Shown piece after piece: positions 1 to 64,000 of a stretch of 64,000 nucleotides of DNA. Position numbers and translations under genes: made by a program. A model generated the notes under the pieces. That model was not told where the DNA came from. It saw only the letters and a list, made by a program, of their open reading frames with translations, and ran no database searches. The DNA comes from Gammaproteobacteria bacterium (GTDB lineage Bacteria; Pseudomonadota; Gammaproteobacteria; SZUA-140). The stretch lies in contig JAKISP010000001.1 of the NCBI GenBank assembly GCA_021648525.1, forward strand, positions 2,061 through 66,060, in the 5' to 3' direction. How positions within the stretch are numbered: the stretch's first letter is position 1; every line of letters starts with the position of its first letter.

Positions 1-1870
1 GGTTAGCTACGACAACTTTAACATGGTTTTCCACGATGCAGACCACTGGAGTGTTGATATCGATGAGGATGGCAGCGACTGGTTTGATCTTCGCTTTGAT
101 ATCGAAATCAATGAGCAACCACTCGCACTATTGCCCCTTATTTCACAAGTACTCACTCATTACGACCCCCAAAACCTCCCAGAGATACTCACTTTAGATC
201 TCGGTAGTAGCCAATACCTGAATATCCCCAGCGAACAGTTAAAACCCGTGCTTAACACGCTATACGAACTCTACGATAGCGACAGCTTACAGGATAACGG
301 CGCACTACGCCTTTCTCGTTTTGATGCCGCTCGCCTGAGTGAGCTGGACTCTCAAAGCACAACCAACCTTCAGTGGCGTGGTGGTGAGTCACTGCGAAAA
401 CTCGGACAACAGCTCAAAGATTTCAACGGTATTACCACTGTCACGCCACCCAAAGGACTCAGGGTTACCCTTCGCGACTACCAGCAACAGGGGCTTAACT
501 GGCTACAATTTCTACGCGAATATGGCTTTGGCGGCATCCTTGCAGATGACATGGGGCTTGGCAAGACCGTTCAAACACTGGCCTATCTACTATTGGAAAA
601 GGAACAGGGCCGTTTAGACAAGCCCTGCCTGGTCGTCGCACCCACCAGCCTCATGAGTAACTGGCGACGTGAAACAGAACAGTTTGCACCCGCGCTAAAA
701 GTACTGGTATTACAGGGGCCAGAACGCCACCAACGGTTTAAACACATCACCGACTATGATCTCGTACTGAGCACTTATCCACTACTTGTCCGTGACCAGG
801 AAGTCCTGTTAACGCATCACTATCACGCATTGATTTTAGATGAAGCTCAGGTGATAAAAAACCCAAAGGCTAAAGCGGCACTGGTGATTCGAAAAATAAA
901 AACCGACCATCGTCTCTGCTTAACGGGCACCCCAATGGAAAATCACTTAGGCGAACTCTGGGCTCTATTTGATTTTCTAATGCCTGGATTTCTGGGTGAT
1001 GCGCGCCATTTTAATACGCTATTTCGTACCCCAATCGAAAAAAATGGTGATGATGAACGACGTCAACAACTGGTACAGAGGATCACTCCATTTATGCTTC
1101 GCCGTACCAAGTCCGAAGTCATCACAGAGCTACCGGATAAAACCGAAATCATTCGCACCGTGACGCTAGACAAAAAACAGGCCGCTTTATACGAAAGCAT
1201 TCGAATTTCCATGGAAAAAAAGGTACGCGAGGCGATCTCAAACAAGGGGCTGGCACGCAGTCACATCACCATTCTCGATGCCCTGCTCAAACTACGCCAG
1301 GTGTGTTGTGATCCACGATTATTATCCCTCACCCAGGCACGTGCAGTAAAAGAGTCAGCAAAACTAGAATTGCTGATGCAACTGGTGCCTGAAATGGTTG
1401 AAGAAGGCCGGCGTATTTTACTCTTTTCGCAATTCACTAAAATGTTAGGACACATCGAAACAGAATTAAACAACCATAACATCCGCTATAGCAAACTCAC
1501 CGGCCAAACCCGCAACCGAGATGCCGCCATCGAGAAATTCAAATCGGGCAAGGCAGAGGTCTTTCTGATCAGCCTCAAAGCCGGCGGCGTAGGGTTAAAC
1601 CTGACCGAGGCCGACACCGTGATTCACTATGACCCCTGGTGGAATCCCGCCGCTGAAAATCAGGCCACAGACCGCGCACACCGCATCGGCCAGAACAAAG
1701 CGGTATTTGTCTACAAACTCATCACGGAAAATAGCGTGGAAGAAAAGATCATCGCCATGCAGGCGAAAAAACAGGCCCTGGCGCAAGGCGTATACAGCAA
1801 AAAAGCACAGGCCAAAGAAGAAAAACTAACCGCGGATGACTTACAGCAACTGTTTGCACCACTATTATAA
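1..1870 (+). CDS. SNF2-family DEAD/DEAH-box helicase. Partial: the 5' end is cut by the window edge and the frame is open back to nt 2.
   Basis: SNF2_N motifs are present (LADDMGLGKTVQ Walker A, DEAQ box LILDEAQVIKN, LTGTPMENHLGELWALFDFL). A Helicase_C region follows (LLFSQFTKMLGHIETEL...ISLKAGGVGLNLTEADTVIHYDPWWNP...DRAHRIGQ). Confidence 0.85.
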   Translation, partial: VSYDNFNMVFHDADHWSVDIDEDGSDWFDLRFDIEINEQPLALLPLISQVLTHYDPQNLPEILTLDLGSSQYLNIPSEQLKPVLNTLYELYDSDSLQDNGALRLSRFDAARLSELDSQSTTNLQWRGGESLRKLGQQLKDFNGITTVTPPKGLRVTLRDYQQQGLNWLQFLREYGFGGILADDMGLGKTVQTLAYLLLEKEQGRLDKPCLVVAPTSLMSNWRRETEQFAPALKVLVLQGPERHQRFKHITDYDLVLSTYPLLVRDQEVLLTHHYHALILDEAQVIKNPKAKAALVIRKIKTDHRLCLTGTPMENHLGELWALFDFLMPGFLGDARHFNTLFRTPIEKNGDDERRQQLVQRITPFMLRRTKSEVITELPDKTEIIRTVTLDKKQAALYESIRISMEKKVREAISNKGLARSHITILDALLKLRQVCCDPRLLSLTQARAVKESAKLELLMQLVPEMVEEGRRILLFSQFTKMLGHIETELNNHNIRYSKLTGQTRNRDAAIEKFKSGKAEVFLISLKAGGVGLNLTEADTVIHYDPWWNPAAENQATDRAHRIGQNKAVFVYKLITENSVEEKIIAMQAKKQALAQGVYSKKAQAKEEKLTADDLQQLFAPLL

Positions 1871-2108
1871 TAGAGCACAAACCATATCAACAGATCAGAA
1901 CCCCTGAGTAAATGTAGCCTGGACTGAGCCTCCAACGAAATCCGGGAGGTCAATGCAACCACTCCCCGGCCAGTTAAAGAAACTCCTTGACAGCTTCTGG
2001 GCTCGATAAATTTTGTACATATCGCCCTGATCGGGCTATTTGTTCAATGCTCCCCAAATCACCCGTGTATACTTAATCTCACCCCTGGCGATTTGAGGTA
2101 GATAAAAA

Positions 2109-2468
2109 ATGCAACATCATGAAAAAATAAACTACGTCGAATTCCCCTCAAAAGACATCAACGCCACCCAGTCATTTTTTAGCAAAGCATTCGGCTGGCA
2201 GTTTGTTGATTACGGTGATGAATACACGGCCTTCAACAATGAAGGGCTCAACGGCGGGTTTTACAAAACAGACTCAACCATGACCGTCGAAAATGGCAGT
2301 GCGCTCATCGTCTTTTACAGCCGAGATTTAGAACAGACGCTGGAGAGGATTGAACCTGCTGGAGGCACCATCAAAAGAGCCATTTTCCCTTTTCCGGGGG
2401 GGCGCCGCTTTCACTTCTGCGATCCCAATGGTAATGAGTACGCGGTGTGGTCTGATAAATATCTGTGA
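2109..2468 (+). CDS. VOC/glyoxalase-bleomycin resistance family protein
   Basis: It is 119 aa with a glyoxalase-like fold signature (FHFCDPNGNEYAVW near the C-terminus). A GAGG Shine-Dalgarno sits about 8 nt upstream. Confidence 0.7.
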   Translation: MQHHEKINYVEFPSKDINATQSFFSKAFGWQFVDYGDEYTAFNNEGLNGGFYKTDSTMTVENGSALIVFYSRDLEQTLERIEPAGGTIKRAIFPFPGGRRFHFCDPNGNEYAVWSDKYL

Positions 2469-2505
2469 TGCAGCAGGGTCTGTTGACGTTTCATTAGACC
2501 CGGTT

Positions 2506-4299
2506 CTATCGACCTCGAATCAGTGCTTTATAAGCATCATTTTGACGAAGCTCAGCAAAGACCGGGCCTTTGATGTCATCCCAGTTGGCAATATCACCAC
2601 CCACGCCTCCCTGCTCAACAAATTGCTTAAGGTAGTCGGTTGCCATTATTATATCGCCCTGCTCACCTGTGCTCTCCAACCGTGTAGTGTATGCAATTGC
2701 AAGCTCATACAAAACGATTTTCAATAAGCCCATATTACGCCCTTTCATTTCATTGACTATCCGTAGGACATCACTCAACGCAGCAATCACAGCATCAGGC
2801 CTTTCTACGATTTTTAACGCACGAGCATAAATCAATATAAGCTGTGCATTCATTCTCCTAAGGCTATCAAAGTGCTCACTACGAATGGTCGTTACAACCT
2901 TTGTACGCTCGATAAAGCCAGGAAATAAAGCCACCAGATCGGCAGCCATCTCCGGTCTCTCTTTAACGATAGTCGTAAAATAATCAAACGCCTGACGATA
3001 ATTCATTGACCGCCTACCCAGCGGGAATTTAGCCAGTGTGTCACTGTGAAATCCCCAGAGGTCAGTTTTATCAACGGGATCATCCAGATAACCACGCGCC
3101 GTCGCGCGTGCTGGAAGCACGCCAGTGAGACGCTCAATACCGCTATTCACTAACTGATCAAGCTGTTCAGAAGTAAACGTTGACTTCATCAATGCGCGAT
3201 AGATATTAAGCGCATCATCATTTCGTTCTAACACTTCCATAAGACGCGCTCTGAGGTATTTTATTTGAGAACCTTTGCGCGAACGCTCAAGGCGATAATC
3301 CAGATCAAATAGCAGCCAGTCAATCACTTCCAGGTGATCCTTAGCGGGTAGCATCTCTATCGATGCTTCAACATTCTCTCCACCACTGTCATTACTACCA
3401 TAAGCACTTAAAGCACCTCGCCGACTATATTTACCAGGTTTCGGCTCACCGCTTTTCATCATGGAGGAAAAGGCATTCAACATAGCAGATAATATTGCCA
3501 GTCTGGGCTCGCCCTTATAATGACCAGATTCATATCCTGCCTGAGTCAGGTAATCAAGCTGCAGTTGGCGAACATACTTTCTCTCCATTCCACCCTGTAA
3601 CGCAAGTGAAAACATCAACCCCGCGGATTTAACATCCACAGCAGTAATCTCACGCGTATTCTTACGTAACAACCAGTGCGCACCCATGGCATTGGCATAA
3701 ATATTATTGGGATCGGCCCTTAGCGCTTGTTCAAACAGTGAATCAACATCGGCACTAGCGGCTAGCGAATACCTTGCCCGTATCACCTGAACCCAGGCGA
3801 TATGTGCCAGTATAGTAGAGAGTTCCTGTTTATCCGCTTCATTCACACTACGGTATAAAACAACCGTAATACGATTTAGAATCTTATCTGCGCGATCATT
3901 GCTAACCTTAAAGTCACGCAACCAGCGTTTGGCCAGTTGATATTGTCCTTTTCGGATTTCAGACAAACCAGGCGATAAAATTAGCGCCTCTTCGTAAACC
4001 TGCCATGCCTGTGAATATGCCTCAGACATCTTCAGCCACTCAGCAGCGTTGATTAGTTCTGAAATGGCGACACGCTTCTCTTCCCAGGCGATGTAATGAC
4101 GCGACAGTGTTATCGTACCGACACAAAGTGAGATCACAGTAACAATGCCACCGAGCCATTTCAGCATGCTCGATATTTTGCTCCAGCGAGTCTTTTTTTG
4201 TGCCGATCTACAGTAGCGACATACACTAGCACCAATGTGTATAGGCTCTTTGCAGCCTACGCACTCGCGCATATTATCTGGCAATGTTTCGCTTAACAT
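2506..4299 (-). CDS. hypothetical membrane-anchored protein with N-terminal zinc ribbon and large alpha-helical (TPR-like) domain
   Basis: The N-terminus carries a CxxC...CxxC pair (CVGCKEP...CRYCRS). A single predicted TM helix follows (LKWLGGIVTVISLCVGTITL), then a roughly 500 aa helical repeat region. I recognised no catalytic motif. Confidence 0.55.
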   Translation of the reverse strand: MLSETLPDNMRECVGCKEPIHIGASVCRYCRSAQKKTRWSKISSMLKWLGGIVTVISLCVGTITLSRHYIAWEEKRVAISELINAAEWLKMSEAYSQAWQVYEEALILSPGLSEIRKGQYQLAKRWLRDFKVSNDRADKILNRITVVLYRSVNEADKQELSTILAHIAWVQVIRARYSLAASADVDSLFEQALRADPNNIYANAMGAHWLLRKNTREITAVDVKSAGLMFSLALQGGMERKYVRQLQLDYLTQAGYESGHYKGEPRLAILSAMLNAFSSMMKSGEPKPGKYSRRGALSAYGSNDSGGENVEASIEMLPAKDHLEVIDWLLFDLDYRLERSRKGSQIKYLRARLMEVLERNDDALNIYRALMKSTFTSEQLDQLVNSGIERLTGVLPARATARGYLDDPVDKTDLWGFHSDTLAKFPLGRRSMNYRQAFDYFTTIVKERPEMAADLVALFPGFIERTKVVTTIRSEHFDSLRRMNAQLILIYARALKIVERPDAVIAALSDVLRIVNEMKGRNMGLLKIVLYELAIAYTTRLESTGEQGDIIMATDYLKQFVEQGGVGGDIANWDDIKGPVFAELRQNDAYKALIRGR

Positions 4300-4445
4300 G
4301 ACACTGACTAATTAACCCCGCTTATTTTCGACTTGCCATTAAAGATTGTTCAGCTGGCTGCTATGGCTTCATCATAAAGAGTAGAAATATATTTATCCAC
4401 TCACGGCTGTCCCATTAACTTATCGTCTCGTAATAGACCCCCTCT

Positions 4446-5519
4446 TTACAACTGCTCCACCCGGTATCCCTTCAATTGTAACAGCGTGATAATCCCCTGT
4501 TCTCCACCAGGGTGTCCTGCACCGACAACCACAAAACAGATACAACCACCCCGTAACATCTCATCAATGCCATCTGCCATGGCGCTATTTCTGTCGGTGA
4601 TCATAATACGGTTAAGTTCACTGATTTCAGCACTCTCCATTACGTCACCCACCACTAGTTGATCCAGAGCCAGAACATCGCCAGCCTGCCATGCATCCAG
4701 CATGGTATCAAAATACGCTGCGGCAGTTTTCACATCCTGGAGTGTCTGTTTTAACATCGCAATCTGGACTTTCTGAGACAAACCACTCAGCAATGCCAAT
4801 TGTTTCTGCACCGACTCTAGTTCGCGAATCGGCTTGTTTGTTTTCTTCGCCATCTCCATAAAGTGCCGATCAATCCCCAGTGATTCATCAAGACCAATTC
4901 CCTTTAGTGCTATCGTGGTTAATGTCATCGAGGCAAACCATGGTCTCATCCCCGCCAATATCGAAACGGGGATACCCAGAGCAGCAGAGGTGACACCCAA
5001 CTCGTCCCACATATCCGCATTCAGGATGGTCTTCAAGGTTGTGCCGTCACTATACATGCCACTATTCATCATCATGTGCGCCATCGTCGTCGTATCAGCA
5101 TCCAGCACGTTTGCCTCAACTACCAATGCATCCGAAGCTTTAAAGGCATTGAGTAGTACGACTGGTAGCGGATACATCGACGCCTTGCCGAAATGAATCG
5201 ACCCCATCAGATAACCCTGCTGCTTCCCTTTGGTTAATCGCCATGCAAAATTATGGCTACCCACTGTTTTTTTAGCGGGTGTTTCTTTCGCTAATGATTT
5301 CCTGCTTTTCTCAGGCAAGATTACAACAGAGGAAGGGGCTTCTATTCCAGCGCTGGCAGATGGGGAACTAAGCTTTTCTTCATGATCAGCCGTATGACAA
5401 GGGCTATCCTGAAAGGCAACACGCCCCATCGCATCTCGACATTTGAAAATTTCACCTGCAAAGAGAGGTGCCACTGAAAAATTGAGTGACAACAATAGCA
5501 AAGCCATCAGGCGACTCAT
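4446..5519 (-). CDS. TraB/GumN family protein with DUF4124-like N-terminal domain, secreted
   Basis: A signal peptide is present (MSRLMALLLLSLNFSVAPLFA). The IFKCRDAMGRVAFQDSPC segment is DUF4124-like. The TraB/GumN core is SIHFGKASMYPLP...ADALVVEANV and the C-terminal GAGHPGGEQGIITLLQLKGYRVEQL. A GAGGTG Shine-Dalgarno lies upstream. Confidence 0.7.
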   Translation of the reverse strand: MSRLMALLLLSLNFSVAPLFAGEIFKCRDAMGRVAFQDSPCHTADHEEKLSSPSASAGIEAPSSVVILPEKSRKSLAKETPAKKTVGSHNFAWRLTKGKQQGYLMGSIHFGKASMYPLPVVLLNAFKASDALVVEANVLDADTTTMAHMMMNSGMYSDGTTLKTILNADMWDELGVTSAALGIPVSILAGMRPWFASMTLTTIALKGIGLDESLGIDRHFMEMAKKTNKPIRELESVQKQLALLSGLSQKVQIAMLKQTLQDVKTAAAYFDTMLDAWQAGDVLALDQLVVGDVMESAEISELNRIMITDRNSAMADGIDEMLRGGCICFVVVGAGHPGGEQGIITLLQLKGYRVEQL

Positions 5520-5588
5520 CGAAACACCTCAACAAAAATCAGATTGAATGCCATGCCGATTATTTTTTTCAAGCAAAAAAGTAAAAAT

Positions 5589-5939
5589 CTATCTGGAAAA
5601 ACAATTCAAATCAAGCACCTCGACCTTACCCATCCACATCGCATAATCCCGATGGTCTCGCAGCTCATCACCACTCAGCGGATGAACCAATATTGTCAGT
5701 CCGTCACGGTGTAGTGCCAGCCATGGCACCAGCGCTGAGAAAATTTCAGGTGAAAAGACTAACTGACAACTCCAGCATGGATGAGGACCCACGGATTTCT
5801 GATGCACACGCCCCATCTCAATATCAAAAAGAGCGGCAGCGCTTTCGCACAAGGCCTGCGCCTGCGCTAGTGTCTCCGCAGAAAAATAGACATGCGCGTG
5901 ATAACCGCTAATATCGCCAACAGATGGTACGCTACTCAT
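5589..5939 (-). CDS. DOPA 4,5-dioxygenase-like (DODA/YgiD family) small dioxygenase
   Basis: It is 116 aa with the characteristic YHAHVYF motif near the N-terminus. It starts 6 nt downstream of the preceding response-regulator gene. Confidence 0.55.
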   Translation of the reverse strand: MSSVPSVGDISGYHAHVYFSAETLAQAQALCESAAALFDIEMGRVHQKSVGPHPCWSCQLVFSPEIFSALVPWLALHRDGLTILVHPLSGDELRDHRDYAMWMGKVEVLDLNCFSR

Positions 5940-5945
5940 AAATAG

Positions 5946-6752
5946 TTACTCACTCAGAATTTTTTTAATCAACGATCTCACTTCACCCGGCTCAAATGGC
6001 TTATCACATAATGCCGATATACCCGCCTGTTTAACCCCAGCAAGCTGACTGCTGTTGGCCTCACTGGTCACCATTAAAATCGGAATCGATTTCTGCACAC
6101 CCTTTTCTCGCACATGCTTAGTCAACTCCTGCCCATCCATCTCCGGCATATTGTAGTCAGTGACAATCAGATCAAACAGACGCCCATCCATGCATTTAAG
6201 CGCCTCTTTACCATTCACCGCCTGCACAATATTAATAATACCAAGGTTATTTAATACGCGGCAGATATGCTTACGCGCCGTAACGCTATCATCCACCACC
6301 AATACGAGTAGCTCATCAAGTTCAATCTCTTCCAGCTCCAGATTCTCCGGCTCGATAAATTCCAGCGTTGAGTAGAGCGCCTTTTTCAGATCTTCTGGAT
6401 CAAACGGCTTAGAAAGAATGGCCACCACCCCCGCCTGCCTTGCAGGTTCCAGGTAGTAGTCTGAATGTTCACTAGAGACAACCATGAACGGGATATGCTC
6501 AAGCGCATCATCCGCGCGCATTTTTTGTACCAGTTCGGTACCACTCATATCGGGTAGATGCATCGCACTGACTACCAGATCGGGTTGATACTGCTGCATA
6601 TCTTTTAATGCAGACTCACCATCGCTAAACCAGTCGACCTTGCTCAACCCTAGTTTATTGAGGTGACCCTCAATCACTTTTCGCTGAGTGGATGAAGGCT
6701 CGATAAAGGTCACGGCAAGATCCGCAATATTCATGGTTCTTTCGCTCATCAT
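5946..6752 (-). CDS. tandem receiver-domain response regulator (degenerate N-terminal REC + canonical C-terminal REC, no output domain)
   Basis: The second domain has the DD pair (VVDDSVT), a phospho-acceptor Asp context (LIVTDYNMPEMDG) and T/K positions (MVTSE). The first domain has the same fold but EPS replaces DD and VVSAMHLPDMSG replaces the Asp position. An AGGGAG Shine-Dalgarno is present. Confidence 0.8.
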   Translation of the reverse strand: MMSERTMNIADLAVTFIEPSSTQRKVIEGHLNKLGLSKVDWFSDGESALKDMQQYQPDLVVSAMHLPDMSGTELVQKMRADDALEHIPFMVVSSEHSDYYLEPARQAGVVAILSKPFDPEDLKKALYSTLEFIEPENLELEEIELDELLVLVVDDSVTARKHICRVLNNLGIINIVQAVNGKEALKCMDGRLFDLIVTDYNMPEMDGQELTKHVREKGVQKSIPILMVTSEANSSQLAGVKQAGISALCDKPFEPGEVRSLIKKILSE

Positions 6753-6852
6753 AACTCCCTGATTAAAACCAGATCTAAATCGGAGGGCATTCCTGTTAAC
6801 ACCCGCTGGATTTGTACCTATCGGCCTTTAAAACAATCCTTTTAGGTCCGTG

Positions 6853-8214
6853 TTAAGGCCAGATACCACGCGCCAATGTCACTTTCACCAGGTGTTCAAT
6901 CGATACCACCAGTGCCGCAGTGCGTAGATCAACGGGATCACAGTGGCAAGGTTCTCCATTGGCATCCACGGTCGGTTCATGTTGAGTCTCTGCCGACAAG
7001 CGACTCCAGCGATCCACTACCCGGTCAACCGCCTTGTGTATCTTGTGCTTTAGCTTGCGATTAACCACCCCCAGTTCCCACTGCTCATTCTCGAAATTTT
7101 GCACCCACTCGTAATAACTAACCACCACACCACCCGCATTCACCAGGATATCGGGTAGCAGACAGACACCATTGCTAAACAAGATGGCATCGGCACCTGG
7201 TGTGGTGGGGCCATTGGCCGCTTCAACCACCAGCTTTGCTTTAATACGTGCCGCATTACCTTTGTGGATCTGATTACTCTGTGCGGCAGGGATGAGTACA
7301 TCGCAATCCAGTTCTAGCAGGTCTTCGTTCGTTACCGACATGGTATCCGGCACACCCACCACGGTGCGGTGTATCTGTTTATATTCAATCACCGCCTCAA
7401 CATCCAGGCCGTGCTCATCGTAAATTCCACCCTGACTATCACTCACGCCGACGATAATCGCCCCCGCCTCGCTAAATAGCTGCGCCGCAATCGCCCCTAC
7501 ATTACCAAATCCCTGCACCACCACCCGCGCACCGGCAAGACTTTGAAAACTGCATAATGTGGTTTGATCAAGAAAACGCTGCGTTGCATAGAGTGCACCA
7601 CGTGCGGTCGCCTCGCGTCGTCCCAGTGAACCACCCAGCTCAACCGGTTTACCCGTCACCACCGGGCGATTATTACGCCTTGGGTGCATCACATCATAGG
7701 TATCATAAATCCACGCCATGGTCTGCGCATTGGTGTACATATCTGGCGCTGGAATATCGGAATGCGGGCCAATGTTATCCCCTAGTTCTGTGATATATCG
7801 ACGAGTAATGCGGCGCAACTCATCCTCGCTCAATGATTTTACATCACACACCACTCCACCCTTGGCACCCCCAAATGGAATATCCACCAGTGCACATTTC
7901 CAGGTCATTTCGGCGGCAAGAAATTTCACCTCCTCCACGGTCAGGTCAGCATGGTAACGAATACCGCCTTTACCCGGCCCTAACACGCGATTATGCACCA
8001 CTCGGAAACCTTCGAAGACCTGTACCGAGCCATCATCCATTTCGACTGGAAAACTGACACTAATGGTACGCTTAGGTGCATGCAGGAAACCAAACAGGCC
8101 ACGATGAAAGCCATCCAGCAGGCGGGTGGCGCACTGCAACCGCTGCATACTGGTTCTCGATAGATCCAGATCTTCCGGGTCTATTTGATTCATCGGAGTA
8201 TCAATACTTGTCAT
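6853..8214 (-). CDS. gdhA: NAD(P)-dependent glutamate dehydrogenase (Glu/Leu/Phe/Val dehydrogenase family)
   Basis: The active-site Lys region is present (GGAKGG in DIPFGGAKGGVVCD). A Rossmann GFGNVG motif is present. Length is 453 aa. Confidence 0.9.
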   Translation of the reverse strand: MTSIDTPMNQIDPEDLDLSRTSMQRLQCATRLLDGFHRGLFGFLHAPKRTISVSFPVEMDDGSVQVFEGFRVVHNRVLGPGKGGIRYHADLTVEEVKFLAAEMTWKCALVDIPFGGAKGGVVCDVKSLSEDELRRITRRYITELGDNIGPHSDIPAPDMYTNAQTMAWIYDTYDVMHPRRNNRPVVTGKPVELGGSLGRREATARGALYATQRFLDQTTLCSFQSLAGARVVVQGFGNVGAIAAQLFSEAGAIIVGVSDSQGGIYDEHGLDVEAVIEYKQIHRTVVGVPDTMSVTNEDLLELDCDVLIPAAQSNQIHKGNAARIKAKLVVEAANGPTTPGADAILFSNGVCLLPDILVNAGGVVVSYYEWVQNFENEQWELGVVNRKLKHKIHKAVDRVVDRWSRLSAETQHEPTVDANGEPCHCDPVDLRTAALVVSIEHLVKVTLARGIWP

Positions 8215-8311
8215 TCACCAACCTCTGTGCAAAATTTCAAACGTACGGGTAGTAGCGCCATTGTTAAGCCGATAGTATAGTCACAGATATTTGCAACTAT
8301 AAGGAAGAATC

Positions 8312-9148
8312 ATGCAGCCATCCCCACAGTACAACAAGGGTAGTATTTTCGCCACACTCAGCTTCACATTGCTGGCAGCATTTTCGGTATCAGCAATAGC
8401 AAATGATTCCACTGATGCCAAATTACAACAGGCAATTGCTGGTGACCACCGTAGCGCAAAGAACAGCGCACGAGACCAGTACCGAAAACCATTAGAAACA
8501 CTGAGCTGGTTAGGCATAAAAGATGATATGACCGTGGTCGAGATCACCCCCGGTGGCGGCTGGTACAGTGAAATACTCGCCCCCTACCTGAAAGAAAATG
8601 GCACCTTCTATGCGGCCGGTTTTGATGGCGAATCCAAAACCAGATATTTTCGTAAATCAGCCCGGGCCTTCAAAAAGAAACTAGCTGCCAACCCAACTGT
8701 TTATGGCAACGTAAAAGTCACCGAGATAGCACCACCCAGCAAGACTAACATTGCACCCGCCGGTTCTGCGGACATGGTACTAACCTTCCGCAATGTTCAT
8801 AACTGGATGAGCGCTGGCAATTCCGATGCCATACTAGCGACAATGTACACCGCACTGAAACCAGGCGGCATACTGGGCGTAGTAGAACACCGCGGCAACC
8901 CTGAGGTAAAACAGAACCTCAAGGCAAAGTCAGGCTATGTAAATGAGGCCTACACGATTGCGATGGTAGAAAAGGCAGGCTTCAAGCTGGTCGAAAAATC
9001 AGAACTGCTTGCCAATTCAAAAGATAGTCGTAACCATCCTAAAGGGGTCTGGACACTGCTGCCAAACCTTAAACTGGGTAATAAAGACAAAGAGAAATAC
9101 CTCGCGATTGGCGAAAGCGACCGCATGCTGCTTAAGTTTGTTAAATAA
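8312..9148 (+). CDS. class I SAM-dependent methyltransferase with signal peptide
   Basis: There is an N-terminal signal peptide (TLSFTLLAAFSVSAIA). Methyltransferase motif I is the VVEITPGGGWYSEILAP-like G-rich loop. An AAGGAAG Shine-Dalgarno is present. Confidence 0.6.
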   Translation: MQPSPQYNKGSIFATLSFTLLAAFSVSAIANDSTDAKLQQAIAGDHRSAKNSARDQYRKPLETLSWLGIKDDMTVVEITPGGGWYSEILAPYLKENGTFYAAGFDGESKTRYFRKSARAFKKKLAANPTVYGNVKVTEIAPPSKTNIAPAGSADMVLTFRNVHNWMSAGNSDAILATMYTALKPGGILGVVEHRGNPEVKQNLKAKSGYVNEAYTIAMVEKAGFKLVEKSELLANSKDSRNHPKGVWTLLPNLKLGNKDKEKYLAIGESDRMLLKFVK

Positions 9149-9168
9149 GACAGGGGCTGAAAAATATT

Positions 9169-9474
9169 ATGTATATAGCGATGAATCGATTCAGGATCGC
9201 ACTGGGCAGTGAACAGGCGTTCATCGATATCTGGAAAAATCGCGATACCTTTTTAAGTGAGGTACCCGGTTTTAAGGACTTTAATCTGCTGCAAGGGCCA
9301 ACCAACGAAGAGCACACGCTATTTGCATCTCACTCTGTCTGGGAATCAAAAGACGACTTCGAAAACTGGACCCAATCGGAGGCGTTCAGAAAGGCACACG
9401 CCAATGCAGGTGGAGCGAAAAAAAATATCTACTTAGGCCCGCCACAATTTGAAGGGTTTGAATCAGTCGTTTAA
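9169..9474 (+). CDS. antibiotic-biosynthesis-monooxygenase (ABM) family protein
   Basis: It is 101 aa with an ABM ferredoxin-like fold signature. The start NRFRI... is typical. Confidence 0.55.
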   Translation: MYIAMNRFRIALGSEQAFIDIWKNRDTFLSEVPGFKDFNLLQGPTNEEHTLFASHSVWESKDDFENWTQSEAFRKAHANAGGAKKNIYLGPPQFEGFESVV

Positions 9475-9512
9475 TTGAAAACAAAGGGAAATGGGCCTAA
9501 GCTGAATTTAGC

Positions 9513-10160
9513 TTAGGCCCATAGCTCCAGTACAAAGTGTCGCATCACAGAACCCAACAGGTCACTGCGAGTAATCATTCCCACCAGCTGGCCTCCATCG
9601 ACAATCGGCACCGCACCAATGTGGCGTTCGACAAAGAGTCGTGCAATATAGCGCACATCAGTCTCAATACCGGCCGTTAATACCGGCGACTGCATCAACG
9701 TCCTCACTTGAGTTGCCCCTCCCCGCGCCGGCGGCTGCAACCTGTCAATACCCGCGAGGTATCGCAACAGATCACGATCTGAGACCATACCGACCAGGTC
9801 GCCCGTCTCATCCACCACTAGCAAGTGACGAAAATTTCGCTCACTAAAAAGCTGCATCGCCTCATCCACCATGGTCGCTGGTGTCAGCGTCATCACCGGC
9901 GAAGTCATGATTTGTCTTGCCATTAATTTATCGACCGGCAGCTGTTCGGTCGCCTGATAAGCGGCACGCGCCACACCGCTCATCAAATGCTCGGCAACCA
10001 GCACATCGTCTTCGAATTTATGCTGCGGGTGATGTTCTTCATTGATCGCGCGCTTCGGGGCAATCGCTGCCGTCTCCTCCACTTCTCGGTAAGGAAAGAG
10101 TTTTGTTAATGGCACCGGATTGTTGATACCTGGGCCAATCAAAATAAATGCCATAGCCAC
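9513..10160 (-). CDS. CBS domain-containing protein (two CBS motifs)
   Basis: There are two CBS repeats (IMTSPVMTLTP...HLLVVDETGDLVGMVSDRDLL and LMQSPVLTA...AVPIVDGGQLVGMITRSDLL). A GAGGTGG Shine-Dalgarno is present. Confidence 0.75.
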   Translation of the reverse strand: MAMAFILIGPGINNPVPLTKLFPYREVEETAAIAPKRAINEEHHPQHKFEDDVLVAEHLMSGVARAAYQATEQLPVDKLMARQIMTSPVMTLTPATMVDEAMQLFSERNFRHLLVVDETGDLVGMVSDRDLLRYLAGIDRLQPPARGGATQVRTLMQSPVLTAGIETDVRYIARLFVERHIGAVPIVDGGQLVGMITRSDLLGSVMRHFVLELWA

Positions 10161-10310
10161 CTCTCAAGATGATAAACCACCCATCAATTAGTTGCCTGAA
10201 CGATACATGCCTTGATGTCGAGCCGTCCACTACTCAGTTCCCTCTCACAGGCGCGACAATTTGCCGCGCGACACTGTCGTCACATTCTCGCACATGGAAA
10301 CGGCAGTGAC

Positions 10311-10335
10311 ACAAAAAGTGGGCATTGCTGCCCAC
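10311..10335 (-). terminator. intrinsic terminator downstream of guaA
   Basis: On the minus strand there is a GTGGGCA-GCAA-TGCCCAC hairpin followed by TTTTTGTGT. It lies between the guaA stop (10356) and the CBS gene. Confidence 0.55.
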
Positions 10336-10355
10336 CTTTATCAAAGAGCTAACCG

Positions 10356-11939
10356 TTACTCCCACTCAATCGTGGCGGGTGGCTTACTTGAAATATCATA
10401 GGTGACACGCGAGATACCCGAAACTTCGTTGATGATGCGGCTGGATACTATTTCTAACAGCTCATACGGCAGGTGCGCCCAACGTGCAGTCATAAAATCG
10501 ACGGTCTCTACCGCGCGTACTGCGACCACATATTCATAGCGTCGCTGATCACCCACCACACCCACTGATTTCACTGGCAGGAAGACGGTGAACGCCTGGC
10601 TTACCTTTTGATAAAAATCATGGTTATGCAGCTCTTCGATGAAGATCGCATCGGCGCGACGCAGCAGATCCGCATACTCTTTTGTCACCTTGCCAAGAAT
10701 GCGCACACCAAGGCCTGGCCCTGGAAATGGATGACGGTAGACCATCTCATGCGCGAGTCCAAGTTCAACCCCTAAGCGACGTACTTCGTCTTTAAAGAGT
10801 TCACGCAGTGGCTCGACCAGTTTCAGCTTCATGTTTTCTGGCAGACCACCGACGTTGTGATGCGACTTGATCACATGCGCCTTGCCACTCTTCGCACCGG
10901 CTGATTCAATCACGTCCGGGTAGATAGTACCCTGCGCCAGCCACTTCACATTTTTTAGCTTCTCTGCCTCTTCTTCAAAGACCTCGATAAAGAGATTACC
11001 GATGATTTTGCGTTTCTTCTCCGGATCATCAATACCTTCGAGTGCGGTCAGAAAACGCGCTTCGGCATCGACACGGATCACCTTCACCCCCATGTGCTCG
11101 GCGAAGATCGCCATCACCTGGTCACCTTCATTAAGGCGTAACAGACCGTTATCGACAAAGACACAGGTGAGGTGGTCACCAATCGCTTTATGCAGTAACG
11201 CAGCCACTACCGAAGAATCAACACCACCCGACAGGCCCAGTAAAATTTCATCGGTACCCACCTGCTCACGTACCGTCTGAATACTATCTTCAATAATATT
11301 TTCAGCGGTCCACAACTGCTCACAACCACAGATAAAATGAACGAAGCGATCGATAATGCGCTTGCCCTGATGGGTGTGAGTCACTTCGGGGTGGAATTGC
11401 AGGCCATAAAAGCCACGCGACTCATCGGCAATTGCCGCAATGGGTGCGCTGTCGGTACTTGCAATCACTTTAAAACCTTCAGGCAATTTGCTCACACGGT
11501 CGCCATGGCTCATCCACACATCGAGAATGCCGTAACCTTCCACTGTGGTGTGATCTTCAATATCAAGCAGCAGTTGCGAATGGCCGCGAGCACGCACTTG
11601 GGCATGACCATATTCGTGATGGTCAGCACTCTCGACTTCGCCGCCCATCTGTGCTGCCATGGTCTGCATGCCGTAGCAGATACCGAGCACCGGTACTTCC
11701 ATTTGAAACACGGCATCTGGTGCACGCGGTGCATCATCGCCACCGGTAACTGACTCTGGACCACCAGAGAGGATAATCCCCTTCGGGTTGAAGTCACGCA
11801 CGGCCTGCTCTTCCATATCCCATGCATGCAGTTCACAATAGACACCGGCCTCACGTACACGACGCGCAATTAGCTGACTATATTGCGAACCAAAATCGAG
11901 GATCAGGATGCGGTCGGAATGAATGTTCTGGTCAGTCAC
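10356..11939 (-). CDS. guaA: GMP synthase (glutamine-hydrolysing)
   Basis: It is collinear with E. coli GuaA from the N-terminus ([20 protein letters not shown]..., GATase Cys in GICYGMQ, PP-loop SGGVDSSV, C-terminal ...PPATIEWE). Confidence 0.97.
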
Positions 11940-12007
11940 GGCGGTATGCCTTCTTTTTAGGTCGGTTGAAAACAGAGCAGTGCGATTAGCACTGCCGGGG
12001 TAACAGG

Positions 12008-13465
12008 TTAGTCAATACGGTAATTCGGTGCTTCTTTGGTAATGGTGACATCATGTACATGGCTCTCTTTCATGCCAGCGCCAGTGACCCGTACAAAGCG
12101 TGGTTTGCTACGCATCTCTTCGATGTCGGCACAGCCGGTATAACCCATACTGGCACGCACACCACCCAACAGCTGATGAACAATCGCGACCATGCTGCCT
12201 TTGTAGGCAACGCGGCCTTCGATCCCTTCTGGCACTAGCTTCTCAATCTGGTTGCTTTCCTGAAAGTAACGATCACTCGAACCATGCGCAGCAGCCATCG
12301 CACCGAGCGAGCCCATGCCTCGGTAAGATTTGTAAGAACGCCCCTGAAAGAGTTCTACGTCCCCCGGTGACTCTTCGGTACCGGCAAACATGCTGCCGAT
12401 CATGATCGCATGGGCACCCGCGACAATCGCCTTGGCCAGATCACCGGAGAAACGAATCCCACCATCGGCAATCAACGGTACACCGGTTCCTTCCAACGCT
12501 TTGGCCACATTGGCAATCGCGGTGACCTGCGGCACACCCACGCCGGTCACAATACGAGTGGTACAGATTGAACCCGGCCCGATACCGACTTTGACGCCAT
12601 CGGCACCGGCATCGACCAACGCCGTTGCCGCTTCGCCAGTACCAACGTTACCGCCGATGAGCTGCAGATCAGGAAAGTTTTTTTTCACCCAGCTAACACG
12701 ATCTAACACCTTTTGTGAATGGCCATGCGCGGTATCCACAATCAGTACATCAACACCCGCCTTCACCAACTCTTCAATACGACCATCTGCTTCGGTACCG
12801 ACCGCCGCACCCACACGAAGATGGCCGACATCATCTTTACAGGCGTTAGGAAAGTCTGTCGATTTTTGAATATCTTTAACGGTGATCAGCCCTTTCAGGT
12901 GAAAGCTGTCGTTGATCACCAGCACCTTTTCAATGCGATGTTTGTGCAGCAGTGACAACACTTCATCACGCTCAGCACCCTCTTTCACCGTGACCAGACG
13001 CTTTCTGGGGGTCATGATGCTCGAAACTGGGTTATCTAACTGAGTCTCGAAACGCAGGTCACGTCCGGTGACAATGCCGACTAGCTGATCACCATCGACC
13101 ACCGGCACACCAGAAATCCTGTTGGCACGAGTGATGCCCATCACTTCACGAATGGTGATGGTTGGCGGTACGGTGATCGGGTCTTTGATCACGCCACTCT
13201 CATATTTTTTAACGGCGCGCACTTCGTCGGCCTGCTGCTCTGCAGTCATATTTTTATGGATGATGCCAATACCACCTTCCTGTGCCAGTGCAATCGCCAG
13301 GCGTGCCTCGGTGACGGTATCCATCGCCGATGAGATCAACGGGATATTGAGCGTAATTTCACGCGTCAGACGAGTCTTGAGATCAACATCTCTGGGCAAC
13401 ACGGTGGAATGATCTGGCAATAACAGCACATCATCAAAGGTGAATGCTTCCTGAGCAATTCTCAT
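12008..13465 (-). CDS. guaB: IMP dehydrogenase
   Basis: It is near-identical in its motifs to E. coli GuaB ([17 protein letters not shown]..., [22 protein letters not shown], the CBS pair, catalytic [11 protein letters not shown]). Confidence 0.97.
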
Positions 13466-13601
13466 ACTATATAAACCCCTGTCAAAAACTAGCCGGGTAT
13501 TATAAAGAGTGCAGCCCCTGCGGTAAACCGATAATATCGACGAATGCCGTTCAATAAATCGGTGGATTCTCTATTTTGTTCAAGGTGTTATCATAAGATC
13601 C

Positions 13602-15002
13602 ATGAGCCAGACCCGTGATTTCTACACCCCACCTCCAGCCACAAAAGCAGCCCCCAAACGGCCTCAGCGCGAAATTTTCAGCGTCTCACGCCTTAATCGC
13701 GAAGTGCGCGGCCTGCTGGAGGGCAATTTCCCACTGGTATGGGTGGAGGCGGAGATTTCGAATCTCTCCCGTCCCGCCTCTGGCCACTGGTATTTCACCC
13801 TTAAAGACCCCTCAGCACAGATACGCTGCGCGATGTTCCGTGGCAAAAACAGCCGCCTGCGCTTCCAGCCTGATAATGGCGACCAGGTGCTGATTCGCGC
13901 CCAGCTGAGCCTTTACGAAGCGCGTGGCGACTATCAAATGATCGTTGAACATATGGAAGAGGCCGGTGATGGCGCACTGCGACGCGCCTTTGAACAGCTC
14001 AAACAGCGCCTTGAACTGGAAGGGCTATTCGACGAAACGACTAAAAGACCATTGCCGACAGTGCCAACACAGATCGGCGTGATCACCTCCCCTACAAGTG
14101 CAGCGGTGCGCGATATTCTGCAGATTTTAGAACGACGCTTCCCGAGCATCCCAGTGGTAATCTATCCCGTCGTAGTGCAAGGTACAACTGCCGCTGGCGA
14201 GATTGAGCGCGCGCTCAAAACCGCCGATAAACGCAACGAATGTGATGTATTGATCGTTGCGCGTGGCGGCGGTTCACTCGAAGATTTGATGGCCTTTAAT
14301 GATGAACGAGTGGCGCGGGCGATTCACAAATGCAGCATCCCTGTTGTCTCTGGCGTGGGACATGAGATCGACTTCACCATCGCCGATTTTGTCGCCGACC
14401 TGCGCGCCCCCACGCCATCCGGTGCGGCTGAACTGGTGAGCCCGGATCGCCTTGAGTGGCAGCAGCGTTTTACAAGACTACAATCACGCCTGCACGCCGC
14501 CACACAGCAGCAATTCAAACAGGGTGAGCAACAACTTGGCTGGCTCTCAAAAAGATTGCAACAGCAGCACCCCGGCCAACAACTCAGGCAACAGACACAA
14601 CGACTCGACGAGCTGGAACAGCGCCTGCAACGCAGCCTAAAACAGCGGCTACAGCAACGTCGTAGCGAGTTGGCCCACATTGCGAGCAAACTACAGCTGT
14701 ACAACCCACAGCAGCGCATCCAGCAGTTGCAAGCGACTCAACAACAACTCAACACGCGCCTGCAACGCGCGCTTCAGCAACAACTACAACAGCGCCAGCA
14801 GCAACTGCAAGGTGTAACACGGGCACTCGATGCGGTGAGTCCGCTGGCGACACTCGGGCGTGGTTTTTCGATTACGCGCAACCGACAGAGTGGACGCGTC
14901 CTACGTGACATAAAAGATGCCGCCATTGGTGACACCATCGAAACAACCCTGGCGCAGGGGCAACTACTGTGTGAAGTTACGGAAACGATTGATGATGAAT
15001 AA
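13602..15002 (+). CDS. xseA: exodeoxyribonuclease VII large subunit
   Basis: The OB-fold region [29 protein letters not shown], the catalytic core and the Q-rich coiled C-terminus match XseA. It is divergent from guaB as in E. coli. Confidence 0.95.
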
Positions 15003-15843
15003 AACACTATTTCCACAATTTTTTAGCTACACTCTGGCGTTGCTGTTTACGCTCTCTCACACTGCTGCGCATGCATTACCCAGAGTGTCTGCCGTGCCAG
15101 GTGGTGTGGTGGTGATCGAACTGGTAGCCGACAGCGCAGGAGAAACACCCACTGCTTACTTCAATAACAAACCACTGCTGGTGATCAAGAAAGATAACCG
15201 CTGGCTGGCGGTCGTCGGTATACCACTAACCGCAACGATTGGTGTACAACAAATTGAACAACAGAGCACATCAGGAAAGCGCATTAGCCACCGTTTCACC
15301 GTCAAAGACAAGGCCTATAAAACACAACGCCTCACGGTGACCAATAAACGCAAGGTCAACCCTTATGCGGAAGATATGGATCGCATCACCAGCGAAAAAA
15401 AACGCACAAAAAAGACCCTCGCTCACTGGGATCAGCGCGAGCTAAATAACCTGACCTTTATCACCCCGGTTGAGGGACGACGCAGTAGCTCGTTTGGGCT
15501 ACGACGTGTCTTCAACGGCCAACCACGTAAACCACACAGCGGGATGGATATCGCCGCCCCTGCTGGCACCCCGGTAATCACGCCGATTGCTGGCACGGTA
15601 ACCAATGTGGGCGACTATTTCTTCAATGGCAACTCAGTCTTCATCGACCACGGCCAGGGGTTGATTACGATGTACCTGCACCTTGACCATATTGATGTCA
15701 AAGAGGGGGATGTCCTTGAACAGGGCGACCTGCTCGGCACAGTGGGTGCGACAGGGCGCGTCACCGGCCCGCATCTACACTGGGGGATCAGCCTGAATGA
15801 CGCGCGCGTCGATCCGGCGCTGTTTCTTGGCGATGAAAAGTAA
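14992..15843 (+). CDS. M23 family metallopeptidase, secreted
   Basis: There is a signal peptide ([28 protein letters not shown]). M23 motifs are [14 protein letters not shown] and HLHWGI. I moved the start to the ATGATG that overlaps the xseA stop by about 10 nt. The listed ORF begins further upstream, inside xseA. Confidence 0.85.
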
Positions 15844-15990
15844 TTCGTAACTGTTCAGATTGCTTCTGAAATTTGTCAGTTCAAGGCGAAAAATATGAGT
15901 TTACAAGTGTAAATGATCATTTTTCAACACAGAAATGGCAGATTTCAGGAGTGGGCTGAATAGTTACAGTAATTCCTGTTTAATTAAGCG

Positions 15991-16278
15991 CTATTGATCA
16001 GGGTTAATCAACCACTCTGGGGCTTGTTGTTGCTCACGATGCCTTACATCGCGGCCCTGTGTATCACTGTTCTGCGCACCTCCGCCCTGTGCCTCACTGC
16101 GCTTCTGCTCATATTCACGATAACTCAATTCGTTTTGCCTGTTCTCGCCAGGTGAGGCAGGCTGATGCATGTTGTTGATGCCACGCACCGTTTCATACAC
16201 AGCCGCTTTAAGGTTTCCATCTCTCGCACATCCCGCCGCAAACAGGCATAACGACAAACTAATCAACACCTTTTTCAT
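15991..16278 (-). CDS. small hypothetical lipoprotein
   Basis: It has a lipobox (MKKVLISLSLCLFAAGC) and low-complexity charged and Q/G-rich content. I chose the internal Met start. Confidence 0.45.
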   Translation of the reverse strand: MKKVLISLSLCLFAAGCARDGNLKAAVYETVRGINNMHQPASPGENRQNELSYREYEQKRSEAQGGGAQNSDTQGRDVRHREQQQAPEWLINPDQ

Positions 16279-16367
16279 CGATTTCACCTTAGATTCCAAT
16301 ATTGATCAAAATTATAACCCACCATCAGGTTATAATAAAAAAATCACGATAAACTGGAGCAGCATGC

Positions 16368-16835
16368 ATGTATTGCCGTAGCGCTATCATAAACAAAGCA
16401 TTTAATGGTTTCAGCCAATTCTTTTGCGCATTCATCGCGCTGGTTTTTATAAGTGGTTGCGAGGTTGAAGTACCGGTTGAGGAGTCAATCGCGGGCGTCG
16501 ATAAAATCCTGGAGATACGCAAGCAGGCGATCGAGAATAAAGACATGGCACTTTATAAGTCCATTCTATTACCAGAATATTCTAGCAGTGGTGTACCACT
16601 CGATAATGTCATTGGTGACCTCGAACGGCTCTTTTCAACAGAGGAGCAGATTGAGTTCATCTACCAGAAAGCACCACCTTCAATCGCAATGAACACCGCT
16701 CGCGTGATTCATATGATCGAATACAAACTAACCCCATCTGGCAAGTCCAGAAAAATGCGTGAAACCATCCACCTGCGACGTGTCAATAATCAATGGTTCA
16801 TTTCGGGTGGCATCATACTTGGCCTGACCCTGTAA
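16368..16835 (+). CDS. hypothetical protein (possible lipoprotein)
   Basis: It is a 155-aa ORF with a hydrophobic N-terminus ending ...FISGC. I recognised no family. Confidence 0.4.
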   Translation: MYCRSAIINKAFNGFSQFFCAFIALVFISGCEVEVPVEESIAGVDKILEIRKQAIENKDMALYKSILLPEYSSSGVPLDNVIGDLERLFSTEEQIEFIYQKAPPSIAMNTARVIHMIEYKLTPSGKSRKMRETIHLRRVNNQWFISGGIILGLTL

Positions 16836-16935
16836 GCAGAGGCAGTAACCAGTTGCGCATCAACAATTTAGTTTTTACCTGCGCCAGCCAATCTACTAAT
16901 ATTACAGTTAGATCATATTATGTAGTGTCAATTTT

Positions 16936-18357
16936 ATGAAACCCAGTATCAAAACAATTACCGTGAGAACACTGGTCAGCTTCCTGCTTGTATTGGCAGT
17001 CATTATGTTGATCATCACCGGGCTTAATTTTCGGGCGCTATCAAAACAGGCACTGGAAGATCAGGCCCTGTCCTATGCCGAATTAGTCCGCGCCGGATTG
17101 ACTGCCCACATGAAGGCGGACATTATGGATAAGCGCGACTATTTCCTGGAGGAGATCCAGCAGCTACACCAGATCAACCGCCTCACCGTGATTCGCAGTA
17201 ACGAAGTGAGTGATCAATTCGGCCTCGGTCGCGCCATCGAACATGAAGTTGATAACGTAGATGCGATTGCACGCAGGGCCTTTGAAACGATGGAGCCGGT
17301 CTTCGTGCTGACCGAATTTTCATATAACCCGACGATTCGTGCAATCGTACCGTACATCGCCTCACCAGTCGGCTCACTCAACTGCCTTGCCTGCCATAAC
17401 GTTACTGAAGGCACCGTGCTCGGTGCAGTAGATATTGAGATGGATGCATCAAAATATCGCAACCATTCGCTGATGGTCATCGCCGGCATGCTGGTTGTCT
17501 CATTTGTATTCATGATATTGATTTTGATAAACACCAGACGCACTATTCAACGCCATGTACAGGGGCCACTCGACACCCTTATTGATAAAGCGATGGATGC
17601 CTACGTGAAAAAAGAACCGGTCAGCCCCGACCAGTTTGCAACGGCAGAGTTTAGTAACGTTGCCAATGAAATAAACCTGTTCAATTCGAAGATTATTGCG
17701 CACCAGGATCTATTGCAGCAGAAAAATAATGAATTGATTGCACTGAATGATGAAATAGAAAAGACCCTGCGTGAAACGGTTTTCACCATGGGGGTCATTG
17801 AAGAACAGCGTTCCAAAGAAACCAGCAATCATACCCAGCGCGTATCGCTCTATAGCCAGTTACTGGCGCGTAAATTAGGTCTGTCAGACCAGGATATCGA
17901 CCTGATCGCCGCTGCCGCACCACTGCATGATCTCGGCAAAATAGGTATCCCGGACAGCATTCTACTGAAGCCGGGACGACTCACCGATGAAGAACATGAA
18001 ATCATGAAAAATCACACCCGCATCGGCTACACCATGCTGAGCCATTCCGAACGTGACATTCTCAAAAGTGGGGCCATTATCGCCCTGCAACATCATGAAA
18101 AGTGGGATGGTAGCGGCTACCCTCAAGGGTTAAAAGGCGAAGCGATTCATATCTACGGGCGGATCATTGCATTGGCAGATGTTTTTGATGCATTGGCATT
18201 CAGAAGGGTTTATAAAGAGGCATGGGAGCCTGCCCGAGTCATCTCATGGATAAAGGAACAACGTGGCAAACATTTTGACCCAACACTGGTTGATATTTTT
18301 CTTGAAAATCAGGATGAAATCACAGACATTATGAAACACTACCCAGCCGATTTATAA
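16936..18357 (+). CDS. HD-GYP domain c-di-GMP phosphodiesterase with periplasmic sensor domain (2 TM)
   Basis: TM helices flank a roughly 150-aa periplasmic region. The HD motif is LHDLGKIGIP and the GYP motif is HHEKWDGSGYPQGL. Confidence 0.85.
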   Translation: MKPSIKTITVRTLVSFLLVLAVIMLIITGLNFRALSKQALEDQALSYAELVRAGLTAHMKADIMDKRDYFLEEIQQLHQINRLTVIRSNEVSDQFGLGRAIEHEVDNVDAIARRAFETMEPVFVLTEFSYNPTIRAIVPYIASPVGSLNCLACHNVTEGTVLGAVDIEMDASKYRNHSLMVIAGMLVVSFVFMILILINTRRTIQRHVQGPLDTLIDKAMDAYVKKEPVSPDQFATAEFSNVANEINLFNSKIIAHQDLLQQKNNELIALNDEIEKTLRETVFTMGVIEEQRSKETSNHTQRVSLYSQLLARKLGLSDQDIDLIAAAAPLHDLGKIGIPDSILLKPGRLTDEEHEIMKNHTRIGYTMLSHSERDILKSGAIIALQHHEKWDGSGYPQGLKGEAIHIYGRIIALADVFDALAFRRVYKEAWEPARVISWIKEQRGKHFDPTLVDIFLENQDEITDIMKHYPADL

Positions 18358-18387
18358 CAAACTGCTACAACTTTAAAGAGAAGCGTT

Positions 18388-18528
18388 ATGCAAAACGATT
18401 GGTTACGAGAAAATATGCTGATGATCCTGTCGATCATTGGCGTGGTTGCAACAGCCTGTGTCGGCGGAATTTTTGTGCTCTATTTTATGATCAAACGAAA
18501 AATCAGGCAAAAGAACGCTGCAAAATAG
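18388..18528 (+). CDS. small membrane protein (46 aa, single TM), unlisted sORF
   Basis: ATG is at 18388, preceded by an AAGAGAAG Shine-Dalgarno-like purine run. The peptide is MQNDWLRENMLMILSIIGVVATACVGGIFVLYFMIKRKIRQKNAAK, a hydrophobic core followed by a basic tail. Confidence 0.3.
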   Translation: MQNDWLRENMLMILSIIGVVATACVGGIFVLYFMIKRKIRQKNAAK

Positions 18529-18575
18529 TCTGATTGGCTGCCTTATCCATCTCGTGACATTGCCACTATTTAATT

Positions 18576-19655
18576 GTGAGTATTAAACAGCACTATCAAA
18601 CCGCTATTGCAGAACAGGGATATCAGCGAGACCCTGAGCAGGCGAATGCCATTGACCATTTTCAACGCCTTTATAATGAGCTACTCACCTTGCCAAAGGC
18701 AACGAGTTTTATTAGTCGTGTATTAAACAAAACACCTGAGCCCACACAAGGGCTTTACTTGTGGGGCGGTCCTGGTCGCGGCAAAACATACCTGATGGAT
18801 CTCTTCTATCACCACCTGCCAATACAGCAAAAGCAGCGCCTCCACTTTCATCAGTTCATGCGCAATGTGCACGCGGAACTTGCAACCATCAATCACCAGC
18901 AAGCACCGCTTACGGTAATTGGCAAGCGTCTTGCTGAAAAGACGCGCATTCTTTGTCTGGATGAGTTTTATGTTGCCGACATTGGTGATGCCATGTTGCT
19001 CGCGGGCCTGCTTGAGGCACTTTTTGCCAACAAGGTAATATTGGTGACGACCTCGAACATAATACCCGACAACCTTTACCGAGGCGGACTGCAACGAGAG
19101 CGTTTTTTACCGGCAATTGCACTGATCAAGGCACATACCCAATTGATAAAAATGGAGCAGGGGGATGATTATCGCTTACAGGCAACAAGTGAGACAGCCT
19201 TTAAGCGCTATCAAATATGCGACCAGGCAAGCGCTCAAGAGCTGATGAGCCAGCAATTCCAGCGTTTAACCGGCAGTGCATTTGAAAAGCAGACAATATC
19301 AATAAAGATCAACGGACGTGAACTTCCTGTCATTGCAGAACATGGCAATTTAATATGGTTCAATTTCAACACGCTGTGTGAAACCCCACGCGCAGCCGCT
19401 GACTACCTCGAAATCGCAAACCGCTACCAACGCCTGATGATTACCCACATACCAATCATGGATGAGGCACTAGATAGCGCCGCGATTCGTTTTATTCACC
19501 TCATTGATGCGATCTATGACAATAAAGTCGCGTTGATCACTACCGCAGCCACCATCCCTCAACAGCTTTACACAGGCACCCATCGCACCAACAGTTTTAA
19601 ACGCACCATGAGTCGCCTTTGCGAAATGGAACATTACGACTATTCCACTCGCTAA
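18576..19655 (+). CDS. zapE: AFG1-like ATPase (cell division protein ZapE family)
   Basis: The P-loop is GLYLWGGPGRGKTYLMDLF and Walker B is ILCLDEFYVAD. It starts at a GTG. Confidence 0.8.
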   Translation: MSIKQHYQTAIAEQGYQRDPEQANAIDHFQRLYNELLTLPKATSFISRVLNKTPEPTQGLYLWGGPGRGKTYLMDLFYHHLPIQQKQRLHFHQFMRNVHAELATINHQQAPLTVIGKRLAEKTRILCLDEFYVADIGDAMLLAGLLEALFANKVILVTTSNIIPDNLYRGGLQRERFLPAIALIKAHTQLIKMEQGDDYRLQATSETAFKRYQICDQASAQELMSQQFQRLTGSAFEKQTISIKINGRELPVIAEHGNLIWFNFNTLCETPRAAADYLEIANRYQRLMITHIPIMDEALDSAAIRFIHLIDAIYDNKVALITTAATIPQQLYTGTHRTNSFKRTMSRLCEMEHYDYSTR

Positions 19656-19698
19656 ACAGCGAACGCTTTACCATTTCATCCGCTCTGGGCTATGATGA

Positions 19699-21318
19699 TT
19701 GATGGCTGAATTTCACTACACCAATCCACTTCCGCTTGGCGATGATAAAACAGACTATCGCCTGCTTACCGACAAACACGTTTCAACCGGCGCATTTGAA
19801 GGGCACCCAATACTTAAGATAGATGAAGCAGCGCTCACGCTACTCACCTCCACTGCAATCAATGATATTTCACATCTTTACCGCAGCAGCCACCTGCAGC
19901 AACTGCGCAATATCCTGGATGACAGCAGCGCTTCTGAAAATGATCACTTCGTTGCAATGGAACTACTACGTAACGCAAACATCGCGGCAGGGATGGTACT
20001 GCCCGGCTGCCAGGACACCGGTACCGCTATTATCATGGGAAAGAAAGGTCAGCAGGTGTGGTCTGGCAGCAATGACCGAGAGGCGATCTCACGCGGCGTC
20101 TACCAGGCCTACAACAACCACAACCTGCGCTTTTCACAGATGGCACCACTCACCTTTTTTGATGAAAAGAACACCGATACTAATCTTCCTGCACAAATTG
20201 ACATTGATGCCGTAGAAGGCGGTAGTTATAAGTTTCTGTTGATGACCAAGGGCGGCGGTTCTGCCAATAAAACCTTTCTATTTCAGGAGACCCGAGCACT
20301 ACTCAACCCCAAAAACCTCTTCGCCTTTTTAACTGAAAAATTAAAGATGCTAGGTACTTCTGCCTGTCCACCCTACCACCTTGCAATTGTGGTCGGCGGC
20401 ACTTCAGCGGAAGCTAACTTAAAGATGGTTAAACTCGCCTCAGCCCATTACCTCGACACCCTGCCACACAATGGCAATGAGTTTGGGCAGGCATTTAGAG
20501 ATACCGAACTGGAAATTCAGGTACTGAGACTGACGCAACAATTCGGTATCGGCGCGCAGTTTGGTGGCAAATATTTTGCCCATGACATTCGTGTGATACG
20601 CCTGCCTCGTCATGGTGCCTCATGCCCGGTCGGTATCGGCGTCTCCTGCTCTGCCGATCGCAATATTCTTGGCCATATCGATCGTGATGGGGTCTGGCTT
20701 GAACAGCTGGAACGTGATCCGGCTCGTTTTCTTCCTGAAGTGAAAACAGATACCCTCTCAAATGACGTGGTGCATATCGATCTCAACCAGCCGATGAGCA
20801 AGATCCGCGAAACGCTCTCCCAGCACCCCATCAAAACGCGCCTGGTGCTCAGCGGTCCGATCATCGTGGCACGCGATATTGCCCATGCAAAGATCAAAGA
20901 GCGACTTGATAACGGTGAGGGCATCCCCGACTATTTCAAAGATCACATCATCTACTACGCAGGCCCCTCCAAAACACCCGATGGTTACGCCTCCGGCTCC
21001 TTTGGCCCCACCACCGCTGGGCGCATGGATAGCTATGTTGAGGCCTTCCAGCAAAAAGGTGCATCGCTGGTGATGCTGGCAAAAGGCAACCGCAGTCGTG
21101 CAGTCACTGAGTCATGCCAATCAAAAGGCGGCTTCTATCTCGGCTCAATCGGCGGGGCCGCTGCCCGCCTTGCCGAAGCGTGCATCCGCAAAGTAGAAGT
21201 CATTGACTACCCTGAGCTCGGCATGGAAGCAGTTCATCGCATTGAAGTTGAAAACTTCCCCGCCTTCATTATCGTTGACGACAAAGGCAAAGACTTCTTT
21301 GCTGAGCTAGGGATTTAA
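19699..21318 (+). CDS. fumA: class I fumarate hydratase (Fe-S dependent)
   Basis: It is collinear with E. coli FumA throughout ([79 protein letters not shown]). Confidence 0.95.
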
Positions 21319-22254
21319 GCAATTAAGATCAGGCAGTGACTGCAATGTCAGCTCACGCCCTTCATTCAACATATACTCTAAAAAAACCTGTGCGACGACA
21401 GACAGCTTCTTTCCTTTTGGATAACAGAGATACCATTGATCTTCGATCGGAAAGTCCTGTATATCAAGCACCACCAATTCTCCCGACTGCAGTTCATGTG
21501 TCAGCGCATAAATCGACAACATTGAAATACCCAGACCACCAATCACCGCCTGTTTAACCGCTTCATTACTACCAAGTTCCATACTGCCCTTAAAACAAAA
21601 ATCGCGATTTTTTATCAAACGGCCAATCGAGCCATACGTCCCACAACCCGGCTCACGCATAATAAAGTTCTCAGCCGCCAGCGCCTTTACCGGGATATTG
21701 CGTTCATTGGCCAACGGATGCGATGGCGGGGCTAACACTACCAGCGGATTTGCTAAAAATGGAATACGATGAATCGAAGAACCCGTTGGTGCCTGACCAA
21801 CGATATAAATATCATCCAGATTCTGCTCCAGGCGCTCAAGCACACGCTCACGATTGATCACCTCAAGCGCGACATTGATTCCCGGATATTGTTTGCAAAA
21901 CGAACCTAAAATCCTGGGCGCAAAGTACTCAGCCGTAGTCACTCCAGAAATGCGTAAATTGCCCTGCTTAACCCCCTGAATATCTGAAACTGTCATTTGA
22001 AACTCAGCGAGGTTATCAAACACCGATTTAGATGTTTTTAGCAGTTCCAGCCCTACCTCCGTCAGGTAGATTTTCTTGCCAACCTGACTATAAAGTGGCA
22101 TCCCCACAATACCAGTCAGCTTTTTAACCTGCATCGAGAGTGTCGGCTGGGTTAGATGAAGCTCTTCTGCCGCTGCAGTGAAAGAACCATTTCTCGCAAT
22201 CGCTTCAAAGACTTGCAGCTGACGAAAGGTTGCATTTCTGATTTTAATCATCAT
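21307..22254 (-). CDS. LysR-family transcriptional regulator
   Basis: The N-terminal wHTH is [38 protein letters not shown] LysR substrate-binding domain follows. Its 3' end overlaps the fumA stop by 12 nt (convergent). Confidence 0.85.
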
Positions 22255-22346
22255 TCACCATAGTAATATTGTATTTAATCGATGCATAGTATAATTATTT
22301 TTGATTATCGTTTATATGAAAAGTATACCATACTGTCTTGGTTGGC

Positions 22347-22431
22347 TTAGTCCCCTCCCCCCTTAAAGGGACTAAATCAACTCTCTAACGCGCATGGAAC
22401 TGCTCCCCCTCCCTTTTGCAGCCCATGCGCG
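22347..22431. repeat. two palindromic hairpin elements with C-rich loops
   Basis: Hairpin A (22347-22375) is TTAGTCCC-loop CTCCCCCCTTAAA-GGGACTAA. Hairpin B (22389-22431) is CGCGCATGG...inner CTGC/GCAG...loop TCCCCCTCCCTTTT...CCATGCGCG. Confidence 0.6.
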
Positions 22432-22620
22432 TATCTTTAATTATTCTTTAAATTTCATAATGATAGGCCATCAATAGCACTTTAGCATACGCCAATTGCC
22501 TGTCAATGCCCAGTGATCACCGAGCCATCGCTTAGCCAAAAAACACATTTACCTTAATCTATGGTAAACATAAAATACTTTTATTATCATTTATAAAACA
22601 GTCGATGCATAATAGCTTCA

Positions 22621-22718
22621 CTGCTCGGGAATTCTCTACCCTCCTCAAATGATCTCGAGCAGATTTGCATACGCATGGATCTGTCCCCCTCCTTTTTAAC
22701 GATCCATGCGTTTTTTTT
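22621..22718. repeat. two further hairpins of the same family; the second is terminator-like
   Basis: Hairpin D (22621-22660) has a CTGCTCG...CGAGCAG stem with CCCTCC in the loop. Hairpin C (22671-22711) has an 11-bp stem ACGCATGGATC/GATCCATGCGT with loop TGTCCCCCTCCTTTTTAAC, followed by T8 on the + strand. C is homologous to B. Confidence 0.6.
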
Positions 22719-22797
22719 CTAAAAAATACCCAGTAAAAAAGGCGTATGTTTAACCATACACCTTTCGTAGTTCGTACTAGCTTACGTTGATATCAAA

Positions 22798-25700
22798 CTA
22801 GCAAACCTTTATCCTCTTTTTTCGATGCGTGATGAACAGCCCGTACAGGCTTAGCACCACTAACGACCAGAGTGGATGCAAAATCCCACCGCCGCCACCC
22901 GATGCCGCAGTGGTGCTTTCAACCGCAACCGCAACTGCACCAATCTGCGCAGGATCTTTGATTACTCGATTAGCCTGCCCATCCATATCATTCGGACCAC
23001 CGTCCTCAATCGTCAGCTGGACACAATGGTCTCCCGCCGTCAATCCTGCAGTGAATTTTGCACTAGCGGGTAATGGGCAGATACCCGGAAGACCTGGTGC
23101 CGAGGCGATACTATTATCACCATTTTGAACAAAATCAGCCCAGCCACTGACAGGATGATACTTGCGATAGAGCGCACCAATGGGAATCGCTTCCGTCTGG
23201 GGAATCACAATCTTCACAGATTGACCGGCATTGGGCAGGTCAGCAATTTCAAAATCGAAGTAACCACCTGAATTTGGCACCGTATCCGGTGTCGTCACGG
23301 TGCCCGGATTACCCTCTCCACCACCATATGCAGAAATATCACCAGAGGTCACATACGCACCATCAGCACCAGCGGCAAAGGCAACATCGCCCAGACGTAG
23401 AATGAGTCCTGGCTCAGTACGCATAATGTATGTCTCAGTTTGAGCCGAAAAGAGCTGTAATTCATTGCCCGTTAACGTCGAGGCATCCAGATAATCAGCC
23501 AGACCATCGCCATCTGAATCCGTGAACAGCTCTATGTCATCATTAACACCATCGTTATCACTATCGACCGAAGTCAGTACAGGAGCCGCTGAGACCACCT
23601 TTAACAACAGCTCGCTGCTAATCGATATATTAGGCGTACCATTATCAGTTGCCGTCAAACGCACCTTATAGAAGCCGTCAGCCAATCCAGTCGGATCAAA
23701 AATGAAGGTAGTATCATCAGCATCATCAATTTCCACTGCTCGCAGCATCGCATTGCTCGCAATCCAACTATAAGAATGGGTATCCGCCGGGTTAGGATCC
23801 GAGACAACTGCTGTCACCACCACATTACCATCGGTCACAACCACCAGTCGCCTATCCTGCGTTGACTGAACCGCCGAGAGTGCCACATCTGCCGCTTCAT
23901 TCAGCTCAGTCGTTGTCATAGTGTGAGTATCACGCAACCCTTTACGTGCATTGGTCGGATCACCCATTGTAAAGATAATTGTTTCACCAGAATCACCAGC
24001 CCCATCATCAGAAACAGCCACCGTGAGGCTGCCGTTAACACCACTGGCAATCATAATATTACCATCCACCGCATCATGATCATCTGGGTTAGTGGCCGTG
24101 CCAGTCACCGTATAAGGAATAGTCACGGGATAGCTTAATGCTGTTCCACTCAATATGACATCCACCGTAATACTGCCACCTTCACCAATCGTTTGATCAA
24201 TCATAAAGTTGACAAAAGGAGCCACTGGTGCGGTGTCGTCATCGATCAAAATGATCGTTTCACGCGATGGCCTGTCAATGATGTAACCTGTTGAGGGCAT
24301 CAGCGTGATGATAATTGTCTCATCACCTTCCGCCGTTATATCCTGTATCGGCTTAATCGCGACCGTTTGACTATTGCTACCAACAGGAATATCAACTGAA
24401 CCCGATAGCATCTCATAATCACCGCCCGGCCATGCATTACCGCTCGTTGCATAGAAAACTCGCAAACTACTCGTAGTTAAACCAATACGGGTAAAGGTCA
24501 TCAGGCCGGAGGCAGACGCCTCGTTGATAGTCGGATTGGTCGCACTCACATTCACCCGAGGGATACCGCTGTTATCGTTATCACGATTCACCAGCAAAAC
24601 ATCATCCGCATTTATCGCGTTGTAATTAGCATCACCGCTGCTCACGGCTACAGCGGTAACTATGCTGTAATCAACATCACCATCAACACTGTTTCCGTCA
24701 TCGACACCAAATACCGTTACCGTTTTCGGCCCCCAGTCAGCAGAAGTAAAGAGTAGCTGGCTGGGTGTCACCACCCCTTCGTTCACGTTGGTACTCGACA
24801 GGTTAATCGTAACGTCATCATCTGGTTCACTTGTCAGGCGCATCGAAAATGTTACGGATCCGCCCGACTCTGTTGTTACATTCGTCTGTGGCTGTGAAAC
24901 AATAATTGATGCAATGTCATTATCAGCAATCGTCAACGTCGTATCTGCTGGTAATCCAGGCGAGTATCCACTGCCGAGCAGTAACGTAACAATGATGGTC
25001 TCTGCCGCATCAAGTACAGCATCTTCTATAAAAAACACGGGAACCGTAATATAGGTAGAACCGGCAGGTATCACCACTGAGGTACCCAGCCCTGCATAAT
25101 CAACACCCGCGCTCGCCGTGCCACTCACCAGATAATCAACCGTTAGCGGATTAGTGATCTCACCAGAACGTGAGAAGTGCAGCTCTCCAGTATCACCCTC
25201 GGCTGCACTGACTGAGGTGACAGCCACTTCTACGGCAACATCATTGTCTTCGTTGATGACAGAAACATTGTCCGGATCAATACCACTATATGCAGGGTCG
25301 GTTGTCACCACCGTCGCGAGGTCAATGATATAAGGTATACTGCCATCGGAAATAATATCATTTATCCCCGTAATGGTAACCATTTGCGGTGTGCTCCAGT
25401 TATTGATATCAAAACTCAACTGTACGAGATCAACCGTACCTTCTGTGGTTGTCAGGCTGTTAACATCAATCGTTAATGTATCGCTCGGTGCTGCAAAGGG
25501 GGCATCCAGCACCACAGTAAAGGCTGCCGAACCACCCGACTCATTTGTCACGAGACCAACGGTCGGTGTCACTGTCACACCTGGAACCTGAACATTACTC
25601 ATGTAAAGGAATACGGCACCCTCATTTCCGGTAGAGGCACTGCTCTCAATATTGATGCCGGAAGCATAAACATCAGACAGGCCATCGCCATTAATATCGC

Positions 25701-28700
25701 CAACGGTACCGACCGCAGTCCCAAGATAGTCATAACTGCCCCAGACCTCTCGATCCTTATCCGAAAAGACCGGCGTAGTTTGCAGGCTGCCAAGGCCATC
25801 ATTCAGGTAGACATACACACCGCCAGCAGCAGTAAACAAGGTCCTTCCTGGCCCACCGATAATCACATCCAGCCAGCCATCTCCATTAAAGTCACCTGCC
25901 GATGAAATCGAATCAGAACCGTAATTAGCGCTGTTATAAGGGCCGATCACAGACCAGTCGCTCTCTGTGTCTGTACGCACAATCCCATCACCGTTGGCTG
26001 CGGTGACTAGCCCTCCAGAAGCACCCGCTTTAAACAGGAATACAGCGCCTTCATAACTGGTGCTCGTAGCAATACTGTATCGTCCGGCACCAATCAACAG
26101 GTCATTAAAACCATTACCATCAATATCGCCCGCATCCGCAACAGAAGAGCCTAAATAGCCTCGAAATTTATCGCTCTCGACCATCCAGTCCGCATCTGTC
26201 ATATGGGCAATTTTATCGGCATCGGCATCATTAAAACCACTTGCTGAGCCGTAGAAAAGGTAGACACGTCCTTCATCGACACTGCCGTTATCAAAAAGCT
26301 GTGCGCCCATCACCAGGTCTGGATAGGCATCACCATTGACATTTACCGAGGCCATACTGCCCGCTCCCCGACCAGGCTGAGAGAGCGATTGATCACTCTC
26401 AAACGCCCAGTCCCAGGTCGCTTCTTCTATCACATAGATGGTTTTATTGTTGTCTGGATCCAGCCACCCATCGGCCCGATAACCGACAGGCCATAGAGTT
26501 CGATCTGCACCATAAGTCGTCGTCCACTCTACCGCATAATTTTTATACAGAAACACACGTCCTTCGTTTGCGAGATCACCATCAAAATTTGATGCGGCTA
26601 TCACCAGGTCGGTATCACCATCATTATCAAAATCATCAGCAACAACTGAAGAACCAAACAGGCCATTACTATTAGTGCTGTAAAAAAATAGCGCAGCATC
26701 CGCGATTTCCGTAATTCCATCGCCATCCAGGTCTGAAAGACCAGTGGCCGAACCATAATAGATATGCACTCGACCTCGGCCGGCGTTATAACCGACTTCT
26801 CCTACCGCCATATCCTCACAGGCATCACCATTAACATCCCCCAGATTAACCACCGTATTCCCAAAATCACCACCTACCGTGTAAATCCGTTGATCGCTTT
26901 CAGCAGAGAAACCATCTCCTGTGCCGTAATAAACACTAACATCACCTCTAAAAATATAATCACCACCGACCACCATATCCTGGGTGCCATCACAATTGAC
27001 ATCTATCATCTCTACCGCTCGGCCATGCAGTCCATTTGTGACATCAGGATCAAAGGTAATAATATTACGGTTGTTATCCTGATTGGTAACAGTGACATCC
27101 GCTGGATCAACACTGCTGTAGTTACCATCACTCGTAATCAATGTGGTTTGAATGGTGTAATCCTGATTACCATCCGTTGATTTATCATCCAGCCCGGTTA
27201 CCGTCACTGTGGTGCCACCTGCCGAAGGCGCAACATTCGCAGGGAATGTAATTGAGGCGGGAAATACCTTGCCCTCACCAGGATCACTACTGGAGAGATT
27301 GATCACTACATCCGCCGTTGGTTTTGCGCCAAGCTTGATAGTGAACGTGGCGACCCCACCACTTTCAGTGGTGGTCAAACCAGTGGTCGGCGAGACCGTA
27401 ATCGTATAACTTTCATTATCGATATTGGTCATTGCAATATCAGCAGGATCAATGCCGTTATAATCACTATCGTTTGAGACAAAGGCACTACTAATAATGT
27501 TATATGGCACATCGCCATCAACATCAAAATCATTCCTGCCCACAATAGTAACCGATGCACCGGTGTTCCAGTCAGCAGGCTGAATAGTAAAAGTAGTTGG
27601 GCCAAACAGATTACCCGACACAAAGCCTTCACTAAAATCATCTGTCTCCAGCGTAAAGGTCACGGTCGCTGTTGGCATGCTGGTGAGCCGCACAGAAAGC
27701 GGGATAAAACCACCACTTTCATTAGTATCATAACCAAAGAGTGCTACTGTGGTCATACCTGCAACTTCGTTGTCAGTATTGGTCAATGAGACATCGGTAG
27801 GATCATGAGCCGCATAAAGTGAATCAGCACTTGCCGTCACGGTGATATCAATACTGTAAGCGGTCGCCGTGTCGATAATTACATCATCAACCCCGGTCAC
27901 CACCAGTGCTTGCGGCGTTGCCCAGTCAAGCGGCGTAAAAACAAGAGAAGGGATATCGATGATACCTTCCGTGGTATCCGTTGAAACTAGCCCAATAGTG
28001 ACATCAGCGGTCGGTTCAGAATCAAGGCGTACTGTAAAACTGAGGGTGCCTAAAAGCTCTGTTGTACTGACACTATTATTGGGAGTGACGGTCACCCCCG
28101 TCGTATCGTCATCGAGATTAGCCATCGCAATCGATGGGGACAATTTGTCATCGTAATTGCTGTCGCTGCTAATAGCAGCGGCTACTAATATTTGATAGAC
28201 AATATCACCATCATCAACATCATCATTCACACCTGTAATCGTCACTGTTTGTGTGACATTCCAGTTGCCCGTGGTAAACAGAAGCCCTGGAGAGGACAAC
28301 ACACCCTCAGTGAGATCGGTGCTCTGTAGCAGGATGGTGACATTGCTGGCTGGTGCATTGCCTAACACGACATCGAAGGTCGCGGTACCGCCAGCCTCAC
28401 TTGTCGAACTACTCACTGTCGTGACATTCACCACACCGCTTCCTGCAACATTGACGACATTATAGGTCACTGCCACGGTGGCGATGACAGGTGTCGTTTC
28501 CAGGTTCGATACTAGTATGACTTTATACTGCACCCATTGATCGGCAACGGCATCTCTCAGCGCTGGCGGCATGCTTGTGCAACTAATTGCGCCTATACCA
28601 CTACAGCCTCCACTGTGAGTATCTGTCGAGTTCCAGAAGGTTGTCGATGAACCGTCTGGCCCCATCCAGCCTGACCATGCCCCGGGGACACCACCGCTAT

Positions 28701-31635
28701 CTACCGCGGTTTGAATCTGTACCTGAACATCGGTACCCGCCACAGGCAGTGTTTCATTCCAGGACAGAGCACCCAGCAGATTGGTACTATCGATTGTATT
28801 GTAGGGTGAAGAGGTCAACTGCGCCGAATCGACGTAGGTCGTGTAATTAAAGGTAATGTCATTCAAACCAGGTGTTGCATTGACATCTGTCGAAGTCATG
28901 CGAATACGATACTGAGCGTAACGATATGTTGAAAGCAGAGAAATATCACCCGTGTTTAATATGTCCGTCTGCCATGCCGTCCAGGAGCCATCCACCGTCA
29001 GCGCATCACCCGCGCGCACATCAACGGCAAGTGACGTACCGACCGGCAAGTCAGTCGTATAGTTAAGCGTTGAAAAACCAAGGTGCTGACCAAAATCGAT
29101 CACTGAAGATAAATATTCACCCGAAGTAGCATAGGGGCCAAGGTTGAATATCTCCAACCCCCGCGAACCAAGCGTCGCATAGAGCAGGTTTTTATTGGGC
29201 AACGTGCGCAGGATATTATAAGTTGTCCCGGGCTGACTCAACAATAGTTCTGGCGAAGTCGGATTGCTGATATCGAGGACCCTGGCCTGATTGCCACTTG
29301 CTGTATACAGCAGATCACCATTAACCGTAATAGGTGCATAAGAACTCGCTACCAACGAAGAAACAGTGAGCAAGATGGGCGTAGTCGGATCGCTCACATC
29401 ATAAATGTGCAATCCCCCTAGTGTATTCATATAGGCAATATCACCCTTCGCAACGACGAATCCAGGTATCCCGTCAGGGCTGAGAGTATTCACTAACTGA
29501 GGGTCTGTGGGATCTGAAACATCAAAGATCAACATACCATTCGCAGCAGTATTATCGGAAAGATAAACATACCCTTTTATGTAAGAGACATAGAAGGCAG
29601 TTCCAGGGGTATCGTAACTGCCAACCAAAACGGGCGCGGCAGGGTTAGAGACATCAATAATTTCAAGTCCGCCACTCGCAAGAGCACCGAGATAAGCATA
29701 ATTCCCCACCTTCACCACCGAAATAGTCCAGCCTGGTGTTGTCACACCACCCACCGTCACTGGCGAGGTGGGGTTGGTAATATCCACAATACTCAAGCCG
29801 TTCACGGAGGCAACGTAGGCATAGTTACCATCGATATCGACATCGTAAATACGTGAGTTGTTATGAGCGGTGCTCGCGACTAAAAGTGGAGCAGAAGGGT
29901 CTGAAACATCAATAACCCTGAACCGGGAATTAGCATTTCCTGAATCATCCGCGTTATAAAGATACCCATCACGATAAAAAGGCTTTCCGTTCAACCCGTA
30001 AAACACATCATATCGTCCCAGTGAAACTGGAGAAAGCGCAAAACTTAAGCCAATGGAAGCATCTGTGCCATCACCATCAATCTTAATGTTAGTGCCACCC
30101 GCATACTTCAAGTAGCCAATCATCGCATCAAGAAATCCTGGTGTAACAGTGCTATCGGTCGTTGCCAAAGTGATGACATACTGGAAATAACGGCGGTCAC
30201 CCAGGATTGAAACATCAGCGCCACTCGCTACCGATGAGATCGTTATCCAACTGCCATCAAAAATCGGCGTATCACCGGCTCTGACATCGACTGTTATGGC
30301 AGTTCCAGCGGGTGTCGTGTCAACAGTATACTGGAAGGTATTAAAACCATAATGCACCCCTGTATCCATCACCGAGGACTCATACGTCCCCGATGATGGA
30401 TACGTAACCCCACTGCCCAGACTCAGATGGCTAGTACCACTGCTTTGTCCGCCAAGCAGGTCCAGAATCCCATCACTATTGACATCACCCAGTGAAAAGA
30501 CACCTAGAAAACCGACATCGACACCCCCTTCCCATGAAGTATCACGCGCACCCCAGTCAGGTGCGCTCGCGGTACCAATATTGGGATACGCCCAAAAGGT
30601 TCCTGTATTCGTCCCAACAATCAAATCATCTAGACCATCGCCATTCAAATCACCCAGCGCCGGCGCTGAAAAAGAACCAACATCATCCCCGGTCTCCCAT
30701 GTAACCGGCGCACTGGTCGACCAGTCAGGGGACGTAGCACTGCTATTCACAAACGCAAAAATGAAGCCATTCCCAACCCCCGTCACCAGATCAAGGTCAC
30801 CATCATTATCAAGATCTGCTAGTGCGGGCGCTGCAACCGTGTTATTCCCATAATTAATCATGTTCGGGCCATTGAACGCGCTGTTATATTGCCATGCTGG
30901 CGACGATACGGTTCCTATATTTTCAAACCCCATATGTCGCCCATCGTTCACACCCACCAGTAGATCATAATCACCATCGCCATCAAGATCACCCGCCTCA
31001 GGCCGAACATACCCACCAGGAATCGCTGCATAATAGAGGCGCCAGCTTGTTTGAAGCGTCCAGACAGGCGATACCGCCGTGCCTGTGTTTCGATAAGCAT
31101 TAATATAATCATTGCTATATTCGCCGACCATTAAATCCAGCAAACCATCGCCATCCAGATCCACCAACGTGGGCGCAGTATTGGAACCAAGATCGGTGTG
31201 AACATTAAACTGAAGAGCATTCCACGTGGGCGTGGTTCGGGCAAGTGGCGCAATGATAACTCTACCACCCGCTATTTGAGCATCAGCCATATTAGCACCG
31301 GCCATCGAAAAATCAGCCCCCGATGAATGAGACTGAGATTTATCTGCATTTAGTGAAAAATCGCTGTCAGTAGTATGGGTCAGTGAGCGGCTTTCAGTTC
31401 CGAGCTGCAGGTCTGCGCCCGCGTTAACCACTGCCAGCGAGGTATCCTTGTTCGAATAAGTTGTCCAGCTATTTTGATTCCCCGGGTGGATAGCGTTAGT
31501 CGCTGTCGCACCGCCACCCCATGCCCCTTGATTAAAGGTACCGGATGTCGCCGCTGAGACTAAAGGGGGAACAGATAACAACAGGAGTGCAATCGTGACA
31601 ACAACCCTAAGACGAGTTTGGGCGAGGTGCGACAT
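22798..31635 (-). CDS. giant secreted adhesin-like surface protein (~2,945 aa): FG-GAP beta-propellers, LVIVD repeats, tandem Calx-beta-like domains, TSP3-like Ca-binding repeats, GlyGly-CTERM sorting signal
   Basis: A signal peptide (MSHLAQTRLRVVVTIALLLLSVPPLVSAAT) starts from the internal Met at 31635. There are at least two sets of FG-GAP repeats (DLDGDGLLDLMVGE, DLDGDGDYDLLVG, DLNGDGLDDLIVG... and GDVNGDACEDMAVGE, DFDNDGDTDLVIAAS, DIDGNGFNDLLIGA, DFNGDGWLDVIIGG, DINGDGLSDVYASG). LVIVD-type repeats are present (SIVDITNPTSPV, LEIIDVSNPAAP, MLIFDVSDPTDP). At least 10 tandem Calx-beta/cadherin-like modules of about 100 aa have the form ...TFDVVLGNAPASNVTILLQSTD...VTITGVNDD.... D-rich DxDxDG repeats are present (DSDNDGVNDDIELFTDSDGDGLADYLD). 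The C-terminus SGGGGGILHPLWSLVVLSLYGLFITHRKKRIKVC has the GlyGly-CTERM architecture: Gly run, TM helix, basic tail. Confidence 0.9.
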   Translation of the reverse strand: MSHLAQTRLRVVVTIALLLLSVPPLVSAATSGTFNQGAWGGGATATNAIHPGNQNSWTTYSNKDTSLAVVNAGADLQLGTESRSLTHTTDSDFSLNADKSQSHSSGADFSMAGANMADAQIAGGRVIIAPLARTTPTWNALQFNVHTDLGSNTAPTLVDLDGDGLLDLMVGEYSNDYINAYRNTGTAVSPVWTLQTSWRLYYAAIPGGYVRPEAGDLDGDGDYDLLVGVNDGRHMGFENIGTVSSPAWQYNSAFNGPNMINYGNNTVAAPALADLDNDGDLDLVTGVGNGFIFAFVNSSATSPDWSTSAPVTWETGDDVGSFSAPALGDLNGDGLDDLIVGTNTGTFWAYPNIGTASAPDWGARDTSWEGGVDVGFLGVFSLGDVNSDGILDLLGGQSSGTSHLSLGSGVTYPSSGTYESSVMDTGVHYGFNTFQYTVDTTPAGTAITVDVRAGDTPIFDGSWITISSVASGADVSILGDRRYFQYVITLATTDSTVTPGFLDAMIGYLKYAGGTNIKIDGDGTDASIGLSFALSPVSLGRYDVFYGLNGKPFYRDGYLYNADDSGNANSRFRVIDVSDPSAPLLVASTAHNNSRIYDVDIDGNYAYVASVNGLSIVDITNPTSPVTVGGVTTPGWTISVVKVGNYAYLGALASGGLEIIDVSNPAAPVLVGSYDTPGTAFYVSYIKGYVYLSDNTAANGMLIFDVSDPTDPQLVNTLSPDGIPGFVVAKGDIAYMNTLGGLHIYDVSDPTTPILLTVSSLVASSYAPITVNGDLLYTASGNQARVLDISNPTSPELLLSQPGTTYNILRTLPNKNLLYATLGSRGLEIFNLGPYATSGEYLSSVIDFGQHLGFSTLNYTTDLPVGTSLAVDVRAGDALTVDGSWTAWQTDILNTGDISLLSTYRYAQYRIRMTSTDVNATPGLNDITFNYTTYVDSAQLTSSPYNTIDSTNLLGALSWNETLPVAGTDVQVQIQTAVDSGGVPGAWSGWMGPDGSSTTFWNSTDTHSGGCSGIGAISCTSMPPALRDAVADQWVQYKVILVSNLETTPVIATVAVTYNVVNVAGSGVVNVTTVSSSTSEAGGTATFDVVLGNAPASNVTILLQSTDLTEGVLSSPGLLFTTGNWNVTQTVTITGVNDDVDDGDIVYQILVAAAISSDSNYDDKLSPSIAMANLDDDTTGVTVTPNNSVSTTELLGTLSFTVRLDSEPTADVTIGLVSTDTTEGIIDIPSLVFTPLDWATPQALVVTGVDDVIIDTATAYSIDITVTASADSLYAAHDPTDVSLTNTDNEVAGMTTVALFGYDTNESGGFIPLSVRLTSMPTATVTFTLETDDFSEGFVSGNLFGPTTFTIQPADWNTGASVTIVGRNDFDVDGDVPYNIISSAFVSNDSDYNGIDPADIAMTNIDNESYTITVSPTTGLTTTESGGVATFTIKLGAKPTADVVINLSSSDPGEGKVFPASITFPANVAPSAGGTTVTVTGLDDKSTDGNQDYTIQTTLITSDGNYSSVDPADVTVTNQDNNRNIITFDPDVTNGLHGRAVEMIDVNCDGTQDMVVGGDYIFRGDVSVYYGTGDGFSAESDQRIYTVGGDFGNTVVNLGDVNGDACEDMAVGEVGYNAGRGRVHIYYGSATGLSDLDGDGITEIADAALFFYSTNSNGLFGSSVVADDFDNDGDTDLVIAASNFDGDLANEGRVFLYKNYAVEWTTTYGADRTLWPVGYRADGWLDPDNNKTIYVIEEATWDWAFESDQSLSQPGRGAGSMASVNVNGDAYPDLVMGAQLFDNGSVDEGRVYLFYGSASGFNDADADKIAHMTDADWMVESDKFRGYLGSSVADAGDIDGNGFNDLLIGAGRYSIATSTSYEGAVFLFKAGASGGLVTAANGDGIVRTDTESDWSVIGPYNSANYGSDSISSAGDFNGDGWLDVIIGGPGRTLFTAAGGVYVYLNDGLGSLQTTPVFSDKDREVWGSYDYLGTAVGTVGDINGDGLSDVYASGINIESSASTGNEGAVFLYMSNVQVPGVTVTPTVGLVTNESGGSAAFTVVLDAPFAAPSDTLTIDVNSLTTTEGTVDLVQLSFDINNWSTPQMVTITGINDIISDGSIPYIIDLATVVTTDPAYSGIDPDNVSVINEDNDVAVEVAVTSVSAAEGDTGELHFSRSGEITNPLTVDYLVSGTASAGVDYAGLGTSVVIPAGSTYITVPVFFIEDAVLDAAETIIVTLLLGSGYSPGLPADTTLTIADNDIASIIVSQPQTNVTTESGGSVTFSMRLTSEPDDDVTINLSSTNVNEGVVTPSQLLFTSADWGPKTVTVFGVDDGNSVDGDVDYSIVTAVAVSSGDANYNAINADDVLLVNRDNDNSGIPRVNVSATNPTINEASASGLMTFTRIGLTTSSLRVFYATSGNAWPGGDYEMLSGSVDIPVGSNSQTVAIKPIQDITAEGDETIIITLMPSTGYIIDRPSRETIILIDDDTAPVAPFVNFMIDQTIGEGGSITVDVILSGTALSYPVTIPYTVTGTATNPDDHDAVDGNIMIASGVNGSLTVAVSDDGAGDSGETIIFTMGDPTNARKGLRDTHTMTTTELNEAADVALSAVQSTQDRRLVVVTDGNVVVTAVVSDPNPADTHSYSWIASNAMLRAVEIDDADDTTFIFDPTGLADGFYKVRLTATDNGTPNISISSELLLKVVSAAPVLTSVDSDNDGVNDDIELFTDSDGDGLADYLDASTLTGNELQLFSAQTETYIMRTEPGLILRLGDVAFAAGADGAYVTSGDISAYGGGEGNPGTVTTPDTVPNSGGYFDFEIADLPNAGQSVKIVIPQTEAIPIGALYRKYHPVSGWADFVQNGDNSIASAPGLPGICPLPASAKFTAGLTAGDHCVQLTIEDGGPNDMDGQANRVIKDPAQIGAVAVAVESTTAASGGGGGILHPLWSLVVLSLYGLFITHRKKRIKVC

Positions 31636-32222
31636 CAAATAACATACATCATTATAGCCAGCTCTGACTTGATACATCGACCGCCTACCCCTTTTCAAAA
31701 TATCGAATGAAGTTTCTATCTACCATTCCAGGCACTCTATCGTGCTTTTTTCTAGCCATCCATATAACAACAGAAGGCGATATGGCATGAAGACCCATTA
31801 AAATATATCCATATATTTTGATTTTCTGCTCAGATTTTTGTGCGTAGCAAAACCTGAGCTTTAGCGCTATTACCCATGGTTATCGGCCAATCAAAACTAC
31901 TTTGCAAGCATTATCCTACGCTAGAAGCTCAATAATAGCCGCGCCAGGCCTTAAACCTCCTTCTAAAATCAACATTTAACCAATGAATACAATCAGGTAA
32001 CAATATTCCGCATCCTAAAAGCAAAAAAGTAGGTAAAACGGCTAAAAATCACCAATTGTGATAAAGCATACCGGTTGAAAAGGGGAATATTCTACATTGT
32101 GAACCGCAAGGTTAATCATGAGCCTTCGCCAAAAGACTTTTCTGAAATATTAAGGTCAGAATAATACATAAAAAATGTAAAATTATTATAAATCAAAGCA
32201 TTGTATTGTATTGTATTTCAAA

Positions 32223-32300
32223 TCAACAGCATCATCGCACTCTGCCTTGTGTGCAGTATTACATCTTTGCTCTTGATTTCATGCCTATGATGGAGGAAGC
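32223..32300 (+). pseudogene. degenerate duplicated fragment of the 5' (signal-peptide) region of the downstream gene
   Basis: The segment ...caacagcatcatcgcactctgccttgtgtgcagtattacatctttgctc---ttgatttcatgcct parallels 32520-32600 (gaacagcatctcgactttttgccttgtctgtagcatctctgctc...ctagatttcatgcct). It encodes ..NSIIALCLVCSITSLL..LDFMP compared with ..NSISTFCLVCSISAHA..LDFMP. There is no start codon, and an in-frame stop lies upstream. Confidence 0.35.
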
Positions 32301-32483
32301 CCGACACTAACTCATTACAACTCATATTTTCACTATCACTGCCGACATGTAGCATATGAGCTAGCACTATACCTCTAGCACATTTAGGCTTATAGTCAGC
32401 TTATTCTCATCTCGTATCACGATGCAGTGATCCCTGAGAATATCCCCATCAGGACGATGCCACAAAATAAATATAGATTCGTT

Positions 32484-33299
32484 ATGCAACCGATTTTGAG
32501 CATTATCTTTAAGAAGAACAGCATCTCGACTTTTTGCCTTGTCTGTAGCATCTCTGCTCATGCTGAAAACACATTTGTTCTAGATTTCATGCCTGACGAT
32601 GGCGGCACAATGGGTTCATCCGCTAGCACCCCCTGGCTAATGCGCGGAAGCCTTCAGCTTCCAGAAATTGTGGTCGATCCAGACACTGGATTAGATTATT
32701 TCCATATCATTATGGGGGATCCTGACAGCGGTTTTATGCAAGATGTCTATATTGAACGCGGCTTCAGCTCTTTCCAGGGCGGGCCCGGTTCAGCAGTAGG
32801 CGGAGGTGGCAATGGTGGCAACAACATCACACCGCTCAATGCAAACTCAGGCACAGGCGAAGCAAATCCTCGTAAGGTCCTAGTCAGACAGGTTGTTTCT
32901 GATGGTGAAATATACATGGATTTTACCAAAGACAAGTTAGATCGAAAACCCAAAATCACACAGATGCTAACACTGCCTGACATGAGTTCTATTTTTCAGA
33001 TAGACATGAGTAACAGCACCTACGGTGACGACCTCACCCCTGGCGTGGTCTTTTACACCCTGCAGCTAGCAGACGACTATCAAGATCAGGCTGACTTTAA
33101 CTTCGCAACCGACATTCAGAAATCCATAATCGATGGTGGGCGCTACACATACACCAACGGCTCTGGGCCCGGCGGCTCGGCAGGCACCTATAACTACGAC
33201 CAGGGCAACTTTGATATTGATGCCGTTTCATGGGAAGTTTACTTTGACCACAGCATCGAAAACCCGTGGTCAAATCCCGCCAACAAACCACAGCCATAG
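32484..33299 (+). CDS. secreted hypothetical protein with Gly/Asn-rich segment
   Basis: A signal peptide (MQPILSIIFKKNSISTFCLVCSISAHA) starts from the internal Met at 32484. It has a GGGGNGGNN low-complexity stretch. I recognised no family. Confidence 0.55.
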   Translation: MQPILSIIFKKNSISTFCLVCSISAHAENTFVLDFMPDDGGTMGSSASTPWLMRGSLQLPEIVVDPDTGLDYFHIIMGDPDSGFMQDVYIERGFSSFQGGPGSAVGGGGNGGNNITPLNANSGTGEANPRKVLVRQVVSDGEIYMDFTKDKLDRKPKITQMLTLPDMSSIFQIDMSNSTYGDDLTPGVVFYTLQLADDYQDQADFNFATDIQKSIIDGGRYTYTNGSGPGGSAGTYNYDQGNFDIDAVSWEVYFDHSIENPWSNPANKPQP

Positions 33300-33331
33300 A
33301 AAGCCCAGCACAGCCAAAAATCGCGCGTTGC

Positions 33332-33361
33332 TTGCAGATACAATACAAAACCAGCTATAAT
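33332..33361 (+). promoter_or_regulatory. candidate sigma70 promoter for rhlE (long 5' UTR)
   Basis: TTGCAG-18 nt-TATAAT lies about 190 nt upstream of the rhlE start. Long leaders are typical of DEAD-box helicase genes. Confidence 0.3.
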
Positions 33362-33551
33362 GCTTTAACTTGTCTGGACGCCTGTGGTCATACGTCCTCT
33401 GCTAAACAGTAGCAGTAAACAGATAACAGCACTGCTACCGCTCCCAGAGCCGGATCGCAGCGCACCCTGAACTGAATAATCAGATCACCCCGCCTCAGAC
33501 CGCACCAGGTGAAACACTTTGGTAGGCGCGCTTTAGGAGCTTATATTTTAG

Positions 33552-35093
33552 ATGTCATTTAACACCCTCGGCCTGAAGGCTGAACTACTTCGTGCGATTG
33601 AAACACAAGGCTATACCATCCCAACCCCGGTACAGTCTCAGGCAATTCCAGCCATTTTAAAAGGCGGTGATATCCTTGCTGGTGCGCAGACAGGTACCGG
33701 CAAAACAGCAGCCTTTACCCTGCCAATGCTGCAACGGCTTTCAGACGCGACAACCGAAACAACCACCAAACGTAAACGTGCCGTACGCGCGCTGGTGTTA
33801 ACGCCAACCCGTGAACTTGCTGCACAGGTCGCGGAAAGCACACAAAATTACGGCAAACATCTCGCGCTCAAATCTACCGTTGTATTTGGCGGGGTAAATA
33901 TTAAACCCCAGATCGATAAATTGCGCCAGGGCGTCGATATCATCGTCGCCACACCAGGCCGCCTGTTAGATCACGCCACACAAAAAACGGTTGATCTATC
34001 CAAGGTTGAAATTCTGATACTGGATGAAGCAGACCGCATGCTTGATATGGGGTTTATCAATGACATCAAAAAAATTCTCGCGCTCATCCCTGATAAACGT
34101 CAGAACCTTCTATTCTCTGCCACCTATTCGAGCGAGATTAAACAGTTAGCACAGCAACTTTTGCATGAGCCAACAATGATTGAGGTTGCGCGTCAAAATA
34201 CAGCCACTGAAACAGTATCACAGCTGGTACATCCAGTAGATCGCGCACGCAAACGCGAACTGCTCACTCACATCATTGACACTGGTGAATGGAAGCAGGT
34301 ACTTGTTTTTACTCGCACCAAACACAGTGCCAATCGCCTCAGCAAACAACTAGAACAGAGCGGCATTACCTCCGCTGCTATCCATGGTAACAAGAGTCAG
34401 GCGCAACGTACCAAAGCGCTAAAATCCTTTAAAACAAACGGTATTCGCGTATTAGTTGCTACCGATATCGCCGCGCGTGGACTCGATATTGACCAACTGC
34501 CACACGTGGTTAACTTTGAATTACCTAATGTTGCAGAAGATTATGTTCATCGCATTGGTCGTACCGGGCGCGCTGGTAACGAAGGTGAAGCGGTATCACT
34601 AGTCTGCATTGATGAGCTAAAGCTACTTAATGGCATTGAAAAACTGATTGAACGTGACATCAAAAAAGAGACGGTCGAGGGATTTGCACCCGACCCCGCC
34701 ATTAAGGCAGAAGTGATCCCTAATGGCCGCAATAACAATGGCGGAAGGCAACAGCAAAACCGACGCCCGAGTTCACAGGCAAAGCCCGCACGCAATGGCA
34801 CATCACAGCGTAAGCAACCCGCTCAACGCAGTCGAAACAACAATCAGCCAAATAAAAATCGACAGCATCACAGTGGCCCCTCTACACAGGAACTACACCA
34901 GCACCAGGCGAGCGATGGGATGGGGCTTCAGGTCGATCCACCACAGGGTACTGGCGAGGTTAATGGCAACAGCATTCACTATAAGCCAAGCCAGCCAAAG
35001 CAGGTCAAACGCCAGGGGCAGAACCGAAACAAAAACAGCAATAAAGGCAGCAATAAAAAGCCGCGCGAAGTGGCATCGCTATTTGGTGGTTAG
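33552..35093 (+). CDS. rhlE: DEAD-box ATP-dependent RNA helicase with basic N/Q/R-rich C-terminal tail
   Basis: The Q-motif is FNTLGL...GYTIPTPVQ. Motif I is [15 protein letters not shown] is [11 protein letters not shown] is present, and the helicase C region is [10 protein letters not shown]. The C-terminal roughly 130 aa are a low-complexity basic tail. Confidence 0.9.
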
Positions 35094-35151
35094 TTCACAC
35101 CACGACCAAACAGATACTCAACAACTGACATAAAACTAACTTTCAGGAAAA

Positions 35152-36774
35152 ATGCCCGTGCTGTCTACCGCCAACATTACCATGCAATTCGGTGCCAAAC
35201 CGTTATTTGAAGACATCTCCGTTAAATTTAGTGGCAATAATCGCTACGGTTTGATTGGCGCTAACGGCTGTGGAAAATCAACGCTGATGAAAATCCTTGG
35301 CGGCGATCTTGAACCAAGCGCGGGTAACGTCATCATTGGTGAAAATGAGCGTGTCGGTAAACTACGACAGGATCAATTTGCCTTCGAAGAACACTCCGTC
35401 ATCGACACTGTCATTATGGGGCATGCTGAGCTGTGGAAAGTCAAAAAAGAACGCGACCGCATCTATAGTCTGCCAGAGATGTCAGAAGAAGAAGGAATGA
35501 AAGTGGCTGAGCTCGAAGTTGAATTTGGTGAGCTTGACGGCTACACCGCCGAATCTCGCGCAGGCGAACTACTGCTCGGTCTGGAAATCTCAATAGAACA
35601 GCACTTTGGACTGATGAGCGAAGTAGCACCCGGCTGGAAACTGCGTGTACTACTGGCCCAGGCACTATTCTCTAATCCAGACATCATGCTGCTTGATGAG
35701 CCAACCAATAACCTCGACATCAACACCATTCGCTGGCTCGAAGATATCCTCAACCAGCGTAGTTGCACCATGATTATCATCTCGCATGATCGTCACTTTC
35801 TCAATAGCATCTGTACCCATATGGCTGACCTTGATTACGGCGAGCTACGCATCTATCCAGGCAACTATGATGAGTACATGACGGCAGCAACACTCGTGCG
35901 TGAAAGACAGTACGCCGACAACGCTAAAAAGAAGGCGCAAATCGCAGAGCTGCAAACTTTTGTTAGCCGTTTCTCAGCTAACGCATCAAAAGCAAAACAG
36001 GCAACCTCACGCGCAAAACAGATCGATAAAATCAAGCTCGACGAGATTAAGCCTTCTAGTCGTATCAGCCCTTTTATCCGTTTTGACCAGGAAAAGAAGC
36101 TGCACCGTCTGGCACTGGAAGTGACAGACCTTGCTAGGGGATTTGATGGTGACATTCTGTTTGAAAACCTGAATTTGATGGTGGAAGTTAGCGAACGTAT
36201 CGCGATCATTGGCCCCAATGGTATCGGTAAAACAACCCTGCTACGCAGCCTGGTTGGCGACCTTGTGCCTGACAACGGCCTCGTCAAGTGGTCAGAGAAT
36301 GCAAATCTTGGCTATTTCTCACAGGATCATTCACATGACTTTTCAGACGATATGAGCCTGTTCGACTGGATGAGCCGCTGGGGAAGGCAGGGGGATGATG
36401 AACAGACCATTCGCGGCACCCTGGGCCGCCTGTTATTCTCTCGTGATGAGTGCGAAAAATCAGTTAAGGTTATTTCTGGTGGTGAACAAGGGCGCATGCT
36501 ATTTGGCAAAATCATGCAGCAGCTACCCAACATCATGCTAATGGATGAACCTACCAATCACCTAGATATGGAATCGATCGAAGCACTTAACCTTGCACTG
36601 GCTAACTATCCCGGCACACTGTTTTTCGTAAGTCACGACCGAGAGTTCGTCTCATCATTAGCGACACGCATCATCGAACTAACACCCAATGGACTCGTCG
36701 ATTATCACGGTAGCTATGATGAATACCTACGTAGTCAGGGCATAGAGGAAACAAAGCAGAAAGCTGCTAGCTAA
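35152..36774 (+). CDS. ybiT: ABC-F family ATPase (two ABC ATPase domains, no TMD), YbiT-like
   Basis: It is 540 aa with two Walker A motifs (GANGCGKST and GPNGIGKTT) and two LSGGE signatures. The N-terminus [39 protein letters not shown] closely resembles E. coli YbiT. Confidence 0.8.
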
Positions 36775-36791
36775 AACATCCCGACAACACA

Positions 36792-36844
36792 CTGAGTCAG
36801 GGAAAACCTCTCTGACTCAGCCTCTTCATCCCTCTTTTATTATC
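36792..36844 (+). terminator. intrinsic terminator after ybiT-like gene
   Basis: There is a hairpin CTGAGTCAG-GGAAAACCTCT-CTGACTCAG followed by the T-rich CCTCTTCATCCCTCTTTTATTAT. Confidence 0.4.
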
Positions 36845-37043
36845 TGACACTACCAGATATGAACACGGCTATTATGGCCATGCTTACTGTGGACTATCCT
36901 GTCCACTAAATGCAGAAAGCTGCTGATTCGCAGCTTTAATAATGTTGCTAGCGACTCCCCTCAAAAACACTATCAAAATACCAGCTACCACTCATGCAAA
37001 CATGGCGTTACAATACAGATTGAAAATACAATAACAAATAACG

Positions 37044-37739
37044 ATGCCGTCCTCACAAACGCCCAGGTACAAAATCCGCATCAGCCAGCGAGCCAAACGG
37101 ATGCAGCTCAAAGTGTCCCCGCTCGGCACAATAGAAGTTGTGCTGCCCAAAAACATTAATGCAAAACATGTACCTCTATTTGTGGCAGAACATCAGCACT
37201 GGATCGAGCAGACACAAAAACAGATGGCAGCACTCTATCCGCCCGAAGAGTTACTACCAGGTTCACTCAATTTCGCTGCAACCAATCAACAGTGGCAGTT
37301 AAAATACTGTGAAGGAAAGCGCGCTCGCGTTGCAGAAATCAACAATTCCCTGACAGTCTATAGCCAGGATGACAACGGCGCCCAAAAAGCACTGCAACAG
37401 TGGCTAAATCGACGTGCTGATGAAACACTTATTCCGTGGCTACACAATGTCAGTAATGAACTGAAACTAACATTCAAGCGCGCTATCGTTCGTGCCCAGA
37501 AAACACGCTGGGGCAGCTGCTCATCAAACGGCACCATCAGCATCAACCGCGCGCTGCTATTTATGCCACCCGAGACAGTGCGTTATCTCTTCATTCATGA
37601 ACTATGCCATACAAAAGAGATGAATCACTCACCTCGCTACTGGGCATTCGTCGAAAGCCACATGCCCGGCTACCAACAGCATGAACAGATATTAAGCAAA
37701 GGCATAAGACTGATTCCACGCTGGGCACTCATCACATAA
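37044..37739 (+). CDS. YgjP/DUF45-family zinc metallopeptidase-fold hydrolase (M48-like)
   Basis: The core is RWGSCSSNGTISINRALLFMPPETVRYLFIHELCHTKEMNHSPRYWAFV with the HExxH motif. Confidence 0.8.
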   Translation: MPSSQTPRYKIRISQRAKRMQLKVSPLGTIEVVLPKNINAKHVPLFVAEHQHWIEQTQKQMAALYPPEELLPGSLNFAATNQQWQLKYCEGKRARVAEINNSLTVYSQDDNGAQKALQQWLNRRADETLIPWLHNVSNELKLTFKRAIVRAQKTRWGSCSSNGTISINRALLFMPPETVRYLFIHELCHTKEMNHSPRYWAFVESHMPGYQQHEQILSKGIRLIPRWALIT

Positions 37740-37764
37740 AACTGCGTTTACTCAATAACGCACA

Positions 37765-38040
37765 TTGCCATACAGGGAGATACAAATGAACAAGTTATGC
37801 CAAAGCTGTGGAATGCCTCTGAAACGCGACCCTAACCGTGGTGGCAGCAATGCAGATGGCAGTAAAAGCAACGACTATTGCAGCCACTGTTACGTCAATG
37901 GTGCCTTTGCTCAACCAGAAATAAACGCCGCAGAGATGCGCCAACTCTGCATTAATAATATGACTGCCGGCGGCGTTCCAAAAATTTTAGCGCGGTTACT
38001 CACAAAGAGAATTCCAGAACTCAAACGCTGGTCGGCTTAA
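37765..38040 (+). CDS. putative zinc-ribbon domain protein
   Basis: It is 91 aa with CQSCGMP...CSHCYVNG (Zn_ribbon_2-like). An AGGGAGA Shine-Dalgarno is present. Confidence 0.6.
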   Translation: MPYREIQMNKLCQSCGMPLKRDPNRGGSNADGSKSNDYCSHCYVNGAFAQPEINAAEMRQLCINNMTAGGVPKILARLLTKRIPELKRWSA

Positions 38041-38194
38041 TAAAGATGCAATCAGTCAGCAATTCGCCTATACAATGAGGCAGGTTTAATCATCCACCAA
38101 ACATCACCCGCTGATGACCATCAGCGCTTTCAACCTGTGGGCTCCTCTATAACGACAGCACTTAGCAATACACAAAGCAAAAAGTCACGCTATA

Positions 38195-38383
38195 ATGATC
38201 GTTCACACAATTGGATTACACAATATGAATCGTGGTTATGCCGCTTTATACCTGATTACAGCTGTATTCTTTTATCTCGGGTGGAAGACGCGAAAAACAA
38301 ACCCGCTGCTGTCAACCGCACTGTATACCGTTGCAACCATTATCACCGTGCTATTAATTGGCGGCCACTTTGGGTTGCTCTGA
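38195..38383 (+). CDS. possible small two-TM membrane protein
   Basis: It is a 62-aa ORF in the convergent gap between the Zn-ribbon and VanZ-like genes. It has two hydrophobic segments (ALYLITAVFFYLGW and ALYTVATIITVLLIGG). There is no clear Shine-Dalgarno. Confidence 0.3.
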   Translation: MIVHTIGLHNMNRGYAALYLITAVFFYLGWKTRKTNPLLSTALYTVATIITVLLIGGHFGLL

Positions 38384-38392
38384 CAAAGCAAG

Positions 38393-39328
38393 TTACGGAA
38401 TCAAGCGAATATCATCCAGATAAAATTCCCGTCGCATCTCTGTTCTGCTCAGAAATAAAATCATCTTTCTAACTTTACCCAGGTCTAACAGACGTGATTT
38501 AGGCCCATTAACAACATCAGCCAATGGAATCAAAAGCGTATTGGCTCCAGTATTAATCTGATACTGTCCATTATATCGATCACCATAATCCGGCGAGTTA
38601 CTGCTCCCATCATCAATACGAATATTCAGTTTAAATGGTTTACCAACATTATAAAGCTCAATATTTAAGAATTGGTAACCGCGCCAGTCCTGATCTCCCG
38701 CCGAGTAGCGCGCACCACTCCAGGTATTATCGGTCGTTTTCGTTTTTAGTGACTTCGAGCCAACGACAACATGCTTATCTGAAAGCGATGTAGAGGTACC
38801 GATACCATGCGCCTTCCACAGCCTTTTTTCTAAATCACGCTCAAAACCACCCAATACTGGAAATTGTTGATCTCGCAACCACACGGCACGCCACTCGTTC
38901 AACGCAGGTTGCACTACCCAGACTAGCGTCAACACTAACAATAACAGGTAAACTCCTTTGAACAGCTGACGCGACTGTCTACGCCAGACAATTATCCCAC
39001 TGAGCGCGAGAAATACCCCTAGCAACCCCATCTGCACATCTGCAAATGATGCCGTTCTTCCAACATAAGGCTGTACCAGCTCAACGGCAACCATTAACAA
39101 CACAGAGATTACCATTGAGAAGACTATCGCACGCCATTCTCCATATGGTTCAACAGCAAAATAAAATAAGCCACTCAACAAAATAAAGGCAAATGCATGC
39201 CCAGCATCCATTGTTTTCATCACTGCAACTGGATTAGCACTACTACCAAATGGCACAAACGCAAGCAGCGCAAAGAGCGCCAGCATGACAAAAACCGCCA
39301 TCAGATAAGTTTGTTTAAATACGGCCAT
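38393..39328 (-). CDS. VanZ-like family membrane protein with C-terminal extracytoplasmic domain
   Basis: The N-terminal roughly 120 aa carry 4 TM helices in VanZ-like arrangement (FAFILLSGLFYF...VISVLLMVAVELVQPYVGRTASFADV). The C-terminal roughly 180 aa form a beta-rich domain of unknown function. Confidence 0.6.
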   Translation of the reverse strand: MAVFKQTYLMAVFVMLALFALLAFVPFGSSANPVAVMKTMDAGHAFAFILLSGLFYFAVEPYGEWRAIVFSMVISVLLMVAVELVQPYVGRTASFADVQMGLLGVFLALSGIIVWRRQSRQLFKGVYLLLLVLTLVWVVQPALNEWRAVWLRDQQFPVLGGFERDLEKRLWKAHGIGTSTSLSDKHVVVGSKSLKTKTTDNTWSGARYSAGDQDWRGYQFLNIELYNVGKPFKLNIRIDDGSSNSPDYGDRYNGQYQINTGANTLLIPLADVVNGPKSRLLDLGKVRKMILFLSRTEMRREFYLDDIRLIP

Positions 39329-39353
39329 TTAGATTTAAGTACTCATTCAACTT

Positions 39354-40061
39354 TTATCGAGAAAGAAATGAAATCATCCACTGCGCAATCAACTGTTCAT
39401 CTGTTCGCTGCTGCAATGAATCGATGCCGGCAGTATAAACTGATGCGCCCAATCGTTTACGACGAAAGCCCATTAAGGCCTCTGCATAAGGTTTTGAGAA
39501 CTCAGGGTGTCCCTGAATCGTAAGAATACTCTCATCTAGCTGAAACATCGCATACGGACAAAAATCACTGCCTGCAATTAATTTAGCCCCTGGTGGCAAT
39601 TCATCTACCTGATCCTGGTGACTCACCAGCACATGGCACACACCATCCATTGGCGTTGCCTCCATCCAGGGCACAGCAGTTGCCACCCGCATCGCGTGCA
39701 CACCCACCCCCCACCCTTTATCAGATTGACTTATTTTACCACCAAAAGCCTGAGCCACTAATTGATGACCAAAGCAGATCGCAATTAGCTTTATTTTCAC
39801 CTTTCGTAACCGAATAATAAAGGCCTGCAATACCCTGATCCACGCATTATCATCATATACACTGGCCTTACTACCCGTAGTGATATAGGCATCACACGCA
39901 TCAAGCGATGCAGGATAATGGCCAGCGACTACATCATAGACCTCATAGCTGAAAGCGCGCGCTAGCGGATGAAATAGAGAGGTGATCATCTCAGGATAGT
40001 CTCCGTACTGGCCCTTAAACTGCGATCTCACCGAGTCACACCGCAAGATCCCAACTTTCAT
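39354..40061 (-). CDS. class I glutamine amidotransferase-like hydrolase (gamma-glutamyl-amide hydrolase candidate, PuuD-like)
   Basis: The GATase1 catalytic Cys context is LIAICFGHQLVAQAFGG, with a His/Glu dyad region (TIQGHPEF). It is divergent from the GS-like ligase gene. Confidence 0.75.
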   Translation of the reverse strand: MKVGILRCDSVRSQFKGQYGDYPEMITSLFHPLARAFSYEVYDVVAGHYPASLDACDAYITTGSKASVYDDNAWIRVLQAFIIRLRKVKIKLIAICFGHQLVAQAFGGKISQSDKGWGVGVHAMRVATAVPWMEATPMDGVCHVLVSHQDQVDELPPGAKLIAGSDFCPYAMFQLDESILTIQGHPEFSKPYAEALMGFRRKRLGASVYTAGIDSLQQRTDEQLIAQWMISFLSR

Positions 40062-40200
40062 TTATTCATGCCCTTTAAAAAATCCATTAAAAAAAACCTG
40101 TTAAGAACATTTGAATTACGCGATAGTATTAGATACTTTATATCTATCGCTCCTATAATAGATAAGCAGTTTCGCACGATAACAAGGAAAAAGCGCCATA

Positions 40201-41568
40201 ATGCACGCCAGAGAAGTTAAGAGTATTGCCGATGCAAAAAACATCGTCAATGAGCGTAATATCCGTCATATAAAAATTGGTATTTTCGATATTGACGGTG
40301 TGTTACGCGGTAAATATATCTCACGAGACAAGTTCTTTTCTGCCCTCGACAAAGGCGCTGGTTTTTGCGATGTCGTTCTGGGCTGGGATAGCAAAGACCA
40401 GCTCTACGACAATGTTGATTTCACTGGCTGGCACACTGGCTATCCCGATGCACCTGTCCGTATCATCCCAGATTCGTGCCGCGACATCCCATTTGAAGAA
40501 GAGACACTCTTTTTCCTCGGCGAGTTTACCGCTGATGCAGCAGCACTCTGTCCTCGTGGACTGCTACAGCGCACGATCGAAAAAGCCAGTCAAATGGGCC
40601 TCTTTCCTAACGCTGGCTTTGAGTATGAGTTTTTCATCTTCGAAGAAACACGCGAATCCATTCGCAAAAAACAGTATCGAGATTTAACCCCGCTAGCACC
40701 TGGCAACTTTGGCTATTCGGTACTGCGCAATAGTGTAGATGCTGAAATCTACCAGCAAATCCTTGATCTTGGTGAAACAATGGATTTTCCAATCGAAGCA
40801 CTGCATGAAGAGACCGGCCCCGGCGTACTTGAAGCCGCCATCACTTACGACAGCGCCCTCAACGCCGCAGATAAGGCCGCCCTGTTCAAAACCTTCACCA
40901 AAATAGCAGTGCAACGCGCCGGACTGATGGCAACCTTCATGGCAAAATGGTCAGCAAACCACCCAGGGCAGAGTGGCCACATACATATCTCCCTCAATGA
41001 TGCTGAAGGCACCTCAATTTTTTATGATGCTAACAAACCAGATAACATGAGTGATACCATGCGCCATTTTGTTGCAGGCCAGCAACAATTCATGCCTGAA
41101 TTACTTGCCATGATCGCACCAACCATCAACTCGTACACTCGTCTGGTGCCGGGTTTTTGGGCACCCACCGTTGCCACCTGGGGTGTTGAAAATCGCACAT
41201 GTGCGCTACGCGTTATCACTGGTAACGCCAGCGCTCAACGTGTCGAATACCGGGTTGCGGCTGCTGATGCTAACCCTTACATCATCCTCGCTGCTGCACT
41301 GGCCTCAGGGCTAGCCGGTATTGAGCAGAAACTAGCGCCTGACGATAAGGTGAGTGGCAACGCCTATGAACAACAATTCCCCGCTGAGCGCCAACTACCC
41401 ACCACCCTGTGGGAGGCCGCGCAACGACTTAAAGGATCAAGCATGGCAAGGGGATATTTTGGAGATCACTTTGTCGATCACTACACCGCGAGTCGAGAGT
41501 GGGAGGAACGCGAATTCCGCAAACATATCACCGATTGGGAAATGGACCGCTACTTTGAGATCATATGA
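40201..41568 (+). CDS. glutamine synthetase-family gamma-glutamyl:amine ligase (PuuA/GlnA3/IpuC-like)
   Basis: It is 455 aa with a GS catalytic domain (GFEYEFFIF, MAKWSANHPGQSGHIHISL, NPYIILAAALASGLAGIE). It lacks the GlnA adenylylation-loop context. Confidence 0.85.
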   Translation: MHAREVKSIADAKNIVNERNIRHIKIGIFDIDGVLRGKYISRDKFFSALDKGAGFCDVVLGWDSKDQLYDNVDFTGWHTGYPDAPVRIIPDSCRDIPFEEETLFFLGEFTADAAALCPRGLLQRTIEKASQMGLFPNAGFEYEFFIFEETRESIRKKQYRDLTPLAPGNFGYSVLRNSVDAEIYQQILDLGETMDFPIEALHEETGPGVLEAAITYDSALNAADKAALFKTFTKIAVQRAGLMATFMAKWSANHPGQSGHIHISLNDAEGTSIFYDANKPDNMSDTMRHFVAGQQQFMPELLAMIAPTINSYTRLVPGFWAPTVATWGVENRTCALRVITGNASAQRVEYRVAAADANPYIILAAALASGLAGIEQKLAPDDKVSGNAYEQQFPAERQLPTTLWEAAQRLKGSSMARGYFGDHFVDHYTASREWEEREFRKHITDWEMDRYFEII

Positions 41569-42950
41569 TGCCGACCTTTAAAGTTATCTCACCCAACAAT
41601 AATCGCAGCTATGTAGAACGCACTTATGCGACCAATGCAAAGATCGAACACACACTGGAAAAGTCATTATTTGCACAGCGTGAATGGCGCAACACCCCTG
41701 TTGAGGTGCGAAAGAAAATCTGTCTCAAAGCCGTCAGCGCACTATTAGCAAGGCAATCAAGCATCGCCGAAGAGTTAAGTTGGCAGATGGGACGCCCCCT
41801 ACGCTACACCCCAGGTGAAATAAAAGGCTTTGCCGAGCGCGCTCGCCATATGGCCAGAATTGCCGCAAACAAACTTACCGATATTGAGATAGAGAGATCA
41901 ACAGAAAGCACAAAATTGATTCGCCGCACGCCACACGGCATTGTCTTCTCCATCGTGCCGTGGAACTACCCCTATCTCACCGCTGTGAATGTGATCATTC
42001 CTGCATTAATGGCCGGTAATAGCGTTATCATGAAGCCCTCATCGCAAACACCACTCACTGCTGAGCGCCTCTTTGATGCCTTTGACACGGCAGGCTTACC
42101 CGCCGGCCTGTTTCAGTACCTCTTTCTTGACCACCCCAGCACTGCAAAATTGATTCAGCACGATGCGATCAACTATGTCTCTTTTACCGGTTCAACTCAG
42201 GGCGGGCGCGACATTGAAGCCGCTGCCGTAGGACGTTTTATCGGTATCGGCCTGGAACTTGGCGGCAAAGACCCCGCCTATGTACGTCATGATGCCGAAC
42301 TAGAACATGCCGTTGAACATTTGATCGACGGGGCATTTTTTAATTCTGGACAATCCTGTTGCGGCATTGAACGAATTTATGTTCACAAAACGCTCTACCA
42401 GCAGTTTTGTGACAATTTTATTGAATTGACTCGTGAATACCGCCTCGGTGATCCGCTCCACCCCGATACCACACTCGGCCCGATGGTTAACGCCATTGCT
42501 GCCACACGCGTACGCGATCAAATCAGCGATGCAATTAAACAAGGGGCCACACCAACCATTGATGAAAAACGTTTTACAGCAAGCAAGGCTGGCACCGCTT
42601 ACCTTGCCCCACAAGTGCTGCTGAATGTTGACCATTCCATGTCAGTCATGCGCGATGAAAGCTTTGGGCCTGTCGTCGGCATTATGTCTGTCGATTCAGA
42701 TGAACAGGCGATCAAGCTAATGAACGACTCACCTTACGGCCTGACGGCCTCAATCTGGACCACCGATCAGGAATCGGCACTGAACATCGGCAACCAATTG
42801 GAGACAGGAACCTGTTTCATGAATCGCTGTGACTACCTCGATCCAGCACTGGCATGGAGCGGTGTGAAAAACTCAGGAAAAGGCTGCTCGCTTTCAGAGC
42901 TTGCCTATGAACGCCTCACCCAGCCAAAGTCATTTTATTTTAGTCACTGA
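41565..42950 (+). CDS. NAD(P)+-dependent aldehyde dehydrogenase
   Basis: ALDH motifs are present: the ELGGKDP Glu site, catalytic Cys in GQSCCGIERIYV, and FTGSTQGG. Its start overlaps the ligase stop (ATGA). Confidence 0.9.
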   Translation: MMPTFKVISPNNNRSYVERTYATNAKIEHTLEKSLFAQREWRNTPVEVRKKICLKAVSALLARQSSIAEELSWQMGRPLRYTPGEIKGFAERARHMARIAANKLTDIEIERSTESTKLIRRTPHGIVFSIVPWNYPYLTAVNVIIPALMAGNSVIMKPSSQTPLTAERLFDAFDTAGLPAGLFQYLFLDHPSTAKLIQHDAINYVSFTGSTQGGRDIEAAAVGRFIGIGLELGGKDPAYVRHDAELEHAVEHLIDGAFFNSGQSCCGIERIYVHKTLYQQFCDNFIELTREYRLGDPLHPDTTLGPMVNAIAATRVRDQISDAIKQGATPTIDEKRFTASKAGTAYLAPQVLLNVDHSMSVMRDESFGPVVGIMSVDSDEQAIKLMNDSPYGLTASIWTTDQESALNIGNQLETGTCFMNRCDYLDPALAWSGVKNSGKGCSLSELAYERLTQPKSFYFSH

Positions 42951-42958
42951 CAAAAGCC

Positions 42959-44140
42959 ATGAAAAAGAGCAGCAATAAATTACACGGTAACTGGAATTAC
43001 CCCACCACCCTGTGGTTCGGCGCTGAGCGTATCACAGAGCTTGCCACCGCCTGCAAAACACTCAACATGCGCCACCCATTACTCGTCACTGACCCCGGCC
43101 TCAGTCGGCTGCCAATGGTGAGTGAGGCGCTCTCCTATAACAAAGCACAGGGCATTCCCACCGGGCTATTCAGTGATATTAAGCCCAATCCAAACGGCTT
43201 AAATATCGAGAATGGCATTAAGTATTACCGTCAAAATAAACATGACGGTGTCATCGCTTTTGGCGGCGGCAGTGCACTTGATGCAGGCAAGGCGATTGCG
43301 CTAATGAGTGGGCAGACACAGCCACTGTGGGCATTCGAAGATACCGGTGATAACTGGCAGCGTGTCGACAGTAACGGAATTGCCCCCATCATTGCAGTGC
43401 CCACCACCTCCGGCACAGGCTCAGAGGTAGGCCGAGCATCACTTATTGTCGATGAAGAAAAACATTGTAAAAAAATCATTTTTCATCCCAGAATGCTACC
43501 CAGCATTGTTATTGCCGACCCACAACTCACTACCGGACTACCCGCCAATATCACCGCCGCAACCGGCATGGATGCGCTTTCCCACAACCTTGAGGCATAC
43601 TGCGCCCCAGCCTACCACCCGATGGCAGATGGCATCGCACTGGAAGGAATGCGCCTGATCAAAGAGTGGCTCATCATTGCCTGCGAAGAGCCACAAAACA
43701 TTGAAGCGCGTAGCCAGATGATGATCGCATCCACCATGGGGGCAACCGCTTTTCAGAAAGGACTCGGTGCAATGCACGCCCTCGCCCACCCAATCGGGGC
43801 AATTTATGATGCACATCACGGCCTGCTCAATGCCATCCTGATGCCCTATGTCTTACTCAGGAACCGCCCTGCAATTGACACTCGCATGCGACACCTGGCA
43901 CGTTATCTCGAACTCGATGGTAACGACTTTGACGCGGTATTCGACTACATCATCACCTTACGCGCTCACATCGGTATTCCTGATGATTTGCGCAGCATTG
44001 GCATCGACGAGCACCGTATTGATGAGATCGCCACCCTGGCACTGCAGGACCCCTCCGCTGCTGGTAATCCTGTTCCACTGACTCAGGCGCAATATTCAAC
44101 ACTACTCAGCGACGCGATCAACGGCAACTTAAAGAATTAA
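42959..44140 (+). CDS. iron-containing (group III) alcohol dehydrogenase
   Basis: Fe-ADH motifs are present: GGGSALDAGKAIA, and His ligands in MHALAHPIGAIYDAHHG. Confidence 0.9.
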   Translation: MKKSSNKLHGNWNYPTTLWFGAERITELATACKTLNMRHPLLVTDPGLSRLPMVSEALSYNKAQGIPTGLFSDIKPNPNGLNIENGIKYYRQNKHDGVIAFGGGSALDAGKAIALMSGQTQPLWAFEDTGDNWQRVDSNGIAPIIAVPTTSGTGSEVGRASLIVDEEKHCKKIIFHPRMLPSIVIADPQLTTGLPANITAATGMDALSHNLEAYCAPAYHPMADGIALEGMRLIKEWLIIACEEPQNIEARSQMMIASTMGATAFQKGLGAMHALAHPIGAIYDAHHGLLNAILMPYVLLRNRPAIDTRMRHLARYLELDGNDFDAVFDYIITLRAHIGIPDDLRSIGIDEHRIDEIATLALQDPSAAGNPVPLTQAQYSTLLSDAINGNLKN

Positions 44141-44304
44141 GAAACCGCTGAATAAAGCCTGCTTTTCAGCATAAAACAAGGGTAATAGCGTTAAAAGAGC
44201 ACGCGCCATTACCTGCTGGTCGAATCTAAAGTGACTGCGTTATAGTTTTAAGAAAAATTGCCGATCAATTCTATAGTCCATTCTATTTCTTAACACCTGA
44301 TAAC

Positions 44305-45210
44305 ATGCTGAAGATATTAAAATTTTTTTCCAAAAAGAGAGCAACAACCAGCCAATCAGCAAGCGTGCGCGTGGTACTGGACAGTGCCCGACTATGCCAA
44401 CTGCTGCCCTATTTTCCCATCGGAGCTAATCTCAGGTATTTTCCAGAATACAGGCAAGAAATAACTCTGGACTCCATCATTATTGCCTACTTAATAAATG
44501 ATGAGGTTATTTACTCAAACAATGATCTCTCCACTACAGATGATAACCATCATTTGATATTGAATGGCGCTATGGTTGATGAAATCAACAACTTTGCTTT
44601 TCTCATTCCTGCCGTCAGCCGCAACGAAACTGAGCTGGACTACGAACAAAAAGAAATACTGGAACAGAGCGGTGGCCTGGCAAAAGGCAATAGCATAACC
44701 TTAATCGGACAGCAAACCGACGGCAAGATCCCATTCATTGACACGCTGGTAACAAAACATACGCGCTTCAAAGAAGGGCATTTCAACAACACTCAAGTGG
44801 TTGCGCTCAATGTCGATCCAACGCTATTAGAACTGAAGGACCAACGAAGTCAAACAAGGTTAGCCGCAAAAATCCCTGCTCTGATACAGACAAAGCTCTA
44901 TAACGAGAAACATCAATGCACCCTTATCGATTTCTCAGAACACACGGTCAAAATCTGCTGTGATGATAATGAAATAATTTCGATAAGCTGCACGAAAGGT
45001 GAAATAATCACCCTCACATTCAACCTTCCCTCCAGTACCACACCTAAAGTCATGAAAGGCAGAGTACTTAAAATTGATGGCCCAGCACTGATTGCCGAAC
45101 TTGAAGAAATACTGGTTGACCAACGATTCAAGAAGCTCACCACCCTCGATATTTTAGAGATTAAAACCAAATTACTTCAGCAACCACTAACATCAACTAA
45201 CACGACATAA
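44305..45210 (+). CDS. hypothetical protein, possible degenerate PilZ-like C-terminal domain
   Basis: This is the first gene of the AT-rich island. RSQTR (RxxxR) is followed about 25 aa later by DFSEHT, resembling the PilZ RxxxR...DxSxxG pattern but lacking the Gly. Confidence 0.45.
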   Translation: MLKILKFFSKKRATTSQSASVRVVLDSARLCQLLPYFPIGANLRYFPEYRQEITLDSIIIAYLINDEVIYSNNDLSTTDDNHHLILNGAMVDEINNFAFLIPAVSRNETELDYEQKEILEQSGGLAKGNSITLIGQQTDGKIPFIDTLVTKHTRFKEGHFNNTQVVALNVDPTLLELKDQRSQTRLAAKIPALIQTKLYNEKHQCTLIDFSEHTVKICCDDNEIISISCTKGEIITLTFNLPSSTTPKVMKGRVLKIDGPALIAELEEILVDQRFKKLTTLDILEIKTKLLQQPLTSTNTT

Positions 45211-45275
45211 ACAACTCATTTAGCCCCGTAAATGCCATCACAACGAGTGATCACACGCGCATCAAAGTCGCCTGT

Positions 45276-45824
45276 TTATCTACCAATAAAATTGCACTGC
45301 TCATCATCGGTTAAGGTGACATTGCTCTGCTCCAGTTTCAATAAGCGTTTTTTTGTTGTCAACCCGCCAGCATAACCAACCAATCGCCCGTCACTTCCAA
45401 TTATGCGATGGCAAGGTATAATTAATCCGATAGAATTTGCACCATTAGCAGCAGCTACTGCTCGAACAGACTTCTGATTATTGATGTTTTTTGCCAATTG
45501 CAGATAGGTTGATGTAACGCCATAAGGAACTTTCATCAATGCGCACCAGACTTTTTTCTGGAAATCAGTTCCTACTGTTAAAAGTGGAATATCAAATTTT
45601 TGTCTATCACCACTAAGATACTCGCCGAGTTGATTCCTTGTTTTTTCCAACACCTCATGATCCTGCTCAACATACTCGGCATTCAGTCCTTTTTTTATCC
45701 TGTTATCTACGGTTATTCTCATTCTTCTATGTTTAAAATCAAGAAGACACAATTGATGCTGAAATGAACCCAGTATCATTTCACCAACCCTGGATTTGTA
45801 ATGTTGTATGTTAATTTGATTCAT
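45276..45824 (-). CDS. ogt: methylated-DNA--protein-cysteine methyltransferase (Ogt/MGMT)
   Basis: The active site is IPCHRIIGSDG and the DNA-binding helix is TYLQLAKNINNQKSVRAVAAANGANSIGLIIPCHR. I chose Met 45824 because its ATG overlaps the upstream gene's TGA (ATGA). Confidence 0.8.
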   Translation of the reverse strand: MNQINIQHYKSRVGEMILGSFQHQLCLLDFKHRRMRITVDNRIKKGLNAEYVEQDHEVLEKTRNQLGEYLSGDRQKFDIPLLTVGTDFQKKVWCALMKVPYGVTSTYLQLAKNINNQKSVRAVAAANGANSIGLIIPCHRIIGSDGRLVGYAGGLTTKKRLLKLEQSNVTLTDDEQCNFIGR

Positions 45825-46600
45825 CTTTCTGTGAATAGACAGCAAAATGATTGCGTGTCTTTAATCTCCGTCAAAATGGCTTTTAGGTTATCATTCGTTT
45901 TGCTGTATACAAATGGCCCCATGCTTATTCTCTTTACCCCAATTCGCTCAAGAATCGAAAAATCTGGCAAATTGGACACTGCCATGACATTCACCGGCAG
46001 AGACACGCTATCGACAAGACACTTGATTTCATTTTCATCTGAAATACAAGGGATGAATATTCCATCGGCTCCCGCTTCTTCGTAAAGCTTTGCTCGTGAC
46101 ATTGACTGGTTTAAAGCATTATCAAGGCCGATGACATAAGGATCCGTTCGAATATTTAAAAAAATATTTATATTTTTTTCGAGAAAATATTGTTTTATCG
46201 ATTTAATTGTTTCAACGAAAATTGTTGAATCGACCAGATTTCTATTACCATCTTCGACGATAGAATCTTCTAGATTAACACCAACCACACCCAACTGACT
46301 TAACAGGACAATATTCTCTATTATTTTGCTATTTTTCCTGCTGTATCCTGCTTCAATATCAACTGTTAGTGGGATAGTGATTTTCGATACAATAGATTGA
46401 ACGACAGAATAAAGTTCATCAAAAGATATCTGTTCACCATCTTCATACCCTAGTGAACTAGCAATTGCAGCACTTGAGGTACCCAATGCTTTAAAGCCCA
46501 TTTTTTCAAACATTAACGCACTTTGTACATCCCACACGTTACCAATCAATAATGACTGTTTTTTCTGGTGTGATAAATTAAACGCCTGGAAGTGACTCAT
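45821..46600 (-). CDS. isocitrate lyase/PEP mutase superfamily enzyme (not bona fide PEP mutase)
   Basis: It has the ICL/PEPM TIM-barrel pattern (LLIGNVWDVQSALMFEKMGFKALGTSSAAIA...VDIEAGY...GVNLEDS...GADGIFIPC). It lacks the EDKxxxxxNS motif of true PEP phosphomutases. Confidence 0.75.
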   Translation of the reverse strand: MSHFQAFNLSHQKKQSLLIGNVWDVQSALMFEKMGFKALGTSSAAIASSLGYEDGEQISFDELYSVVQSIVSKITIPLTVDIEAGYSRKNSKIIENIVLLSQLGVVGVNLEDSIVEDGNRNLVDSTIFVETIKSIKQYFLEKNINIFLNIRTDPYVIGLDNALNQSMSRAKLYEEAGADGIFIPCISDENEIKCLVDSVSLPVNVMAVSNLPDFSILERIGVKRISMGPFVYSKTNDNLKAILTEIKDTQSFCCLFTER

Positions 46601-46705
46601 TATTAATCTCCTTTACTATTGTGAAAGGAGATTATAAATAATTCACTAACGCTATTCATTCACTTAGATTCATTTTTTAATTTTCTCAATGTTTGCGGTG
46701 CTACC

Positions 46706-47218
46706 TCAGGGCGTGTTGTTATGCGCATTTTCACTTCTGGCCCACGAACTGATAATTTCACTGGTTAATTGAAACTTACCGAAATCATATTGAAAAAGCG
46801 CCTCCCTTGAAACAACCTTTATCTCAGCTATTTCTGTACTGAGAGATAACGCCCCTTTAGCCTCAAGATGATAGGCAATTATAAGCTGATTGTTTTTCGG
46901 GAATTTAAAATGACCAATAAATTTGAGCGACATACAGGCATAACCAAGCTCTTCCTTTAATTCTCTTGAAATTGACTCTTCTGGCGTTTCATTTTTTTCC
47001 ATAAAGCCCGTTATGACAGAAAACACCTCTTTCGGCCATTCTGAGTTTCTCGCTAGCACATAATTATTACCCAACTGGACTAGACCAGCCACTACCGGAA
47101 CTGGATTGTTCCAATTGACGAAATCACACCCGTCAGATACACACACATTTTTATAGGCACCATCTATTTCTTGTTTTATAAGTTGACTAGCGCAGTTCGG
47201 GCAAAATTTCATGGCCAA
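46706..47218 (-). CDS. NUDIX hydrolase with N-terminal zinc ribbon
   Basis: The zinc ribbon is CPNCASQ...CVSDGC. The Nudix box is ESISRELKEELGY. Its start is 1 nt from the upstream tautomerase-like stop. Confidence 0.8.
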   Translation of the reverse strand: MAMKFCPNCASQLIKQEIDGAYKNVCVSDGCDFVNWNNPVPVVAGLVQLGNNYVLARNSEWPKEVFSVITGFMEKNETPEESISRELKEELGYACMSLKFIGHFKFPKNNQLIIAYHLEAKGALSLSTEIAEIKVVSREALFQYDFGKFQLTSEIISSWARSENAHNNTP

Positions 47219-47219
47219 A

Positions 47220-47603
47220 TTACACGTTTAATTTGTAGTTCAATTTGGCTTCATCCCCAGTAATACCCCTGAACCCCCAACAGTGTGCAGGCTGTTCTTT
47301 GATTGTTATTTCAACATCGACTGGCGATATACCTATTTCACTCTCAACCCTCTGGAATATCTCTTTAATCAATGCCTTCTGAGTTTCATGCTCCCGACCG
47401 GTCATCATGTTTATTTCAATCACGGTATATGCATCGCTACGCCCACCAGGGTAGTAGAAATCTTCCTTGTCCAGAGGAATAAATCGATGAGCCCTTTTAT
47501 CTTCTGGCATTCCGAGAACAGACTGCATACAACCATGTATCACATCTGATAGCTTAGCTTTAACCGGATTCAATCTTTCTTTAATGCCATATACTACGAT
47601 CAT
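47220..47603 (-). CDS. tautomerase-superfamily-like small protein (tentative)
   Basis: It is 127 aa. The C-terminal half has a beta-alpha-beta tautomerase-like pattern (VIEINMMTGREHETQKALIKEIFQRVESEIGISPVDVEITIKEQPAHCWGFRG), but there is no Pro1. Confidence 0.4.
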   Translation of the reverse strand: MIVVYGIKERLNPVKAKLSDVIHGCMQSVLGMPEDKRAHRFIPLDKEDFYYPGGRSDAYTVIEINMMTGREHETQKALIKEIFQRVESEIGISPVDVEITIKEQPAHCWGFRGITGDEAKLNYKLNV

Positions 47604-47777
47604 AACTATTCCTTAAACGCATATCGCCAGCATCACCAGCGGCAAAAAGTAGAGCGGTGAGGAACGAGGAGGTTCCCTACGTAAAATGTGCCAACAAGGA
47701 CTTAGTTGTTATGCTTGAATAAGTAATCATACTTGCAGTTTGCATACGTGTCTGGCACCAGGTATCAACAATGAAAA

Positions 47778-48461
47778 TCAATCTATACTATTGAGTCTCC
47801 AGCCTATTTCTACCGGCCTGCCCTTATCTGGCCTGCTCAGTATTAGCAAATCTACATGCTTGCCATGAGCATTTCGAGCGTACCATTCAGATTGAATAAG
47901 TAAGTCTTCAAATCCATCGCTAGTGAAATCACCACGTGCCAGCAGCGTTAAATAGACCTCATCCGCCTTTGTAAGTAATTTGAAGATATTTTCTTTCTCA
48001 AGCGTAATTTGAATGCTGGCGTCATAAAATTTAATTGACAGATCTTGCCTTTTGATAGTATCAGCTTTGCTCAATAGCGGCGTTATAGCGGCTGGTAACT
48101 GGTAGATGAAATTTGTGTTCAGTTTGGACGGGAAGTTATTTGTGTGTGCAGTACTAGCTGTAGAATATTTATCTATAGCTTTACACGATACCAGAAGAAG
48201 CTTAAAACGGAAGTAGTCGTAGTCGACTATTTTTGAAATATCGATACCATTAGCCTGTTTGCAGCTAGTAATGACAAGCTTTCCACCTTCTATTGACTGG
48301 TATTCGTAGTTGGATAGAGCAGGCTGACTAATATCCAACTGGCTTACAAAGCTAAATCCAGGAAATTGTTCCTGGTATAGTTTTGCATCAATCATAGTAC
48401 TGCTAGTTGAGCATGCCTGAAGAAAAGCAAAGGACAGAAAAATAATGAATAATTTTCTCAT
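47778..48461 (-). CDS. lipoprotein (candidate immunity/partner protein of the adjacent lysozyme)
   Basis: The lipobox is MRKLFIIFLSFAFLQAC. It starts 5 nt after the lysozyme stop. I recognised no family. Confidence 0.55.
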   Translation of the reverse strand: MRKLFIIFLSFAFLQACSTSSTMIDAKLYQEQFPGFSFVSQLDISQPALSNYEYQSIEGGKLVITSCKQANGIDISKIVDYDYFRFKLLLVSCKAIDKYSTASTAHTNNFPSKLNTNFIYQLPAAITPLLSKADTIKRQDLSIKFYDASIQITLEKENIFKLLTKADEVYLTLLARGDFTSDGFEDLLIQSEWYARNAHGKHVDLLILSRPDKGRPVEIGWRLNSID

Positions 48462-48466
48462 CGTGT

Positions 48467-49096
48467 TTAGGGCGTAGAAGGAGTTGGTTTGGCTGCAACA
48501 GGTATGGTATTGAGCAATTGTTTAACATACTGGTTTCGTGCAGTATTAACATCGGGGCGGTTGGACTCAGTAGCCGCTTTTTTCCAATCACCCGCTTTTA
48601 AAGCTTTATTGAAGCTGGGAAAGCTACCAGTAATCTTCGTAGCACCAAGGTTGAATATCATATCGAACAGCGCTAACTGTACGTTTTTGTGCAGTTTGTC
48701 GAAGTCATCAGGGTAGCCATTAGATTTTTTATAAATGTTAGTTAGCTCAGTGTAAAAGCTATTAATGTGTTTATCCCTTTGTGTATTAATGTCACTGTCT
48801 TTCATAACTAGCGTGGTATGAGACTTGAAACTACTTGCACCATATCGCTGGCCATAGGGTAGTTTGGAGATTTTATCGTATTCAGCCTGCTTCTCAGTAA
48901 GATTTGCCAGTAGAAAGGGAAACTTGTTTTTTAATTTATATAGCGCAACAGTCGCTATAGCATTCCGGTTGGGTATGAGATGACCTATACCAATGGTAAC
49001 TTTGCCTTTGGTATCCAGATAAAGATGACTAAAACGCCCTTCATATTGCTCAATTTTCTTCACAAGCTCCGATTTAATATTGACAGCTAGTGACAT
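48467..49096 (-). CDS. T4-type (GH24) lysozyme / muramidase
   Basis: The catalytic-triad spacing is identical to T4 lysozyme E11-D20-T26: IEQYEGRFSHLYLDTKGKVTIGIGH has E, then D at +9, then T at +6. The C-terminal lobe FNLGATKITGSFPSFNKALKAGDWKKAA matches [27 protein letters not shown]. An AGAGGGGG Shine-Dalgarno lies 5 nt before the chosen Met at 49096. Confidence 0.75.
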   Translation of the reverse strand: MSLAVNIKSELVKKIEQYEGRFSHLYLDTKGKVTIGIGHLIPNRNAIATVALYKLKNKFPFLLANLTEKQAEYDKISKLPYGQRYGASSFKSHTTLVMKDSDINTQRDKHINSFYTELTNIYKKSNGYPDDFDKLHKNVQLALFDMIFNLGATKITGSFPSFNKALKAGDWKKAATESNRPDVNTARNQYVKQLLNTIPVAAKPTPSTP

Positions 49097-49586
49097 AAAT
49101 ACCCCCTCTAAAAAAATTATCATGTGTATATTAACTGATCTTAACTTCTAAGGACACCATGGATGTGACTGTAAGTTTGTAGATGATTGGTGGGGACGCA
49201 CGGTGCTCTGTACTATGCCTTTGCTCCTGGTCATCCTGGCCGACTCATTACCCAGGGGCGCACCGTGGAAAACAATTCACATCCTAATAAACCTTGCTGA
49301 TCACATACCAACAATACCTGTTCGAAAACAGATTTGATATCCTCTAGCTTACTGCTAATGAATTGGAGTACGCAAAAAGAATGACTTTTAATATCCTAAG
49401 GTCATAAGCAGGACGACCATTAAAATCGTTTTTATAACGTGGATAAAAAACACTCAGATCAAGGTTATTTTCACATGAATATCAAAATAAGAATATTTAA
49501 CGTGCCTGAGCGTAATTGATCTTCCAGGCTCAAGGCCAACAATAGGTCTTGACAGTAGTTCGTGCGCATTTATTGCTTTTGTCAGG

Positions 49587-49621
49587 AAAATTAAAAAATC
49601 CCGCAACAAGAGTTTACGGGG
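49587..49621 (-). terminator. intrinsic terminator after island hypothetical gene
   Basis: On the minus strand there is a CCCCGTAA-ACTCTTG-TTGCGGG hairpin followed by ATTTTTTAATTTT. Confidence 0.45.
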
Positions 49622-49656
49622 TCTAAGTTAATAAACTGTAAAAAAGCTATCAAGGA

Positions 49657-50232
49657 TTAGAAAATACTTCGAGCAATATCTATAAACTGCTTAATTGATT
49701 TTTGCGTTTTTAAAGCACGATTTGTACTCAGAGTGAATATTTTCTGATCAGTTGCCCAGGTTAGCTCACTAAGACCTTTTTCACTTCGGCTCTGTTTTAC
49801 ACTTAAAATTGCAGGGAAACCATTAACATCCTGATTTATAGCCTCTTCAATGAAAGCCACACCGCCTTCCGACACTAGAAAATCAAGTTCCTCAAGCCCA
49901 ATAAGCCCGAATTTTTTGACCACAAAAACCCGATTTAACCCCGTCCAGCCCTCTTCTGTATGCCCACCACTTGCAGATGCTCCTAATAAAGTTGCTTGCC
50001 CAAGTACTGATGCGTCCAGGCTTGCCGGTATTATCGTCAGCACGGAAGATATATCTGCCATGGATTTTAATTGTCTCTCTTTATTTTCGTTTGCCTTATC
50101 TAAATAAGACACAGCATCTTCTGTTACATCTATAAAACCTTTTTCCTTTATTTGTGTGAATTCCAGTTTCGCTTGTGTTTTAAGCACATCAGGAACAGAA
50201 TGTTGTTCCAATGGCAATATCGTTATACCCAT
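49657..50232 (-). CDS. hypothetical protein; N-terminus probably disrupted by a frameshift at an A7/T6 homopolymer (see findings)
   Basis: It is a 191-aa ORF. Upstream, an ATG at 50357 opens MKRVNKFTKKFF*. The +1 frame continues LTTACGIVAISFPFYASHAAPGGAVEPAVS into the annotated Met. Confidence 0.5.
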   Translation of the reverse strand: MGITILPLEQHSVPDVLKTQAKLEFTQIKEKGFIDVTEDAVSYLDKANENKERQLKSMADISSVLTIIPASLDASVLGQATLLGASASGGHTEEGWTGLNRVFVVKKFGLIGLEELDFLVSEGGVAFIEEAINQDVNGFPAILSVKQSRSEKGLSELTWATDQKIFTLSTNRALKTQKSIKQFIDIARSIF

Positions 50233-50721
50233 TGAAACGGCAGGTTCTACTGCACCTCCCGGTGCGGCATGTGAAGCATAGAAAGGAAAGCTAATAGCAA
50301 CTATTCCACAGGCCGTTGTTAAAAAAACTTTTTTGTAAATTTATTAACACGCTTCATGATCGTTGTCCTCTTAATTGGTTTTTGAATGTATTTATATTGC
50401 CAGTGCATTGGATTGCAACCTGTGGCACTCGTGCTCCCTAACAGGTACCGACCTGCGCTAGAGGACCAACACTAATGTTTTCCAGACATATAAAAGCCAC
50501 CAATTAGACCTTCATTCCAATGTATGGCGGCGGCACTCCATTTATGATATTAGAGAAGAAATACAGAATAAACCGTTCAATTTAACAACAATATTTCCTT
50601 AACTATTCAACCCCTCCCTATGCGAAAATTCTAGCGTATTCTATGGATGTTACCACCGCTTTCAGCTTGATTTCAGTTTCATTCGCTATGCTATTTTTCA
50701 ATTTGAATGAGCAGGAGATTA

Positions 50722-51291
50722 ATGATGCACAATACCAATGAGATCAACGTGTGGGATCGCTTTGTCAGAAGCTTTCACTGGAGCCTGGTGGTCACTTTTA
50801 CGGTCTGCTATCTCACTGAAGACGATTTCATGGACATACATGTCTGGAGTGGCTATGCCATTATGGTACTGCTGGCACTACGCTTTGTGTGGGGCTTTAT
50901 CGGTACTGAGCATGCGCGCTTCTCTGATTTCGTATATCGACCTTCAATGGTGTGGGCCTACACCCGGGATGTGTTATTGCTGCGTGCCAAACGTTATATT
51001 GGCCATAACCCTGCCGGTGGCGCGATGATCATACTGTTTTTTATTAGTCTGATCCTGGCAACCGTGTCAGGCATTGTGTTGTACGGAGCAGATGAACATG
51101 CTGGCCCACTCGCCTCGATGATGAGTGGTGTAAGCGAATCAACCGAAGAAATTCTAGAAGAGGTACATGAATTTTTTGCCAACTTCACTGTCCTGCTTGT
51201 TGTGGTTCATCTTGGCGGGGTATTGTTTGAAAGCTTGCTACATCGTGAAAATTTGATAAGAGCGATGATCAATGGCCGTAAAAAGGCGTAA
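50722..51291 (+). CDS. cytochrome b561 / Ni-hydrogenase-type b cytochrome family membrane protein
   Basis: It has four TM helices with conserved His (FHWSLVV, HVWSGY, GHNPAGG, VVVHLGG). I chose the start at the ATGATG after a CAGGAG Shine-Dalgarno. Confidence 0.8.
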   Translation: MMHNTNEINVWDRFVRSFHWSLVVTFTVCYLTEDDFMDIHVWSGYAIMVLLALRFVWGFIGTEHARFSDFVYRPSMVWAYTRDVLLLRAKRYIGHNPAGGAMIILFFISLILATVSGIVLYGADEHAGPLASMMSGVSESTEEILEEVHEFFANFTVLLVVVHLGGVLFESLLHRENLIRAMINGRKKA

Positions 51292-51316
51292 GATAGCGAT
51301 AACAGGAGTAGTAACC

Positions 51317-51637
51317 ATGAAGGCCAATATTACAAAAGTGATTCAACGATCGATTCTATTACTCATCACTACTCTGCTCGTTAACGTTGGTGCATTCGCC
51401 GATAGCGACCATAATGAAGCACGCAAATTAAAAGAGGCTGGTAAAATATTGCCCCTGGAGCAGATCATTGCCAGCGCACGCCAACAACACAGCGGGCATA
51501 TTCTGGAGATAGAACTTGAGCATGAGGACGGACGCTATATCTATGAACTAGAGATACTGGATGATAACGGCACCGTCTGGGAACTTGAATATGATGCCAA
51601 AAGCGGCAAGCTCATTAAGCAAGAAATAGATGACTAG
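51317..51637 (+). CDS. PepSY-domain periplasmic protein
   Basis: A signal peptide (MKANITKVIQRSILLLITTLLVNVGAFA) starts from the internal Met after an AGGAG Shine-Dalgarno. The PepSY-like C-terminus is HILEIELEHEDGRYIYELEILDDNGTVWELEYDAKSGKL. Confidence 0.7.
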   Translation: MKANITKVIQRSILLLITTLLVNVGAFADSDHNEARKLKEAGKILPLEQIIASARQQHSGHILEIELEHEDGRYIYELEILDDNGTVWELEYDAKSGKLIKQEIDD

Positions 51638-51649
51638 GGGCGCCCACTC

Positions 51650-52315
51650 ATGAGAATACTGCTTGTCGAAGATGATTTACCACTCAGTCGACAGATCAAA
51701 ACAGCCCTGCAAAAAGAAGGTTTTGCGGTAGACCAGGTAGATAACGGTATTGATGCTGAATTCATGGGTACTGAAGAACCTTATGATGCAATCATCCTTG
51801 ACCTTGGTCTACCACAACGACCCGGCATTGAGGTACTCAGAAACTGGCGCACTCAGGGCAACAAGGCACCCGTAATTATTCTGACCGCGCGTGATGCCTG
51901 GCATGAAAAGGTCGATGGTTTTAAAGCGGGAGCGGACGACTATTTAGCCAAGCCTTTTCATATAGAAGAGCTCGTCGCACGCCTCAATGCGCTAATCAAA
52001 CGCAGCCAGACTCAAGACATGGGTACCCTGCAGGTTGCCGGATTGAAACTTGATGAAGCACATCAATGCGTTGAAAATAAAGATGGCGTTCGCTTTGAGC
52101 TCACCGGAACCGAGTTTCGCTTGCTACGCTATATGATGATGCACCCCGGCGTTATCCTTTCCAAAGCCCACCTGACCGAACATGTGTATGAATATGATAC
52201 TGACCGTGACAGCAATGTAATTGAGGTCTATATCAAACGCCTGCGCAATAAAGTTGGCAACGACTTGATTAAAACAAAACGCGGTCAGGGCTATATCCTG
52301 AATAAAACTGGATAA
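51650..52315 (+). CDS. OmpR/PhoB-family response regulator
   Basis: REC motifs are present (MRILLVEDD, phospho-Asp in IILDLGLP, T in ILTARD, K in AKPF). The winged helix is ...LTGTEFRLLRYMMMHPGVILSKAHL...GYIL. Confidence 0.9.
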   Translation: MRILLVEDDLPLSRQIKTALQKEGFAVDQVDNGIDAEFMGTEEPYDAIILDLGLPQRPGIEVLRNWRTQGNKAPVIILTARDAWHEKVDGFKAGADDYLAKPFHIEELVARLNALIKRSQTQDMGTLQVAGLKLDEAHQCVENKDGVRFELTGTEFRLLRYMMMHPGVILSKAHLTEHVYEYDTDRDSNVIEVYIKRLRNKVGNDLIKTKRGQGYILNKTG

Positions 52316-52323
52316 CCGATGCC

Positions 52324-53661
52324 ATGAGGTCACTGCAATCCCGACTTAGCATCGGACTCACCGTCAGCATCGTGGCGCTACTGTTCATCCAGTGGCTTGC
52401 CGTGTCATTCACCATTCGCCATGTTGCAGAAGACTTCGTTGCTTCTCGCCTGCAACACGATGCTGAAGACCTGCTGCCGACTTTAGCATTTACAGAACAA
52501 GGGATGACGGTTAACGAACACCGTATTAGCAGCGTCTATAATGTGCCATTTTCTGGTCACTACTACCGCATTCAGAACAGCACTCACACACTGCGTTCAC
52601 GATCGTTATGGGATGATGATGTCGAGACGCCATCTATTGCGACTGGAGAAACAAAAGAACTTCATCTCACTGGCCCTTTAGCGCAGTCATTGCTGGTATG
52701 GCAGGGCGGCTATCAAAAGCGCGGTCAACATGTCACGATTTCCGTTGCGGAAGACATTTCCCACATTGAAGAAGACATTACTCAATTTATGCTCAGGTAC
52801 AGTACCGCCACCCTCGTTGCTGTTGTCGCGTTTGTGTTAACACAATTGTTTATTTTACGCCGTAGTTTGCAACCCCTTGAGCTGGTTCGTCGCGAAATCA
52901 CTTTATTAGAAAAGGGAGAGACACATTCACTCAGCGAGGCTGTGCCAACAGAGATTCGCCCACTAGTCAGTGAGTTTAACAAACTATTAACAGTGATGGC
53001 ACAGCGCCTAAGGCGGTCACGAAATGCCACTGGCAACCTGGCACACGCACTTAAAACACCGCTAGCACTGATGGTACAGCTGATTGAACAAGAGTCACTT
53101 GCCGCAACCCCTGAACTTCAGCAGGAATTACGTCAAAGCATCTCACGTATTCAACAGTTAATGGAACGTGAACTCAAACGAGCTCAACTCGCAGGCAAGG
53201 CAACCTCAGGCCAGCAGTTTAAATTTAATGAAGAGCTACCACCACTGGTTGAAACATTACAGCGGATCTATCAGGAAAAAGGCATCATCATCAACAGCAC
53301 AATTACAAATAATATTCAATATGCCGCCGACCGAGAAGACCTGCTCGAACTACTGGGAAACCTGCTAGATAACGCCTGTAAATGGGCAAAACATCAAGTC
53401 ATGCTATCCATTTCAAACGAGTTCAGTGCCAATCATAAGCTTAAAATAACCATTGAAGACGACGGCCCCGGCTGCAGTGACGAAGCGATGTTACAACTCA
53501 CCCAACGCGGCATACGCATTGATGAAAATATAGAAAAAAGCGTGGATGGTCATGGGCTTGGACTTGCCATCGCACATGACATCATTACCACCTATAATGG
53601 CGCGCTAAGGTTCAGGCGATCAACGCTGGGGGGGCTGGCAGTGGAAGTGACGCTGGCCTGA
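52324..53661 (+). CDS. sensor histidine kinase (2 TM, periplasmic domain, HAMP, HisKA, HATPase_c)
   Basis: The H-box is LAHALKTPLALM. The N-box is LLGNLLDNACKWA. The G-boxes are DDGPGC and GHGLGLAI. Confidence 0.9.
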   Translation: MRSLQSRLSIGLTVSIVALLFIQWLAVSFTIRHVAEDFVASRLQHDAEDLLPTLAFTEQGMTVNEHRISSVYNVPFSGHYYRIQNSTHTLRSRSLWDDDVETPSIATGETKELHLTGPLAQSLLVWQGGYQKRGQHVTISVAEDISHIEEDITQFMLRYSTATLVAVVAFVLTQLFILRRSLQPLELVRREITLLEKGETHSLSEAVPTEIRPLVSEFNKLLTVMAQRLRRSRNATGNLAHALKTPLALMVQLIEQESLAATPELQQELRQSISRIQQLMERELKRAQLAGKATSGQQFKFNEELPPLVETLQRIYQEKGIIINSTITNNIQYAADREDLLELLGNLLDNACKWAKHQVMLSISNEFSANHKLKITIEDDGPGCSDEAMLQLTQRGIRIDENIEKSVDGHGLGLAIAHDIITTYNGALRFRRSTLGGLAVEVTLA

Positions 53662-53677
53662 TGCGGTCTAAGGATGC

Positions 53678-53718
53678 AAACCAGCCTGAGCAAACGCTCA
53701 GGCTGGTTTGTTATAAAC
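53678..53718. terminator. bidirectional intrinsic terminator between convergent HK and slyD genes
   Basis: There is a perfect 14-bp stem AAACCAGCCTGAGC/GCTCAGGCTGGTTT with an AAAC loop, then GTTATAAA. Confidence 0.6.
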
Positions 53719-53726
53719 ATCAAGAA

Positions 53727-54218
53727 TTAATGGTCGTGATGTTCACCATCTGGCCCATGCGCATGGCCATGCTCAAGCTCTTCTGCACTCGCATCACGAA
53801 TATCGATCACCTTCACATCAAAGTTAAGCGATACACCTGCTAGCGGGTGATTACCATCAACGATGACATCATCACCATCAAGTTCAATCACAGTCACAAT
53901 CATCATCTCACCTTCAGGGCTTTGCGCATGAAACTGCATGCCAACGTTGATCTCTGCATCTTCTTCAAACATATCTTTTGGCACTGTCTGCAGCAGATCA
54001 TTTTCACGCGCGCCGTAACCTTCTTCCGGCGATACGGCAACACTCACCTCATCGCCCGCTACTTTGCCAGCCAGCGCATTTTCAAGCCCTGGCACGATGT
54101 TACGTGCACCATGTAGATAGACAAAGTCACCCTGCCCTTCTGAACTATCAATGAGTGTGCCTTCCTCATTTTTGAGGGTGTAGTCCAATGTTATGACTTT
54201 TTGATCTGCAATTTGCAC
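53727..54218 (-). CDS. slyD: FKBP-type peptidyl-prolyl cis-trans isomerase / metallochaperone SlyD
   Basis: It is collinear with E. coli SlyD (LHGARNIVPGLENALAGK..., IF domain, VDGNHPLAG) and has a His-rich tail HGHAHGPDGEHHDH. I chose the GTG start at 54218 after an AAGGAG Shine-Dalgarno. Confidence 0.85.
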   Translation of the reverse strand: MQIADQKVITLDYTLKNEEGTLIDSSEGQGDFVYLHGARNIVPGLENALAGKVAGDEVSVAVSPEEGYGARENDLLQTVPKDMFEEDAEINVGMQFHAQSPEGEMMIVTVIELDGDDVIVDGNHPLAGVSLNFDVKVIDIRDASAEELEHGHAHGPDGEHHDH

Positions 54219-54573
54219 GTAAAACTCCTTAAAGATATGAAATACAAAATTTTGCGGTGAAAACATCGCTGCACCACTTTATCGCCCAGCATTATAAACG
54301 CAAATACTGATTTTCCATTAAATTTCTATTACTCACGTCGAATAAAGACACAAAAGCACACTGACAACGCTTCAATTAACATAAAAAACTAAATAACAAC
54401 CTGTTTTAATTGATTTTTCTAAAATAACCCTCCTTTTTTACTGGTGGCAACCCTGACTGAACTAAACGTTCCCGACGATCTAATCAGTGAAGCGGCTGCA
54501 ATAGCTGAAAGCACTCGCAACGATGTTTTAGGAAAATAATATAAGACGCATGTAGTCGGTTTTTTCCTCGTTA

Positions 54574-54608
54574 GCCTGACAAGATCCCCCATCTTGCCAG
54601 GCTTTTTT
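54574..54608 (+). terminator. orphan intrinsic terminator upstream of nadB
   Basis: There is a 12-bp stem GCCTGACAAGAT/ATCTTGCCAGGC with one A.C mismatch and a CCCCC loop, followed by TTTTTT. No annotated + strand gene ends here. Confidence 0.5.
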
Positions 54609-54719
54609 GTGCTCAATTTCCAGGCACATGGCCGCCATGATAGATTGACGCGACAAAAGTGTATTTAGCCACTTATAATGGATCGTTCATGATAACTGGC
54701 CAACGGGTAATCAACCTCA

Positions 54720-56378
54720 GTGAGCGATGCAGTGAACACAAGCAGAACCCAACAACATGATGTTCTGATCATTGGCAGTGGTGCCGCCGGCATTAGCATG
54801 GCACTGACCCTCGCCGACAGCACCAAAGTGGCATTGATCGCTAAAGAAGCCCTGACCGAAAGTGCCACATTTTATGCGCAGGGCGGTATTTCAGCGGTAC
54901 TTGATAAAACCGATTCACTGGAATCACATACCGCTGACACCCTTAACGCAGGTGCAGGGCTATGCGATGAAGCAGTGGTGCGCCATGTGGTTAAACATGG
55001 CCCACAAAGCATCCAGTGGCTGATTGATCGTGGCGTGAGCTTTACCAAAGATCTGGACAGCAAAGAGAGTGCCGACTATCACCTCACAAAAGAGGGCGGC
55101 CACAGCCACCGGCGCGTGATACATGCCGCTGACGCCACCGGGCGAGAGATGGAAACAACGCTGGCAGAACAGGCGCGAGCACACCCCAACATCGAGATCT
55201 TCGAGCGCCATATCGCAATCGACCTGATTACCGGCAGTAAGCTTGGCTGGCGCGACAACCGCTGCCATGGGGCCTATATTCTTGACCGCGATAACGACGA
55301 GGTGATCGCCTTTTCAGCACGCACCGTGGTACTTGCCACCGGTGGGGCTGGTAAAGCCTACCTCTACACCAGTAATCCCGACGTCGCCTCTGGTGACGGT
55401 ATTGCGATGGCGTGGCGTGCAGGCTGCCGTATCGCCAATATGGAATTTATTCAGTTCCATCCCACCTGCCTGTTTCACCCGGAAGCAAAATCATTTCTGG
55501 TGACCGAAGCCTTACGCGGTGAAGGTGCCAAACTAAGCCTGCCCGATGGCAGCAGCTTTATGGAGCAGTTTGATCAACGTGCCGAACTCGCACCTCGTGA
55601 TATCGTCGCACGCGCGATCGATCACACCATGAAGCGCTCTGGTGTTGAGTATGTACACCTCGACATCAGCCATAAGCCAGAAACATTTATCAAAGAACAC
55701 TTCCCCACCATCTATCAACGCTGCCTTGAATATGGCTACGATATTACTCAGCAGCCGATTCCAGTTGTACCGGCAGCACACTACATCTGTGGCGGCATTA
55801 TGAGCGATATTAATGGCTGCACTGACATCGATGGCCTCTATGCTGTCGGTGAAGCCGCCTATACCGGCATGCATGGGGCTAATCGGATGGCGAGCAACTC
55901 TCTGCTTGAGTGCCTGGTATTTGCAGAATCAGCCAGCCGCCATATCCTCGAACGACTGCAACAGCCCACATCAATACAAGTGGTACCTGTATGGGATGAA
56001 AGTCGCGTAACCGATTCTGACGAAGAGGTTGTGGTCACCCATAACTGGCATGAACTACGCCGTTTTATGTGGGACTACGTGGGCATCGTACGCACCGACA
56101 AACGACTTCAACGCGCCAAAAACAGGGTTGATCTGCTACAACATGAGATCTCTGATTACTACAGTAATTTCCGCGTCAATAGTGACCTGATCGAACTGCG
56201 CAACCTCACCCTCGTTTCAGATTTAATCATCCGCTCAGCCATTCTGCGCAAAGAGAGTCGCGGTCTGCATTACACATTAGACTACCCCAACTGCAGCGAT
56301 GAACAGACGCCACAAAAAACAATCCTCATTCCTGACAATTACCTCAAGGCACGAACTAGTGTCATCGATAAGACCTGA
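54720..56378 (+). CDS. nadB: L-aspartate oxidase
   Basis: It is collinear with E. coli NadB ([54 protein letters not shown], HYx[46 protein letters not shown]). It starts at a GTG. Confidence 0.95.
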
Positions 56379-56414
56379 TATACTACTATTTTTGCACCAT
56401 AGCCCGACCGCCTG

Positions 56415-57053
56415 ATGACAAATACAGCCACGCCTAATAGCAGCACCGAGATCACCGTCAACGGCACCCGGCTTTCTGTTTCAGCCAACCATTCGCTGAT
56501 TCAGGCACTGTGGAAAACAGGTCACCCTAATTTTAAAAGTGCCAGTTGCCTTGAAGGTGTCTGCGGCTCATGCCGTATCATGGTGAAGTATGACAACCAG
56601 TCTGCAGTGAATATGGCACTCGCCTGCCAGAGCAAGGTCGAACCTGGAATGCAAGTCATCTTCCCTCAATATCTTGAGAAAGAGTCAACCGCACTATTAA
56701 ACCATCGATACAGGCTACAACTATCCAGCGAGAGTAGCGAGCAACTAAAAACAATTTTTCCAGAGGCTGCCGACTGTCGCCATTGCCATGGCTGCACCGT
56801 TGCGTGCCCAAAAGGGATCGATGTTGAACAAGGGATCACCCTCGCCAACGAAGGGAAACTCGCCGCGGCCGGAGATCTTTTTATCAACTGCGTAATGTGT
56901 GACCTCTGCACCACCAGCTGTCCTGAAAACATCGCACCCAATTATGTTGCGCTGTTTGCACGCCGCACGACTGCCGTTAACCAACCAACGCCAACCAACC
57001 TTGCCAGGCGCTTACAGGCGTTACAACGTGGCGAGCTAAAAATTAAATATTAA
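56415..57053 (+). CDS. FrdB/SdhB-like iron-sulfur protein (2Fe-2S ferredoxin-like N-domain + two CxxCxxCxxxCP cluster motifs)
   Basis: The 2Fe-2S motif is SCLEGVCGSCRIMV...LAC. The cluster motifs are CRHCHGCTVACP and CVMCDLCTTSCP. It is 212 aa and starts 36 nt after nadB. Confidence 0.8.
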   Translation: MTNTATPNSSTEITVNGTRLSVSANHSLIQALWKTGHPNFKSASCLEGVCGSCRIMVKYDNQSAVNMALACQSKVEPGMQVIFPQYLEKESTALLNHRYRLQLSSESSEQLKTIFPEAADCRHCHGCTVACPKGIDVEQGITLANEGKLAAAGDLFINCVMCDLCTTSCPENIAPNYVALFARRTTAVNQPTPTNLARRLQALQRGELKIKY

Positions 57054-57058
57054 CCGGC

Positions 57059-58648
57059 ATGAATAACGGCACCCCTCTAGAACAGGCACGGCAAGCATAT
57101 CGCATTAACCTCAACCGCCCACTACGACCATCAGCAATAGACAACCAAAAATTGCTGCAGTACTTTCACCCCGACTACGCCGACAATAGCCGCGTGGCGC
57201 TTAAAGTTGGCGTTAACCGTCATGACCCATGCCACCCACAACTGGCAGCACTATTACAGTCAGACTCGCCGACTATTGAAGCGATGCTCGCAACGGCTAC
57301 ACAGATAGAGACCGAGGTGCTGGTGATTGGATCAGGCGGAGCGGGCTGTAGTGCTGCACTGGTTGCGGGGGAGAATGGTGCGAATGTACTAATCGCCACC
57401 AAACTGCGCGTGGGGGATAGCAATACCGTGATGGCGGAAGGTGGCATTCAGGCTTCCATTGAAGCCAACGACACACCGCAGGCCCACTTTGATGAAACCC
57501 TCAAGGCAGGCCATTACTGTAGCGATAAACGTCTGGTGGAACAGATGGTACTTGATGGCCCAGAGGTAATTCAGTGGCTGATTCAACAAGGCATGCAGTT
57601 TGATCGAGACGAACAAGGTAACCTCTGCACACGTCGCGCAGGCGGCACCTCGGCAAACCGAGTGCTCTACTGCCGTGACTACACTGGCCTGGAGATGATG
57701 CGTGTACTACGTGAGAGCGTACGCCAGCACCACAGGATTACAACCTGTGATTACACTCCTGCCGTCGAACTATTATCGAATAAAGAGGGCCACTGTAGTG
57801 GCGCGCTGCTCTATTCAATTGAAACGCAACGATACACGGCCGTCAAAGCAAAGTCTGTCATCCTCGCCAGTGGCGGGCTTGGCCGCATGCACCTCAATGG
57901 ATTTCCGACTTCCAACCATGTTGGCGCAACGGGTGACGGCCTGGTACTCGCCTATCGGCTCGGCGCACAACTACAGGCACTGGACTCATTCCAGTATCAC
58001 CCAACAGGATTGGCCTGGCCACAAACACTGGCCGGTACCTTAATCACCGAAGGAATACGTTCTACCGGGGCACAACTAGTGAACAACAGTGGAGAACGCT
58101 TTATCGATGAACTCGCACCACGTGACGTGGTCTGCGCTGCGATCATGCGTGAATGTGAAGAAGGACGAGGGATACGCCTGGAAAGCGGTCGACAGGGCGT
58201 ATGGCTCGACATACCCACGCTGGAAAAACAGCAGCCAGGCATCCTGGCACAACAGTTCCCAAAATTCATGGCACTGTGCAATAAAGCAGACATCAATCCT
58301 TACCAGTCACCCTTGCTGATCTGCCCAACATTACATTACCAGAATGGCGGTGTGGTGATTAATCAAGCATGCGAAACAACGATCCCCGGGCTCTATTGTG
58401 CCGGTGAAGTAAGCGGCGGCATTCACGGTAAAAATCGCATCATGGGCAACGCCCTGCTAGAGATTATCAGTTTCGGCAGACGCGCGGGTGCGGCAGCCGT
58501 CGCGCGCCATTCACCAGACAAGAGCCAACTGTTACTCAATCACTTACAGGCATTTCGTCGCGAAATAAAAAACAGCCACGGCGTTAGCGGCATACAGGGA
58601 CCTCTACTATTCCCCCACTACGCCAGCTTCAGCAGGAAAGGGGCATGA
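57059..58648 (+). CDS. FAD-dependent flavoprotein of the fumarate reductase/succinate dehydrogenase/L-aspartate oxidase family (NadB paralogue-like, truncated C-terminus, ~80-aa N-extension)
   Basis: The dinucleotide fold is VLVIGSGGAGCSAALVA. Further motifs are EGGIQAS and the HYQNGGV capping-domain signature. The C-terminal FAD site is GLYCAGEVSGGIHGKNRIMGNALLEIISFGRRAG. It starts 5 nt after the Fe-S gene. Confidence 0.85.
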   Translation: MNNGTPLEQARQAYRINLNRPLRPSAIDNQKLLQYFHPDYADNSRVALKVGVNRHDPCHPQLAALLQSDSPTIEAMLATATQIETEVLVIGSGGAGCSAALVAGENGANVLIATKLRVGDSNTVMAEGGIQASIEANDTPQAHFDETLKAGHYCSDKRLVEQMVLDGPEVIQWLIQQGMQFDRDEQGNLCTRRAGGTSANRVLYCRDYTGLEMMRVLRESVRQHHRITTCDYTPAVELLSNKEGHCSGALLYSIETQRYTAVKAKSVILASGGLGRMHLNGFPTSNHVGATGDGLVLAYRLGAQLQALDSFQYHPTGLAWPQTLAGTLITEGIRSTGAQLVNNSGERFIDELAPRDVVCAAIMRECEEGRGIRLESGRQGVWLDIPTLEKQQPGILAQQFPKFMALCNKADINPYQSPLLICPTLHYQNGGVVINQACETTIPGLYCAGEVSGGIHGKNRIMGNALLEIISFGRRAGAAAVARHSPDKSQLLLNHLQAFRREIKNSHGVSGIQGPLLFPHYASFSRKGA

Positions 58649-59904
58649 CAAAGGCACCGTTAAATCAGCTCTTACGCCACCCAGATAACTGCTGTGCGAA
58701 TTTAGATGAATGGCTCAACGGTGTTGGTGGCAAGGCGCTAGCCATCGCACTAAAGGATCCATCAACACTCATCCCAACCATCAAGGCCGCGGGACTGCGT
58801 GGCCTGGGTGGCAGTGGTTTTCCTGCCTATCGAAAATGGCAAATGATAGCAGCGCAACATCAGCACAGTGAACGTTACCTGATATGCAATGGCAATGAAG
58901 ATGAACCCGGCACCTTTAAAGACAGGTTATTGCTGGAGGAGTCACCACATCAGGTCATTGAAGGTGCATTAATCACAGCACTTGCCACCAACATTAATCA
59001 CATCGCTTTCTACATCAATCCTCATTTGAAACGCGCAACCGAAATACTCTCCAATGCCATCGCGCAATGGCAACAGAGTGATTACCTGCAACAAATATCC
59101 GAGACGCTAGTGAAGGAGCTAGTATTAAAGATCATCCCATCACCCGGCCACTACATCGCCGGTGAAGAAACAGCGGCGATTGAAGCCGTCGAAGGCAACT
59201 TTCCCTTTCCACGTGGCAAACCCCCGTATCCGGCTGTGGCAGGAGTGCATGGCAAACCCACACTGATCAATAACATTGAGACCCTTGCCAATGTATCGCA
59301 CATCGTACGTAACGGTGCCGCGTGGTTCCAGGCACTAGGTGAAGGCAGATGTAACGGCACCAAAATCTACTGTATCAGTGGTGATGTCTCTGATAGCGGA
59401 GCGTATGAATTACCCATGGGCATATCGTTGGAGTCGCTTATTTTCCAGCATGCGGGTGGCATCAGCAACAATCGAAAACTTAAGGCCGTCTTTACCGGTG
59501 GGCCATCTAATTCAATCTTAACGGCAGACGCATTATCGCTTACGCTAGATTTTGATTCACTAAAACAACACAATGCATCCCTGGGAACGGGCGCGATGAT
59601 TGTGATTGCAGAAGGTAACCCAATCATTCCACACATTGCCAAATATCTCGATTTTTTTGCGGCAGCATCATGTGGCCAGTGCCCACCCTGCACCAGTGGC
59701 ACTAGAGAAATGGCGCAGCTCACTCGGAAAATTACCATCGGCAACGCTAACAAACATGATCTTGACTCTCTCATCAGCCTCAGTGAACTCTTACCTGGCA
59801 GTGGTCGCTGCCACCTGATTGATGGAGCTGTCACGCTACTCAAAAGTTCTCTCGGACATTTTCCTAAGGAATATCAAGTATTAATAAACAAGCCTTTTTC
59901 ATAA
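58645..59904 (+). CDS. NuoF-like NAD(H)-binding FMN/[4Fe-4S] subunit (respiratory complex I 51-kDa family)
   Basis: All NuoF hallmark motifs are present: GLGGSGFPAYRKW (FMN/NADH), YLICNGNEDEPGTFKDR, YIAGEETAAIEAVEG, GKPTLINNIETLANV, and the 4Fe-4S Cys motif SCGQCPPCTSGT plus a distal C in GRCHL. Its start overlaps the flavoprotein stop (ATGA). Confidence 0.85.
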   Translation: MTKAPLNQLLRHPDNCCANLDEWLNGVGGKALAIALKDPSTLIPTIKAAGLRGLGGSGFPAYRKWQMIAAQHQHSERYLICNGNEDEPGTFKDRLLLEESPHQVIEGALITALATNINHIAFYINPHLKRATEILSNAIAQWQQSDYLQQISETLVKELVLKIIPSPGHYIAGEETAAIEAVEGNFPFPRGKPPYPAVAGVHGKPTLINNIETLANVSHIVRNGAAWFQALGEGRCNGTKIYCISGDVSDSGAYELPMGISLESLIFQHAGGISNNRKLKAVFTGGPSNSILTADALSLTLDFDSLKQHNASLGTGAMIVIAEGNPIIPHIAKYLDFFAAASCGQCPPCTSGTREMAQLTRKITIGNANKHDLDSLISLSELLPGSGRCHLIDGAVTLLKSSLGHFPKEYQVLINKPFS

Positions 59905-59995
59905 AGCGCTATTTTTGATCACAGGTACCATGCTGATCAACAGCAAAAGAACAAGCCTGCTCCCGCCTTCCCTATTGTGACTCCCCTCGTTAGAG

Positions 59996-60024
59996 TTGAC
60001 CAATAAAACCACAATACTTATACT
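59996..60024 (+). promoter_or_regulatory. candidate sigma70 promoter
   Basis: TTGACC-17 nt-TATACT lies about 75 nt upstream of the 60100 ORF. Confidence 0.3.
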
Positions 60025-60099
60025 GGTTTGACCTGGTACATTCAATATTCGGCCGATCGAGATTGTTAGTAAACAAGTTTTTGAGGAAAAGCAGTACAG

Positions 60100-60921
60100 A
60101 TGAAAACACTGGAACCAAAAAAAGTGGATACCAAAGACATCCCGCTTTGGTTTAAAGAATCATTTAGCCTGCTCATACGCCGCGCACCTCTCTTCATTAC
60201 CTCGATAGCCGCATTTTTTGTCATCCTCTTTTTTATCATTCAAGCCTTTGCAACCCTCGCTGAACAGACACCACCCCTGATATTACTGCCACTATTTCTG
60301 CTATTTGTCGCATTTTCGATGCATTTCTTTTTCAGCGACCTGCTACTACTAGCCTTCTCATCGGATAACTCTCGTAAGATCAATATCAGCCAGCGCGCGC
60401 ACACGCTGATCTCAGAGCAAAAATCTTTGGTGAAGATGACCCTCATGGCCTTCCTCGTTGGCTCAGCCTTCTGGTTAATCAGCCTGTCAATGAATGTGGA
60501 TAAAGACCTGCTAAGTGCCTGCATCAGCGTTGTTGATCGTTTATTGTTTGAAAAAGAGATGCCACTGTTTTTCATGCTAAAACTACTCGCTACCATGCTC
60601 TATTTCATGTTGTTAGCAATGTTCTTATTACGCACCATTTTCTGCATTCCACTGATGCTATTCCATAAGCTTCCCTATGCAGAGGCGCGAGCGCTCAGTC
60701 ACCGAGCGGTCATCATCAACTTTCATACCATGTGCACTGCACTTATTTTATGGGCAATATTACTATTGGGAACAATGGCAGCTGCCAACATACTTGCGTT
60801 GATACTATTCCCATTACTACCCGTCTTTGTGTTTGTCTGCTATCGCAATATTTTTCTTGGACAAGCAGAAAACACACCAGCAACCATGATCAACGCTGAA
60901 CTAGCGACATCGGGTGGATAA
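60100..60921 (+). CDS. hypothetical polytopic membrane protein
   Basis: It is 273 aa with about 6 predicted TM helices. I recognised no family. Confidence 0.55.
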   Translation: MKTLEPKKVDTKDIPLWFKESFSLLIRRAPLFITSIAAFFVILFFIIQAFATLAEQTPPLILLPLFLLFVAFSMHFFFSDLLLLAFSSDNSRKINISQRAHTLISEQKSLVKMTLMAFLVGSAFWLISLSMNVDKDLLSACISVVDRLLFEKEMPLFFMLKLLATMLYFMLLAMFLLRTIFCIPLMLFHKLPYAEARALSHRAVIINFHTMCTALILWAILLLGTMAAANILALILFPLLPVFVFVCYRNIFLGQAENTPATMINAELATSGG

Positions 60922-61108
60922 CACTCAGGTTATCACGGTGTAAATAGTCACTACCTGAAGCAAACAGACTAATACATCAACCACTTTATATTGACTGATC
61001 AGCGACCCTGTGGCATTTCACATCAAGATACAGTTCCCAGGCAAGAGCTGTAACACCAACGTGGAAAAGAGCCAGAATTTCGTCACGAACGATGATTATT
61101 AATGCCCT

Positions 61109-61504
61109 CTAAACCATGTACGAATAAAGAAAGCCAAAAGGCGCTTTGGTCAGCGCGACAGAGACAATAAATAGAAAGACAATCAACGCAGAGAGCCATG
61201 CCACCGAGCGACCGATATGAGTCTTAGCAAGATGCAGCGCCTCTATTCCCAGGCAAATATAAGCGACTAACGCGAATAATTTAACCGTCAGCCAGGCATC
61301 TACAAATGGGTATTGACCAATCGAAATCGTTAAGGCAATAGCCGTGCCCAGTAAAATCGTGTCATTGATATGCGGAACAATCCTGACCCACTTCTGCTGC
61401 ATCATTGCAGAACCGCGCATCACCCACAGGCCGCGAATAAAAAAGAGTGTGAAGCTAATCAGTGCAGAGAAAATATGAATATTTTTTAACATCAGAAACG
61501 CCAC
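61109..61504 (-). CDS. SirB2-family small membrane protein (tentative)
   Basis: It is 131 aa with 4 TM helices. The pattern (YPFVDAWLTVKLFALVAYICLG) resembles the SirB2/invasion-gene-expression-upregulator family. Confidence 0.5.
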   Translation of the reverse strand: MAFLMLKNIHIFSALISFTLFFIRGLWVMRGSAMMQQKWVRIVPHINDTILLGTAIALTISIGQYPFVDAWLTVKLFALVAYICLGIEALHLAKTHIGRSVAWLSALIVFLFIVSVALTKAPFGFLYSYMV

Positions 61505-61510
61505 TAGCCC

Positions 61511-62329
61511 CTATTTAGCTGCTTTTTCATCGAGCATTTTTTTAAGCTGAACGGCGGGTACATAACCCGGTAGCAAACTACCATCTTCGAATACCAGCGC
61601 CGGTGTGCCACTCACACCGATCTTCCGAGCCAGTGCCATATGCTCCTTCACAGGATTTTCACAGTCACGCTTTTTCGGTTGCTGCTTATTTTTCGCCAAT
61701 GTCATTTCATCTAGCTGATCATCAGCACACCAGACTGAAACAATCTTTTCATATGAGCGACTACCAACCCCCGCACGAGGAAAAGCTAGATAGCGAATTT
61801 CAATCCCCTCACGAAGGTAGTCCGCCATTTCATGATGGAGTTTCTGGCAGTAAAAACAGTCAACATCGGTAAACACATCGACCACATACTTGCGCTTGTC
61901 CTTTTCGGGAATAAAACGAATTTTGGTATCAAGCGCTACCGTTTCCATCAGCTTATGACGGCCCTGTGTGCGTCGCGCTTCAGTAAGATTATCCTGCGTC
62001 GTTAGATCAACCATATCGCCCTGGAACAGGTAACGACCATCCGCTGAGAGATAAAAAATATCCGAGCCGTAGACCACTTCAAATAGCCCTTTGTAACGAC
62101 TCTCTTCAACCAGATCCGGTGTCTGACCGGGAATGATTCTGGATAGTGTTTTTCTCACAGCACTGTCGTCAAGCTGGCCAGCGGGTACAACGAAACGATC
62201 CTCAGGCGAATCAGCTATCGCAATAACACGCTGTTCCACCCCGCCAGACGCAGTGCCTTTGTCTGCAAAAACAGCACTTGAAATAGTGAGCAGTGAGGCC
62301 ACTGCAGCTACCATCATTGTTTTCATCAT
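61511..62329 (-). CDS. dsbC: thiol:disulfide interchange protein DsbC/DsbG family
   Basis: A signal peptide (MMKTMMVAAVASLLTISSAVFA) starts from the internal ATGATG. There is an N-terminal dimerisation domain. The thioredoxin fold carries CFYCQKLH (CxxC) and a cis-Pro region GTPALVF. Confidence 0.8.
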   Translation of the reverse strand: MMKTMMVAAVASLLTISSAVFADKGTASGGVEQRVIAIADSPEDRFVVPAGQLDDSAVRKTLSRIIPGQTPDLVEESRYKGLFEVVYGSDIFYLSADGRYLFQGDMVDLTTQDNLTEARRTQGRHKLMETVALDTKIRFIPEKDKRKYVVDVFTDVDCFYCQKLHHEMADYLREGIEIRYLAFPRAGVGSRSYEKIVSVWCADDQLDEMTLAKNKQQPKKRDCENPVKEHMALARKIGVSGTPALVFEDGSLLPGYVPAVQLKKMLDEKAAK

Positions 62330-62399
62330 ATTTCCCACGGTTACCCAGCATTGCACAAGAGATTGTCATCATAGCAAAATTTGCCCCGTAACCGCGCCC

Positions 62400-63332
62400 T
62401 TATCCTCTTGGGTGATGAGCCGCATGCATCTCCTTAAGTCGTTCTCGCGCAATATGAGTATAAATCTGCGTGGTAGAGAGATCACTGTGACCGAGCAGCA
62501 TCTGCAATACCCTCAAATCTGCACCATGATTAAGCAGGTGCGATGCAAAGGCGTGGCGCATGACATGAGGGGAGAGTGGCTTATTAATGCCAACATCCAG
62601 CGCATGACGTTTAATCAAATACCAGAATGCCTGGCGCGTCATCGAACCACCTCGTCGCGTCACAAAAAGCGCACTGCTTATTTTTCCTTTCAATAAATCA
62701 GGGCGTACCTCTGCCTGGTACTGTTCAATCCACTCCAACGCCTCTTCGCCCAGCGGCACCAAACGCTCCTTGCTGCCTTTACCGATGACCCGCACTACTC
62801 CCTGAGAGAGACTAACACGCGCAGTATCCAGTTCGACCAATTCTGAAACACGCAGTCCTGTGGCATAAAGTACTTCTAGCATCGCACGATCACGCAGGCC
62901 CAAATAGGTCGTCACATCAGGTGCATTTAATAAACGTTCTACCTCATCTTCAGTTAACGTTTTAGGCAATGGCCTGCCTAATTTAGGGGACTCGATCTGC
63001 GCACTTGGGTCTTCATTTAACTCGCCTTCTCGTACCAGGTATTGATACAGACGTCGCATCGTCGAAAGGATGCGCGCACTCGAACGCGCATGCATTCCTT
63101 TTGAAACACAATAAGCCAGATAGGCTAGCAGATCATTTCGCCCAACAGTCATCAAGCTATTTTTACTACTCGCCAGCCATAAGGCCAATTTTTTTAGATC
63201 AGAACGATAAGCCGCCAGGGTGTTTTTGCTCAGGCCACGCTCCATCCAGAGCGCATCGAGGAATCGATCAATCAGACTGCTATCCTGTTCTGATAGCACA
63301 TTCATCGTAGCGGCATCGTTACTGCTTTTCAT
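62400..63332 (-). CDS. xerD: site-specific tyrosine recombinase XerD (chromosome dimer resolution)
   Basis: It is collinear with E. coli XerD (FLDALWMERGLSKNTLAAYRSDL, ATGLRVSELV, VIGKGSKERLVPLGEEA, HVMRHAFASHLLNHGADLRVLQMLLGHSDLSTTQIYTHI). It is adjacent to dsbC as in enterics. Confidence 0.95.
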   Translation of the reverse strand: MKSSNDAATMNVLSEQDSSLIDRFLDALWMERGLSKNTLAAYRSDLKKLALWLASSKNSLMTVGRNDLLAYLAYCVSKGMHARSSARILSTMRRLYQYLVREGELNEDPSAQIESPKLGRPLPKTLTEDEVERLLNAPDVTTYLGLRDRAMLEVLYATGLRVSELVELDTARVSLSQGVVRVIGKGSKERLVPLGEEALEWIEQYQAEVRPDLLKGKISSALFVTRRGGSMTRQAFWYLIKRHALDVGINKPLSPHVMRHAFASHLLNHGADLRVLQMLLGHSDLSTTQIYTHIARERLKEMHAAHHPRG

Positions 63333-63801
63333 GATTCAGCAACCACTGCTTAAAATCTAATTCGGCACCATCGCGTTGCCCATTAAAACCACCCAGGCCA
63401 TTCGCTGCAACGATTCGATGACACGGCACTACAATCGGTACTGGGTTACGGCGGCAGGCGCCACCGACTGCCCGTGCAGCACTCTTTAGTGCGGTTGCAG
63501 CATCACCATAAAGGCGTGTCTCACCAACTGGAATTGCACACATAAACTGCCAGACACGCTGTTGAAAGTCACTACCCTGTAATACCAGCGGTAGTGAAAA
63601 CGGCCGTTGTGAGTCTTCAAAATAACACTGTAATTGATGCACAACCTCTTGTGACACCGCGTCAATCGGCACTTTAGTTTGCATATTCATTGAAAGCAGG
63701 TCAATGCTCGCCAGCTCATCTCCCACCACCAGAATACCAAGGCGTATCGAGTCAATAGGAGTAGCAATTACGGCATCATAACTTAGCGGGTCGGCAAGCA
63801 T
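63319..63801 (-). CDS. methylated-DNA--protein-cysteine methyltransferase (second Ogt/MGMT paralogue)
   Basis: The active site is VPCHRIVAANG. The helix-turn-helix region is YGDAATALKSAARAVGGACRRNPVPIVVPCHR. Its 3' end overlaps the xerD start by 14 nt. Confidence 0.8.
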   Translation of the reverse strand: MLADPLSYDAVIATPIDSIRLGILVVGDELASIDLLSMNMQTKVPIDAVSQEVVHQLQCYFEDSQRPFSLPLVLQGSDFQQRVWQFMCAIPVGETRLYGDAATALKSAARAVGGACRRNPVPIVVPCHRIVAANGLGGFNGQRDGAELDFKQWLLNHEKQ

Positions 63802-63892
63802 CTCTCATTCTCATATCAATAATTTTATTCATACCCAATTGTGCGCCAAAATTAGACTGGATAGAATCACCGTCAGATAAAATTTCACGAAC

Positions 63893-63925
63893 AAAAAAGC
63901 CAGTGACCAACGTCACCGGCTTTTT
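63893..63925. terminator. bidirectional terminator-like hairpin
   Basis: The sequence is AAAAAA-GCCAGTGAC-CAACG-TCACCGGC-TTTTT. The stem has one A.C mismatch. Confidence 0.45.
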
Positions 63926-64000
63926 CAATGCGCCAATCTCGCCAAAGACGAGATAAATAGCGAATTATCTTATTTCAATTTCTCTTTAATACGAGCAGCC

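Follow-up and report, generated by a model that had tools for sequence, protein, structure and literature searches.

A giant, probably calcium-binding adhesin-like protein with a sorting-type tail and its small secreted neighbour in an uncultured gammaproteobacterium

Introduction

Large adhesins such as LapA, SiiE and MpIBP are composed of arrays of Ig-like modules with acidic Ca-binding junctions, have ligand-binding domains at the tip of the stalk or distributed over its length and are extremely acidic; they have no Sec signal and terminate in C-terminal RTX repeats and a T1SS signal. Integrin-type seven-bladed FG-GAP beta-propeller proteins of bacteria were reportedly described by Chouhan et al. 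in 2011.

The substrates of the GlyGly-CTERM system contain a Sec signal at one end and, at the other, a flexible linker followed by a Gly-rich motif without Cys, a hydrophobic helix and a basic cluster. The mechanism is known from VesB of V. cholerae, in which an unstructured linker lies ahead of the motif (PMC6219818, PMC13393428). Table S1 of Haft & Varghese 2011 includes among the GlyGly-CTERM proteins of Shewanella denitrificans those named 'Integrins alpha chain' and 'Na-Ca exchanger/integrin-beta4' (PMC3237569). It was pointed out in the same work that short sorting-signal HMMs regularly overlook true members, and Haft's curation accepts sub-threshold tails if the homology spans a trusted instance (PMC3237569). 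The MYXO-CTERM signal of the myxosortase system (TIGR03901) has the same tripartite architecture, its signature motif having an invariant Cys (PMC3237569).

The gene described here is located in a window of 64 kb, which is the whole stretch of DNA that was analysed, and its host, an uncultured marine relative of sulfur bacteria, belongs to the Thiotrichaceae/Chromatiales group of the Gammaproteobacteria. The giant protein encoded by it shares with the GlyGly-CTERM substrates the Sec signal, the flexible linker, the Gly-rich motif lacking Cys, the hydrophobic helix and the basic cluster, and FG-GAP and Calx-beta cargo such as it carries has already been catalogued with a signal of this kind. 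It differs from them in a tail that scores below TIGR03501 and in a helix opening with the clade-specific L-H-P-L-W; it is about ten times the size of VesB, and neither the partner gene nor the fusions behind the tail that are reported below have been described for that system. The tripartite architecture is also common to the MYXO-CTERM signal, whose invariant Cys is absent from the motif of the giant. In contrast to LapA, SiiE and MpIBP, the giant combines a Sec signal with a membrane-anchor-type tail and lacks RTX repeats. Its central domain resembles the bacterial FG-GAP propellers in having seven repeats with DxDxDGxxD loops and aligns to the Ca blades of integrin alpha; this copy, however, is one part of a chain of about 2,950 aa that also contains an LVIVD propeller and a second FG-GAP/VCBS region with five repeats, and the giant has no beta-subunit-like partner.

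The Gene and the N-Terminus

The list of open reading frames and the translation showed a minus-strand frame unbroken across 22798..31698, the longest version of which begins at a TTG at 31698. The earlier note had placed the start at the ATG at 31635, giving 2,945 aa. The intact frame that it reported is real; the likelier start is the ATG at 31677 (22798..31677, minus strand; 2,959 aa, MYQV...), because the MYxI/V beginning is kept in the orthologs, a purine-rich stretch precedes this codon and NCBI called the same start. The NCBI entry MCF6322724.1, deposited as "FG-GAP-like repeat-containing protein", is identical and has 2,959 aa.

A Sec-type signal peptide (31552..31677, minus strand), composed of a basic n-region, the hydrophobic segment VVVTIALLLLSVPPLV and the residues VSAA, was read from the translation, and cleavage would fall between VSA and the following A; an equivalent N-terminus is retained in the orthologs. 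The next domain (aa 28-150; 31186..31554, minus strand) has no Pfam match, and its conservation among the orthologs was recognised with our own HMM. The protein is extremely acidic, with 359 Asp+Glu residues against 98 Lys+Arg. Rfam and tRNA scans of the 64-kb window gave nothing, and a scan of the window for promoters and terminators returned no more than expected by chance.

Propellers and Unassigned Modules

The conserved N-terminal domain is followed by an FG-GAP/VCBS region, a module S1, an LVIVD propeller, the modules S2 and s3, four modules of the Calx-beta fold and a propeller of seven repeats; a further five modules of the Calx-beta fold come behind this propeller, and the chain then passes through a PKD-like module and a pair of TSP3-like loops to the choice-of-anchor U domain, the linker and the tail. 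Pfam was run on the whole protein and then on segments, the repeat counts being taken from the segment scores. The whole protein scored 151 bits for FG-GAP, 115 bits for LVIVD, 90 bits for FG-GAP_3 and 61 bits for Calx-beta.

The FG-GAP/VCBS region (aa 150-445; 30301..31188, minus strand) consists of five repeats and gave 80 bits for FG-GAP and 72 bits for FG-GAP_3, with five stretches per model and DxDxDGxxD loops at aa 159, 216, 274, 329 and 384. The central propeller of integrin type (aa 1523-2020; 25582..27069, minus strand) reached 122 bits for FG-GAP, PF01839 exceeding its gathering cutoff with seven repeats; six Ca-loop motifs were found in it by motif scan, and a phmmer comparison with PDB returned the propellers of integrin alpha-4, alpha-IIb and alpha-5, down to E 4e-08. 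Two integrin-like FG-GAP propellers had been proposed previously; the central one stands, whereas the N-terminal region shows five repeats only. The LVIVD-repeat propeller that had been claimed as well (aa 545-880; 28996..30003, minus strand) is borne out by the scores of PF08309, 137 bits over six repeats in the segment, both this value and that of the whole protein exceeding the gathering cutoff of 20.2 bits.

Three modules in this half of the chain are without a Pfam family. S1, of about 110 aa (aa 436-545; 30001..30330, minus strand), has no Pfam match above noise and is conserved; its type was seen again, with our own HMMs, after the LVIVD propeller and in the orthologs. S2 and the shorter third module s3 (aa 859-1066; 28438..29061, minus strand) were delimited with our own HMMs as well, are conserved in all orthologs and have no Pfam match.

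Calx-Beta-Fold Arrays and Calcium Loops

The nine modules of the Calx-beta fold are arranged 4+5 around the central propeller, three of them being canonical and six divergent (type A). The first array (27070..28437, minus strand) consists of four tandem type-A modules of about 112 aa, each scoring 80-151 bits with our own HMM. The second (23881..25581, minus strand), delimited with Pfam and the same type of HMM, has the order A - Calx-beta - A - Calx-beta - Calx-beta and is followed by a PKD-like Ig module (23566..23880, minus strand), which is conserved in the orthologs and obtained 21 bits with the Pfam K319L-like_PKD model, under its cutoff of 27. Taken with this module, the arrays separated by the central propeller number four and six. 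The earlier note had claimed at least ten tandem Calx-beta/cadherin-like modules; the nine Calx-beta-fold modules and the PKD-like module form two arrays and not a single tandem run.

The canonical modules, scored alone against Calx-beta (PF03160; gathering cutoff 27), gave 35, 26 and 21 bits and matched the CBDs of Na/Ca exchangers in PDB at about E 1e-06 (phmmer). The six type-A modules had 18 bits at most, or no score, with the same Pfam model, and their profile found nothing significant among PDB sequences. The AF2 model of a type-A module (pLDDT 93) was aligned by Foldseek to CALX/NCX1 CBD1 with a TM of 0.72 in both directions, and hhalign gave a weak profile similarity between type-A and canonical modules (P=0.0016). 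The type-A module is thus predicted to be a divergent Calx-beta-like sandwich missed by Pfam. A protein of Thermoleophilia has 25 type-A copies and is wholly unannotated in Pfam, and many giant proteins would be better annotated with a new model for this module.

Thirteen loops of the DxDxDGxxD type were counted in the giant by motif scan. Two of them, DSDNDGVND and DSDGDGLAD (aa 2691-2714; 23476..23565, minus strand), form a TSP3-like pair, thrombospondin-type-3-like DxDxDG sites having been mentioned in the earlier note; TSP3_bac and TSP_3 (PF02412 / PF18884) gave 14.3 and 15.4 bits against a cutoff of 25, and the resemblance is in motif only.

Orthologs and Stability of the Locus

About 20 orthologs, of 2,887-2,965 aa and down to 37% identity, have the same module order and number. 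The near-identical internal DNA repeats reported in the earlier note were not recovered: the repeats returned by a repeat search and TRF span no more than 71 nt and share only 60-83% identity, the DNA of the modules is at most 56% identical in pairwise comparison, and exact direct repeats reach 16 nt at most. Since near-identical repeats are absent, the assembly collapse and recombinational length variation that had been deduced from them do not apply, and the module count is constant across the orthologs.

The closest relative shows a clean deletion of the giant gene, 8,370 bp long. The junction has a microhomology of about 3 nt and the remnant contains a frameshift, which points to gene decay in the relative and not to assembly collapse. 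The giant gene is dispensable, because the closest relative has lost it.

The C-Terminal Tail

The choice-of-anchor U domain (aa 2789-2899; 22921..23331, minus strand) was recognised by NCBIfam NF041766 with 40.3 bits (cutoff 32) and is followed by the linker and the tail alone (22801..22920, minus strand). The linker is short and Ser/Thr-rich; the tripartite tail consists of a GGGGG run, a hydrophobic helix of 19 residues starting with ILHPLW, and HRKKRIKVC, the C-terminus reading SGGGGG-ILHPLWSLVVLSLYGLFIT-HRKKRIKVC in the translation. Cys is absent in and beside the Gly run. The Gly-run/TM/basic-tail architecture noted earlier is thus confirmed, and the pattern GGG / helix / basic is kept in 31/31 aligned homolog tails, in which the remaining sequence is free to vary; the nearest clade has a tail motif of its own, GGGGG-x-[LI]-H-P-[LV]-W. 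We take the choice-of-anchor U family to be defined through its association with sorting signals. Because this domain lies directly upstream and the pattern recurs in every aligned tail, the tail is probably a genuine sorting signal rather than a hydrophobic end that arose by chance.

The earlier note had set a score against GlyGly-CTERM models as a test of its proposal. TIGR03501, with a trusted cutoff of 15.5 bits, gave no match to the giant even at E<=10, whether the whole protein, the 50-aa tail or the 42-aa tail was searched. Eight of the 39 tails of the family matched this model, one of them above the cutoff, and the same number matched the MYXO-CTERM model weakly. The tail above the cutoff belongs to the ortholog P0026 (43% identity, 99% coverage), which reached 17.6 bits, and the alignment of the giant with P0026 extends through the tail. 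This score, together with Haft's homology rule, leaves room for GlyGly-CTERM membership of the giant's tail.

Within the 64-kb window one tail of this type was found, and neither rhombosortase nor T2SS genes (including gsp/eps) were detected there with Pfam/NCBIfam in a scan that covered the ORFs from 150 aa upwards and, in addition, one membrane ORF of 131 aa. The few membrane ORFs of the window encode a cytochrome b561, a BPSS1780-family protein, a SirB2-like protein and a VanZ-like protein. A crude and weak motif scan (at least four hydrophobic segments, HxxxN and then GxSG) of 790 kb of related loci, a small part of those genomes, gave no rhombosortase candidate. In Haft's census, 25 of 108 genomes with rhombosortase had one such tail only, several being common elsewhere (PMC3237569). 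A search with the U domain and tail returned mainly contig-end fragments from the giant's own family. To our knowledge, the T2SS cargo studied so far falls far short of the roughly 300 kDa and the three propellers of this folded protein. The assignment of the giant as a substrate of rhombosortase and T2SS specifically is a tentative one, which from the sequence we would place slightly short of an even chance.

The Small Secreted Partner

Divergently from the giant gene, on the plus strand (32484..33299), a secreted protein of 271 aa is encoded. Its family, with 378 representative clusters, is undescribed, no relatives having been found in NCBIfam, Pfam or PDB. AF2 yielded only a poor model (pLDDT 61) and Foldseek found nothing in PDB (best E 0.27, TM 0.29 at most); the protein is soluble-looking, apparently all-beta and not a membrane protease.

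The partner adjoins the giant gene in 7/7 loci retrieved through the giant. Five giant proteins (P0028, P0033, P0197, P0290 and P0302) from two families unrelated to each other carry it as an in-frame fusion after the GGG-TM-basic tail. In these proteins the tail is succeeded by another helix resembling a signal peptide, behind which lies the small domain that is normally secreted; the tails inside these fusions are also under the TIGR03501 cutoff. The arrangement is workable only if the basic cluster lies inside, which therefore places this cluster in the cytoplasm, and the fusion, in which the partner's signal peptide is kept, fixes a 1:1 ratio with both parts extracytoplasmic.

The idea that the partner always stands beside a giant had to be rejected: neither a giant nor a GGG-tail gene lies within 10 kb of 18 of the 34 partner loci from species-representative genomes, and the housekeeping neighbours of these loci include MetH, Lhr helicase, aconitase and a histidine kinase. 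The adjacency to every giant retrieved and the fusions behind the tail in two unrelated families would tie the partner to the tail. The partner may work jointly with the giant, most likely as a surface partner or anchor present in stoichiometric amount, or as an export helper. That the proteins of about 250 aa to which it belongs would represent a new accessory family, functionally tied to the GGG-helix-basic tail and not to a particular cargo, is a more speculative proposal, which we regard as possible but doubtful.

Proposed Mechanism and Alternative Explanations

Judging from the Sec signal, the domain content, the thirteen loops and the U domain, the giant is very probably an extracytoplasmic, calcium-binding, adhesin-like protein, and the calcium-binding adhesin-like protein with a sorting-type tail that had been proposed earlier looks right. 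Ca bound at the thirteen DxDxDGxxD loops and between modules, at the acidic junctions with their conserved ...N-x-D-N-D ends, would stiffen the chain into a long stalk displaying the propellers as binding heads. The tail would first stop transfer and anchor the protein in the membrane, the basic end remaining in the cytoplasm, and would then be treated as a GlyGly-CTERM-type signal, an intramembrane protease, in the known system rhombosortase, cutting at the Gly run. The new C-terminus would be joined to lipid and the giant transferred to the cell surface, where it may act together with the small secreted partner encoded divergently upstream. Taken as a whole, the model of a calcium-stiffened surface adhesin with GlyGly-CTERM-type processing and partner cooperation is the one towards which we lean, with moderate confidence.

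The tail might instead be part of a distinct C-terminal sorting route, so far undescribed, that only resembles GlyGly-CTERM and employs a different protease or anchoring step and a dedicated partner acting as surface receptor, anchor or export chaperone. The failure against TIGR03501, the equal rarity with which the family tails match the GlyGly-CTERM and MYXO-CTERM models, the private motif of the closest clade and the use of other sorting signals by relatives (a PEP-CTERM protein occurs in locus L016) are all in agreement with such a route, as are a partner without known family beside the giant in all loci retrieved through it and its direct fusion after the tail of two unrelated cargo families. 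Yet the tail of P0026 exceeds the GlyGly-CTERM cutoff, the architecture is exactly that of GlyGly-CTERM, for which short-signal models are known to miss true members (PMC3237569), more than half of the partner loci lack a giant or GGG-tail gene nearby, and the partner, soluble-looking and all-beta, does not resemble a membrane protease. We consider a separate route unlikely.

A simpler possibility is that the tail is a plain stop-transfer anchor which is never processed, so that the giant would remain tethered to the inner membrane and act in the periplasm or in an enlarged envelope space. A hydrophobic helix with a basic end is the classic N-out/C-in anchor, the fusions show that the tail is able to span the membrane, and no processing enzyme was found by the window scans or by the motif scan of 790 kb. 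The GGG run and the flexible linker would, however, be needless for anchoring and are nevertheless kept in every aligned homolog, the choice-of-anchor U domain presumably goes with sorting signals, and there would be little point in confining integrin-like heads on a stalk of some 2,900 aa to the periplasm; this explanation appears quite improbable to us. Size, acidity and repeated Ig-like modules recall LapA, SiiE and MpIBP, and the 8.4-kb deletion at the giant locus of the closest relative could evoke a repeat-collapse artefact or a pseudogene. Against a type I-secreted RTX/LapA-like adhesin stand the N-terminal signal peptide and the lack of any PF00353 match; against an artefact, the frame is intact through 8.9 kb, length and module count are equal in independent assemblies (NCBI, ENA, JGI, Logan), no DNA repeat exceeds 16 nt and the deletion in the relative, with its microhomology and frameshift, points to gene decay. 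Both are effectively refuted and very remote. Export by T1SS, T5SS or T9SS was rejected in the same way, since Pfam and NCBIfam revealed no RTX, autotransporter or T9SS domains in the giant, which disfavours these routes.

Significance

The giant taken alone is a mostly ordinary uncharacterised adhesin-like protein, deposited already under a generic name. What is new here is its link, by neighbourhood and by fusion, to an undescribed small secreted protein. The tails of this family keep the GlyGly-CTERM architecture but mostly evade the curated model, and model-based censuses would therefore undercount the system in uncultured lineages related to sulfur oxidisers. The link to the partner offers a testable lead on the handling or surface retention of very large tail-anchored proteins. 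If the tie between partner and tail is true, the giant and its partner would constitute a two-component surface-display module in which the partner serves cargo with such tails as a receptor or an anchor or by helping its export; no module of this kind has been described for GlyGly-CTERM or for other C-terminal sorting systems.

Gene and domain structure of the giant protein

The minus strand of the window carries at 22798-31698 a single open reading frame whose translation has no internal stop. The frame of 2,945 aa proposed earlier (22798-31635) is real, but 31635 is only its third possible start, and the Met at that position is absent from the closest orthologs. The ATG at 31677 (MYQVRAG...) is the likelier start: the closest orthologs share a MYxI/V beginning, a purine-rich AGGGG/AGGCGG stretch precedes it, and NCBI calls the same start in MCF6322724.1, an identical protein of 2,959 aa on a contig of 132,940 bp, named "FG-GAP-like repeat-containing protein". 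The N-terminus, read by eye, runs from a basic stretch through a hydrophobic core to VSA/A, as is typical of a Sec signal. Intergenic regions of 543 and 806 bp, the latter counted to the ATG at 32484 of a small secreted protein (the partner), isolate the gene, which has the genes of ZapE, FumA and a LysR/CbbR-like regulator to one side and those of RhlE and an ABC-F protein to the other.

Farther along, at about 44000-50500, the GC content falls from about 0.48 to 0.39-0.41; among the ORFs there are those of a NUDIX and a phage-lysozyme-like protein and several without family match, an MGMT-domain gene flanks them, and the segment may be a horizontally acquired island. The products of a cluster at 54720-59904 (+) form an unusual redox set: two flavoproteins (FAD_binding_2) of fumarate-reductase/aspartate-oxidase type, a NuoF-like FMN/4Fe-4S protein and, encoded separately upstream, a 2Fe-2S/4Fe-4S protein.

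The description of the giant at domain level is solid. In Pfam the whole protein matched FG-GAP (151 bits), LVIVD (115), FG-GAP_3 (90) and Calx-beta (61), and a map in the 2,945-aa numbering was obtained by scanning it segment by segment and with our own HMMs, the names type-A, S1, S2 and s3 being ours. An unknown N domain (aa 28-150, no Pfam match) is followed by five FG-GAP/VCBS repeats found in the segment scan (aa 150-445), the conserved module S1 of ~110 aa (aa 436-545, no family match), six LVIVD repeats (aa 545-880, 137 bits) and, by our own HMMs, a second S1-like module, S2, with a shorter third, s3 (aa 859-1066). Four type-A modules of 112 aa each (aa 1067-1522, own HMM) lead to a central propeller of seven FG-GAP repeats (aa 1523-2018, 122 bits), to which the calcium-binding blades of integrin alpha-4, alpha-IIb and alpha-5 align (PDB; E down to 4e-08). 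The order A-Calx-A-Calx-Calx (aa 2019-2585, own HMM and Pfam) comes next, its canonical Calx modules aligning to the Na/Ca-exchanger CBDs of the PDB (E about 1e-06), and then a PKD-like module (aa 2586-2690; 21 bits, under cutoff), two TSP3-like loops (aa 2691-2714), the choice-of-anchor U domain (aa 2789-2899; NF041766, 40.3 bits vs 32) and, in the last 42 residues of the translation (2904-2945), the linker end and tail. Among the propellers claimed in the earlier note, the central FG-GAP propeller and the LVIVD propeller stand, while the first FG-GAP region has five repeats.

The type-A modules reached 18 bits at most on Pfam Calx-beta, and a PDB sequence search with the module gave no match. 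An AlphaFold model built from 33 copies was confident (pLDDT 93, pTM 0.83); CBD1 of CALX/NCX1 matched it with TM 0.72 in both directions, PapD/MSP-type Ig folds matched it also, and the profile-profile comparison with the canonical modules was weak but collinear (P=0.0016). Since the model superposes on CBD1 and the profiles are collinear, the giant is predicted to hold nine Calx-beta-fold modules and one PKD-like module in two arrays. The "at least ten tandem Calx-beta/cadherin-like modules" expected beforehand are thus about right in number, but "tandem" and "cadherin-like" hold only with reservations, as does Calx-beta as a Pfam assignment. The type-A module of 112 aa, with the motif T-x-E-x-G-G ... 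E-G ... G-x-x-D-x-x-x-D-G-D ... N-x-D-N-D, is Calx-beta-like in fold and escapes Pfam. It lies at 24574-25581 and 27070-28437 of the window and in the proteins P0040 and P0043-P0045; Bacteroidota gliding-motility-associated-like proteins have 14-16 copies, and a Thermoleophilia protein without any Pfam annotation has 25.

The giant contains 359 Asp+Glu vs 98 Lys+Arg, and 13 DxDxDGxxD-type loops, of which five are in the first FG-GAP region, six in the central propeller and two in the TSP3-like stretch; the thrombospondin-type-3-like sites of the earlier note are these last two, which score 14-15 bits in Pfam, below cutoff. Together with the invariant acidic residues common to the type-A modules, including the terminal N-x-D-N-D, these features fit calcium binding at the loops and module junctions.

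Conservation and loss

Near-identical internal DNA repeats had been said to make the locus prone to collapse, which is wrong: the modules are 47-56% identical pairwise at the DNA level and the longest exact direct repeat is 16 nt. A repeat search gave only short families of at most 71 nt, with 60-83% identity, and TRF only trivial micro-repeats. About 20 full-length orthologs of 2,887-2,965 aa, from independent NCBI, ENA, JGI and Logan assemblies, have the identical module string N S S s A A A A A C A C C P U (C, Calx-beta; P, PKD-like; U, choice-of-anchor U) down to 37% identity, and this conservation across assemblies excludes an assembly artefact.

A class of homologs of 4,300-4,550 aa (P0011, P0013-P0019, P0023-P0025, P0029, P0030) has the entire N-terminal supermodule of about 1,480 aa duplicated, that is, the N domain, propeller, S, propeller, S, s and four A modules; no LVIVD match is present in its precomputed Pfam lists. 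The close accession numbers of P0017 and P0033 (MFC1747444.1 and MFC1748885.1) suggest that a single MAG has both this long form and a form fused to the partner.

Among species-representative genomes the closest is that of Thiotrichaceae bacterium NORP103 (NVTY02000010.1, locus L010). It aligns collinearly with the window, with a nucleotide identity of about 83%, and shows a clean deletion of 8,370 bp, exactly 2,790 codons, corresponding to window 23274-31643 (junction at L010 9275-9277). The U domain and tail remain, frameshifted and without signal peptide, beside an intact partner gene. With a junction microhomology of only about 3 nt, this signal-less remnant, and the same peptide in the independent ENA record P0173, the deletion looks like gene loss and not assembly collapse.

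The C-terminal tail

The last 42 residues, AVESTTAAS-GGGGG-ILHPLWSLVVLSLYGLFIT-HRKKRIKVC, bear out the predicted architecture of a Gly run, a hydrophobic helix and a basic tail. In 31 aligned homolog tails the conserved U-domain end gives way to a variable linker of Ser, Thr and Pro, and everything varies freely except the GGG run, a small residue followed by the hydrophobic stretch, and the Arg/Lys cluster. Such a pattern, with a choice-of-anchor domain ahead of it, points to a probable sorting signal. The tail had been expected to score on the GlyGly-CTERM model, but TIGR03501 gave no match at E<=10 in three formats. Among 39 family tails TIGR03501 matched eight, with P0026 at 17.6, P0012 at 14.9 and P0015 at 13.0 bits (cutoff 15.5), and MYXO-CTERM likewise matched 8/39. 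Haft and Varghese describe exactly this situation, accepting tails below threshold when homology runs through a trusted instance, and report that a motif Cys never occurs in GlyGly-CTERM and always in MYXO-CTERM (PMC3237569). By their curation standard the tail would qualify; by the HMM, which the earlier note had named as a test that could refute the claim, it fails.

Three U-domain fragments (P0176, P0183, P0189) have a different, MYXO-CTERM-like tail, in which Cys comes after a long stretch of Gly (GGGGGGGCVA...), so that the U domain is found ahead of anchor signals of more than one kind. A 524-aa ORF 9 kb from the giant ortholog P0012 (L016 18682-20256 (-), contig CAMTYI010000121.1) ends in ...VPEPETYAMLLTGLGLVGFVARRRQR, by eye a PEP-CTERM signal, from which relatives appear to use exosortase-type sorting as well.

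The secreted partner

The partner gene (window 32484..33299, +) encodes 271 aa with a signal peptide ending AHA/E. Every locus retrieved through the giant has it: a gene of about 270-310 aa without Pfam match adjoins the 5' end of the giant gene in the window, L001 (6574-9484), L003 (7547-9536), L006 (8921-9736), L008 (9032-9964) and L009 (8687-9622), and L007 has a fusion in place of the separate gene. It is usually divergent, in one to three tandem copies, and persists at loci whose neighbours are otherwise all different; in an NCBI MAG the adjacency is confirmed by locus tags GXP14_17445 and GXP14_17450. The family has no relatives in NCBIfam, Pfam or PDB and comprises 378 representative clusters among 1.84 billion; its AlphaFold model is all-beta and poor (pLDDT 61), and no fold match to it was found. 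Retrieval through the partner gave 34 loci in species-representative genomes, all from uncultured Thiotrichaceae, Chromatiales/Chromatiaceae, Ca. Tenderia and other gammaproteobacterial MAGs: ten have an adjacent giant or remnant, six are too short to tell, and 18 have housekeeping neighbours, the partner gene there standing alone or, often, forming tandem arrays. The link is one-directional.

In P0028, P0033 and P0197, of the giant's own family, the partner is fused in frame at the C-terminus, and it is fused also in P0290 and P0302, giants of quite different make-up (Gly-rich beta-helix-like regions by eye, an S-type module, Calx-beta). All five fusions read cargo, GGG, helix, basic cluster, second hydrophobic stretch, small domain, and the second stretch aligns to the partner's own signal peptide, AxA site included. 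For both fused parts to lie outside the cytoplasm, the basic cluster would have to be on the cytoplasmic side, which lends independent support to the assumed tail topology. Fusions in two unrelated cargo families suggest that the partner may be tied to tail-bearing cargo as such.

Processing and export

In the known system rhombosortase cleaves VesB at its Gly-Gly motif, and the protein then receives a group containing glycerophosphoethanolamine and reaches the surface through the T2SS (PMC6219818); the motif alone leads to membrane association, and crossing the outer membrane requires a second signal (PMC13393428). We infer by analogy that this mechanism may carry over to the 300-kDa giant, for which surface display by rhombosortase and T2SS is plausible. 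The 64-kb window contains no rhomboid or T2SS gene by Pfam/NCBIfam among ORFs >=150 aa and one 131-aa membrane ORF, only housekeeping genes being found. Type I, type V and type IX secretion are excluded, as a signal peptide is present and RTX, autotransporter and T9SS domains are missing. In the best-supported reading the giant would be a Sec-exported envelope protein, calcium-stiffened, multi-headed and adhesin-like, with a GlyGly-CTERM-type sorting tail and a small secreted partner that would work with it.

The giant is a variant of a known sort of protein, already deposited under a generic name. Its combination of integrin/Calx-beta cargo with GlyGly-CTERM is not new, since the GlyGly-CTERM proteins of Shewanella denitrificans in Table S1 of Haft and Varghese (PMC3237569) include some with the annotations "Integrins alpha chain" and "Na-Ca exchanger/integrin-beta4". 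What is worth following is the link revealed by the partner fusions and the Calx-fold module invisible to Pfam, and nothing else.

Follow-up and report, generated by a model that had tools for sequence, protein, structure and literature searches.

The gene cluster and its products

The locus lies within the 64-kb stretch of DNA that was analysed (the window). It comprises genes for a glutamine synthetase (GS)-like ligase, an aldehyde dehydrogenase (ALDH), an Fe-alcohol dehydrogenase (Fe-ADH) and a GATase1-fold hydrolase, with a VanZ-like gene beside them (Table 1). The four open reading frames were recovered at coordinates exactly matching those of an earlier note on this DNA. The stop of the ligase gene overlaps the start of the ALDH gene in the sequence ATGA (41565-41568), and 8 nt separate the ALDH and Fe-ADH genes. 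Both the coupled operon and the divergent hydrolase gene described in the earlier note are thereby upheld, the latter standing on the opposite strand across an intergenic region of 139 bp. Promoter and terminator predictions were no more numerous than in shuffled sequence, with no clear terminator 3′ of the Fe-ADH gene.

Table 1. Coordinates of the cluster, its intergenic region and the adjacent gene
Feature	Position	Strand	Length	Matches or content
VanZ-like protein	38393..39328	-	311 aa	Five-helix membrane domain and C-terminal CBM11-like beta-sandwich
GATase class I hydrolase	39354..40061	-	235 aa	PF00117, 47 bits
Divergent intergenic region	40062..40200			Site resembling a promoter and recurring TAGATA/TATCTA hexamers; candidate operator
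GS-like ligase	40201..41568	+	455 aa	Gln-synt_C, 343 bits, E 1.6e-102
ALDH	41565..42950	+	461 aa	Aldedh, 413 bits, E 1.6e-123
Fe-ADH	42959..44140	+	393 aa	Fe-ADH, E 1e-45; ADH_Fe_C, E 2e-43

The intergenic region is probably a divergent control region. It contains a sigma-70-like site with a 10/12 match, ending in TATAAT at 40154-40159, but such sites are no more frequent here than expected by chance. Inverted repeats are present at 40132-40173, and the region is nearly invariant in comparison with a 91%-related locus (L001). Against Rfam (E <= 1), positions 36500-46000 gave neither a riboswitch nor a leader, the only match being a chance snoRNA-like one.

The ligase scores below every NCBIfam cutoff, reaching 236.5 of 429 bits for GlnA (TIGR00653), 218 of 470 for GSIII and 205.7 of 650 for GGputSyn. 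The residues for metal, ATP and glutamate are conserved. The equivalents of the ammonium site are altered, with Tyr179 replaced by Phe170, Glu327 by Trp320 and N264 by P255. The first two replacements, together with the score under the GlnA cutoff, place the protein outside the true GSI enzymes. It is proposed to be an ATP-dependent gamma-glutamyl-amine ligase, and more specifically a glutamate-ethanolamine ligase.

The hydrolase contains the motifs ICFGHQ and HPE of a Cys96/His185/Glu187 triad, and has no second or synthase domain. The highest-scoring NCBIfam model is PRK05665, ‘amidotransferase’ (236 bits, cutoff 309), and among solved structures the protein is closest to gamma-glutamyl peptidase 1 (9k7i, 77 bits). 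The triad, the single domain and the similarity to this peptidase fit the stand-alone GATase1-fold gamma-glutamyl hydrolases. Orthologs of 39-54% identity are encoded directly downstream of Fe-ADH in approximately 20 related loci, with one of 44% identity in Legionella lytica. No BLASTP match at E <= 1e-3 was found to E. coli PuuD or to a Streptomyces C26 hydrolase. The ‘PuuD-like’ label of the earlier note is therefore retained for fold and role, while assignment to the PuuD family (Peptidase_C26) was rejected: the protein belongs to another family of the same fold class. It may act as a hydrolase of gamma-glutamylglycine, a gamma-glutamyl amide, at the last step of the pathway.

Both dehydrogenases carry the expected motifs, with catalytic Glu231 (ELGGK) and Cys265 (NSGQSC) in the ALDH, and GGGSALD at 102-108 and the Asp205/His209 motif in the Fe-ADH. 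A plasmid locus of P. denitrificans (L085) served as the sequence reference for the canonical Eto/Csal cluster. Over their full lengths, the ALDH is 51.9% and the Fe-ADH 51.8% identical to the ethanolamine-cluster enzymes of this locus, where the gene order is the same. The Fe-ADH is 61% identical to the Legionella lytica cassette enzyme, and only 30% identical to an unrelated Fe-ADH paralog in L038. By these sequence comparisons, the two enzymes are orthologous to the pair of the published proteobacterial pathway and are likewise placed directly after the ligase. The ALDH, predicted to be NAD(P)-dependent, is proposed to be a gamma-glutamyl-aminoacetaldehyde dehydrogenase, and the Fe-ADH a gamma-glutamylethanolamide dehydrogenase.

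The best NCBIfam matches of the pair are 4-hydroxybutyrate dehydrogenase for the Fe-ADH (341 bits) and succinic semialdehyde dehydrogenase for the ALDH (327 bits). Taken at face value, they would suggest oxidation of 4-hydroxybutyrate via succinate semialdehyde by two enzymes that are merely adjacent to a GS-like protein and a GATase of nitrogen assimilation. However, both scores are far under their cutoffs (500 and 521), and the canonical ethanolamine-cluster dehydrogenases yield identical sub-threshold best matches. The ligase also lacks the ammonium-site residues and the GlnA score of a true GS, and the four genes remain syntenic in Gamma-, Alpha- and Betaproteobacteria, Desulfobacterota and Nitrospirota. 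Separate functions of this kind are very improbable, and the 4-hydroxybutyrate reading was rejected.

Relationships of the ligase and neighbours of its clade

The ligase was placed by neighbour joining of 18 sequences (100 bootstraps). GlnA4 (SCO1613) was represented by a proxy from the S. viridifaciens pKVP1 cluster, chosen by cluster composition, and IpuC by the Paenarthrobacter aurescens TC1 pTC1 gene annotated ipuC. The window ligase and the canonical Eto ligases fall into separate clades, each with 100% bootstrap support. Identity is 33.9% to the P. denitrificans ligase and 31.7% to PDB 5dm3, which is presumably Csal_0679. The GlnA4-like proxy (32.7% identity) groups with the Eto ligases. 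The IpuC-annotated ligase has the highest identity among functionally named ligases (39%), and stands in a different clade of the tree. Judged from this tree, the ligase descends from neither the GlnA4 nor the IpuC line, which qualifies the parallel drawn by the earlier note with the GlnA4 and Ipu routes. Inside the clade, the bootstrap value is only 51% for the ADH-containing subclade versus an ADH-less relative from B. vietnamiensis G4.

The separation from the classical Puu pathway also holds. The ligase, ALDH and GATase-fold hydrolase do parallel puuA, puuC and puuD, and a related cluster, whose ligase is 51% identical, lies next to a transaminase and an ABC transporter of the spermidine/putrescine type, as might be expected if putrescine or cadaverine were gamma-glutamylated. 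Yet PuuA is 31% identical to the ligase and branches outside its clade; the clustering with PuuA that the earlier note named as counting against its reading did not occur. A diamine, once glutamylated, would also have no alcohol group that the conserved Fe-ADH could oxidise. Homologs of EAT, EtoX, PuuP, PuuR, PuuB and class-III aminotransferases were all absent from the 64-kb window by tblastn, which agrees with the lack of an amine oxidase and of an adjacent transporter or regulator stated in the earlier note. The PuuB, PuuD and class-III aminotransferase queries gave only marginal matches to an unrelated guaA gene and a flavoprotein. With the hydrolase outside Peptidase_C26 and the ligase at 206 of 650 bits on the PuuA model, a Puu-like function is extremely unlikely and was rejected.

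Relatives of the ligase are encoded on more than 580 genome stretches, and the clade spans hundreds of species of the five groups named above. The ALDH is kept in 43 and the Fe-ADH in 41 of the 45 loci with full flanks. Neighbouring genes were scored by tblastn of reference proteins, and in 25 of these 45 loci the ligase adjoined an ethanolamine transporter, either a permease (EAT-like) or a TRAP binding protein (EtoX-like). The EAT-like permease, which scores 359 bits on TIGR00908, just below the cutoff of 381.75, is immediately upstream of the ligase in 22 of 80 loci; 3 more have a distant APC permease in this position. The TRAP binding protein, present in 10 of the 80, shares 61-72% identity with the EtoX homolog of P. 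denitrificans, itself a 567-bit match to PDB 4uab (presumably Csal_0678). No transporter types other than those for ethanolamine recur as neighbours within the clade.

Some members vary from this arrangement. Dongiaceae relatives have glycerol kinase and G3P-oxidase-like genes inserted into the cassette, which is consistent with the use of glycerophosphoethanolamine. GS-like ligases of neighbouring clades occur in clusters with a transaminase or a P450, and the hydrolases seen beside clusters of GS-like ligases are of at least four types: GATase1, FGase, Peptidase_C26 and perhaps also an M81 peptidase. Near the cassette, neither a regulator nor an ethanolamine transporter was found in the window or in its closest relatives (L001, L090 and L093). 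The substrate call for this lineage thus rests on relatives of 64-70% identity.

Proposed pathway and alternative substrates

The cluster at 39354-44140 is real and, as far as its sequence can tell, most likely serves the use of ethanolamine via prior attachment to glutamate. The ligase would first join ethanolamine to the gamma-carboxyl of glutamate at the expense of ATP, giving gamma-glutamylethanolamide. The free hydroxyl of this intermediate would then be oxidised to an aldehyde by the Fe-ADH, and the aldehyde to gamma-glutamylglycine by the ALDH. In the last step, the GATase1-fold cysteine hydrolase would release glycine and regenerate glutamate. The net reaction would be ethanolamine + ATP + 2 NAD(P)+ -> glycine + ADP + Pi + 2 NAD(P)H. 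Such a route would proceed without the B12-dependent ammonia-lyase and would not produce free acetaldehyde.

The glutamylation of an amino alcohol suggested in the earlier note is supported by the clade-wide gene order, the ethanolamine transporter neighbours and the dehydrogenases 52% identical to the canonical enzymes. Weighed against ethanolamine as the substrate were the identity of only 32-34% to ethanolamine-tied ligases, the EAT-like score under its cutoff, the 51% bootstrap value and the transporter-less lineage of the window. A literature search found no published enzyme activity or growth phenotype for any member of the ligase clade. On balance, ethanolamine catabolism by gamma-glutamylation is given a probability of about two in three.

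The same chemistry may act on another primary amino alcohol in the transporter-less Thiotrichaceae lineage, the candidates being 3-aminopropanol (yielding beta-alanine), 4-aminobutanol (yielding GABA), alaninol and serinol. Besides the missing transporter, this would fit the slight variation of putative amine-site positions inside the clade, and the varied amines taken by ligases of neighbouring clades, such as the IpuC-annotated enzyme and those of the transaminase and P450 clusters. The solely ethanolamine-type recurrent transporters, the 64-68% identity of the window ligase to those linked to them and the resemblance of both dehydrogenases to the canonical enzymes all argue the other way, and these substrates are jointly regarded as unlikely.

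A more elaborate version involves the VanZ-like protein. This protein matches NCBIfam vanZ_1 with 28 bits (cutoff 20) and CBM_11 weakly. Its AF2 model has a pLDDT of 85, and the C-terminal domain matches CBM11 structures (E 4e-9). The fold search identified the fold of a carbohydrate-binding module and revealed nothing that ties the protein to amine metabolism. The gene is directly downstream of the hydrolase gene in the window, L001, L090/L091 and L093, where the wider flanks differ; two homologs of 55-56% identity sit elsewhere. The protein is inherited with the hydrolase in this lineage, its membership in the system being uncertain. A Thiotrichaceae cassette for another, perhaps envelope-derived amino alcohol, with the VanZ/CBM11 protein in capture or sensing, is a long shot; it would, if true, extend gamma-glutamylation pathways by a substrate and an accessory component that are both new.

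The physiological role may also differ. In Streptomyces, GlnA4 has been described as a safeguard against excess ethanolamine (PMC6529630, PMC9397018), and detoxification or salvage of intracellular ethanolamine from phosphatidylethanolamine turnover, in place of growth on external ethanolamine, would account for the missing transporter. This role is nevertheless thought improbable, as the genome may hold a transporter gene at another site and ethanolamine can enter by diffusion in its uncharged form. It differs from ethanolamine catabolism as proposed here in physiology only, the mechanism being the same.

Phosphatidylethanolamine yields ethanolamine, which is a major labile supply of both nitrogen and carbon. 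The EtoX transporter and the canonical cluster have been the basis of ocean surveys of ethanolamine use (PMC10132767). If a second ligase lineage and a GATase1-fold hydrolase also handle ethanolamine, the B12-independent route would be more widespread and more modular than described, and one pathway would have a ligase of at least two origins. The assignment would improve the annotation of genes currently called ‘glutamine synthetase’ and ‘GMP synthase’, and would be useful for the study of pathway evolution. No concept is overturned.

Comparison with known systems

The gamma-glutamylation of ethanolamine is already known from published work on Chromohalobacter, Agrobacterium, Phaeobacter and Streptomyces (GlnA4), according to PMC10132767 and PMC6529630. 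The proteobacterial pathway with exactly this set of GS-like ligase, ALDH and Fe-ADH, which the earlier note did not take into account, is attributed to Vetting 2015, as cited in PMC10132767, and to Westermann 2023. Its examples include the Csal_0678 neighbourhood of Chromohalobacter salexigens as well as Agrobacterium tumefaciens C58, both given second-hand in PMC6529630 and PMC10132767. In Phaeobacter sp. MED193, the operon MED193_10021-10056 is induced on phosphoethanolamine (PMC10132767). The P. denitrificans locus has the same order as this operon: RpiR, amidohydrolase, TRAP, GS-like ligase, ALDH and Fe-ADH.

The window cluster shares with this canonical cluster the enzyme logic, the order ligase-ALDH-Fe-ADH and the two dehydrogenases, and some members of the window clade are flanked by TRAP transporters of the EtoX type. 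In contrast, the window ligase is in a separate clade, non-orthologous to Csal_0679 and MED193_10046. The canonical gamma-glutamylglycine amidohydrolase, of the N-formylglutamate amidohydrolase (FGase) family, is non-homologous to the GATase1-fold hydrolase and has no homolog in the window. The adjacent EtoX TRAP transporter and RpiR regulator of the canonical cluster are likewise absent from the 64-kb window.

The ethanolamine pathway of Streptomyces coelicolor GlnA4 is encoded by SCO1610-1615 (Krysenko et al. 2019, PMC6529630). It is alike in the glutamylation of ethanolamine by a GS-like enzyme, the two oxidations, the hydrolysis to glycine and glutamate and the amidotransferase-type fold of the hydrolase. 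It differs in that the first dehydrogenase is an SDR instead of an Fe-ADH, the hydrolase is a Peptidase_C26 with no detectable BLASTP similarity to that of the window, and the proxy ligase, 33% identical, is outside the window clade.

The E. coli Puu pathway also employs a GS-like ligase that forms a gamma-glutamyl amide, an ALDH acting on a gamma-glutamyl aldehyde and a GATase-fold cysteine hydrolase. There the aldehyde arises from an amine via an oxidase, whereas in the window it would arise from an alcohol via the Fe-ADH. Identity is 31% to PuuA and 30% to PuuC, with no detectable similarity to PuuD. The Ipu system resembles the window in its IpuC-annotated ligase, which stands beside stand-alone GATase-fold hydrolases. 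It differs in needing a monooxygenase (P450 and ferredoxin) to hydroxylate the glutamylated amine; no P450 or other monooxygenase is adjacent to the window ligase. On these sequence comparisons, the proposed pathway is one already known, with its first and last enzymes here drawn from other protein lineages.

The cassette and its chromosomal setting

The four genes of the cassette, as delimited in an earlier note, were confirmed by ORF and domain calls. The stop codon of the ligase overlaps the start of the aldehyde dehydrogenase (ALDH) in an ATGA sequence, and an 8-nt gap separates ALDH from the iron-dependent alcohol dehydrogenase (Fe-ADH). The catalytic motifs are intact: Cys96 (ICFGHQ) and His185/Glu187 (HPE) in the hydrolase, Glu231 and Cys265 in ALDH, and GGGSALD and Asp205/His209 in Fe-ADH. 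The best NCBIfam match of the hydrolase, PRK05665 ‘amidotransferase’, scores 236 bits, below its cutoff of 309. ALDH and Fe-ADH have sub-threshold best matches to succinic semialdehyde and 4-hydroxybutyrate dehydrogenases, names that carry no weight since the dehydrogenases of the canonical proteobacterial ethanolamine cluster give the same sub-threshold matches.

Features of the window
Feature	Position	Strand	Remarks
Giant ORF, 2966 aa	22798-31698	-	FG-GAP, LVIVD and Calx-beta repeats
VanZ/CBM11 protein, 311 aa	38393-39328	-	directly downstream of hydrolase
Class-I glutamine-amidotransferase-fold (GATase1) hydrolase, 235 aa	39354-40061	-	PF00117, 47 bits
Hexamer stretch	40100-40175		-10-like TATAAT at 40154-40159
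GS-like ligase, 455 aa	40201-41568	+	complete glutamine-synthetase catalytic domain, 343 bits
ALDH, 461 aa	41565-42950	+	413 bits
Fe-ADH, 393 aa	42959-44140	+	domain match
Low-GC segment	~44000-50000		GC 0.39-0.41 vs ~0.48 elsewhere
6-O-methylguanine-DNA methyltransferase DNA-binding domain, first gene	45276-45845	-	
Region of the second gene with this domain	62400-63801	-	
Second gene itself, within that region	63319-63801		overlaps start of tyrosine recombinase (XerC/D-like) gene

The window is ordinary chromosomal sequence, with guaA, guaB, xseA, glutamate dehydrogenase, fumarase, RhlE, an ABC-F ATPase and YgjP among its genes. The nearest genome match is a metagenome-assembled genome from Thiotrichaceae (locus L001), in which local synteny is the same and the ligase is 91% identical. 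The earlier note rightly states that the cassette has no neighbouring transporter or regulator: tblastn searches of all 64 kb for an ethanolamine permease, EtoX-type binding protein, PuuP, PuuR, PuuB and class-III aminotransferase detected none.

Between hydrolase and ligase, three TAGATA/TATCTA hexamers flank the -10-like sequence. This stretch, a candidate operator for some regulator, is nearly invariant in L001, with an 18-nt indel just downstream. The low-GC segment encodes a weak PilZ match, an Ogt-like methyltransferase domain, a PEP-mutase/isocitrate-lyase-family protein, NUDIX, tautomerase and phage-lysozyme-like proteins, and may have been horizontally acquired, beginning right behind Fe-ADH. 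The giant ORF probably encodes a large surface or adhesion protein.

The VanZ/CBM11 protein combines a VanZ-like five-helix membrane domain with a C-terminal CBM11-like beta-sandwich (AF2 model pLDDT 85; Foldseek E 4e-9 to CtCBM11). The family is small, at about 21 clusters. The gene adjoins that of the hydrolase in L001 (6177-7112) and in the related loci L090 (8187-9149, overlapping the hydrolase gene by 11 nt) and L093 (7001-7948), despite differing wider flanks. Two homologs of 55-56% identity (L094, L095) lie away from the cassette. The gene is inherited with the hydrolase in the Thiotrichaceae lineage (the window, L001, L090 and L093) over several different flanks, a linkage that is not universal.

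Identity of the ligase

In the window ligase, the glutamine synthetase (GS) residues that bind metal, ATP and glutamate are conserved, whereas the ammonium site has Phe170, Trp320 and Pro255 in place of Tyr179, Glu327 and Asn264 of E. coli GlnA. Its NCBIfam scores do not reach the curated cutoffs of the GlnA (236 vs 429 bits), type III GS (218 vs 470) and PuuA (206 vs 650) models. Because of the changed ammonium site and these scores, the protein is predicted to be a gamma-glutamyl-amine ligase of unnamed specificity and not a glutamine synthetase. The same site and GlnA score argue against the four genes being unrelated neighbours, as do the NCBIfam matches shared with the canonical dehydrogenases, and that explanation is poorly supported. 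A Puu-type pathway is likewise poorly supported, given the PuuA score and the Puu components sought without success by tblastn.

Identity is 39% to an IpuC-annotated ligase, 31% to PuuA, 25% to GlnA, 33.9% to the ligase of a Paracoccus denitrificans plasmid locus and 31.7% to PDB 5dm3. In a neighbour-joining tree (100 bootstraps), the canonical ligases form one clade with a GlnA4-like Streptomyces ligase, chosen by its cluster (permease / GS / C26 / ALDH / SDR), and the window ligase falls in another, each with 100% support. The best solved-structure match, PDB 11zs (232 bits), carries no label beyond ‘Glutamine synthetase, catalytic domain’. It falls in the canonical clade, outside that of the window, sharing 54.5% identity with the P. 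denitrificans ligase and 65% with Sinorhizobium homologs.

Among the nearer relatives of the window ligase are ones that have a transaminase (Rhodobacteraceae M382) or a P450 (Sagittula) as partner. Sister ligases (51-55% and 37% identity) occur in three plasmid clusters: M382 (L082; aminotransferase, FGase, GS, ALDH), adjoined by a polyamine-type ABC transporter; Burkholderia vietnamiensis G4 pBVIE01 (L083; RpiR, GS, ALDH, GATase), by a Na+/solute symporter; and Sagittula stellata (L084; GS, GATase, P450), by a TRAP system. The ligase scaffold appears to be reused there for other amines.

A conserved module and its proposed pathway

Relatives of the ligase, sought across one genome per species, are encoded in more than 580 stretches from Gamma-, Alpha- and Betaproteobacteria, Desulfobacterota, Nitrospirota and others, the best 80 being 64-91% identical. 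Cultured organisms bearing the cassette include Steroidobacter gossypii S1-65, Modicisalibacter muralis DSM 14789, Legionella lytica PCM 2298, Desulfopila sp. IMCC35008 and Dongia soli D78. Among 45 loci with complete flanks, an ALDH ortholog is present in 43 and an Fe-ADH ortholog in 41, with ligase, ALDH and ADH following one another in that order almost without exception. The GATase1 ortholog occurs in 15 of these (about 20 of all 80), usually on the same strand, straight after ADH. A Legionella lytica plasmid carries consecutive genes annotated ‘glutamine synthetase / aldehyde dehydrogenase / iron-containing alcohol dehydrogenase / GMP synthase’. This conserved order, including the Legionella row of four, indicates that the genes form a single module. 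The divergent hydrolase of the window is a local rearrangement in the Thiotrichaceae lineage.

In 22 of the 80 loci, the gene directly preceding the ligase encodes an APC-family permease that NCBIfam matches best to TIGR00908, the ethanolamine permease equivalog; its score of 359 bits narrowly misses the cutoff of 381.75. Three further loci have a more distantly related APC permease in this position. Ten of the 80 encode a TRAP binding protein that shares 61-72% identity with its counterpart in the P. denitrificans cluster; the latter matches PDB 4uab (567 bits), the ethanolamine-bound structure of Csal_0678. Either transporter type is found in 25 of the 45 loci with complete flanks. By homology, the genes that keep recurring beside the module encode ethanolamine transporters.

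The earlier proposal of amino-alcohol gamma-glutamylation is supported by the conserved module, these transporters and dehydrogenases about 52% identical to the canonical ones. A four-step ethanolamine route, each step drawn from homology and context, is the best-supported reading. The ligase would join ethanolamine to glutamate, and the product would be oxidised by Fe-ADH and then by ALDH to gamma-glutamylglycine. The GATase1-fold cysteine hydrolase would split this into glycine and glutamate, a role proposed because it is a stand-alone protein with an intact triad and gamma-glutamyl peptidase 1 as its nearest solved relative. Doubt persists chiefly over the substrate in the Thiotrichaceae lineage, where a linked transporter is lacking and some other small amino alcohol may be used.

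Two variations were noted among the relatives. Four Dongia/Dongiaceae loci (L062, L063, L070, L075) carry glycerol-kinase-like and G3P-oxidase-like genes between ALDH and Fe-ADH, which suggests a combined glycerophosphoethanolamine utilisation locus. Steroidobacter-type and related loci without GATase1 (L012, L013, L014, L015, L021, L028, L047, L053, L054, L061, L079) have a gene for an MlrC-like M81 metallopeptidase upstream of transporter and ligase (best NCBIfam match microcystinase MlrC, 199 bits, far below the cutoff of 999), possibly a further replacement for the gamma-glutamylglycine hydrolase.

Comparison with known ethanolamine clusters

The Phaeobacter MED193 operon encodes RpiR, gamma-glutamylglycine amidohydrolase, the EtoVWX TRAP transporter, ethanolamine gamma-glutamylase, gamma-glutamylacetaldehydeamide dehydrogenase and gamma-glutamylethanolamide dehydrogenase, and its proteins are induced in growth on phosphoethanolamine (Westermann et al. 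2023, PMC10132767). Krysenko et al. 2019 (PMC6529630) demonstrated gamma-glutamylethanolamide formation by GlnA4 of Streptomyces coelicolor and predicted that an SDR, an ALDH and an amidohydrolase carry out the same later steps. Since this logic was already known in both Proteobacteria and actinomycetes, the cluster does not represent a new category.

The architecture of the P. denitrificans plasmid locus is exactly that of Phaeobacter, with an N-formylglutamate amidohydrolase (FGase) as hydrolase. Its ALDH and Fe-ADH are 51.9% and 51.8% identical to those of the window, whereas its ligase is only 33.9% identical and its hydrolase non-homologous to the GATase1 protein. Relative to the literature searched, the novelty lies in the combination: the two dehydrogenases are the same, but they are paired with a ligase from a different GS-like clade and with a hydrolase of the GATase1 fold. 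The variant, widespread and uncharacterised, is annotated only as ‘glutamine synthetase’ and ‘GMP synthase’.

Follow-up and report, generated by a model that had tools for sequence, protein, structure and literature searches.

A markedly AT-rich stretch between an Fe-ADH gene and a cytochrome b561 gene raises the question of whether its genes were acquired horizontally, and if so as one unit or several. It lies in the 64-kb window analysed here (the whole stretch of DNA, 64,000 nucleotides), in which a sequence-only reading had placed a single horizontally acquired island at 44150-50710. We think it likely that the segment 45211-50609 is a small, non-autonomous, decaying islet in which four or more AT-rich modules, each acquired on its own, have accumulated at a plastic intergenic site that separates two conserved core blocks. 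Horizontal acquisition is upheld for this segment, which is absent in relatives and three of whose modules recur in unrelated hosts, but not for the PilZ-like gene at its left, and the islet is of an ordinary kind that carries no machinery for moving itself.

Composition and borders

The base composition of the interval 44150-50710 does differ from that of its surroundings, the point on which the proposal of an island depended. Its GC content is 39.4% vs. 48.5% in the remaining window, and in the sliding-window analysis it is the lowest of all equal-length (6.5-kb) windows of the 64 kb; 1-kb windows outside it have a mean GC of 48.5% (sd 2.9%). The drop had been described as sharp, with stretches near 30% GC against flanks near 50%. 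The dip is milder than that: values of 30-32% are reached in just one patch of about 300-350 nt (46100-46450), and the flanks measure about 48%. GC3 is 0.30-0.41 in the seven genes at 45276-50232 and 0.41-0.57 in all other genes of the window. The island genes show a raised Karlin codon bias (median 0.43 vs. 0.35, p=0.0007), which is only marginal against length-matched genes (p=0.056), and the dinucleotide-signature distance of the island narrowly exceeds that of every other chunk (75.5, the host maximum being 74.6). The foreign segment is thus compositionally deviant.

Comparison with relatives shows that neither of the proposed borders is correct. Homology on the left ends at 45210, the stop codon of the PilZ-like gene, and by junction alignment it restarts at about 50610 in the cytochrome b561 promoter, which leaves a foreign low-GC segment of 5.4 kb (45211-50609); GC content is 39.0% at 45211-50640 and 48.4% in the host part of the window. 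The PilZ-like gene (44305-45210, plus strand; a weak PilZ match in Pfam/NCBIfam) had been counted among the island cargo. Four relatives retain it in synteny after the Fe-ADH gene, with tblastx identities of 54-75%: it follows directly in L001 and with one gene in between in L002, L003, and L014. Its GC3 of 0.454 is host-like, and the orthologous region of L001 is equally AT-rich (42-44% GC). The left 1.06 kb (44150-45210), comprising this gene and its promoter, is therefore host DNA conserved in four relatives. On the right, the conserved cytochrome b561 promoter block (50610-50706, plus strand), which carries a TTTCAG-N5-TTTCAG direct repeat and was aligned with L020, L021, L022, L023, and L026, also lies outside the island, whose right end is at about 50609 and not 50710.

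These borders also dispose of the weak similarity, tatttc(c)ttaac, that had been noted at both edges and proposed for a search for att-like repeats. The left copy is conserved host sequence, which the island-free locus L001 carries as TGTTTCTTAAAAC in front of its PilZ-like gene, and it lies 0.9 kb outside the true border; we rejected the motif as an att repeat. The right-hand copy, TATTTCCTTAAC at 50592-50603, lies in an orphan non-coding stretch (50358-50609) that forms the right end of the foreign segment.

The left block (38150-45210) is syntenic in L001, L002, L003, and L014, where unrelated genes come after it; L020-L026 preserve the synteny of the right block, which runs from 50707 to beyond 60921, and have unrelated genes before it. 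The segment sits exactly between the end of the one and the start of the other. None of its seven genes was present beside the conserved flanks of these relatives, whose flanking proteins are, even in the closest ones compared, just 76-90% identical, so that the same genes with the same composition do not occur at this locus in L001-L003, L014, or L020-L026. The two blocks are adjacent in none of the sampled relatives; therefore no empty site was observed, the history of insertion is overlaid by a rearrangement, and the interval is also a rearrangement breakpoint. In L026, L021, and L022 a different 2.8-kb lower-GC insert, seen by comparison with L020, occupies the same position, some 87 nt upstream of cytochrome b561. 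This intergenic spot is a plastic site, with other cargo in a sister lineage.

We also note that the window comes from a contig of a metagenome-assembled genome (MAG), which bears on both junctions, at about 45210 and 50610. Such a source, and the coincidence of both junctions with synteny breaks, would fit an assembly or binning artefact in which an AT-rich piece from another organism had been joined into a chimeric contig. This is very improbable, as it requires two chimeric joins 5.4 kb apart with no shared junction repeat, and similar AT-rich patches with the same modules lie inside long contigs of independent assemblies; the different insert at the same spot in the sister lineage argues against it as well.

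Modules and their cargo

The gene identifications of the sequence-only reading have held up well. Pfam and NCBIfam support PilZ (weakly), Ogt, PEP_mutase, Zn-ribbon NUDIX, and Tautomerase_2, and the lipoprotein (lipobox Cys), the T4-type lysozyme (catalytic Glu/Asp/Thr), and the frameshifted gene are likewise confirmed. Their description as a single island forming one leftward array is not; the segment is instead a mosaic of four modules with clipped ends. The gene pairs of modules 1, 2, and 3 turn up again, tightly linked, in unrelated genomes, so the same cargo is found in distant hosts for these three; homologs of module 4 were placed in no context. The GC content of the recurring modules is about 33-45%, lower than in the DNA around them in almost all hosts; the host flanks range from 42 to 65% GC.

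Module 1 (all features on the minus strand) begins with the remnant of a Crp-like (cNMP-binding) regulator gene, its last 14 codons VAPQTLRKLKNESK* at 46663-46704. When the intact regulators of L103, L100, and L104 (191-197 aa) were used as tblastn queries, only their C-terminal 14 residues matched, and nucleotide homology of the module with all four loci starts at 46701; the remnant is thus the clipped 5′ end of the module. A leader hairpin follows at 46591-46647 (-21.7 kcal/mol, z = -4.9), which by folding and covariation masks both the start codon and the Shine-Dalgarno sequence of the next gene; it shows compensatory changes at 5 of 18 pairs among four hosts and was also picked up in an inverted-repeat search (I2). 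That gene encodes a 259-aa enzyme of the PEP-mutase/isocitrate-lyase superfamily (45821-46600; PF13714, E = 1e-66) that scores below every cut-off of the NCBIfam equivalogs. Next to it lies the gene for Ogt, an O6-alkylguanine-DNA methyltransferase (45276-45845; PF01035 and TIGR00589, with a PCHR motif in the translation), the true start of which is likely the ATG at 45824. Its truncation point is precisely that at which the Ogt-Ada fusions of L100 and L103 continue into an Ada Zn-finger domain; the alignment to these fusions stops at ...NFIG (position 45282). Module 1 is clipped at both ends. Its gene pair recurs in L100, L103, and L104-106 with 69-82% identity of the PEP-mutase-family protein, always followed by Ogt, and at 36-39% GC within flanks of 42%, 50-58%, and 55-65% GC. 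A second ogt gene of host-like composition lies in the window at 63319-63801. Judging from family membership, the Ogt of module 1 is likely a second, suicide O6-alkylguanine repair protein that would be coupled translationally to the PEP-mutase-superfamily enzyme behind the hairpin.

Module 2, also on the minus strand, comprises a 127-aa Tautomerase_2-family protein (47220-47603; PF14552, E = 3e-23) and a Zn-ribbon, NudC-like NUDIX hydrolase (46706-47218; PF00293), whose stop codon abuts the Crp-gene remnant. The tautomerase is 87% identical to the product of an L114 gene that lies directly 5′ of a NUDIX gene, and nucleotide homology to L114 runs through the pair from 47628 to 46716. The NUDIX protein matches the NAD+ diphosphatase model NF001299 with a score under the cut-off and has only 55 homologs in the searched database. 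From the families alone, the cargo is likely a NudC-like hydrolase with a tautomerase-fold partner.

Module 3 (minus strand) begins with a T4-type (GH24, pesticin-like) lysozyme of 209 aa, read from the ATG at 49096 (48467-49096; PF00959, weak PF16754). It is a single-domain protein with no signal peptide, and the T4 lysozyme catalytic Glu, Asp, and Thr are aligned in it. Homologs are found in a Thiotrichaceae MAG (84% identity), Vibrio vulnificus (74%), Methylobacter (73%), and a Desulfobacteraceae MAG (66%). Five nt downstream lies the gene for its conserved partner, a 227-aa lipoprotein (47778-48461). A homologous gene for a 225-234-aa lipoprotein follows the lysozyme gene in six of six loci, overlapping it or 2-5 nt away, and the alignment has an invariant lipobox Cys17, Cys67, and Cys93 and a GDFxxDG...EWYAR motif. 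Of five hosts (the Thiotrichaceae MAG, V. vulnificus, Methylobacter, L119, and L120), four have the pair at a lower GC content than the remainder of the locus. Family membership suggests that the cargo is likely a T4-type muramidase located in the cytoplasm, together with a lipoprotein partner that faces the periplasm.

The lysozyme matches Phage_lysozyme and a PHROG endolysin, and Ogt and NUDIX are the only other PHROG matches in the island, which might suggest a prophage remnant in which an endolysin and a few moron genes survive. We consider this extremely improbable, since phage structural, replication, integrase, and holin genes are all absent from the island, 2.9 million viral contigs hold no relatives of the lysozyme, and its constant neighbor is the lipoprotein gene and not a holin or spanin gene, with none of the six loci phage-like.

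Module 4 (49657-50357, minus strand) is a gene disrupted by a frameshift; it encodes a secreted protein whose family is uncharacterised, and the signal peptide MKRVNKFTKKFF (50357-50322) is out of frame with the body (50322-49657) at a T-run near 50320. Its family comprises about 250 representative clusters, with intact members of 220-250 aa to which the match begins at residue 35-60; the protein has no match in Pfam, NCBIfam, PHROG, or PADLOC. Between modules 3 and 4 lies an orphan non-coding stretch (49099-49656, 38.5% GC, no ORF of at least 60 aa) with a terminator-like hairpin for module 4 (49620 to 49600, terminator scan) and a promoter-like site for the lysozyme gene (49144 to 49116, promoter scan). 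No counterpart of module 4 or of the two non-coding stretches was traced among the fetched loci. The Crp-gene remnant, the lost Ada Zn domain, and the module 4 frameshift are signs of decay.

The island genes are 80-90% identical to their best homologs, similar to core genes vs. relatives, so divergence alone is no proof of transfer. An ancestral low-GC region, with genes that were present in a common ancestor at or near the locus and were lost or relocated in the sampled relatives, and with a low GC content owing to function or relaxed selection, would agree with this core-like divergence (cargo homologs of 67-90% identity in environmental Gammaproteobacteria), with the 42% GC of the adjacent and clearly ancestral PilZ-like gene, and with the only marginal codon bias. 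Such an origin is nevertheless unlikely: these modules are also found in hosts whose flanks have 42-65% GC, and in Vibrio, Methylobacter, and the Desulfobacteraceae MAG, in differing neighborhoods and nearly always AT-richer than these, they are clipped at their contacts with each other and with host DNA, and none of seven relatives keeps any island gene at either flank.

Mobility features and mode of acquisition

The absence of an integrase, a tRNA, and clear border repeats, noted from the start, is borne out by the Pfam ORF scan and the tRNA and repeat searches. The 64-kb window contains no tRNA, and a search of Rfam gave no match; no convincing repeat flanks the island, and no integrase or transposase lies in it. 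Among nearly all window ORFs of at least 90 aa (the giant ORF at 22798-31698 being left out), the only tyrosine recombinase found by Pfam is XerD-like (62400-63332), beside dsbC and 12 kb from the island.

A degenerate array of integron cassettes (CALIN), its attC sites and integrase eroded, deserves consideration here. All seven genes are on the same strand, the lysozyme/lipoprotein pair of V. vulnificus lies 115 nt after a VVR-type attC within the superintegron array, and elsewhere the modules sit amid ParE/Phd toxin-antitoxin genes and small same-strand genes. However, our home-made constrained R''/R' hairpin scan, which recovered a canonical Vibrio attC as a control, found only background-level candidates in the island (1.6 vs. 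1.05 per kb), mostly intragenic and folding poorly. An IntI-like gene is absent from the 64 kb, modules 1 and 2 abut such that an attC would not fit between them, and module 1, in contrast to a promoterless cassette, comes with a structured leader and the remnant of a regulator gene of its own. We therefore judge this origin quite improbable.

If the segment is a mosaic of separately acquired modules, its DNA would have entered passively, by transformation, transduction, or conjugation, and could have been fixed by recombination in or next to the flanking core genes or by illegitimate recombination. Later insertions may have overwritten the ends of earlier ones, and the islet contents would be unable to move on their own today.

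Comparison with known systems

The lysozyme and lipoprotein gene arrangement resembles peptidoglycan-toxin/immunity pairs, and we regard such a function as putative. The pesticin domain of Vibrio fluvialis TssI2 with TsiI2 is reported to be a periplasm-acting lysozyme-type toxin with an adjacent immunity gene (PMC9620997), and a peptidoglycan-hydrolysing VgrG of Pantoea with Vgi is a toxin and its immunity protein; Pantoea immunity genes are adjacent to effector genes in bicistronic units and have signal peptides (PMC9796082). Like these, the islet has a muramidase gene without a signal peptide followed directly by a gene for an exported (lipidated) protein, and the exported partner invariably follows in all six loci. 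Unlike them, no delivery determinant (VgrG, PAAR, MIX, translocation or receptor-binding domain) was found on the 209-aa lysozyme, no T6SS core genes lie near the pair in six contexts, and the lipoprotein has no match in Pfam, NCBIfam, or PDB and resembles none of the known families of immunity proteins or lysozyme inhibitors there. Structure prediction for this question gave a pLDDT of 35. We also note one Tdi1_C gene about 3 kb from the pair in L120.

With sedentary chromosomal integron arrays and CALINs the islet shares small same-strand genes and one module resident in a V. vulnificus array, but it differs in having no attC or intI detectable in the window and in the regulator remnant and leader of module 1. 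With classical integrase-mediated islands it shares low GC, accessory cargo, and sharp borders; unlike those, which have a tRNA/tmRNA target, direct repeats, and a tyrosine integrase, it has no tRNA, integrase, or att repeats, and it is very small (5.4 kb) and built of unrelated modules.

Hotspots of horizontal transfer between conserved core genes, or regions of genomic plasticity without mobility genes, are a concept of comparative genomics. The islet departs from them in that its flanking core blocks are adjacent in no sampled relative, the interval being a rearrangement breakpoint too. It resembles them in its deviant accessory DNA confined to one interval between core blocks, its lack of integrase, tRNA, and repeats, the presence of other cargo at this position in sister lineages, and its mosaic, decaying content.

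Composition and borders of the AT-rich segment

The sharp drop in base composition described for positions 44150–50710 is borne out by measurement: this interval has 39.4% GC compared with 48.5% in the rest of the window (47.6% for the whole window), it is the minimum among all windows of equal length, and 1-kb windows outside it have a mean of 48.5% with a standard deviation of 2.9%. Values near 30%, also part of that description, occur over ~300–350 nt around 46100–46450 and not in the remainder of the interval. Two short AT-rich intergenic dips at ~31900–32100 and ~54150–54450 reach 32–36% GC in 300-nt windows, similar to the island's lowest values, so that local GC of 30–35% also occurs outside the island. 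In the seven minus-strand genes between 45276 and 50232, GC3 is 0.30–0.41, with 0.41–0.57 in all other window genes. The Karlin codon bias of these seven exceeds that of the others (median 0.43 vs. 0.35, p = 0.0007; marginal against length-matched genes, p = 0.056), and by dinucleotide-signature distance the island tops all chunks, barely (75.5, with 74.6 as the host maximum).

Comparison with relatives moves both borders inward, from 44150 and 50710 to ~45211 and ~50609. On the left, a genome scan with the Fe-ADH protein gave four related MAGs (L001, 87%; L014, 82%; L003, 78%; and L002, 76%), all of which keep the block running from a glutamine-synthetase-like gene through aldehyde dehydrogenase and Fe-ADH to the PilZ-like gene. 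Similarity to them stops at the stop codon of the PilZ-like gene (45210), and what follows this gene is different in every one. The PilZ-like gene had been counted as island cargo; it is syntenic in the four relatives, its GC3 of 0.454 is host-like, its L001 ortholog is as AT-rich, and its upstream region is conserved in L001, which has no island. Thus the left 1.06 kb of the interval is host DNA, and horizontal acquisition, proposed for the whole, is supported for ~45211–50609; an AT-rich neighbor can evidently be wrongly counted in by composition alone. That conserved upstream region includes the left copy of tatttc(c)ttaac, a weak and imperfect similarity noted at both edges, which as host sequence well outside the border is not att-like. 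Its chance statistic (2 matches vs. 0.03 expected) is circular, as those same two sites served to define the pattern.

On the right, a metagenome scan with cytochrome b561 gave relatives L020–L026 (76–90%), in which cytochrome b561, PepSY, response regulator, histidine kinase, FKBP gene and onward are syntenic to beyond 60921; left of cytochrome b561 they have no match to any window gene. Nucleotide alignments place the right junction at ~50609/50610, immediately 5′ of a promoter block that is conserved and contains the repeat TTTCAG-N5-TTTCAG, and the two junctions together thus delimit a foreign segment of ~45211–50609 with 39.0% GC. This direct repeat (window ~50656–50680) is kept upstream of cytochrome b561 in L020, L021, L022, L023 and L026, and is probably a binding box for the OmpR-type response regulator of the same cytochrome b561-PepSY-response regulator-histidine kinase cluster. 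The closest relatives are at only 76–90% identity and none has the left and right core blocks side by side; an empty site was accordingly not observed. The window derives from a MAG contig, and its junctions were placed on the assembled sequence.

Gene modules of the foreign segment

Pfam and NCBIfam confirmed the gene calls of the sequence-only reading. Exact-sequence lookups of the cytochrome b561, PilZ-like and PEP-mutase-family proteins gave no recorded entry. The single island that it proposed resolves into four modules, some with clipped ends. Module 1 (46704→45276, minus strand) is a PEP-mutase-family gene overlapping Ogt, with homologs at 67–82% identity. At the homologous loci L100/L101, L103 and L104–106 this pair is preceded by a 191–218-aa Crp-like gene, and nucleotide homology with the window runs from 46701 to the Ogt stop. 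Of the Crp-like gene the window retains no more than the final 14 codons, and the window's Ogt stops at precisely the point where L100 and L103 have a fused Ada Zn-finger domain; module 1 is therefore clipped at both ends. A match of window sequence downstream of Ogt to the Ada-Zn coding region was judged spurious once translated. The fused genes (L100 10789–11505 and L103 2626–3297) carry the Ada Zn-binding domain at the C terminus, a domain order opposite to that of E. coli Ada, and with the Crp-like regulator and PEP-mutase-family gene preceding them they form a recurrent three-gene module.

The PEP-mutase/Ogt pair has 36–39% GC where flanking genes in other hosts have ~42%, 50–58% and 55–65%, and in the hosts examined it invariably lies within a broader AT-rich patch. 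Two such patches of 36–40% GC in hosts of 50–65% GC (L104 3246–9163, which also carries a PhdYeFM/ParE pair and a sulfatase, and L103 1171–3754) hold the Crp-like/PEP-mutase/Ogt trio, and are probably counterparts of the window's islet. A leader hairpin of the PEP-mutase gene (46591–46647, minus strand; −21.7 kcal/mol, z = −4.9) covers the Shine-Dalgarno sequence and start codon, and has counterparts at L103 ~1775–1812, L100 ~9955–10005 and L104 ~4230–4265, with compensatory changes in 5 of 18 pairs across four hosts. Rfam has no match for it and found no family over the island even at permissive thresholds; the hairpin may act as a switch of translation or as an RNA thermometer. A second ogt of host composition (63319–63801) overlaps the gene of a XerD-type recombinase (62400–63332) that adjoins dsbC (61511–62356); the genome therefore has two Ogt paralogs, mutually 30–35% identical.

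Module 2 (47628→46706, minus strand) is a tautomerase gene followed directly by a NUDIX gene, whose stop lies within a few nucleotides of the Crp-gene remnant. The pair recurs in locus L114 at 87% and 71% amino-acid identity, with 77% nucleotide identity over exactly 47628→46706. NUDIX homologs are scarce (55 in the database), and one at 54% in a 68%-GC host is solitary, without the pair. A defence island was considered and rejected, as PADLOC gave a weak NUDIX match to a candidate family and nothing else. Module 4 (50357→49657, minus strand) is a gene for a secreted protein, the last of the array, and the frameshift reported in it is real. Its family is small and uncharacterized, with intact members of 220–250 aa, the match starting at residue 35–60, and a terminator-like hairpin lies 3′ of it. 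Non-coding stretches of 558 and 252 nt in the foreign segment have no detectable relatives, and no gene remnants were found in these two stretches, the spacer or the left junction.

The lysozyme/lipoprotein pair

Module 3 (49098→47778, minus strand) comprises a T4-type lysozyme gene and, 5 nt downstream, a lipoprotein gene. The lysozyme lacks a signal peptide and has Glu/Asp/Thr as catalytic residues, and its homologs include those of a Thiotrichaceae MAG (84% identity), V. vulnificus (74%), Methylobacter (73%) and a Desulfobacteraceae MAG (66%). A homologous gene of 225–234 aa lies immediately 3′ of the lysozyme gene in all six loci, its product having an invariant lipobox cysteine, two more invariant cysteines and a GDFxxDG...EWYAR motif. 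The lipoprotein has no PDB match by sequence or profile, and its single-sequence AlphaFold model is unusable (pLDDT 35). In the window and in four of the five other loci, the pair has a higher AT content than the remainder of the locus. Where flanks were long enough to judge, its neighborhoods are mutually unrelated, with no phage-like one and no T6SS core genes among them; a prophage remnant was likewise rejected for the island, with no lysozyme relative among the viral contigs scanned. In the Thiotrichaceae MAG (L107), a ParE/antitoxin pair is flanked by a 122-nt duplication (9236–9357 and 10240–10361) that comes from the lipoprotein gene's 3′ end, which suggests that the ParE/antitoxin module inserted just downstream of the lysozyme/lipoprotein pair.

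The V. vulnificus pair lies in the superintegron, after three VVR-type attC sites, the last one ending 115 nt upstream of the ATG. An integron cassette array or CALIN, brought to mind by the Vibrio and Thiotrichaceae contexts, was rejected for the window after a constrained R″/R′ hairpin search that recovered a canonical Vibrio attC as positive control: the island gave background-level candidates only, mostly intragenic and poorly folded. Module 1, moreover, has its own regulator remnant and structured leader, not expected of a promoterless cassette.

In Pantoea, immunity genes adjoin effector genes in bicistronic units, with signal peptides (PMC9796082), and for V. fluvialis a pesticin-domain VgrG is reported to have cognate immunity (PMC9620997). 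In arrangement the window pair resembles peptidoglycan-hydrolase toxins that act in the periplasm and have an exported immunity protein encoded next to them; it is without a delivery domain or secretion-system linkage. It may work like a toxin/immunity pair of this type and is not classed as a member. We offer tentatively, as a rather doubtful proposal, that the pair (47778–49096) represents an undescribed and widely mobile two-gene family: a stand-alone T4/pesticin-type muramidase restrained by, or targeted through, a dedicated lipoprotein, serving as toxin/immunity or in self-lysis control, and spreading within and outside the Gammaproteobacteria, at times as an integron cassette, with no recognizable delivery domain. 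If true, a selfish or competitive module of a new kind would have come to rest in the island, in place of inert cargo.

Insertion site and proposed assembly of the islet

As stated in the sequence-only reading, no tRNA or integrase lies at the borders, and we found no convincing border repeat there. Pfam scans of nearly all window ORFs of at least 90 aa found no transposase, and within the same scope the sole tyrosine recombinase is the XerD-type protein adjoining dsbC, 12 kb from the island. The window also has a giant ORF of 2966 aa (22798–31698, minus strand). Comparison of L026 (7085–9913) with its sister L020 (9890–9913) reveals a 2.8-kb insert, also present in L021 and L022, as a clean indel ~87 nt upstream of cytochrome b561, at the same intergenic spot as the right end of the window island. 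It has 44% GC vs. 51% and in L026 encodes two secreted or lipoprotein-like proteins of 441 and 414 aa. Neither the L026 insert nor the window junctions have target-site duplications or terminal repeats. Divergence of the cargo genes from their best homologs is about that of core genes.

On the best reading, foreign DNA built up here passively and in steps, at an intergenic site that is plastic and doubles as a synteny breakpoint; later arrivals would have overwritten the ends of earlier insertions, and decay would have come afterwards. Its entry route and recombination mechanism are inferred. In itself the finding matters little, since such small AT-rich islets are frequent at plastic intergenic sites and the present one is in decay; it is a worked example of a supposed island resolving into independently traveling two-gene modules with clipped ends. 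It also singles out two mobile modules that recur and have an uncharacterized biology, the lysozyme/lipoprotein pair and the Crp-like/PEP-mutase/Ogt(-Ada) trio, and marks the stretch upstream of the cytochrome b561-PepSY-two-component operon as a place of repeated insertion in this uncultured gammaproteobacterial lineage. Judged by their defining tests, the foreign segment does not qualify as a classical integrase island, an integron array or a prophage remnant; it fits a mobility-gene-free plasticity region or hotspot.

Follow-up and report, generated by a model that had tools for sequence, protein, structure and literature searches.

Two adjacent genes in a 64,000-nucleotide stretch of gammaproteobacterial DNA (hereafter the window), one for a T4-type lysozyme and one for a lipoprotein directly downstream (hereafter the partner), probably encode a stand-alone T6SS muramidase effector and its periplasmic immunity protein, as judged from comparison with homologous loci. 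This reading is supported by the pairing of the two genes across genomes, the linkage of homologous pairs to hcp, PAAR-like and Rhs genes, the signal peptides of the partners, and the fusion of a partner domain to an LprI domain. It is further supported because T4/pesticin-like muramidase T6SS toxins with periplasmic immunity have been experimentally proven. The layout of a peptidoglycan-hydrolase effector followed by its immunity gene had already been proposed in a first-pass annotation of the window, and the conservation of the pair as an autonomous unit, together with its T6SS-linked homologues, bears this proposal out.

According to the proposed mechanism, the lysozyme would be synthesised in the cytoplasm without an export signal and carried as small cargo by the T6SS tube or spike, with the inside of the Hcp ring as the most likely place of loading. 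On firing, it would enter the periplasm of nearby Gram-negative cells and, like T4 lysozyme, cleave the glycan strands of their peptidoglycan. The partner would be exported by Sec and, in the window copy, lipidated; in the periplasm of the producer it would bind and block lysozyme coming from sister cells. Tse proteins are small cargo delivered by Hcp. For the window pair, loading into Hcp, activity of the enzyme, its inhibition through direct binding and a working T6SS in the host organism are inferred.

Gene structure and protein features

Both ORFs were found at the positions given by the first-pass annotation, with the 5-nt gap it had reported between the lysozyme gene and the downstream partner gene, and on the minus strand, which it had left out (Table 1). 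The public annotation of both genes is ‘hypothetical protein’. An alternative in-frame ATG at 49123 would extend the lysozyme to 218 aa. We prefer the start at 49096 because the ribosome-binding site GAGGGGG precedes it, because the N-termini of homologues align there (M1 is invariant in the alignment), and because the -10 hexamer of the promoter-like site overlaps the upstream ATG. This promoter-like site falls within a block conserved with the closest relative of the locus (L009), and it is weak evidence, since such sites are no more numerous in the region than in shuffles.

Table 1. Features of the lysozyme-lipoprotein locus (positions are numbered within the window)
Feature	Position	Strand	Description
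Lysozyme gene	48467-49096	minus	209 aa, T4-type (GH24-like), no signal peptide
Lysozyme catalytic codons	E19 49040-49042; D28 49013-49015; T34 48995-48997	minus	
Lysozyme insertions	residues ~45-63 and ~79-91		family-specific; C-terminal tail Pro/Ala-rich, disordered
Partner gene	47778-48461	minus	227 aa, lipobox LQAC, Cys17 codon 48411-48413
Partner features	Cys67 and Cys93; residues 177-188		invariant cysteines; FG-GAP-like GDFxxDGxEDLL motif
Two-gene mobile module	47732-49176	minus	promoter region, lysozyme gene and lipoprotein gene
Ribosome-binding site GAGGGGG	49102-49108	minus	5 nt before ATG at 49096; read from sequence
Promoter-like site TTAAGA-17 nt-GATAAT	49116-49144	minus	consensus scan, 9/12 matches

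The locus lies in the AT-rich island described earlier, with a GC content of 0.36-0.43 at 44-51 kb against about 0.48 elsewhere. Around the module in the window, the search for terminal repeats and attC-like sites gave only short chance-level matches, and the Rfam and tRNA scans of the window were empty. A 530-bp stretch upstream may read like a degraded transposase. As a candidate IS or transposase remnant (49124-49656) it was rejected, its peptides having no Pfam match and its DNA no plasmid match, and the likeness is an impression only.

The identification of the enzyme as a T4-type lysozyme was confirmed by the Pfam Phage_lysozyme family (PF00959; 33.5 bits against a cut-off of 22.3), by a match to the PHROG_7 endolysins (4e-11), and by hhalign of the family profile with T4 lysozyme (probability 96%). 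The Pfam Pesticin family gave 18.7 bits, under its gathering cut-off. Residues E19, D28 and T34 align to E11, D20 and T26 of T4 lysozyme by both phmmer and BLASTP, and among 77 homologues E19 and T34 are invariant and D28 is at least 90% conserved. The catalytic residues in the previously noted ‘E-(9)-D-(6)-T’ spacing are correct, but its figures are offsets and not counts of intervening residues.

We carried out the Foldseek comparison that the first-pass annotation had suggested for both proteins. The AlphaFold (AF2) model of the lysozyme (pLDDT 92) has T4 lysozyme as its top PDB match, with a target-normalised TM of about 0.70 to the stand-alone T4 enzyme, and the top 50 PDB matches are T4 lysozyme entries or T4-lysozyme fusion constructs. 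The complex of T4 Spackle with a T4-type lysozyme (6xc0) is among its structural neighbours. Sequence identity with T4 lysozyme is 23%, and the two family-specific insertions together comprise about 32 residues.

As noted earlier, the lysozyme has no signal peptide. Its N-terminus (MSLAVNIKSELVKK...) contains no hydrophobic segment, and therefore neither a signal peptide nor a SAR anchor; such a segment is absent from the N-termini of all 24 aligned lysozymes. We found no receptor-binding or translocation domain in the protein, and also none of the known T6SS marker domains (MIX, FIX, RIX, PAAR), the last result counting against the T6SS reading.

The partner is indeed a lipobox protein, with a signal peptide, the lipobox and Cys17 at its N-terminus (MRKLFIIFLSFAFLQAC followed by S), and is predicted to be a periplasm-facing lipoprotein and a candidate immunity protein. 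Across the family, the two proteins are targeted as expected for an effector-immunity pair: signal peptides are present in 63 of 66 partners (a lipobox in at least 44) next to the signal-less lysozymes. A periplasmic disulfide in the partner would fit its two invariant cysteines. In the public annotation (P0121) the start of the partner is called 22 residues too late, and its signal peptide is lost.

That the partner belongs to no recognised family also held: it has no Pfam, NCBIfam, PHROG or PADLOC match, and its searches against PDB chains by sequence and by profile gave 0 matches at E up to 10. Its structural model is confident, and the best Foldseek match in the PDB had E = 1.1, with none below 1. 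The partner did not match Tsi3, Tgi2 or TsiV3, all of which were within the PDB set searched, and it has no sequence or fold similarity to the described inhibitor and immunity families compared (Ivy, MliC/PliC, PliG, PliI, LprI, Tsi3, Tgi2, TsiV3, Spackle). It is best read as the immunity protein of a new family.

The sole and indirect link between the partner and known inhibitor families is provided by the P0245 representative, in which a lysozyme-inhibitor LprI domain (PF07007, 4e-10) is fused to a partner domain. The gene upstream of this fusion does not encode a lysozyme. In Pantoea, LprI-domain proteins have been proposed to confer immunity to lysozyme-like T6SS effectors (PMC9796082).

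Conservation, mobility and T6SS linkage

A partner homologue lies immediately downstream of the lysozyme gene in 68 of 82 non-redundant genome loci from Gamma-, Beta- and Alphaproteobacteria and Desulfobacterota, frequently with a 4-nt overlap between the two genes. When all flanking ORFs were clustered, no other neighbour of the pair recurred. Twelve loci, among them those of three Kangiella MAGs and of the V. coralliilyticus clade, have no detected partner beside the lysozyme, and these count against the T6SS reading because a missing partner is unexpected for an enzyme supposedly fired routinely at kin. Identity within the family is 36-90% for the lysozyme versus 25-86% for the partner; the higher conservation of the lysozyme argues for selection on the enzyme.

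The nucleotide similarity between the window and L009 (83% identity) covers exactly positions 49176-47732, with unrelated flanks, and the matches of three further loci (L008, L010 and L001) to the window are likewise confined to the pair. The pair is patchy and strain-variable, its flanks are unrelated in every lineage, and in two Vibrionaceae it is held in integron cassette arrays. On these sequence comparisons, the pair is a conserved autonomous module that moves between genomes as a 1.4-kb unit. The neighbourhoods are mostly orphan pairs among housekeeping, defence or toxin-antitoxin genes. The first-pass description of the lysozyme as an orphan is accurate for the window locus but not for the family, in which homologues are linked to T6SS genes.

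No T6SS genes were found within the 64-kb window, and physical linkage to T6SS genes was observed in only about 8 of the 82 loci; both results count against the T6SS reading. Linkage to hcp, vgrG and PAAR genes is thus a feature of homologues and not of the window copy. An orphan hcp gene in the same orientation is located 40-75 nt upstream in L013, L067 and L069/L071, and these genes match Pfam T6SS_HCP with E values of 1e-27 to 2e-30. The L013 lysozyme belongs to the sister clade and is 60% identical to the window lysozyme, and in L071 the hcp-lysozyme-partner trio is inserted within the ribD-ribE operon. In Pseudoalteromonas sp. THAF3, the gene order is tagH...tssA-M, hcp, vgrG, PAAR, Rhs, an SMI1 immunity gene, and then the pair, which occupies the effector end of a complete T6SS cluster, behind PAAR-Rhs; the same Rhs context was found in three other loci (L074, L076 and L078).

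In Vibrio sp. WXL210 (L060), a Tox-PAAR-like gene (PF13665, 1e-27) lies upstream of the gene for a 620-aa protein whose C-terminal domain is a family lysozyme. The partner is next, and it is followed by a paralogue of the 620-aa protein that carries an M23 peptidase toxin instead. A distant subfamily has a PG_binding_1 domain ahead of the lysozyme. The T6SS1 secretome of V. coralliilyticus includes a ‘lysozyme-like’ protein beside a PAAR-like gene (PMC11371242), which is at most a possible member of the family.

Alternative explanations

The low frequency of T6SS linkage could also be explained by a T6SS-independent module, which we consider unlikely. The lysozyme would be freed only on lysis of the producer or by another route, and the partner would be an inhibitor shielding the survivors; by analogy with T4 Spackle, the partner might also block the T4-type tail lysozymes of phages, making the pair a defence or ‘booby-trap’ unit. 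About 90% of the loci have no T6SS gene within 10 kb, and several contexts agree with this explanation, including a V. vulnificus island with an OLD-family nuclease and ParE, a Sessilibacter island with reverse transcriptases, L131 with SIR2/HerA, and the integron cassette arrays of Vibrionaceae, as does the presence of 6xc0 among the structural neighbours of the lysozyme. However, this explanation gives no account of the strict pairing with a signal-less lysozyme or of the hcp, PAAR-like and Rhs genes linked to homologous pairs, and a released lysozyme would have no receptor-binding or translocation domain for re-entering Gram-negative cells. PADLOC gave no match, and the pair was rejected as a known anti-phage defence system.

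Rather improbable, too, is an autonomous T6SS-free pair in which the lysozyme would be freed whenever the envelope is breached (by phage holins, lysis or attack) and the partner, with its new fold, would inhibit T4-type lysozymes in general and so protect kin or block the tail lysozymes of phages. Such a pair would explain the spread in integron cassettes and the presence in lineages without any T6SS linkage. If this were true, the partner would be the first bacterial protein dedicated to inhibiting GH24 ‘v-type’ lysozymes.

It also seems doubtful that the window copy is a relic, that is, an effector-immunity pair by descent in which only the immunity gene is useful (against the effectors of neighbours) and the lysozyme is unused or unexpressed, with no compatible T6SS. 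Orphan immunity genes are common in T6SS biology (PMC9796082, PMC5361080), and the AT-rich surroundings and the impression of a degraded transposase upstream would suit a relic. In contrast, the lysozyme ORF remains intact and retains every catalytic residue, the ribosome-binding site before it is strong and the region upstream is conserved, and across the family the lysozyme is the better conserved of the two proteins.

A role in cell-wall remodelling, either housekeeping or conditional, in which the lipoprotein would regulate the enzyme (for example when an envelope-spanning machine is inserted), is very unlikely. Lysozyme-like enzymes do serve T3SS, T4SS, T6SS and flagellar assembly, among them TagX for T6SS (PMC5061870), but such enzymes bear export signals or membrane anchors, whereas the window lysozyme has neither. 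Moreover, the pair is horizontally mobile and unevenly distributed between strains, and no conserved machine genes are found nearby.

The other layout considered in the first-pass annotation, a cryptic phage lysis cassette consisting of the endolysin and spanin-like lipoprotein of a decayed prophage, is scarcely credible: the T4 endolysin fold and the lysozyme-lipoprotein order resemble an endolysin followed by an o-spanin, but the partner is unlike an o-spanin or u-spanin, being 227 aa long, with a folded alpha/beta domain and without a membrane anchor at its C-terminus, and the phage collections and gene contexts disfavour the cassette. Searches for the partner in 50,697 phage genomes (tblastn) and in 37 IMG/VR loci recovered through their lysozyme genes gave no match, and neither collection contains the lysozyme family. 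The best phage and viral lysozymes are distant (26-33% identity), shorter (140-175 aa), and without the family insertions. The window has no holin, spanin or phage structural gene, as noted earlier, and none was found in more than 80 related loci. The first-pass annotation had also asked whether homologues occur only inside prophages beside holins and spanins; they do not, the pair being absent from the phage collections. By all these comparisons, the pair is not phage-derived.

Relation to known muramidase systems

Two experimentally proven systems, VgrG3cp/TsiV3cp of V. cholerae (PMC9927483) and TssI2/TsiI2 of V. fluvialis (PMC9620997), are T6SS T4/pesticin-like muramidases with periplasmic immunity. 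Like the window pair, they combine a T4/pesticin-type muramidase for the target periplasm with a directly downstream gene for a Sec-exported immunity protein, and their modules are similarly low in GC and horizontally mobile. VgrG3cp also resembles the distant subfamily in having PG_binding_1 before the lysozyme. In contrast to these C-terminal VgrG extensions (specialised effectors), the window lysozyme is a free-standing cargo-type protein of 209 aa. TsiI2 has 127 aa, whereas the window partner is a 227-aa lipoprotein without detectable Pfam or PDB relatives; TsiI2 was rejected as its relative on size and the complete lack of a match.

The P. aeruginosa Tse3/Tsi3 (Tge1/Tgi1) pair and the Tge2/Tge3 families are also stand-alone pairs scattered in the chromosome, with a signal-less peptidoglycan glycoside hydrolase followed by periplasmic immunity (Whitney et al. 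2013, cited in PMC4832377). Tse3 and Tge2/Tge3 differ from the window lysozyme in enzyme fold and family. Membership in the Tge2/Tgi2 family was rejected, as Tge2 is described as an N-acetylglucosaminidase (PMC10469887), and Tgi2 and Tsi3 were absent from the PDB search results. In Yersinia pestis, pesticin is likewise a T4-lysozyme-fold muramidase that acts as an antibacterial toxin, and its immunity protein Pim is periplasmic, but pesticin carries N-terminal domains for receptor binding and translocation (FyuA/TonB uptake) that the window lysozyme lacks. The T4 endolysin (gp e) and the gp5 tail lysozyme share the fold and the catalytic Glu/Asp/Thr geometry with the window lysozyme. Spackle inhibits a T4-type lysozyme in the periplasm, and the window partner is unrelated to Spackle.

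If confirmed, the T6SS reading would establish that free-standing T6SS effectors of the T4-lysozyme type form a family widespread among marine, sediment and symbiont bacteria, and would add an immunity protein with a confident predicted structure that resembles nothing in the PDB by Foldseek. In the Pfam and PDB sets searched, none of the bacterial inhibitor families is dedicated to GH24 (T4-type) lysozymes, and thus a lysozyme-partner complex would reveal a new way of blocking a much-studied enzyme. According to a 2017 study of V. cholerae, there was no evidence for integrons moving effector-immunity modules (PMC5361080); the copies of the pair in Vibrionaceae integron arrays suggest that integrons may help to move such modules.

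Composition of the lysozyme-partner pair

The lysozyme gene and its downstream partner are separated by 5 nt, as the first-pass annotation had stated, and lie in the AT-rich island that it had described (GC content of 0.36-0.43 at 44-51 kb vs ~0.48 in the remainder of the window). An alternative in-frame ATG upstream of the lysozyme start, at 49123, falls within a promoter-like -10 hexamer and is unsupported by the N-termini of aligned homologues. The nearby genes are ordinary, including those for a PilZ-like protein, O6-methylguanine methyltransferase, a PEP-mutase-family enzyme, a NUDIX hydrolase, tautomerase, cytochrome b561, a PepSY protein, and a two-component system. Within the 64-kb window we found no phage genes, in line with the earlier observation, and no T6SS genes.

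Positions of the lysozyme-partner pair and of other features described in the text
Feature	Position	Strand and remarks
Lysozyme ORF, 209 aa	window 48467-49096	minus
Partner ORF, 227 aa	window 47778-48461	minus, co-oriented with lysozyme
Ribosome-binding site GAGGGGG, strong	5 nt 5' of lysozyme ATG	minus
Unit shared with nearest relatives, 1.44 kb	window 47732-49176	
Non-coding stretch 5' of lysozyme, 530 bp	window 49124-49656	minus
Intergenic hairpin, 120 nt	window 15847-15967	
Giant ORF, 2,966 aa	window 22798-31698	minus
Hairpin relative, Thiotrichaceae MAG	L008:9083-9212	
Pair in integron array, V. vulnificus	L001:5650-9905	
Pair in integron array, Photobacterium kagoshimensis	L010:3750-13015	
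Effector array, Vibrio sp. WXL210	L060:7218-13814	
Glyco_hydro_19 gene and its neighbor	L133:16116-17620	
Plasmid lysozyme-type loci	L125:1149-2557, L126:1381-2835	

The lysozyme matches the Pfam family Phage_lysozyme with 33.5 bits (threshold 22.3) and the PHROG_7 endolysin profile at 4e-11. Its residues E19, D28, and T34 align with the catalytic E11, D20, and T26 of T4 lysozyme, which bears out the assignment to the T4 type; E19 and T34 are invariant over 77 homologues, and D28 is conserved in at least 90% of them. In the proposed structure comparison, the confident AlphaFold model (pLDDT 92) had T4 lysozyme entries as its best PDB neighbors, with a target-normalized TM-score of ~0.70. The family differs from T4 lysozyme by two insertions (residues ~45-63, forming a beta-hairpin, and ~79-91) and by a variable, disordered C-terminal tail rich in Pro, Ala, and Lys. 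None of the aligned members has an N-terminal hydrophobic segment, so that Sec signals and SAR anchors are both absent, in accord with the reported lack of a signal peptide.

The partner begins with a signal peptide and the lipobox LQAC (Cys17) and has no matches in Pfam, NCBIfam, PHROGs, or PADLOC, consistent with its first description as a lipobox protein of unknown family; searches of PDB by sequence and by profile (E up to 10) were also negative. A signal peptide is present in 63 of the 66 partners taken from genome loci and a lipobox in at least 44, and a few are clearly soluble periplasmic proteins. The public annotation of the window partner (P0121, 205 aa, beginning MIDAKL) starts 22 codons late, and thus the signal peptide and lipobox are lost and the periplasmic location is hidden. 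Two cysteines, C67 and C93, are invariant in the family, and a motif GDFxxDGxEDLL resembles one FG-GAP repeat, which explains the weak multi-hit matches to FG-GAP proteins. The family is rare, as a full-library profile search of 1.84 billion proteins yielded only 148 representatives at E up to 1e-10. Two secreted relatives of 759-781 aa (P0261, P0269) carry three tandem copies of the partner domain, and in a third of 515 aa (P0245) this domain is fused to a lysozyme-inhibitor LprI domain; all three may be multi-specific immunity proteins.

Conservation and mobility of the pair

Protein searches recovered 275 relatives of the lysozyme and 39-60 of the partner. Scanning GTDB with one genome for each species gave 80 loci, which together with the window and V. 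vulnificus make 82 non-redundant loci. In 68 of them the lysozyme is followed directly by a partner homologue, two are cut by contig ends, and 12 have a lysozyme without a partner. The partner diverges faster, with 25 to 86% identity vs 36 to 90% for the lysozyme. When 1,366 flanking ORFs were clustered all against all, only these two families recurred across lineages, and annotated contexts place the pair amid unrelated genes for housekeeping, defence, or toxin-antitoxin functions. The region of nucleotide similarity to the nearest relatives extends from ~80 bp before the lysozyme ATG to ~46 bp past the partner stop, which delimits the shared unit. Within the genus Kangiella, three MAGs have the lysozyme alone (L045, L048, L049) and two genomes have both genes (L044, L047) at the same syntenic position, which offers a natural test of tolerance of the enzyme in the absence of its partner.

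In V. vulnificus and P. kagoshimensis, the pair resides inside chromosomal integron cassette arrays, where attC-like repeats of ~110-135 bp (starting with TAACAAA and ending with GGCGTTA) alternate with typical cassette genes for lipocalin, ParE, OLD-family nuclease, and acetyltransferase. Such repeats lie directly upstream of the pair in both arrays, and also downstream in P. kagoshimensis. Since no clear attC was found directly 3' of the partner gene, the pair is only probably an integron cassette; an effector-immunity-like pair of this kind would be of interest in its own right.

The non-coding stretch 5' of the lysozyme includes short reading frames (NGRPAYDLRILKVILFAYSN, FEQVLLVCDQQGLLG) that resemble fragments of an IS1182/IS5-type transposase. 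This similarity would point to a decayed insertion sequence next to the module and is unconfirmed, as the peptides had no Pfam matches and blastn against plasmids gave none. The intergenic hairpin is almost perfect (RNA fold -51.7 kcal/mol, z = -8.5) and shares 94% identity with a sequence ~800 bp upstream of the pair in a Thiotrichaceae MAG. It matches no Rfam family and is no tRNA; a palindromic mobile element and a large terminator are both conceivable. The giant ORF contains FG-GAP, LVIVD, and Calx-beta repeats and is likely to encode a large adhesin-like or surface protein.

Linkage to type VI secretion and alternative explanations

The proteins of an annotated T6SS cluster from Pseudoalteromonas sp. 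THAF3 were searched against all fetched loci. An orphan hcp gene (Pfam T6SS_HCP, 1e-27 to 2e-30) lies directly upstream of the pair and co-oriented with it in Desulfosarcinaceae (L013), Thioalkalispiraceae (L067), and deep-sea Gammaproteobacteria (L069, L071); in L071 the trio splits the ribD-ribE operon. In THAF3, the cluster tagH-tssJKLM-tagF-tssABC-tagJ-tssEFGH-hcp-vgrG is followed by a lipase-like effector, PAAR, Rhs, an SMI1 immunity gene, and then the pair. This Rhs context is common to three further loci (L074, L076, L078), and its lysozymes carry an N-terminal PG_binding_1 domain. Vibrio sp. WXL210 has a typical polymorphic T6SS effector array, in which a Tox-PAAR-like gene is followed in turn by a 620-aa protein with a C-terminal lysozyme domain of this family, the partner, a paralogue ending in an M23 peptidase, and two signal-peptide proteins. 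Each of the two ~620-aa paralogues is followed by signal-peptide proteins, and their shared unannotated N-terminal region of ~430 aa (motif WHGGMHITDKSAPWVK) may be an undescribed delivery domain. In a neighbor-joining tree, T6SS-linked lysozymes occur in both major clades, and L013 falls in the sister group of the clade containing the window. The effector-immunity layout first suspected is found behind hcp, at a T6SS cluster tail, and after a Tox-PAAR-like gene, and T6SS and PAAR genes of the kind suggested for a search were found in homologous loci, with no T6SS gene in the window.

Judged from gene order and homology, we consider it reasonably likely that the pair is a T6SS effector-immunity module. 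The lysozyme would be synthesised in the cytoplasm, which offers it no substrate, and exported as a small T6SS cargo, possibly in the Hcp lumen, the simplest reading given the hcp-linked operons and its small size. It would then hydrolyse the glycan backbone in the target periplasm, while the partner in the producer periplasm would neutralise enzyme delivered by sister cells. Smaller hints come from the LprI fusion in P0245 and from an LprI fragment adjoining the pair in another locus (L131), as proteins with LprI domains have been proposed to confer immunity against lysozyme-like T6SS effectors of Pantoea hcp islands (PMC9796082).

Against T6SS delivery count the physically orphan state of ~90% of loci, the lysozymes without partner, and the lack of T6SS genes in the window. 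Less likely readings are a T6SS-independent inhibitor or defence pair, against which the hcp, Rhs, and PAAR contexts speak, and a relic whose immunity gene alone is of importance, a view at odds with the conserved catalytic residues. A cryptic lysis cassette, the alternative offered in the first-pass annotation, and a phage origin in general are rejected: among 50,697 phage genomes the partner had no matches and no lysozyme match covered 80% of the query (the best were T4-like gp5 and gp e, 26-29% identity), and the best IMG/VR relatives were ordinary endolysins of 140-175 aa with at most 33% identity and no partner gene nearby. A cell-wall remodelling enzyme is also unlikely and fits poorly with the missing export signal.

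Comparison with known systems

T4/pesticin-like muramidase domains are established T6SS toxins, as in VgrG3cp/TsiV3cp (PMC9927483) and TssI2/TsiI2 (PMC9620997). In contrast to the free-standing lysozyme described here, these are VgrG extensions; their immunity proteins are small and Sec-exported (127 aa for TsiI2; PMC9620997). Glycoside-hydrolase effectors that stand alone and are paired with periplasmic immunity proteins are known as Tge1-3/Tgi1-3 (PMC4832377), of which Tge2 has been called a glucosaminidase (PMC10469887). The partner is unlike any of the solved immunity proteins, and our literature searches found no description of the free-standing lysozyme family or its partner. Thus both the type of enzyme and the underlying logic are familiar, whereas the putative immunity family is new, and its predicted fold is without a PDB match.

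Two other gene couples were observed. About 5.5 kb from one homologous pair (L133), a 305-aa protein with PG_binding_1 and Glyco_hydro_19 domains is followed by a 195-aa protein without a family match, a candidate for another effector-immunity-like couple. In addition, more than 60 small ColE1-type plasmids (4-7 kb, mostly mobilisable or non-mobilisable) of Enterobacter, Klebsiella, Salmonella, Escherichia, and Shigella encode a 253-260-aa protein in which a T4/pesticin-like lysozyme domain, sharing 28-30% identity with the window enzyme, is preceded by an N-terminal extension of ~80 aa. It is adjoined by a convergent gene for a 199-209-aa protein without a family match; both are annotated as hypothetical, and entry-exclusion genes lie nearby. 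By analogy, this layout resembles that of a colicin-type bacteriocin with its immunity gene.
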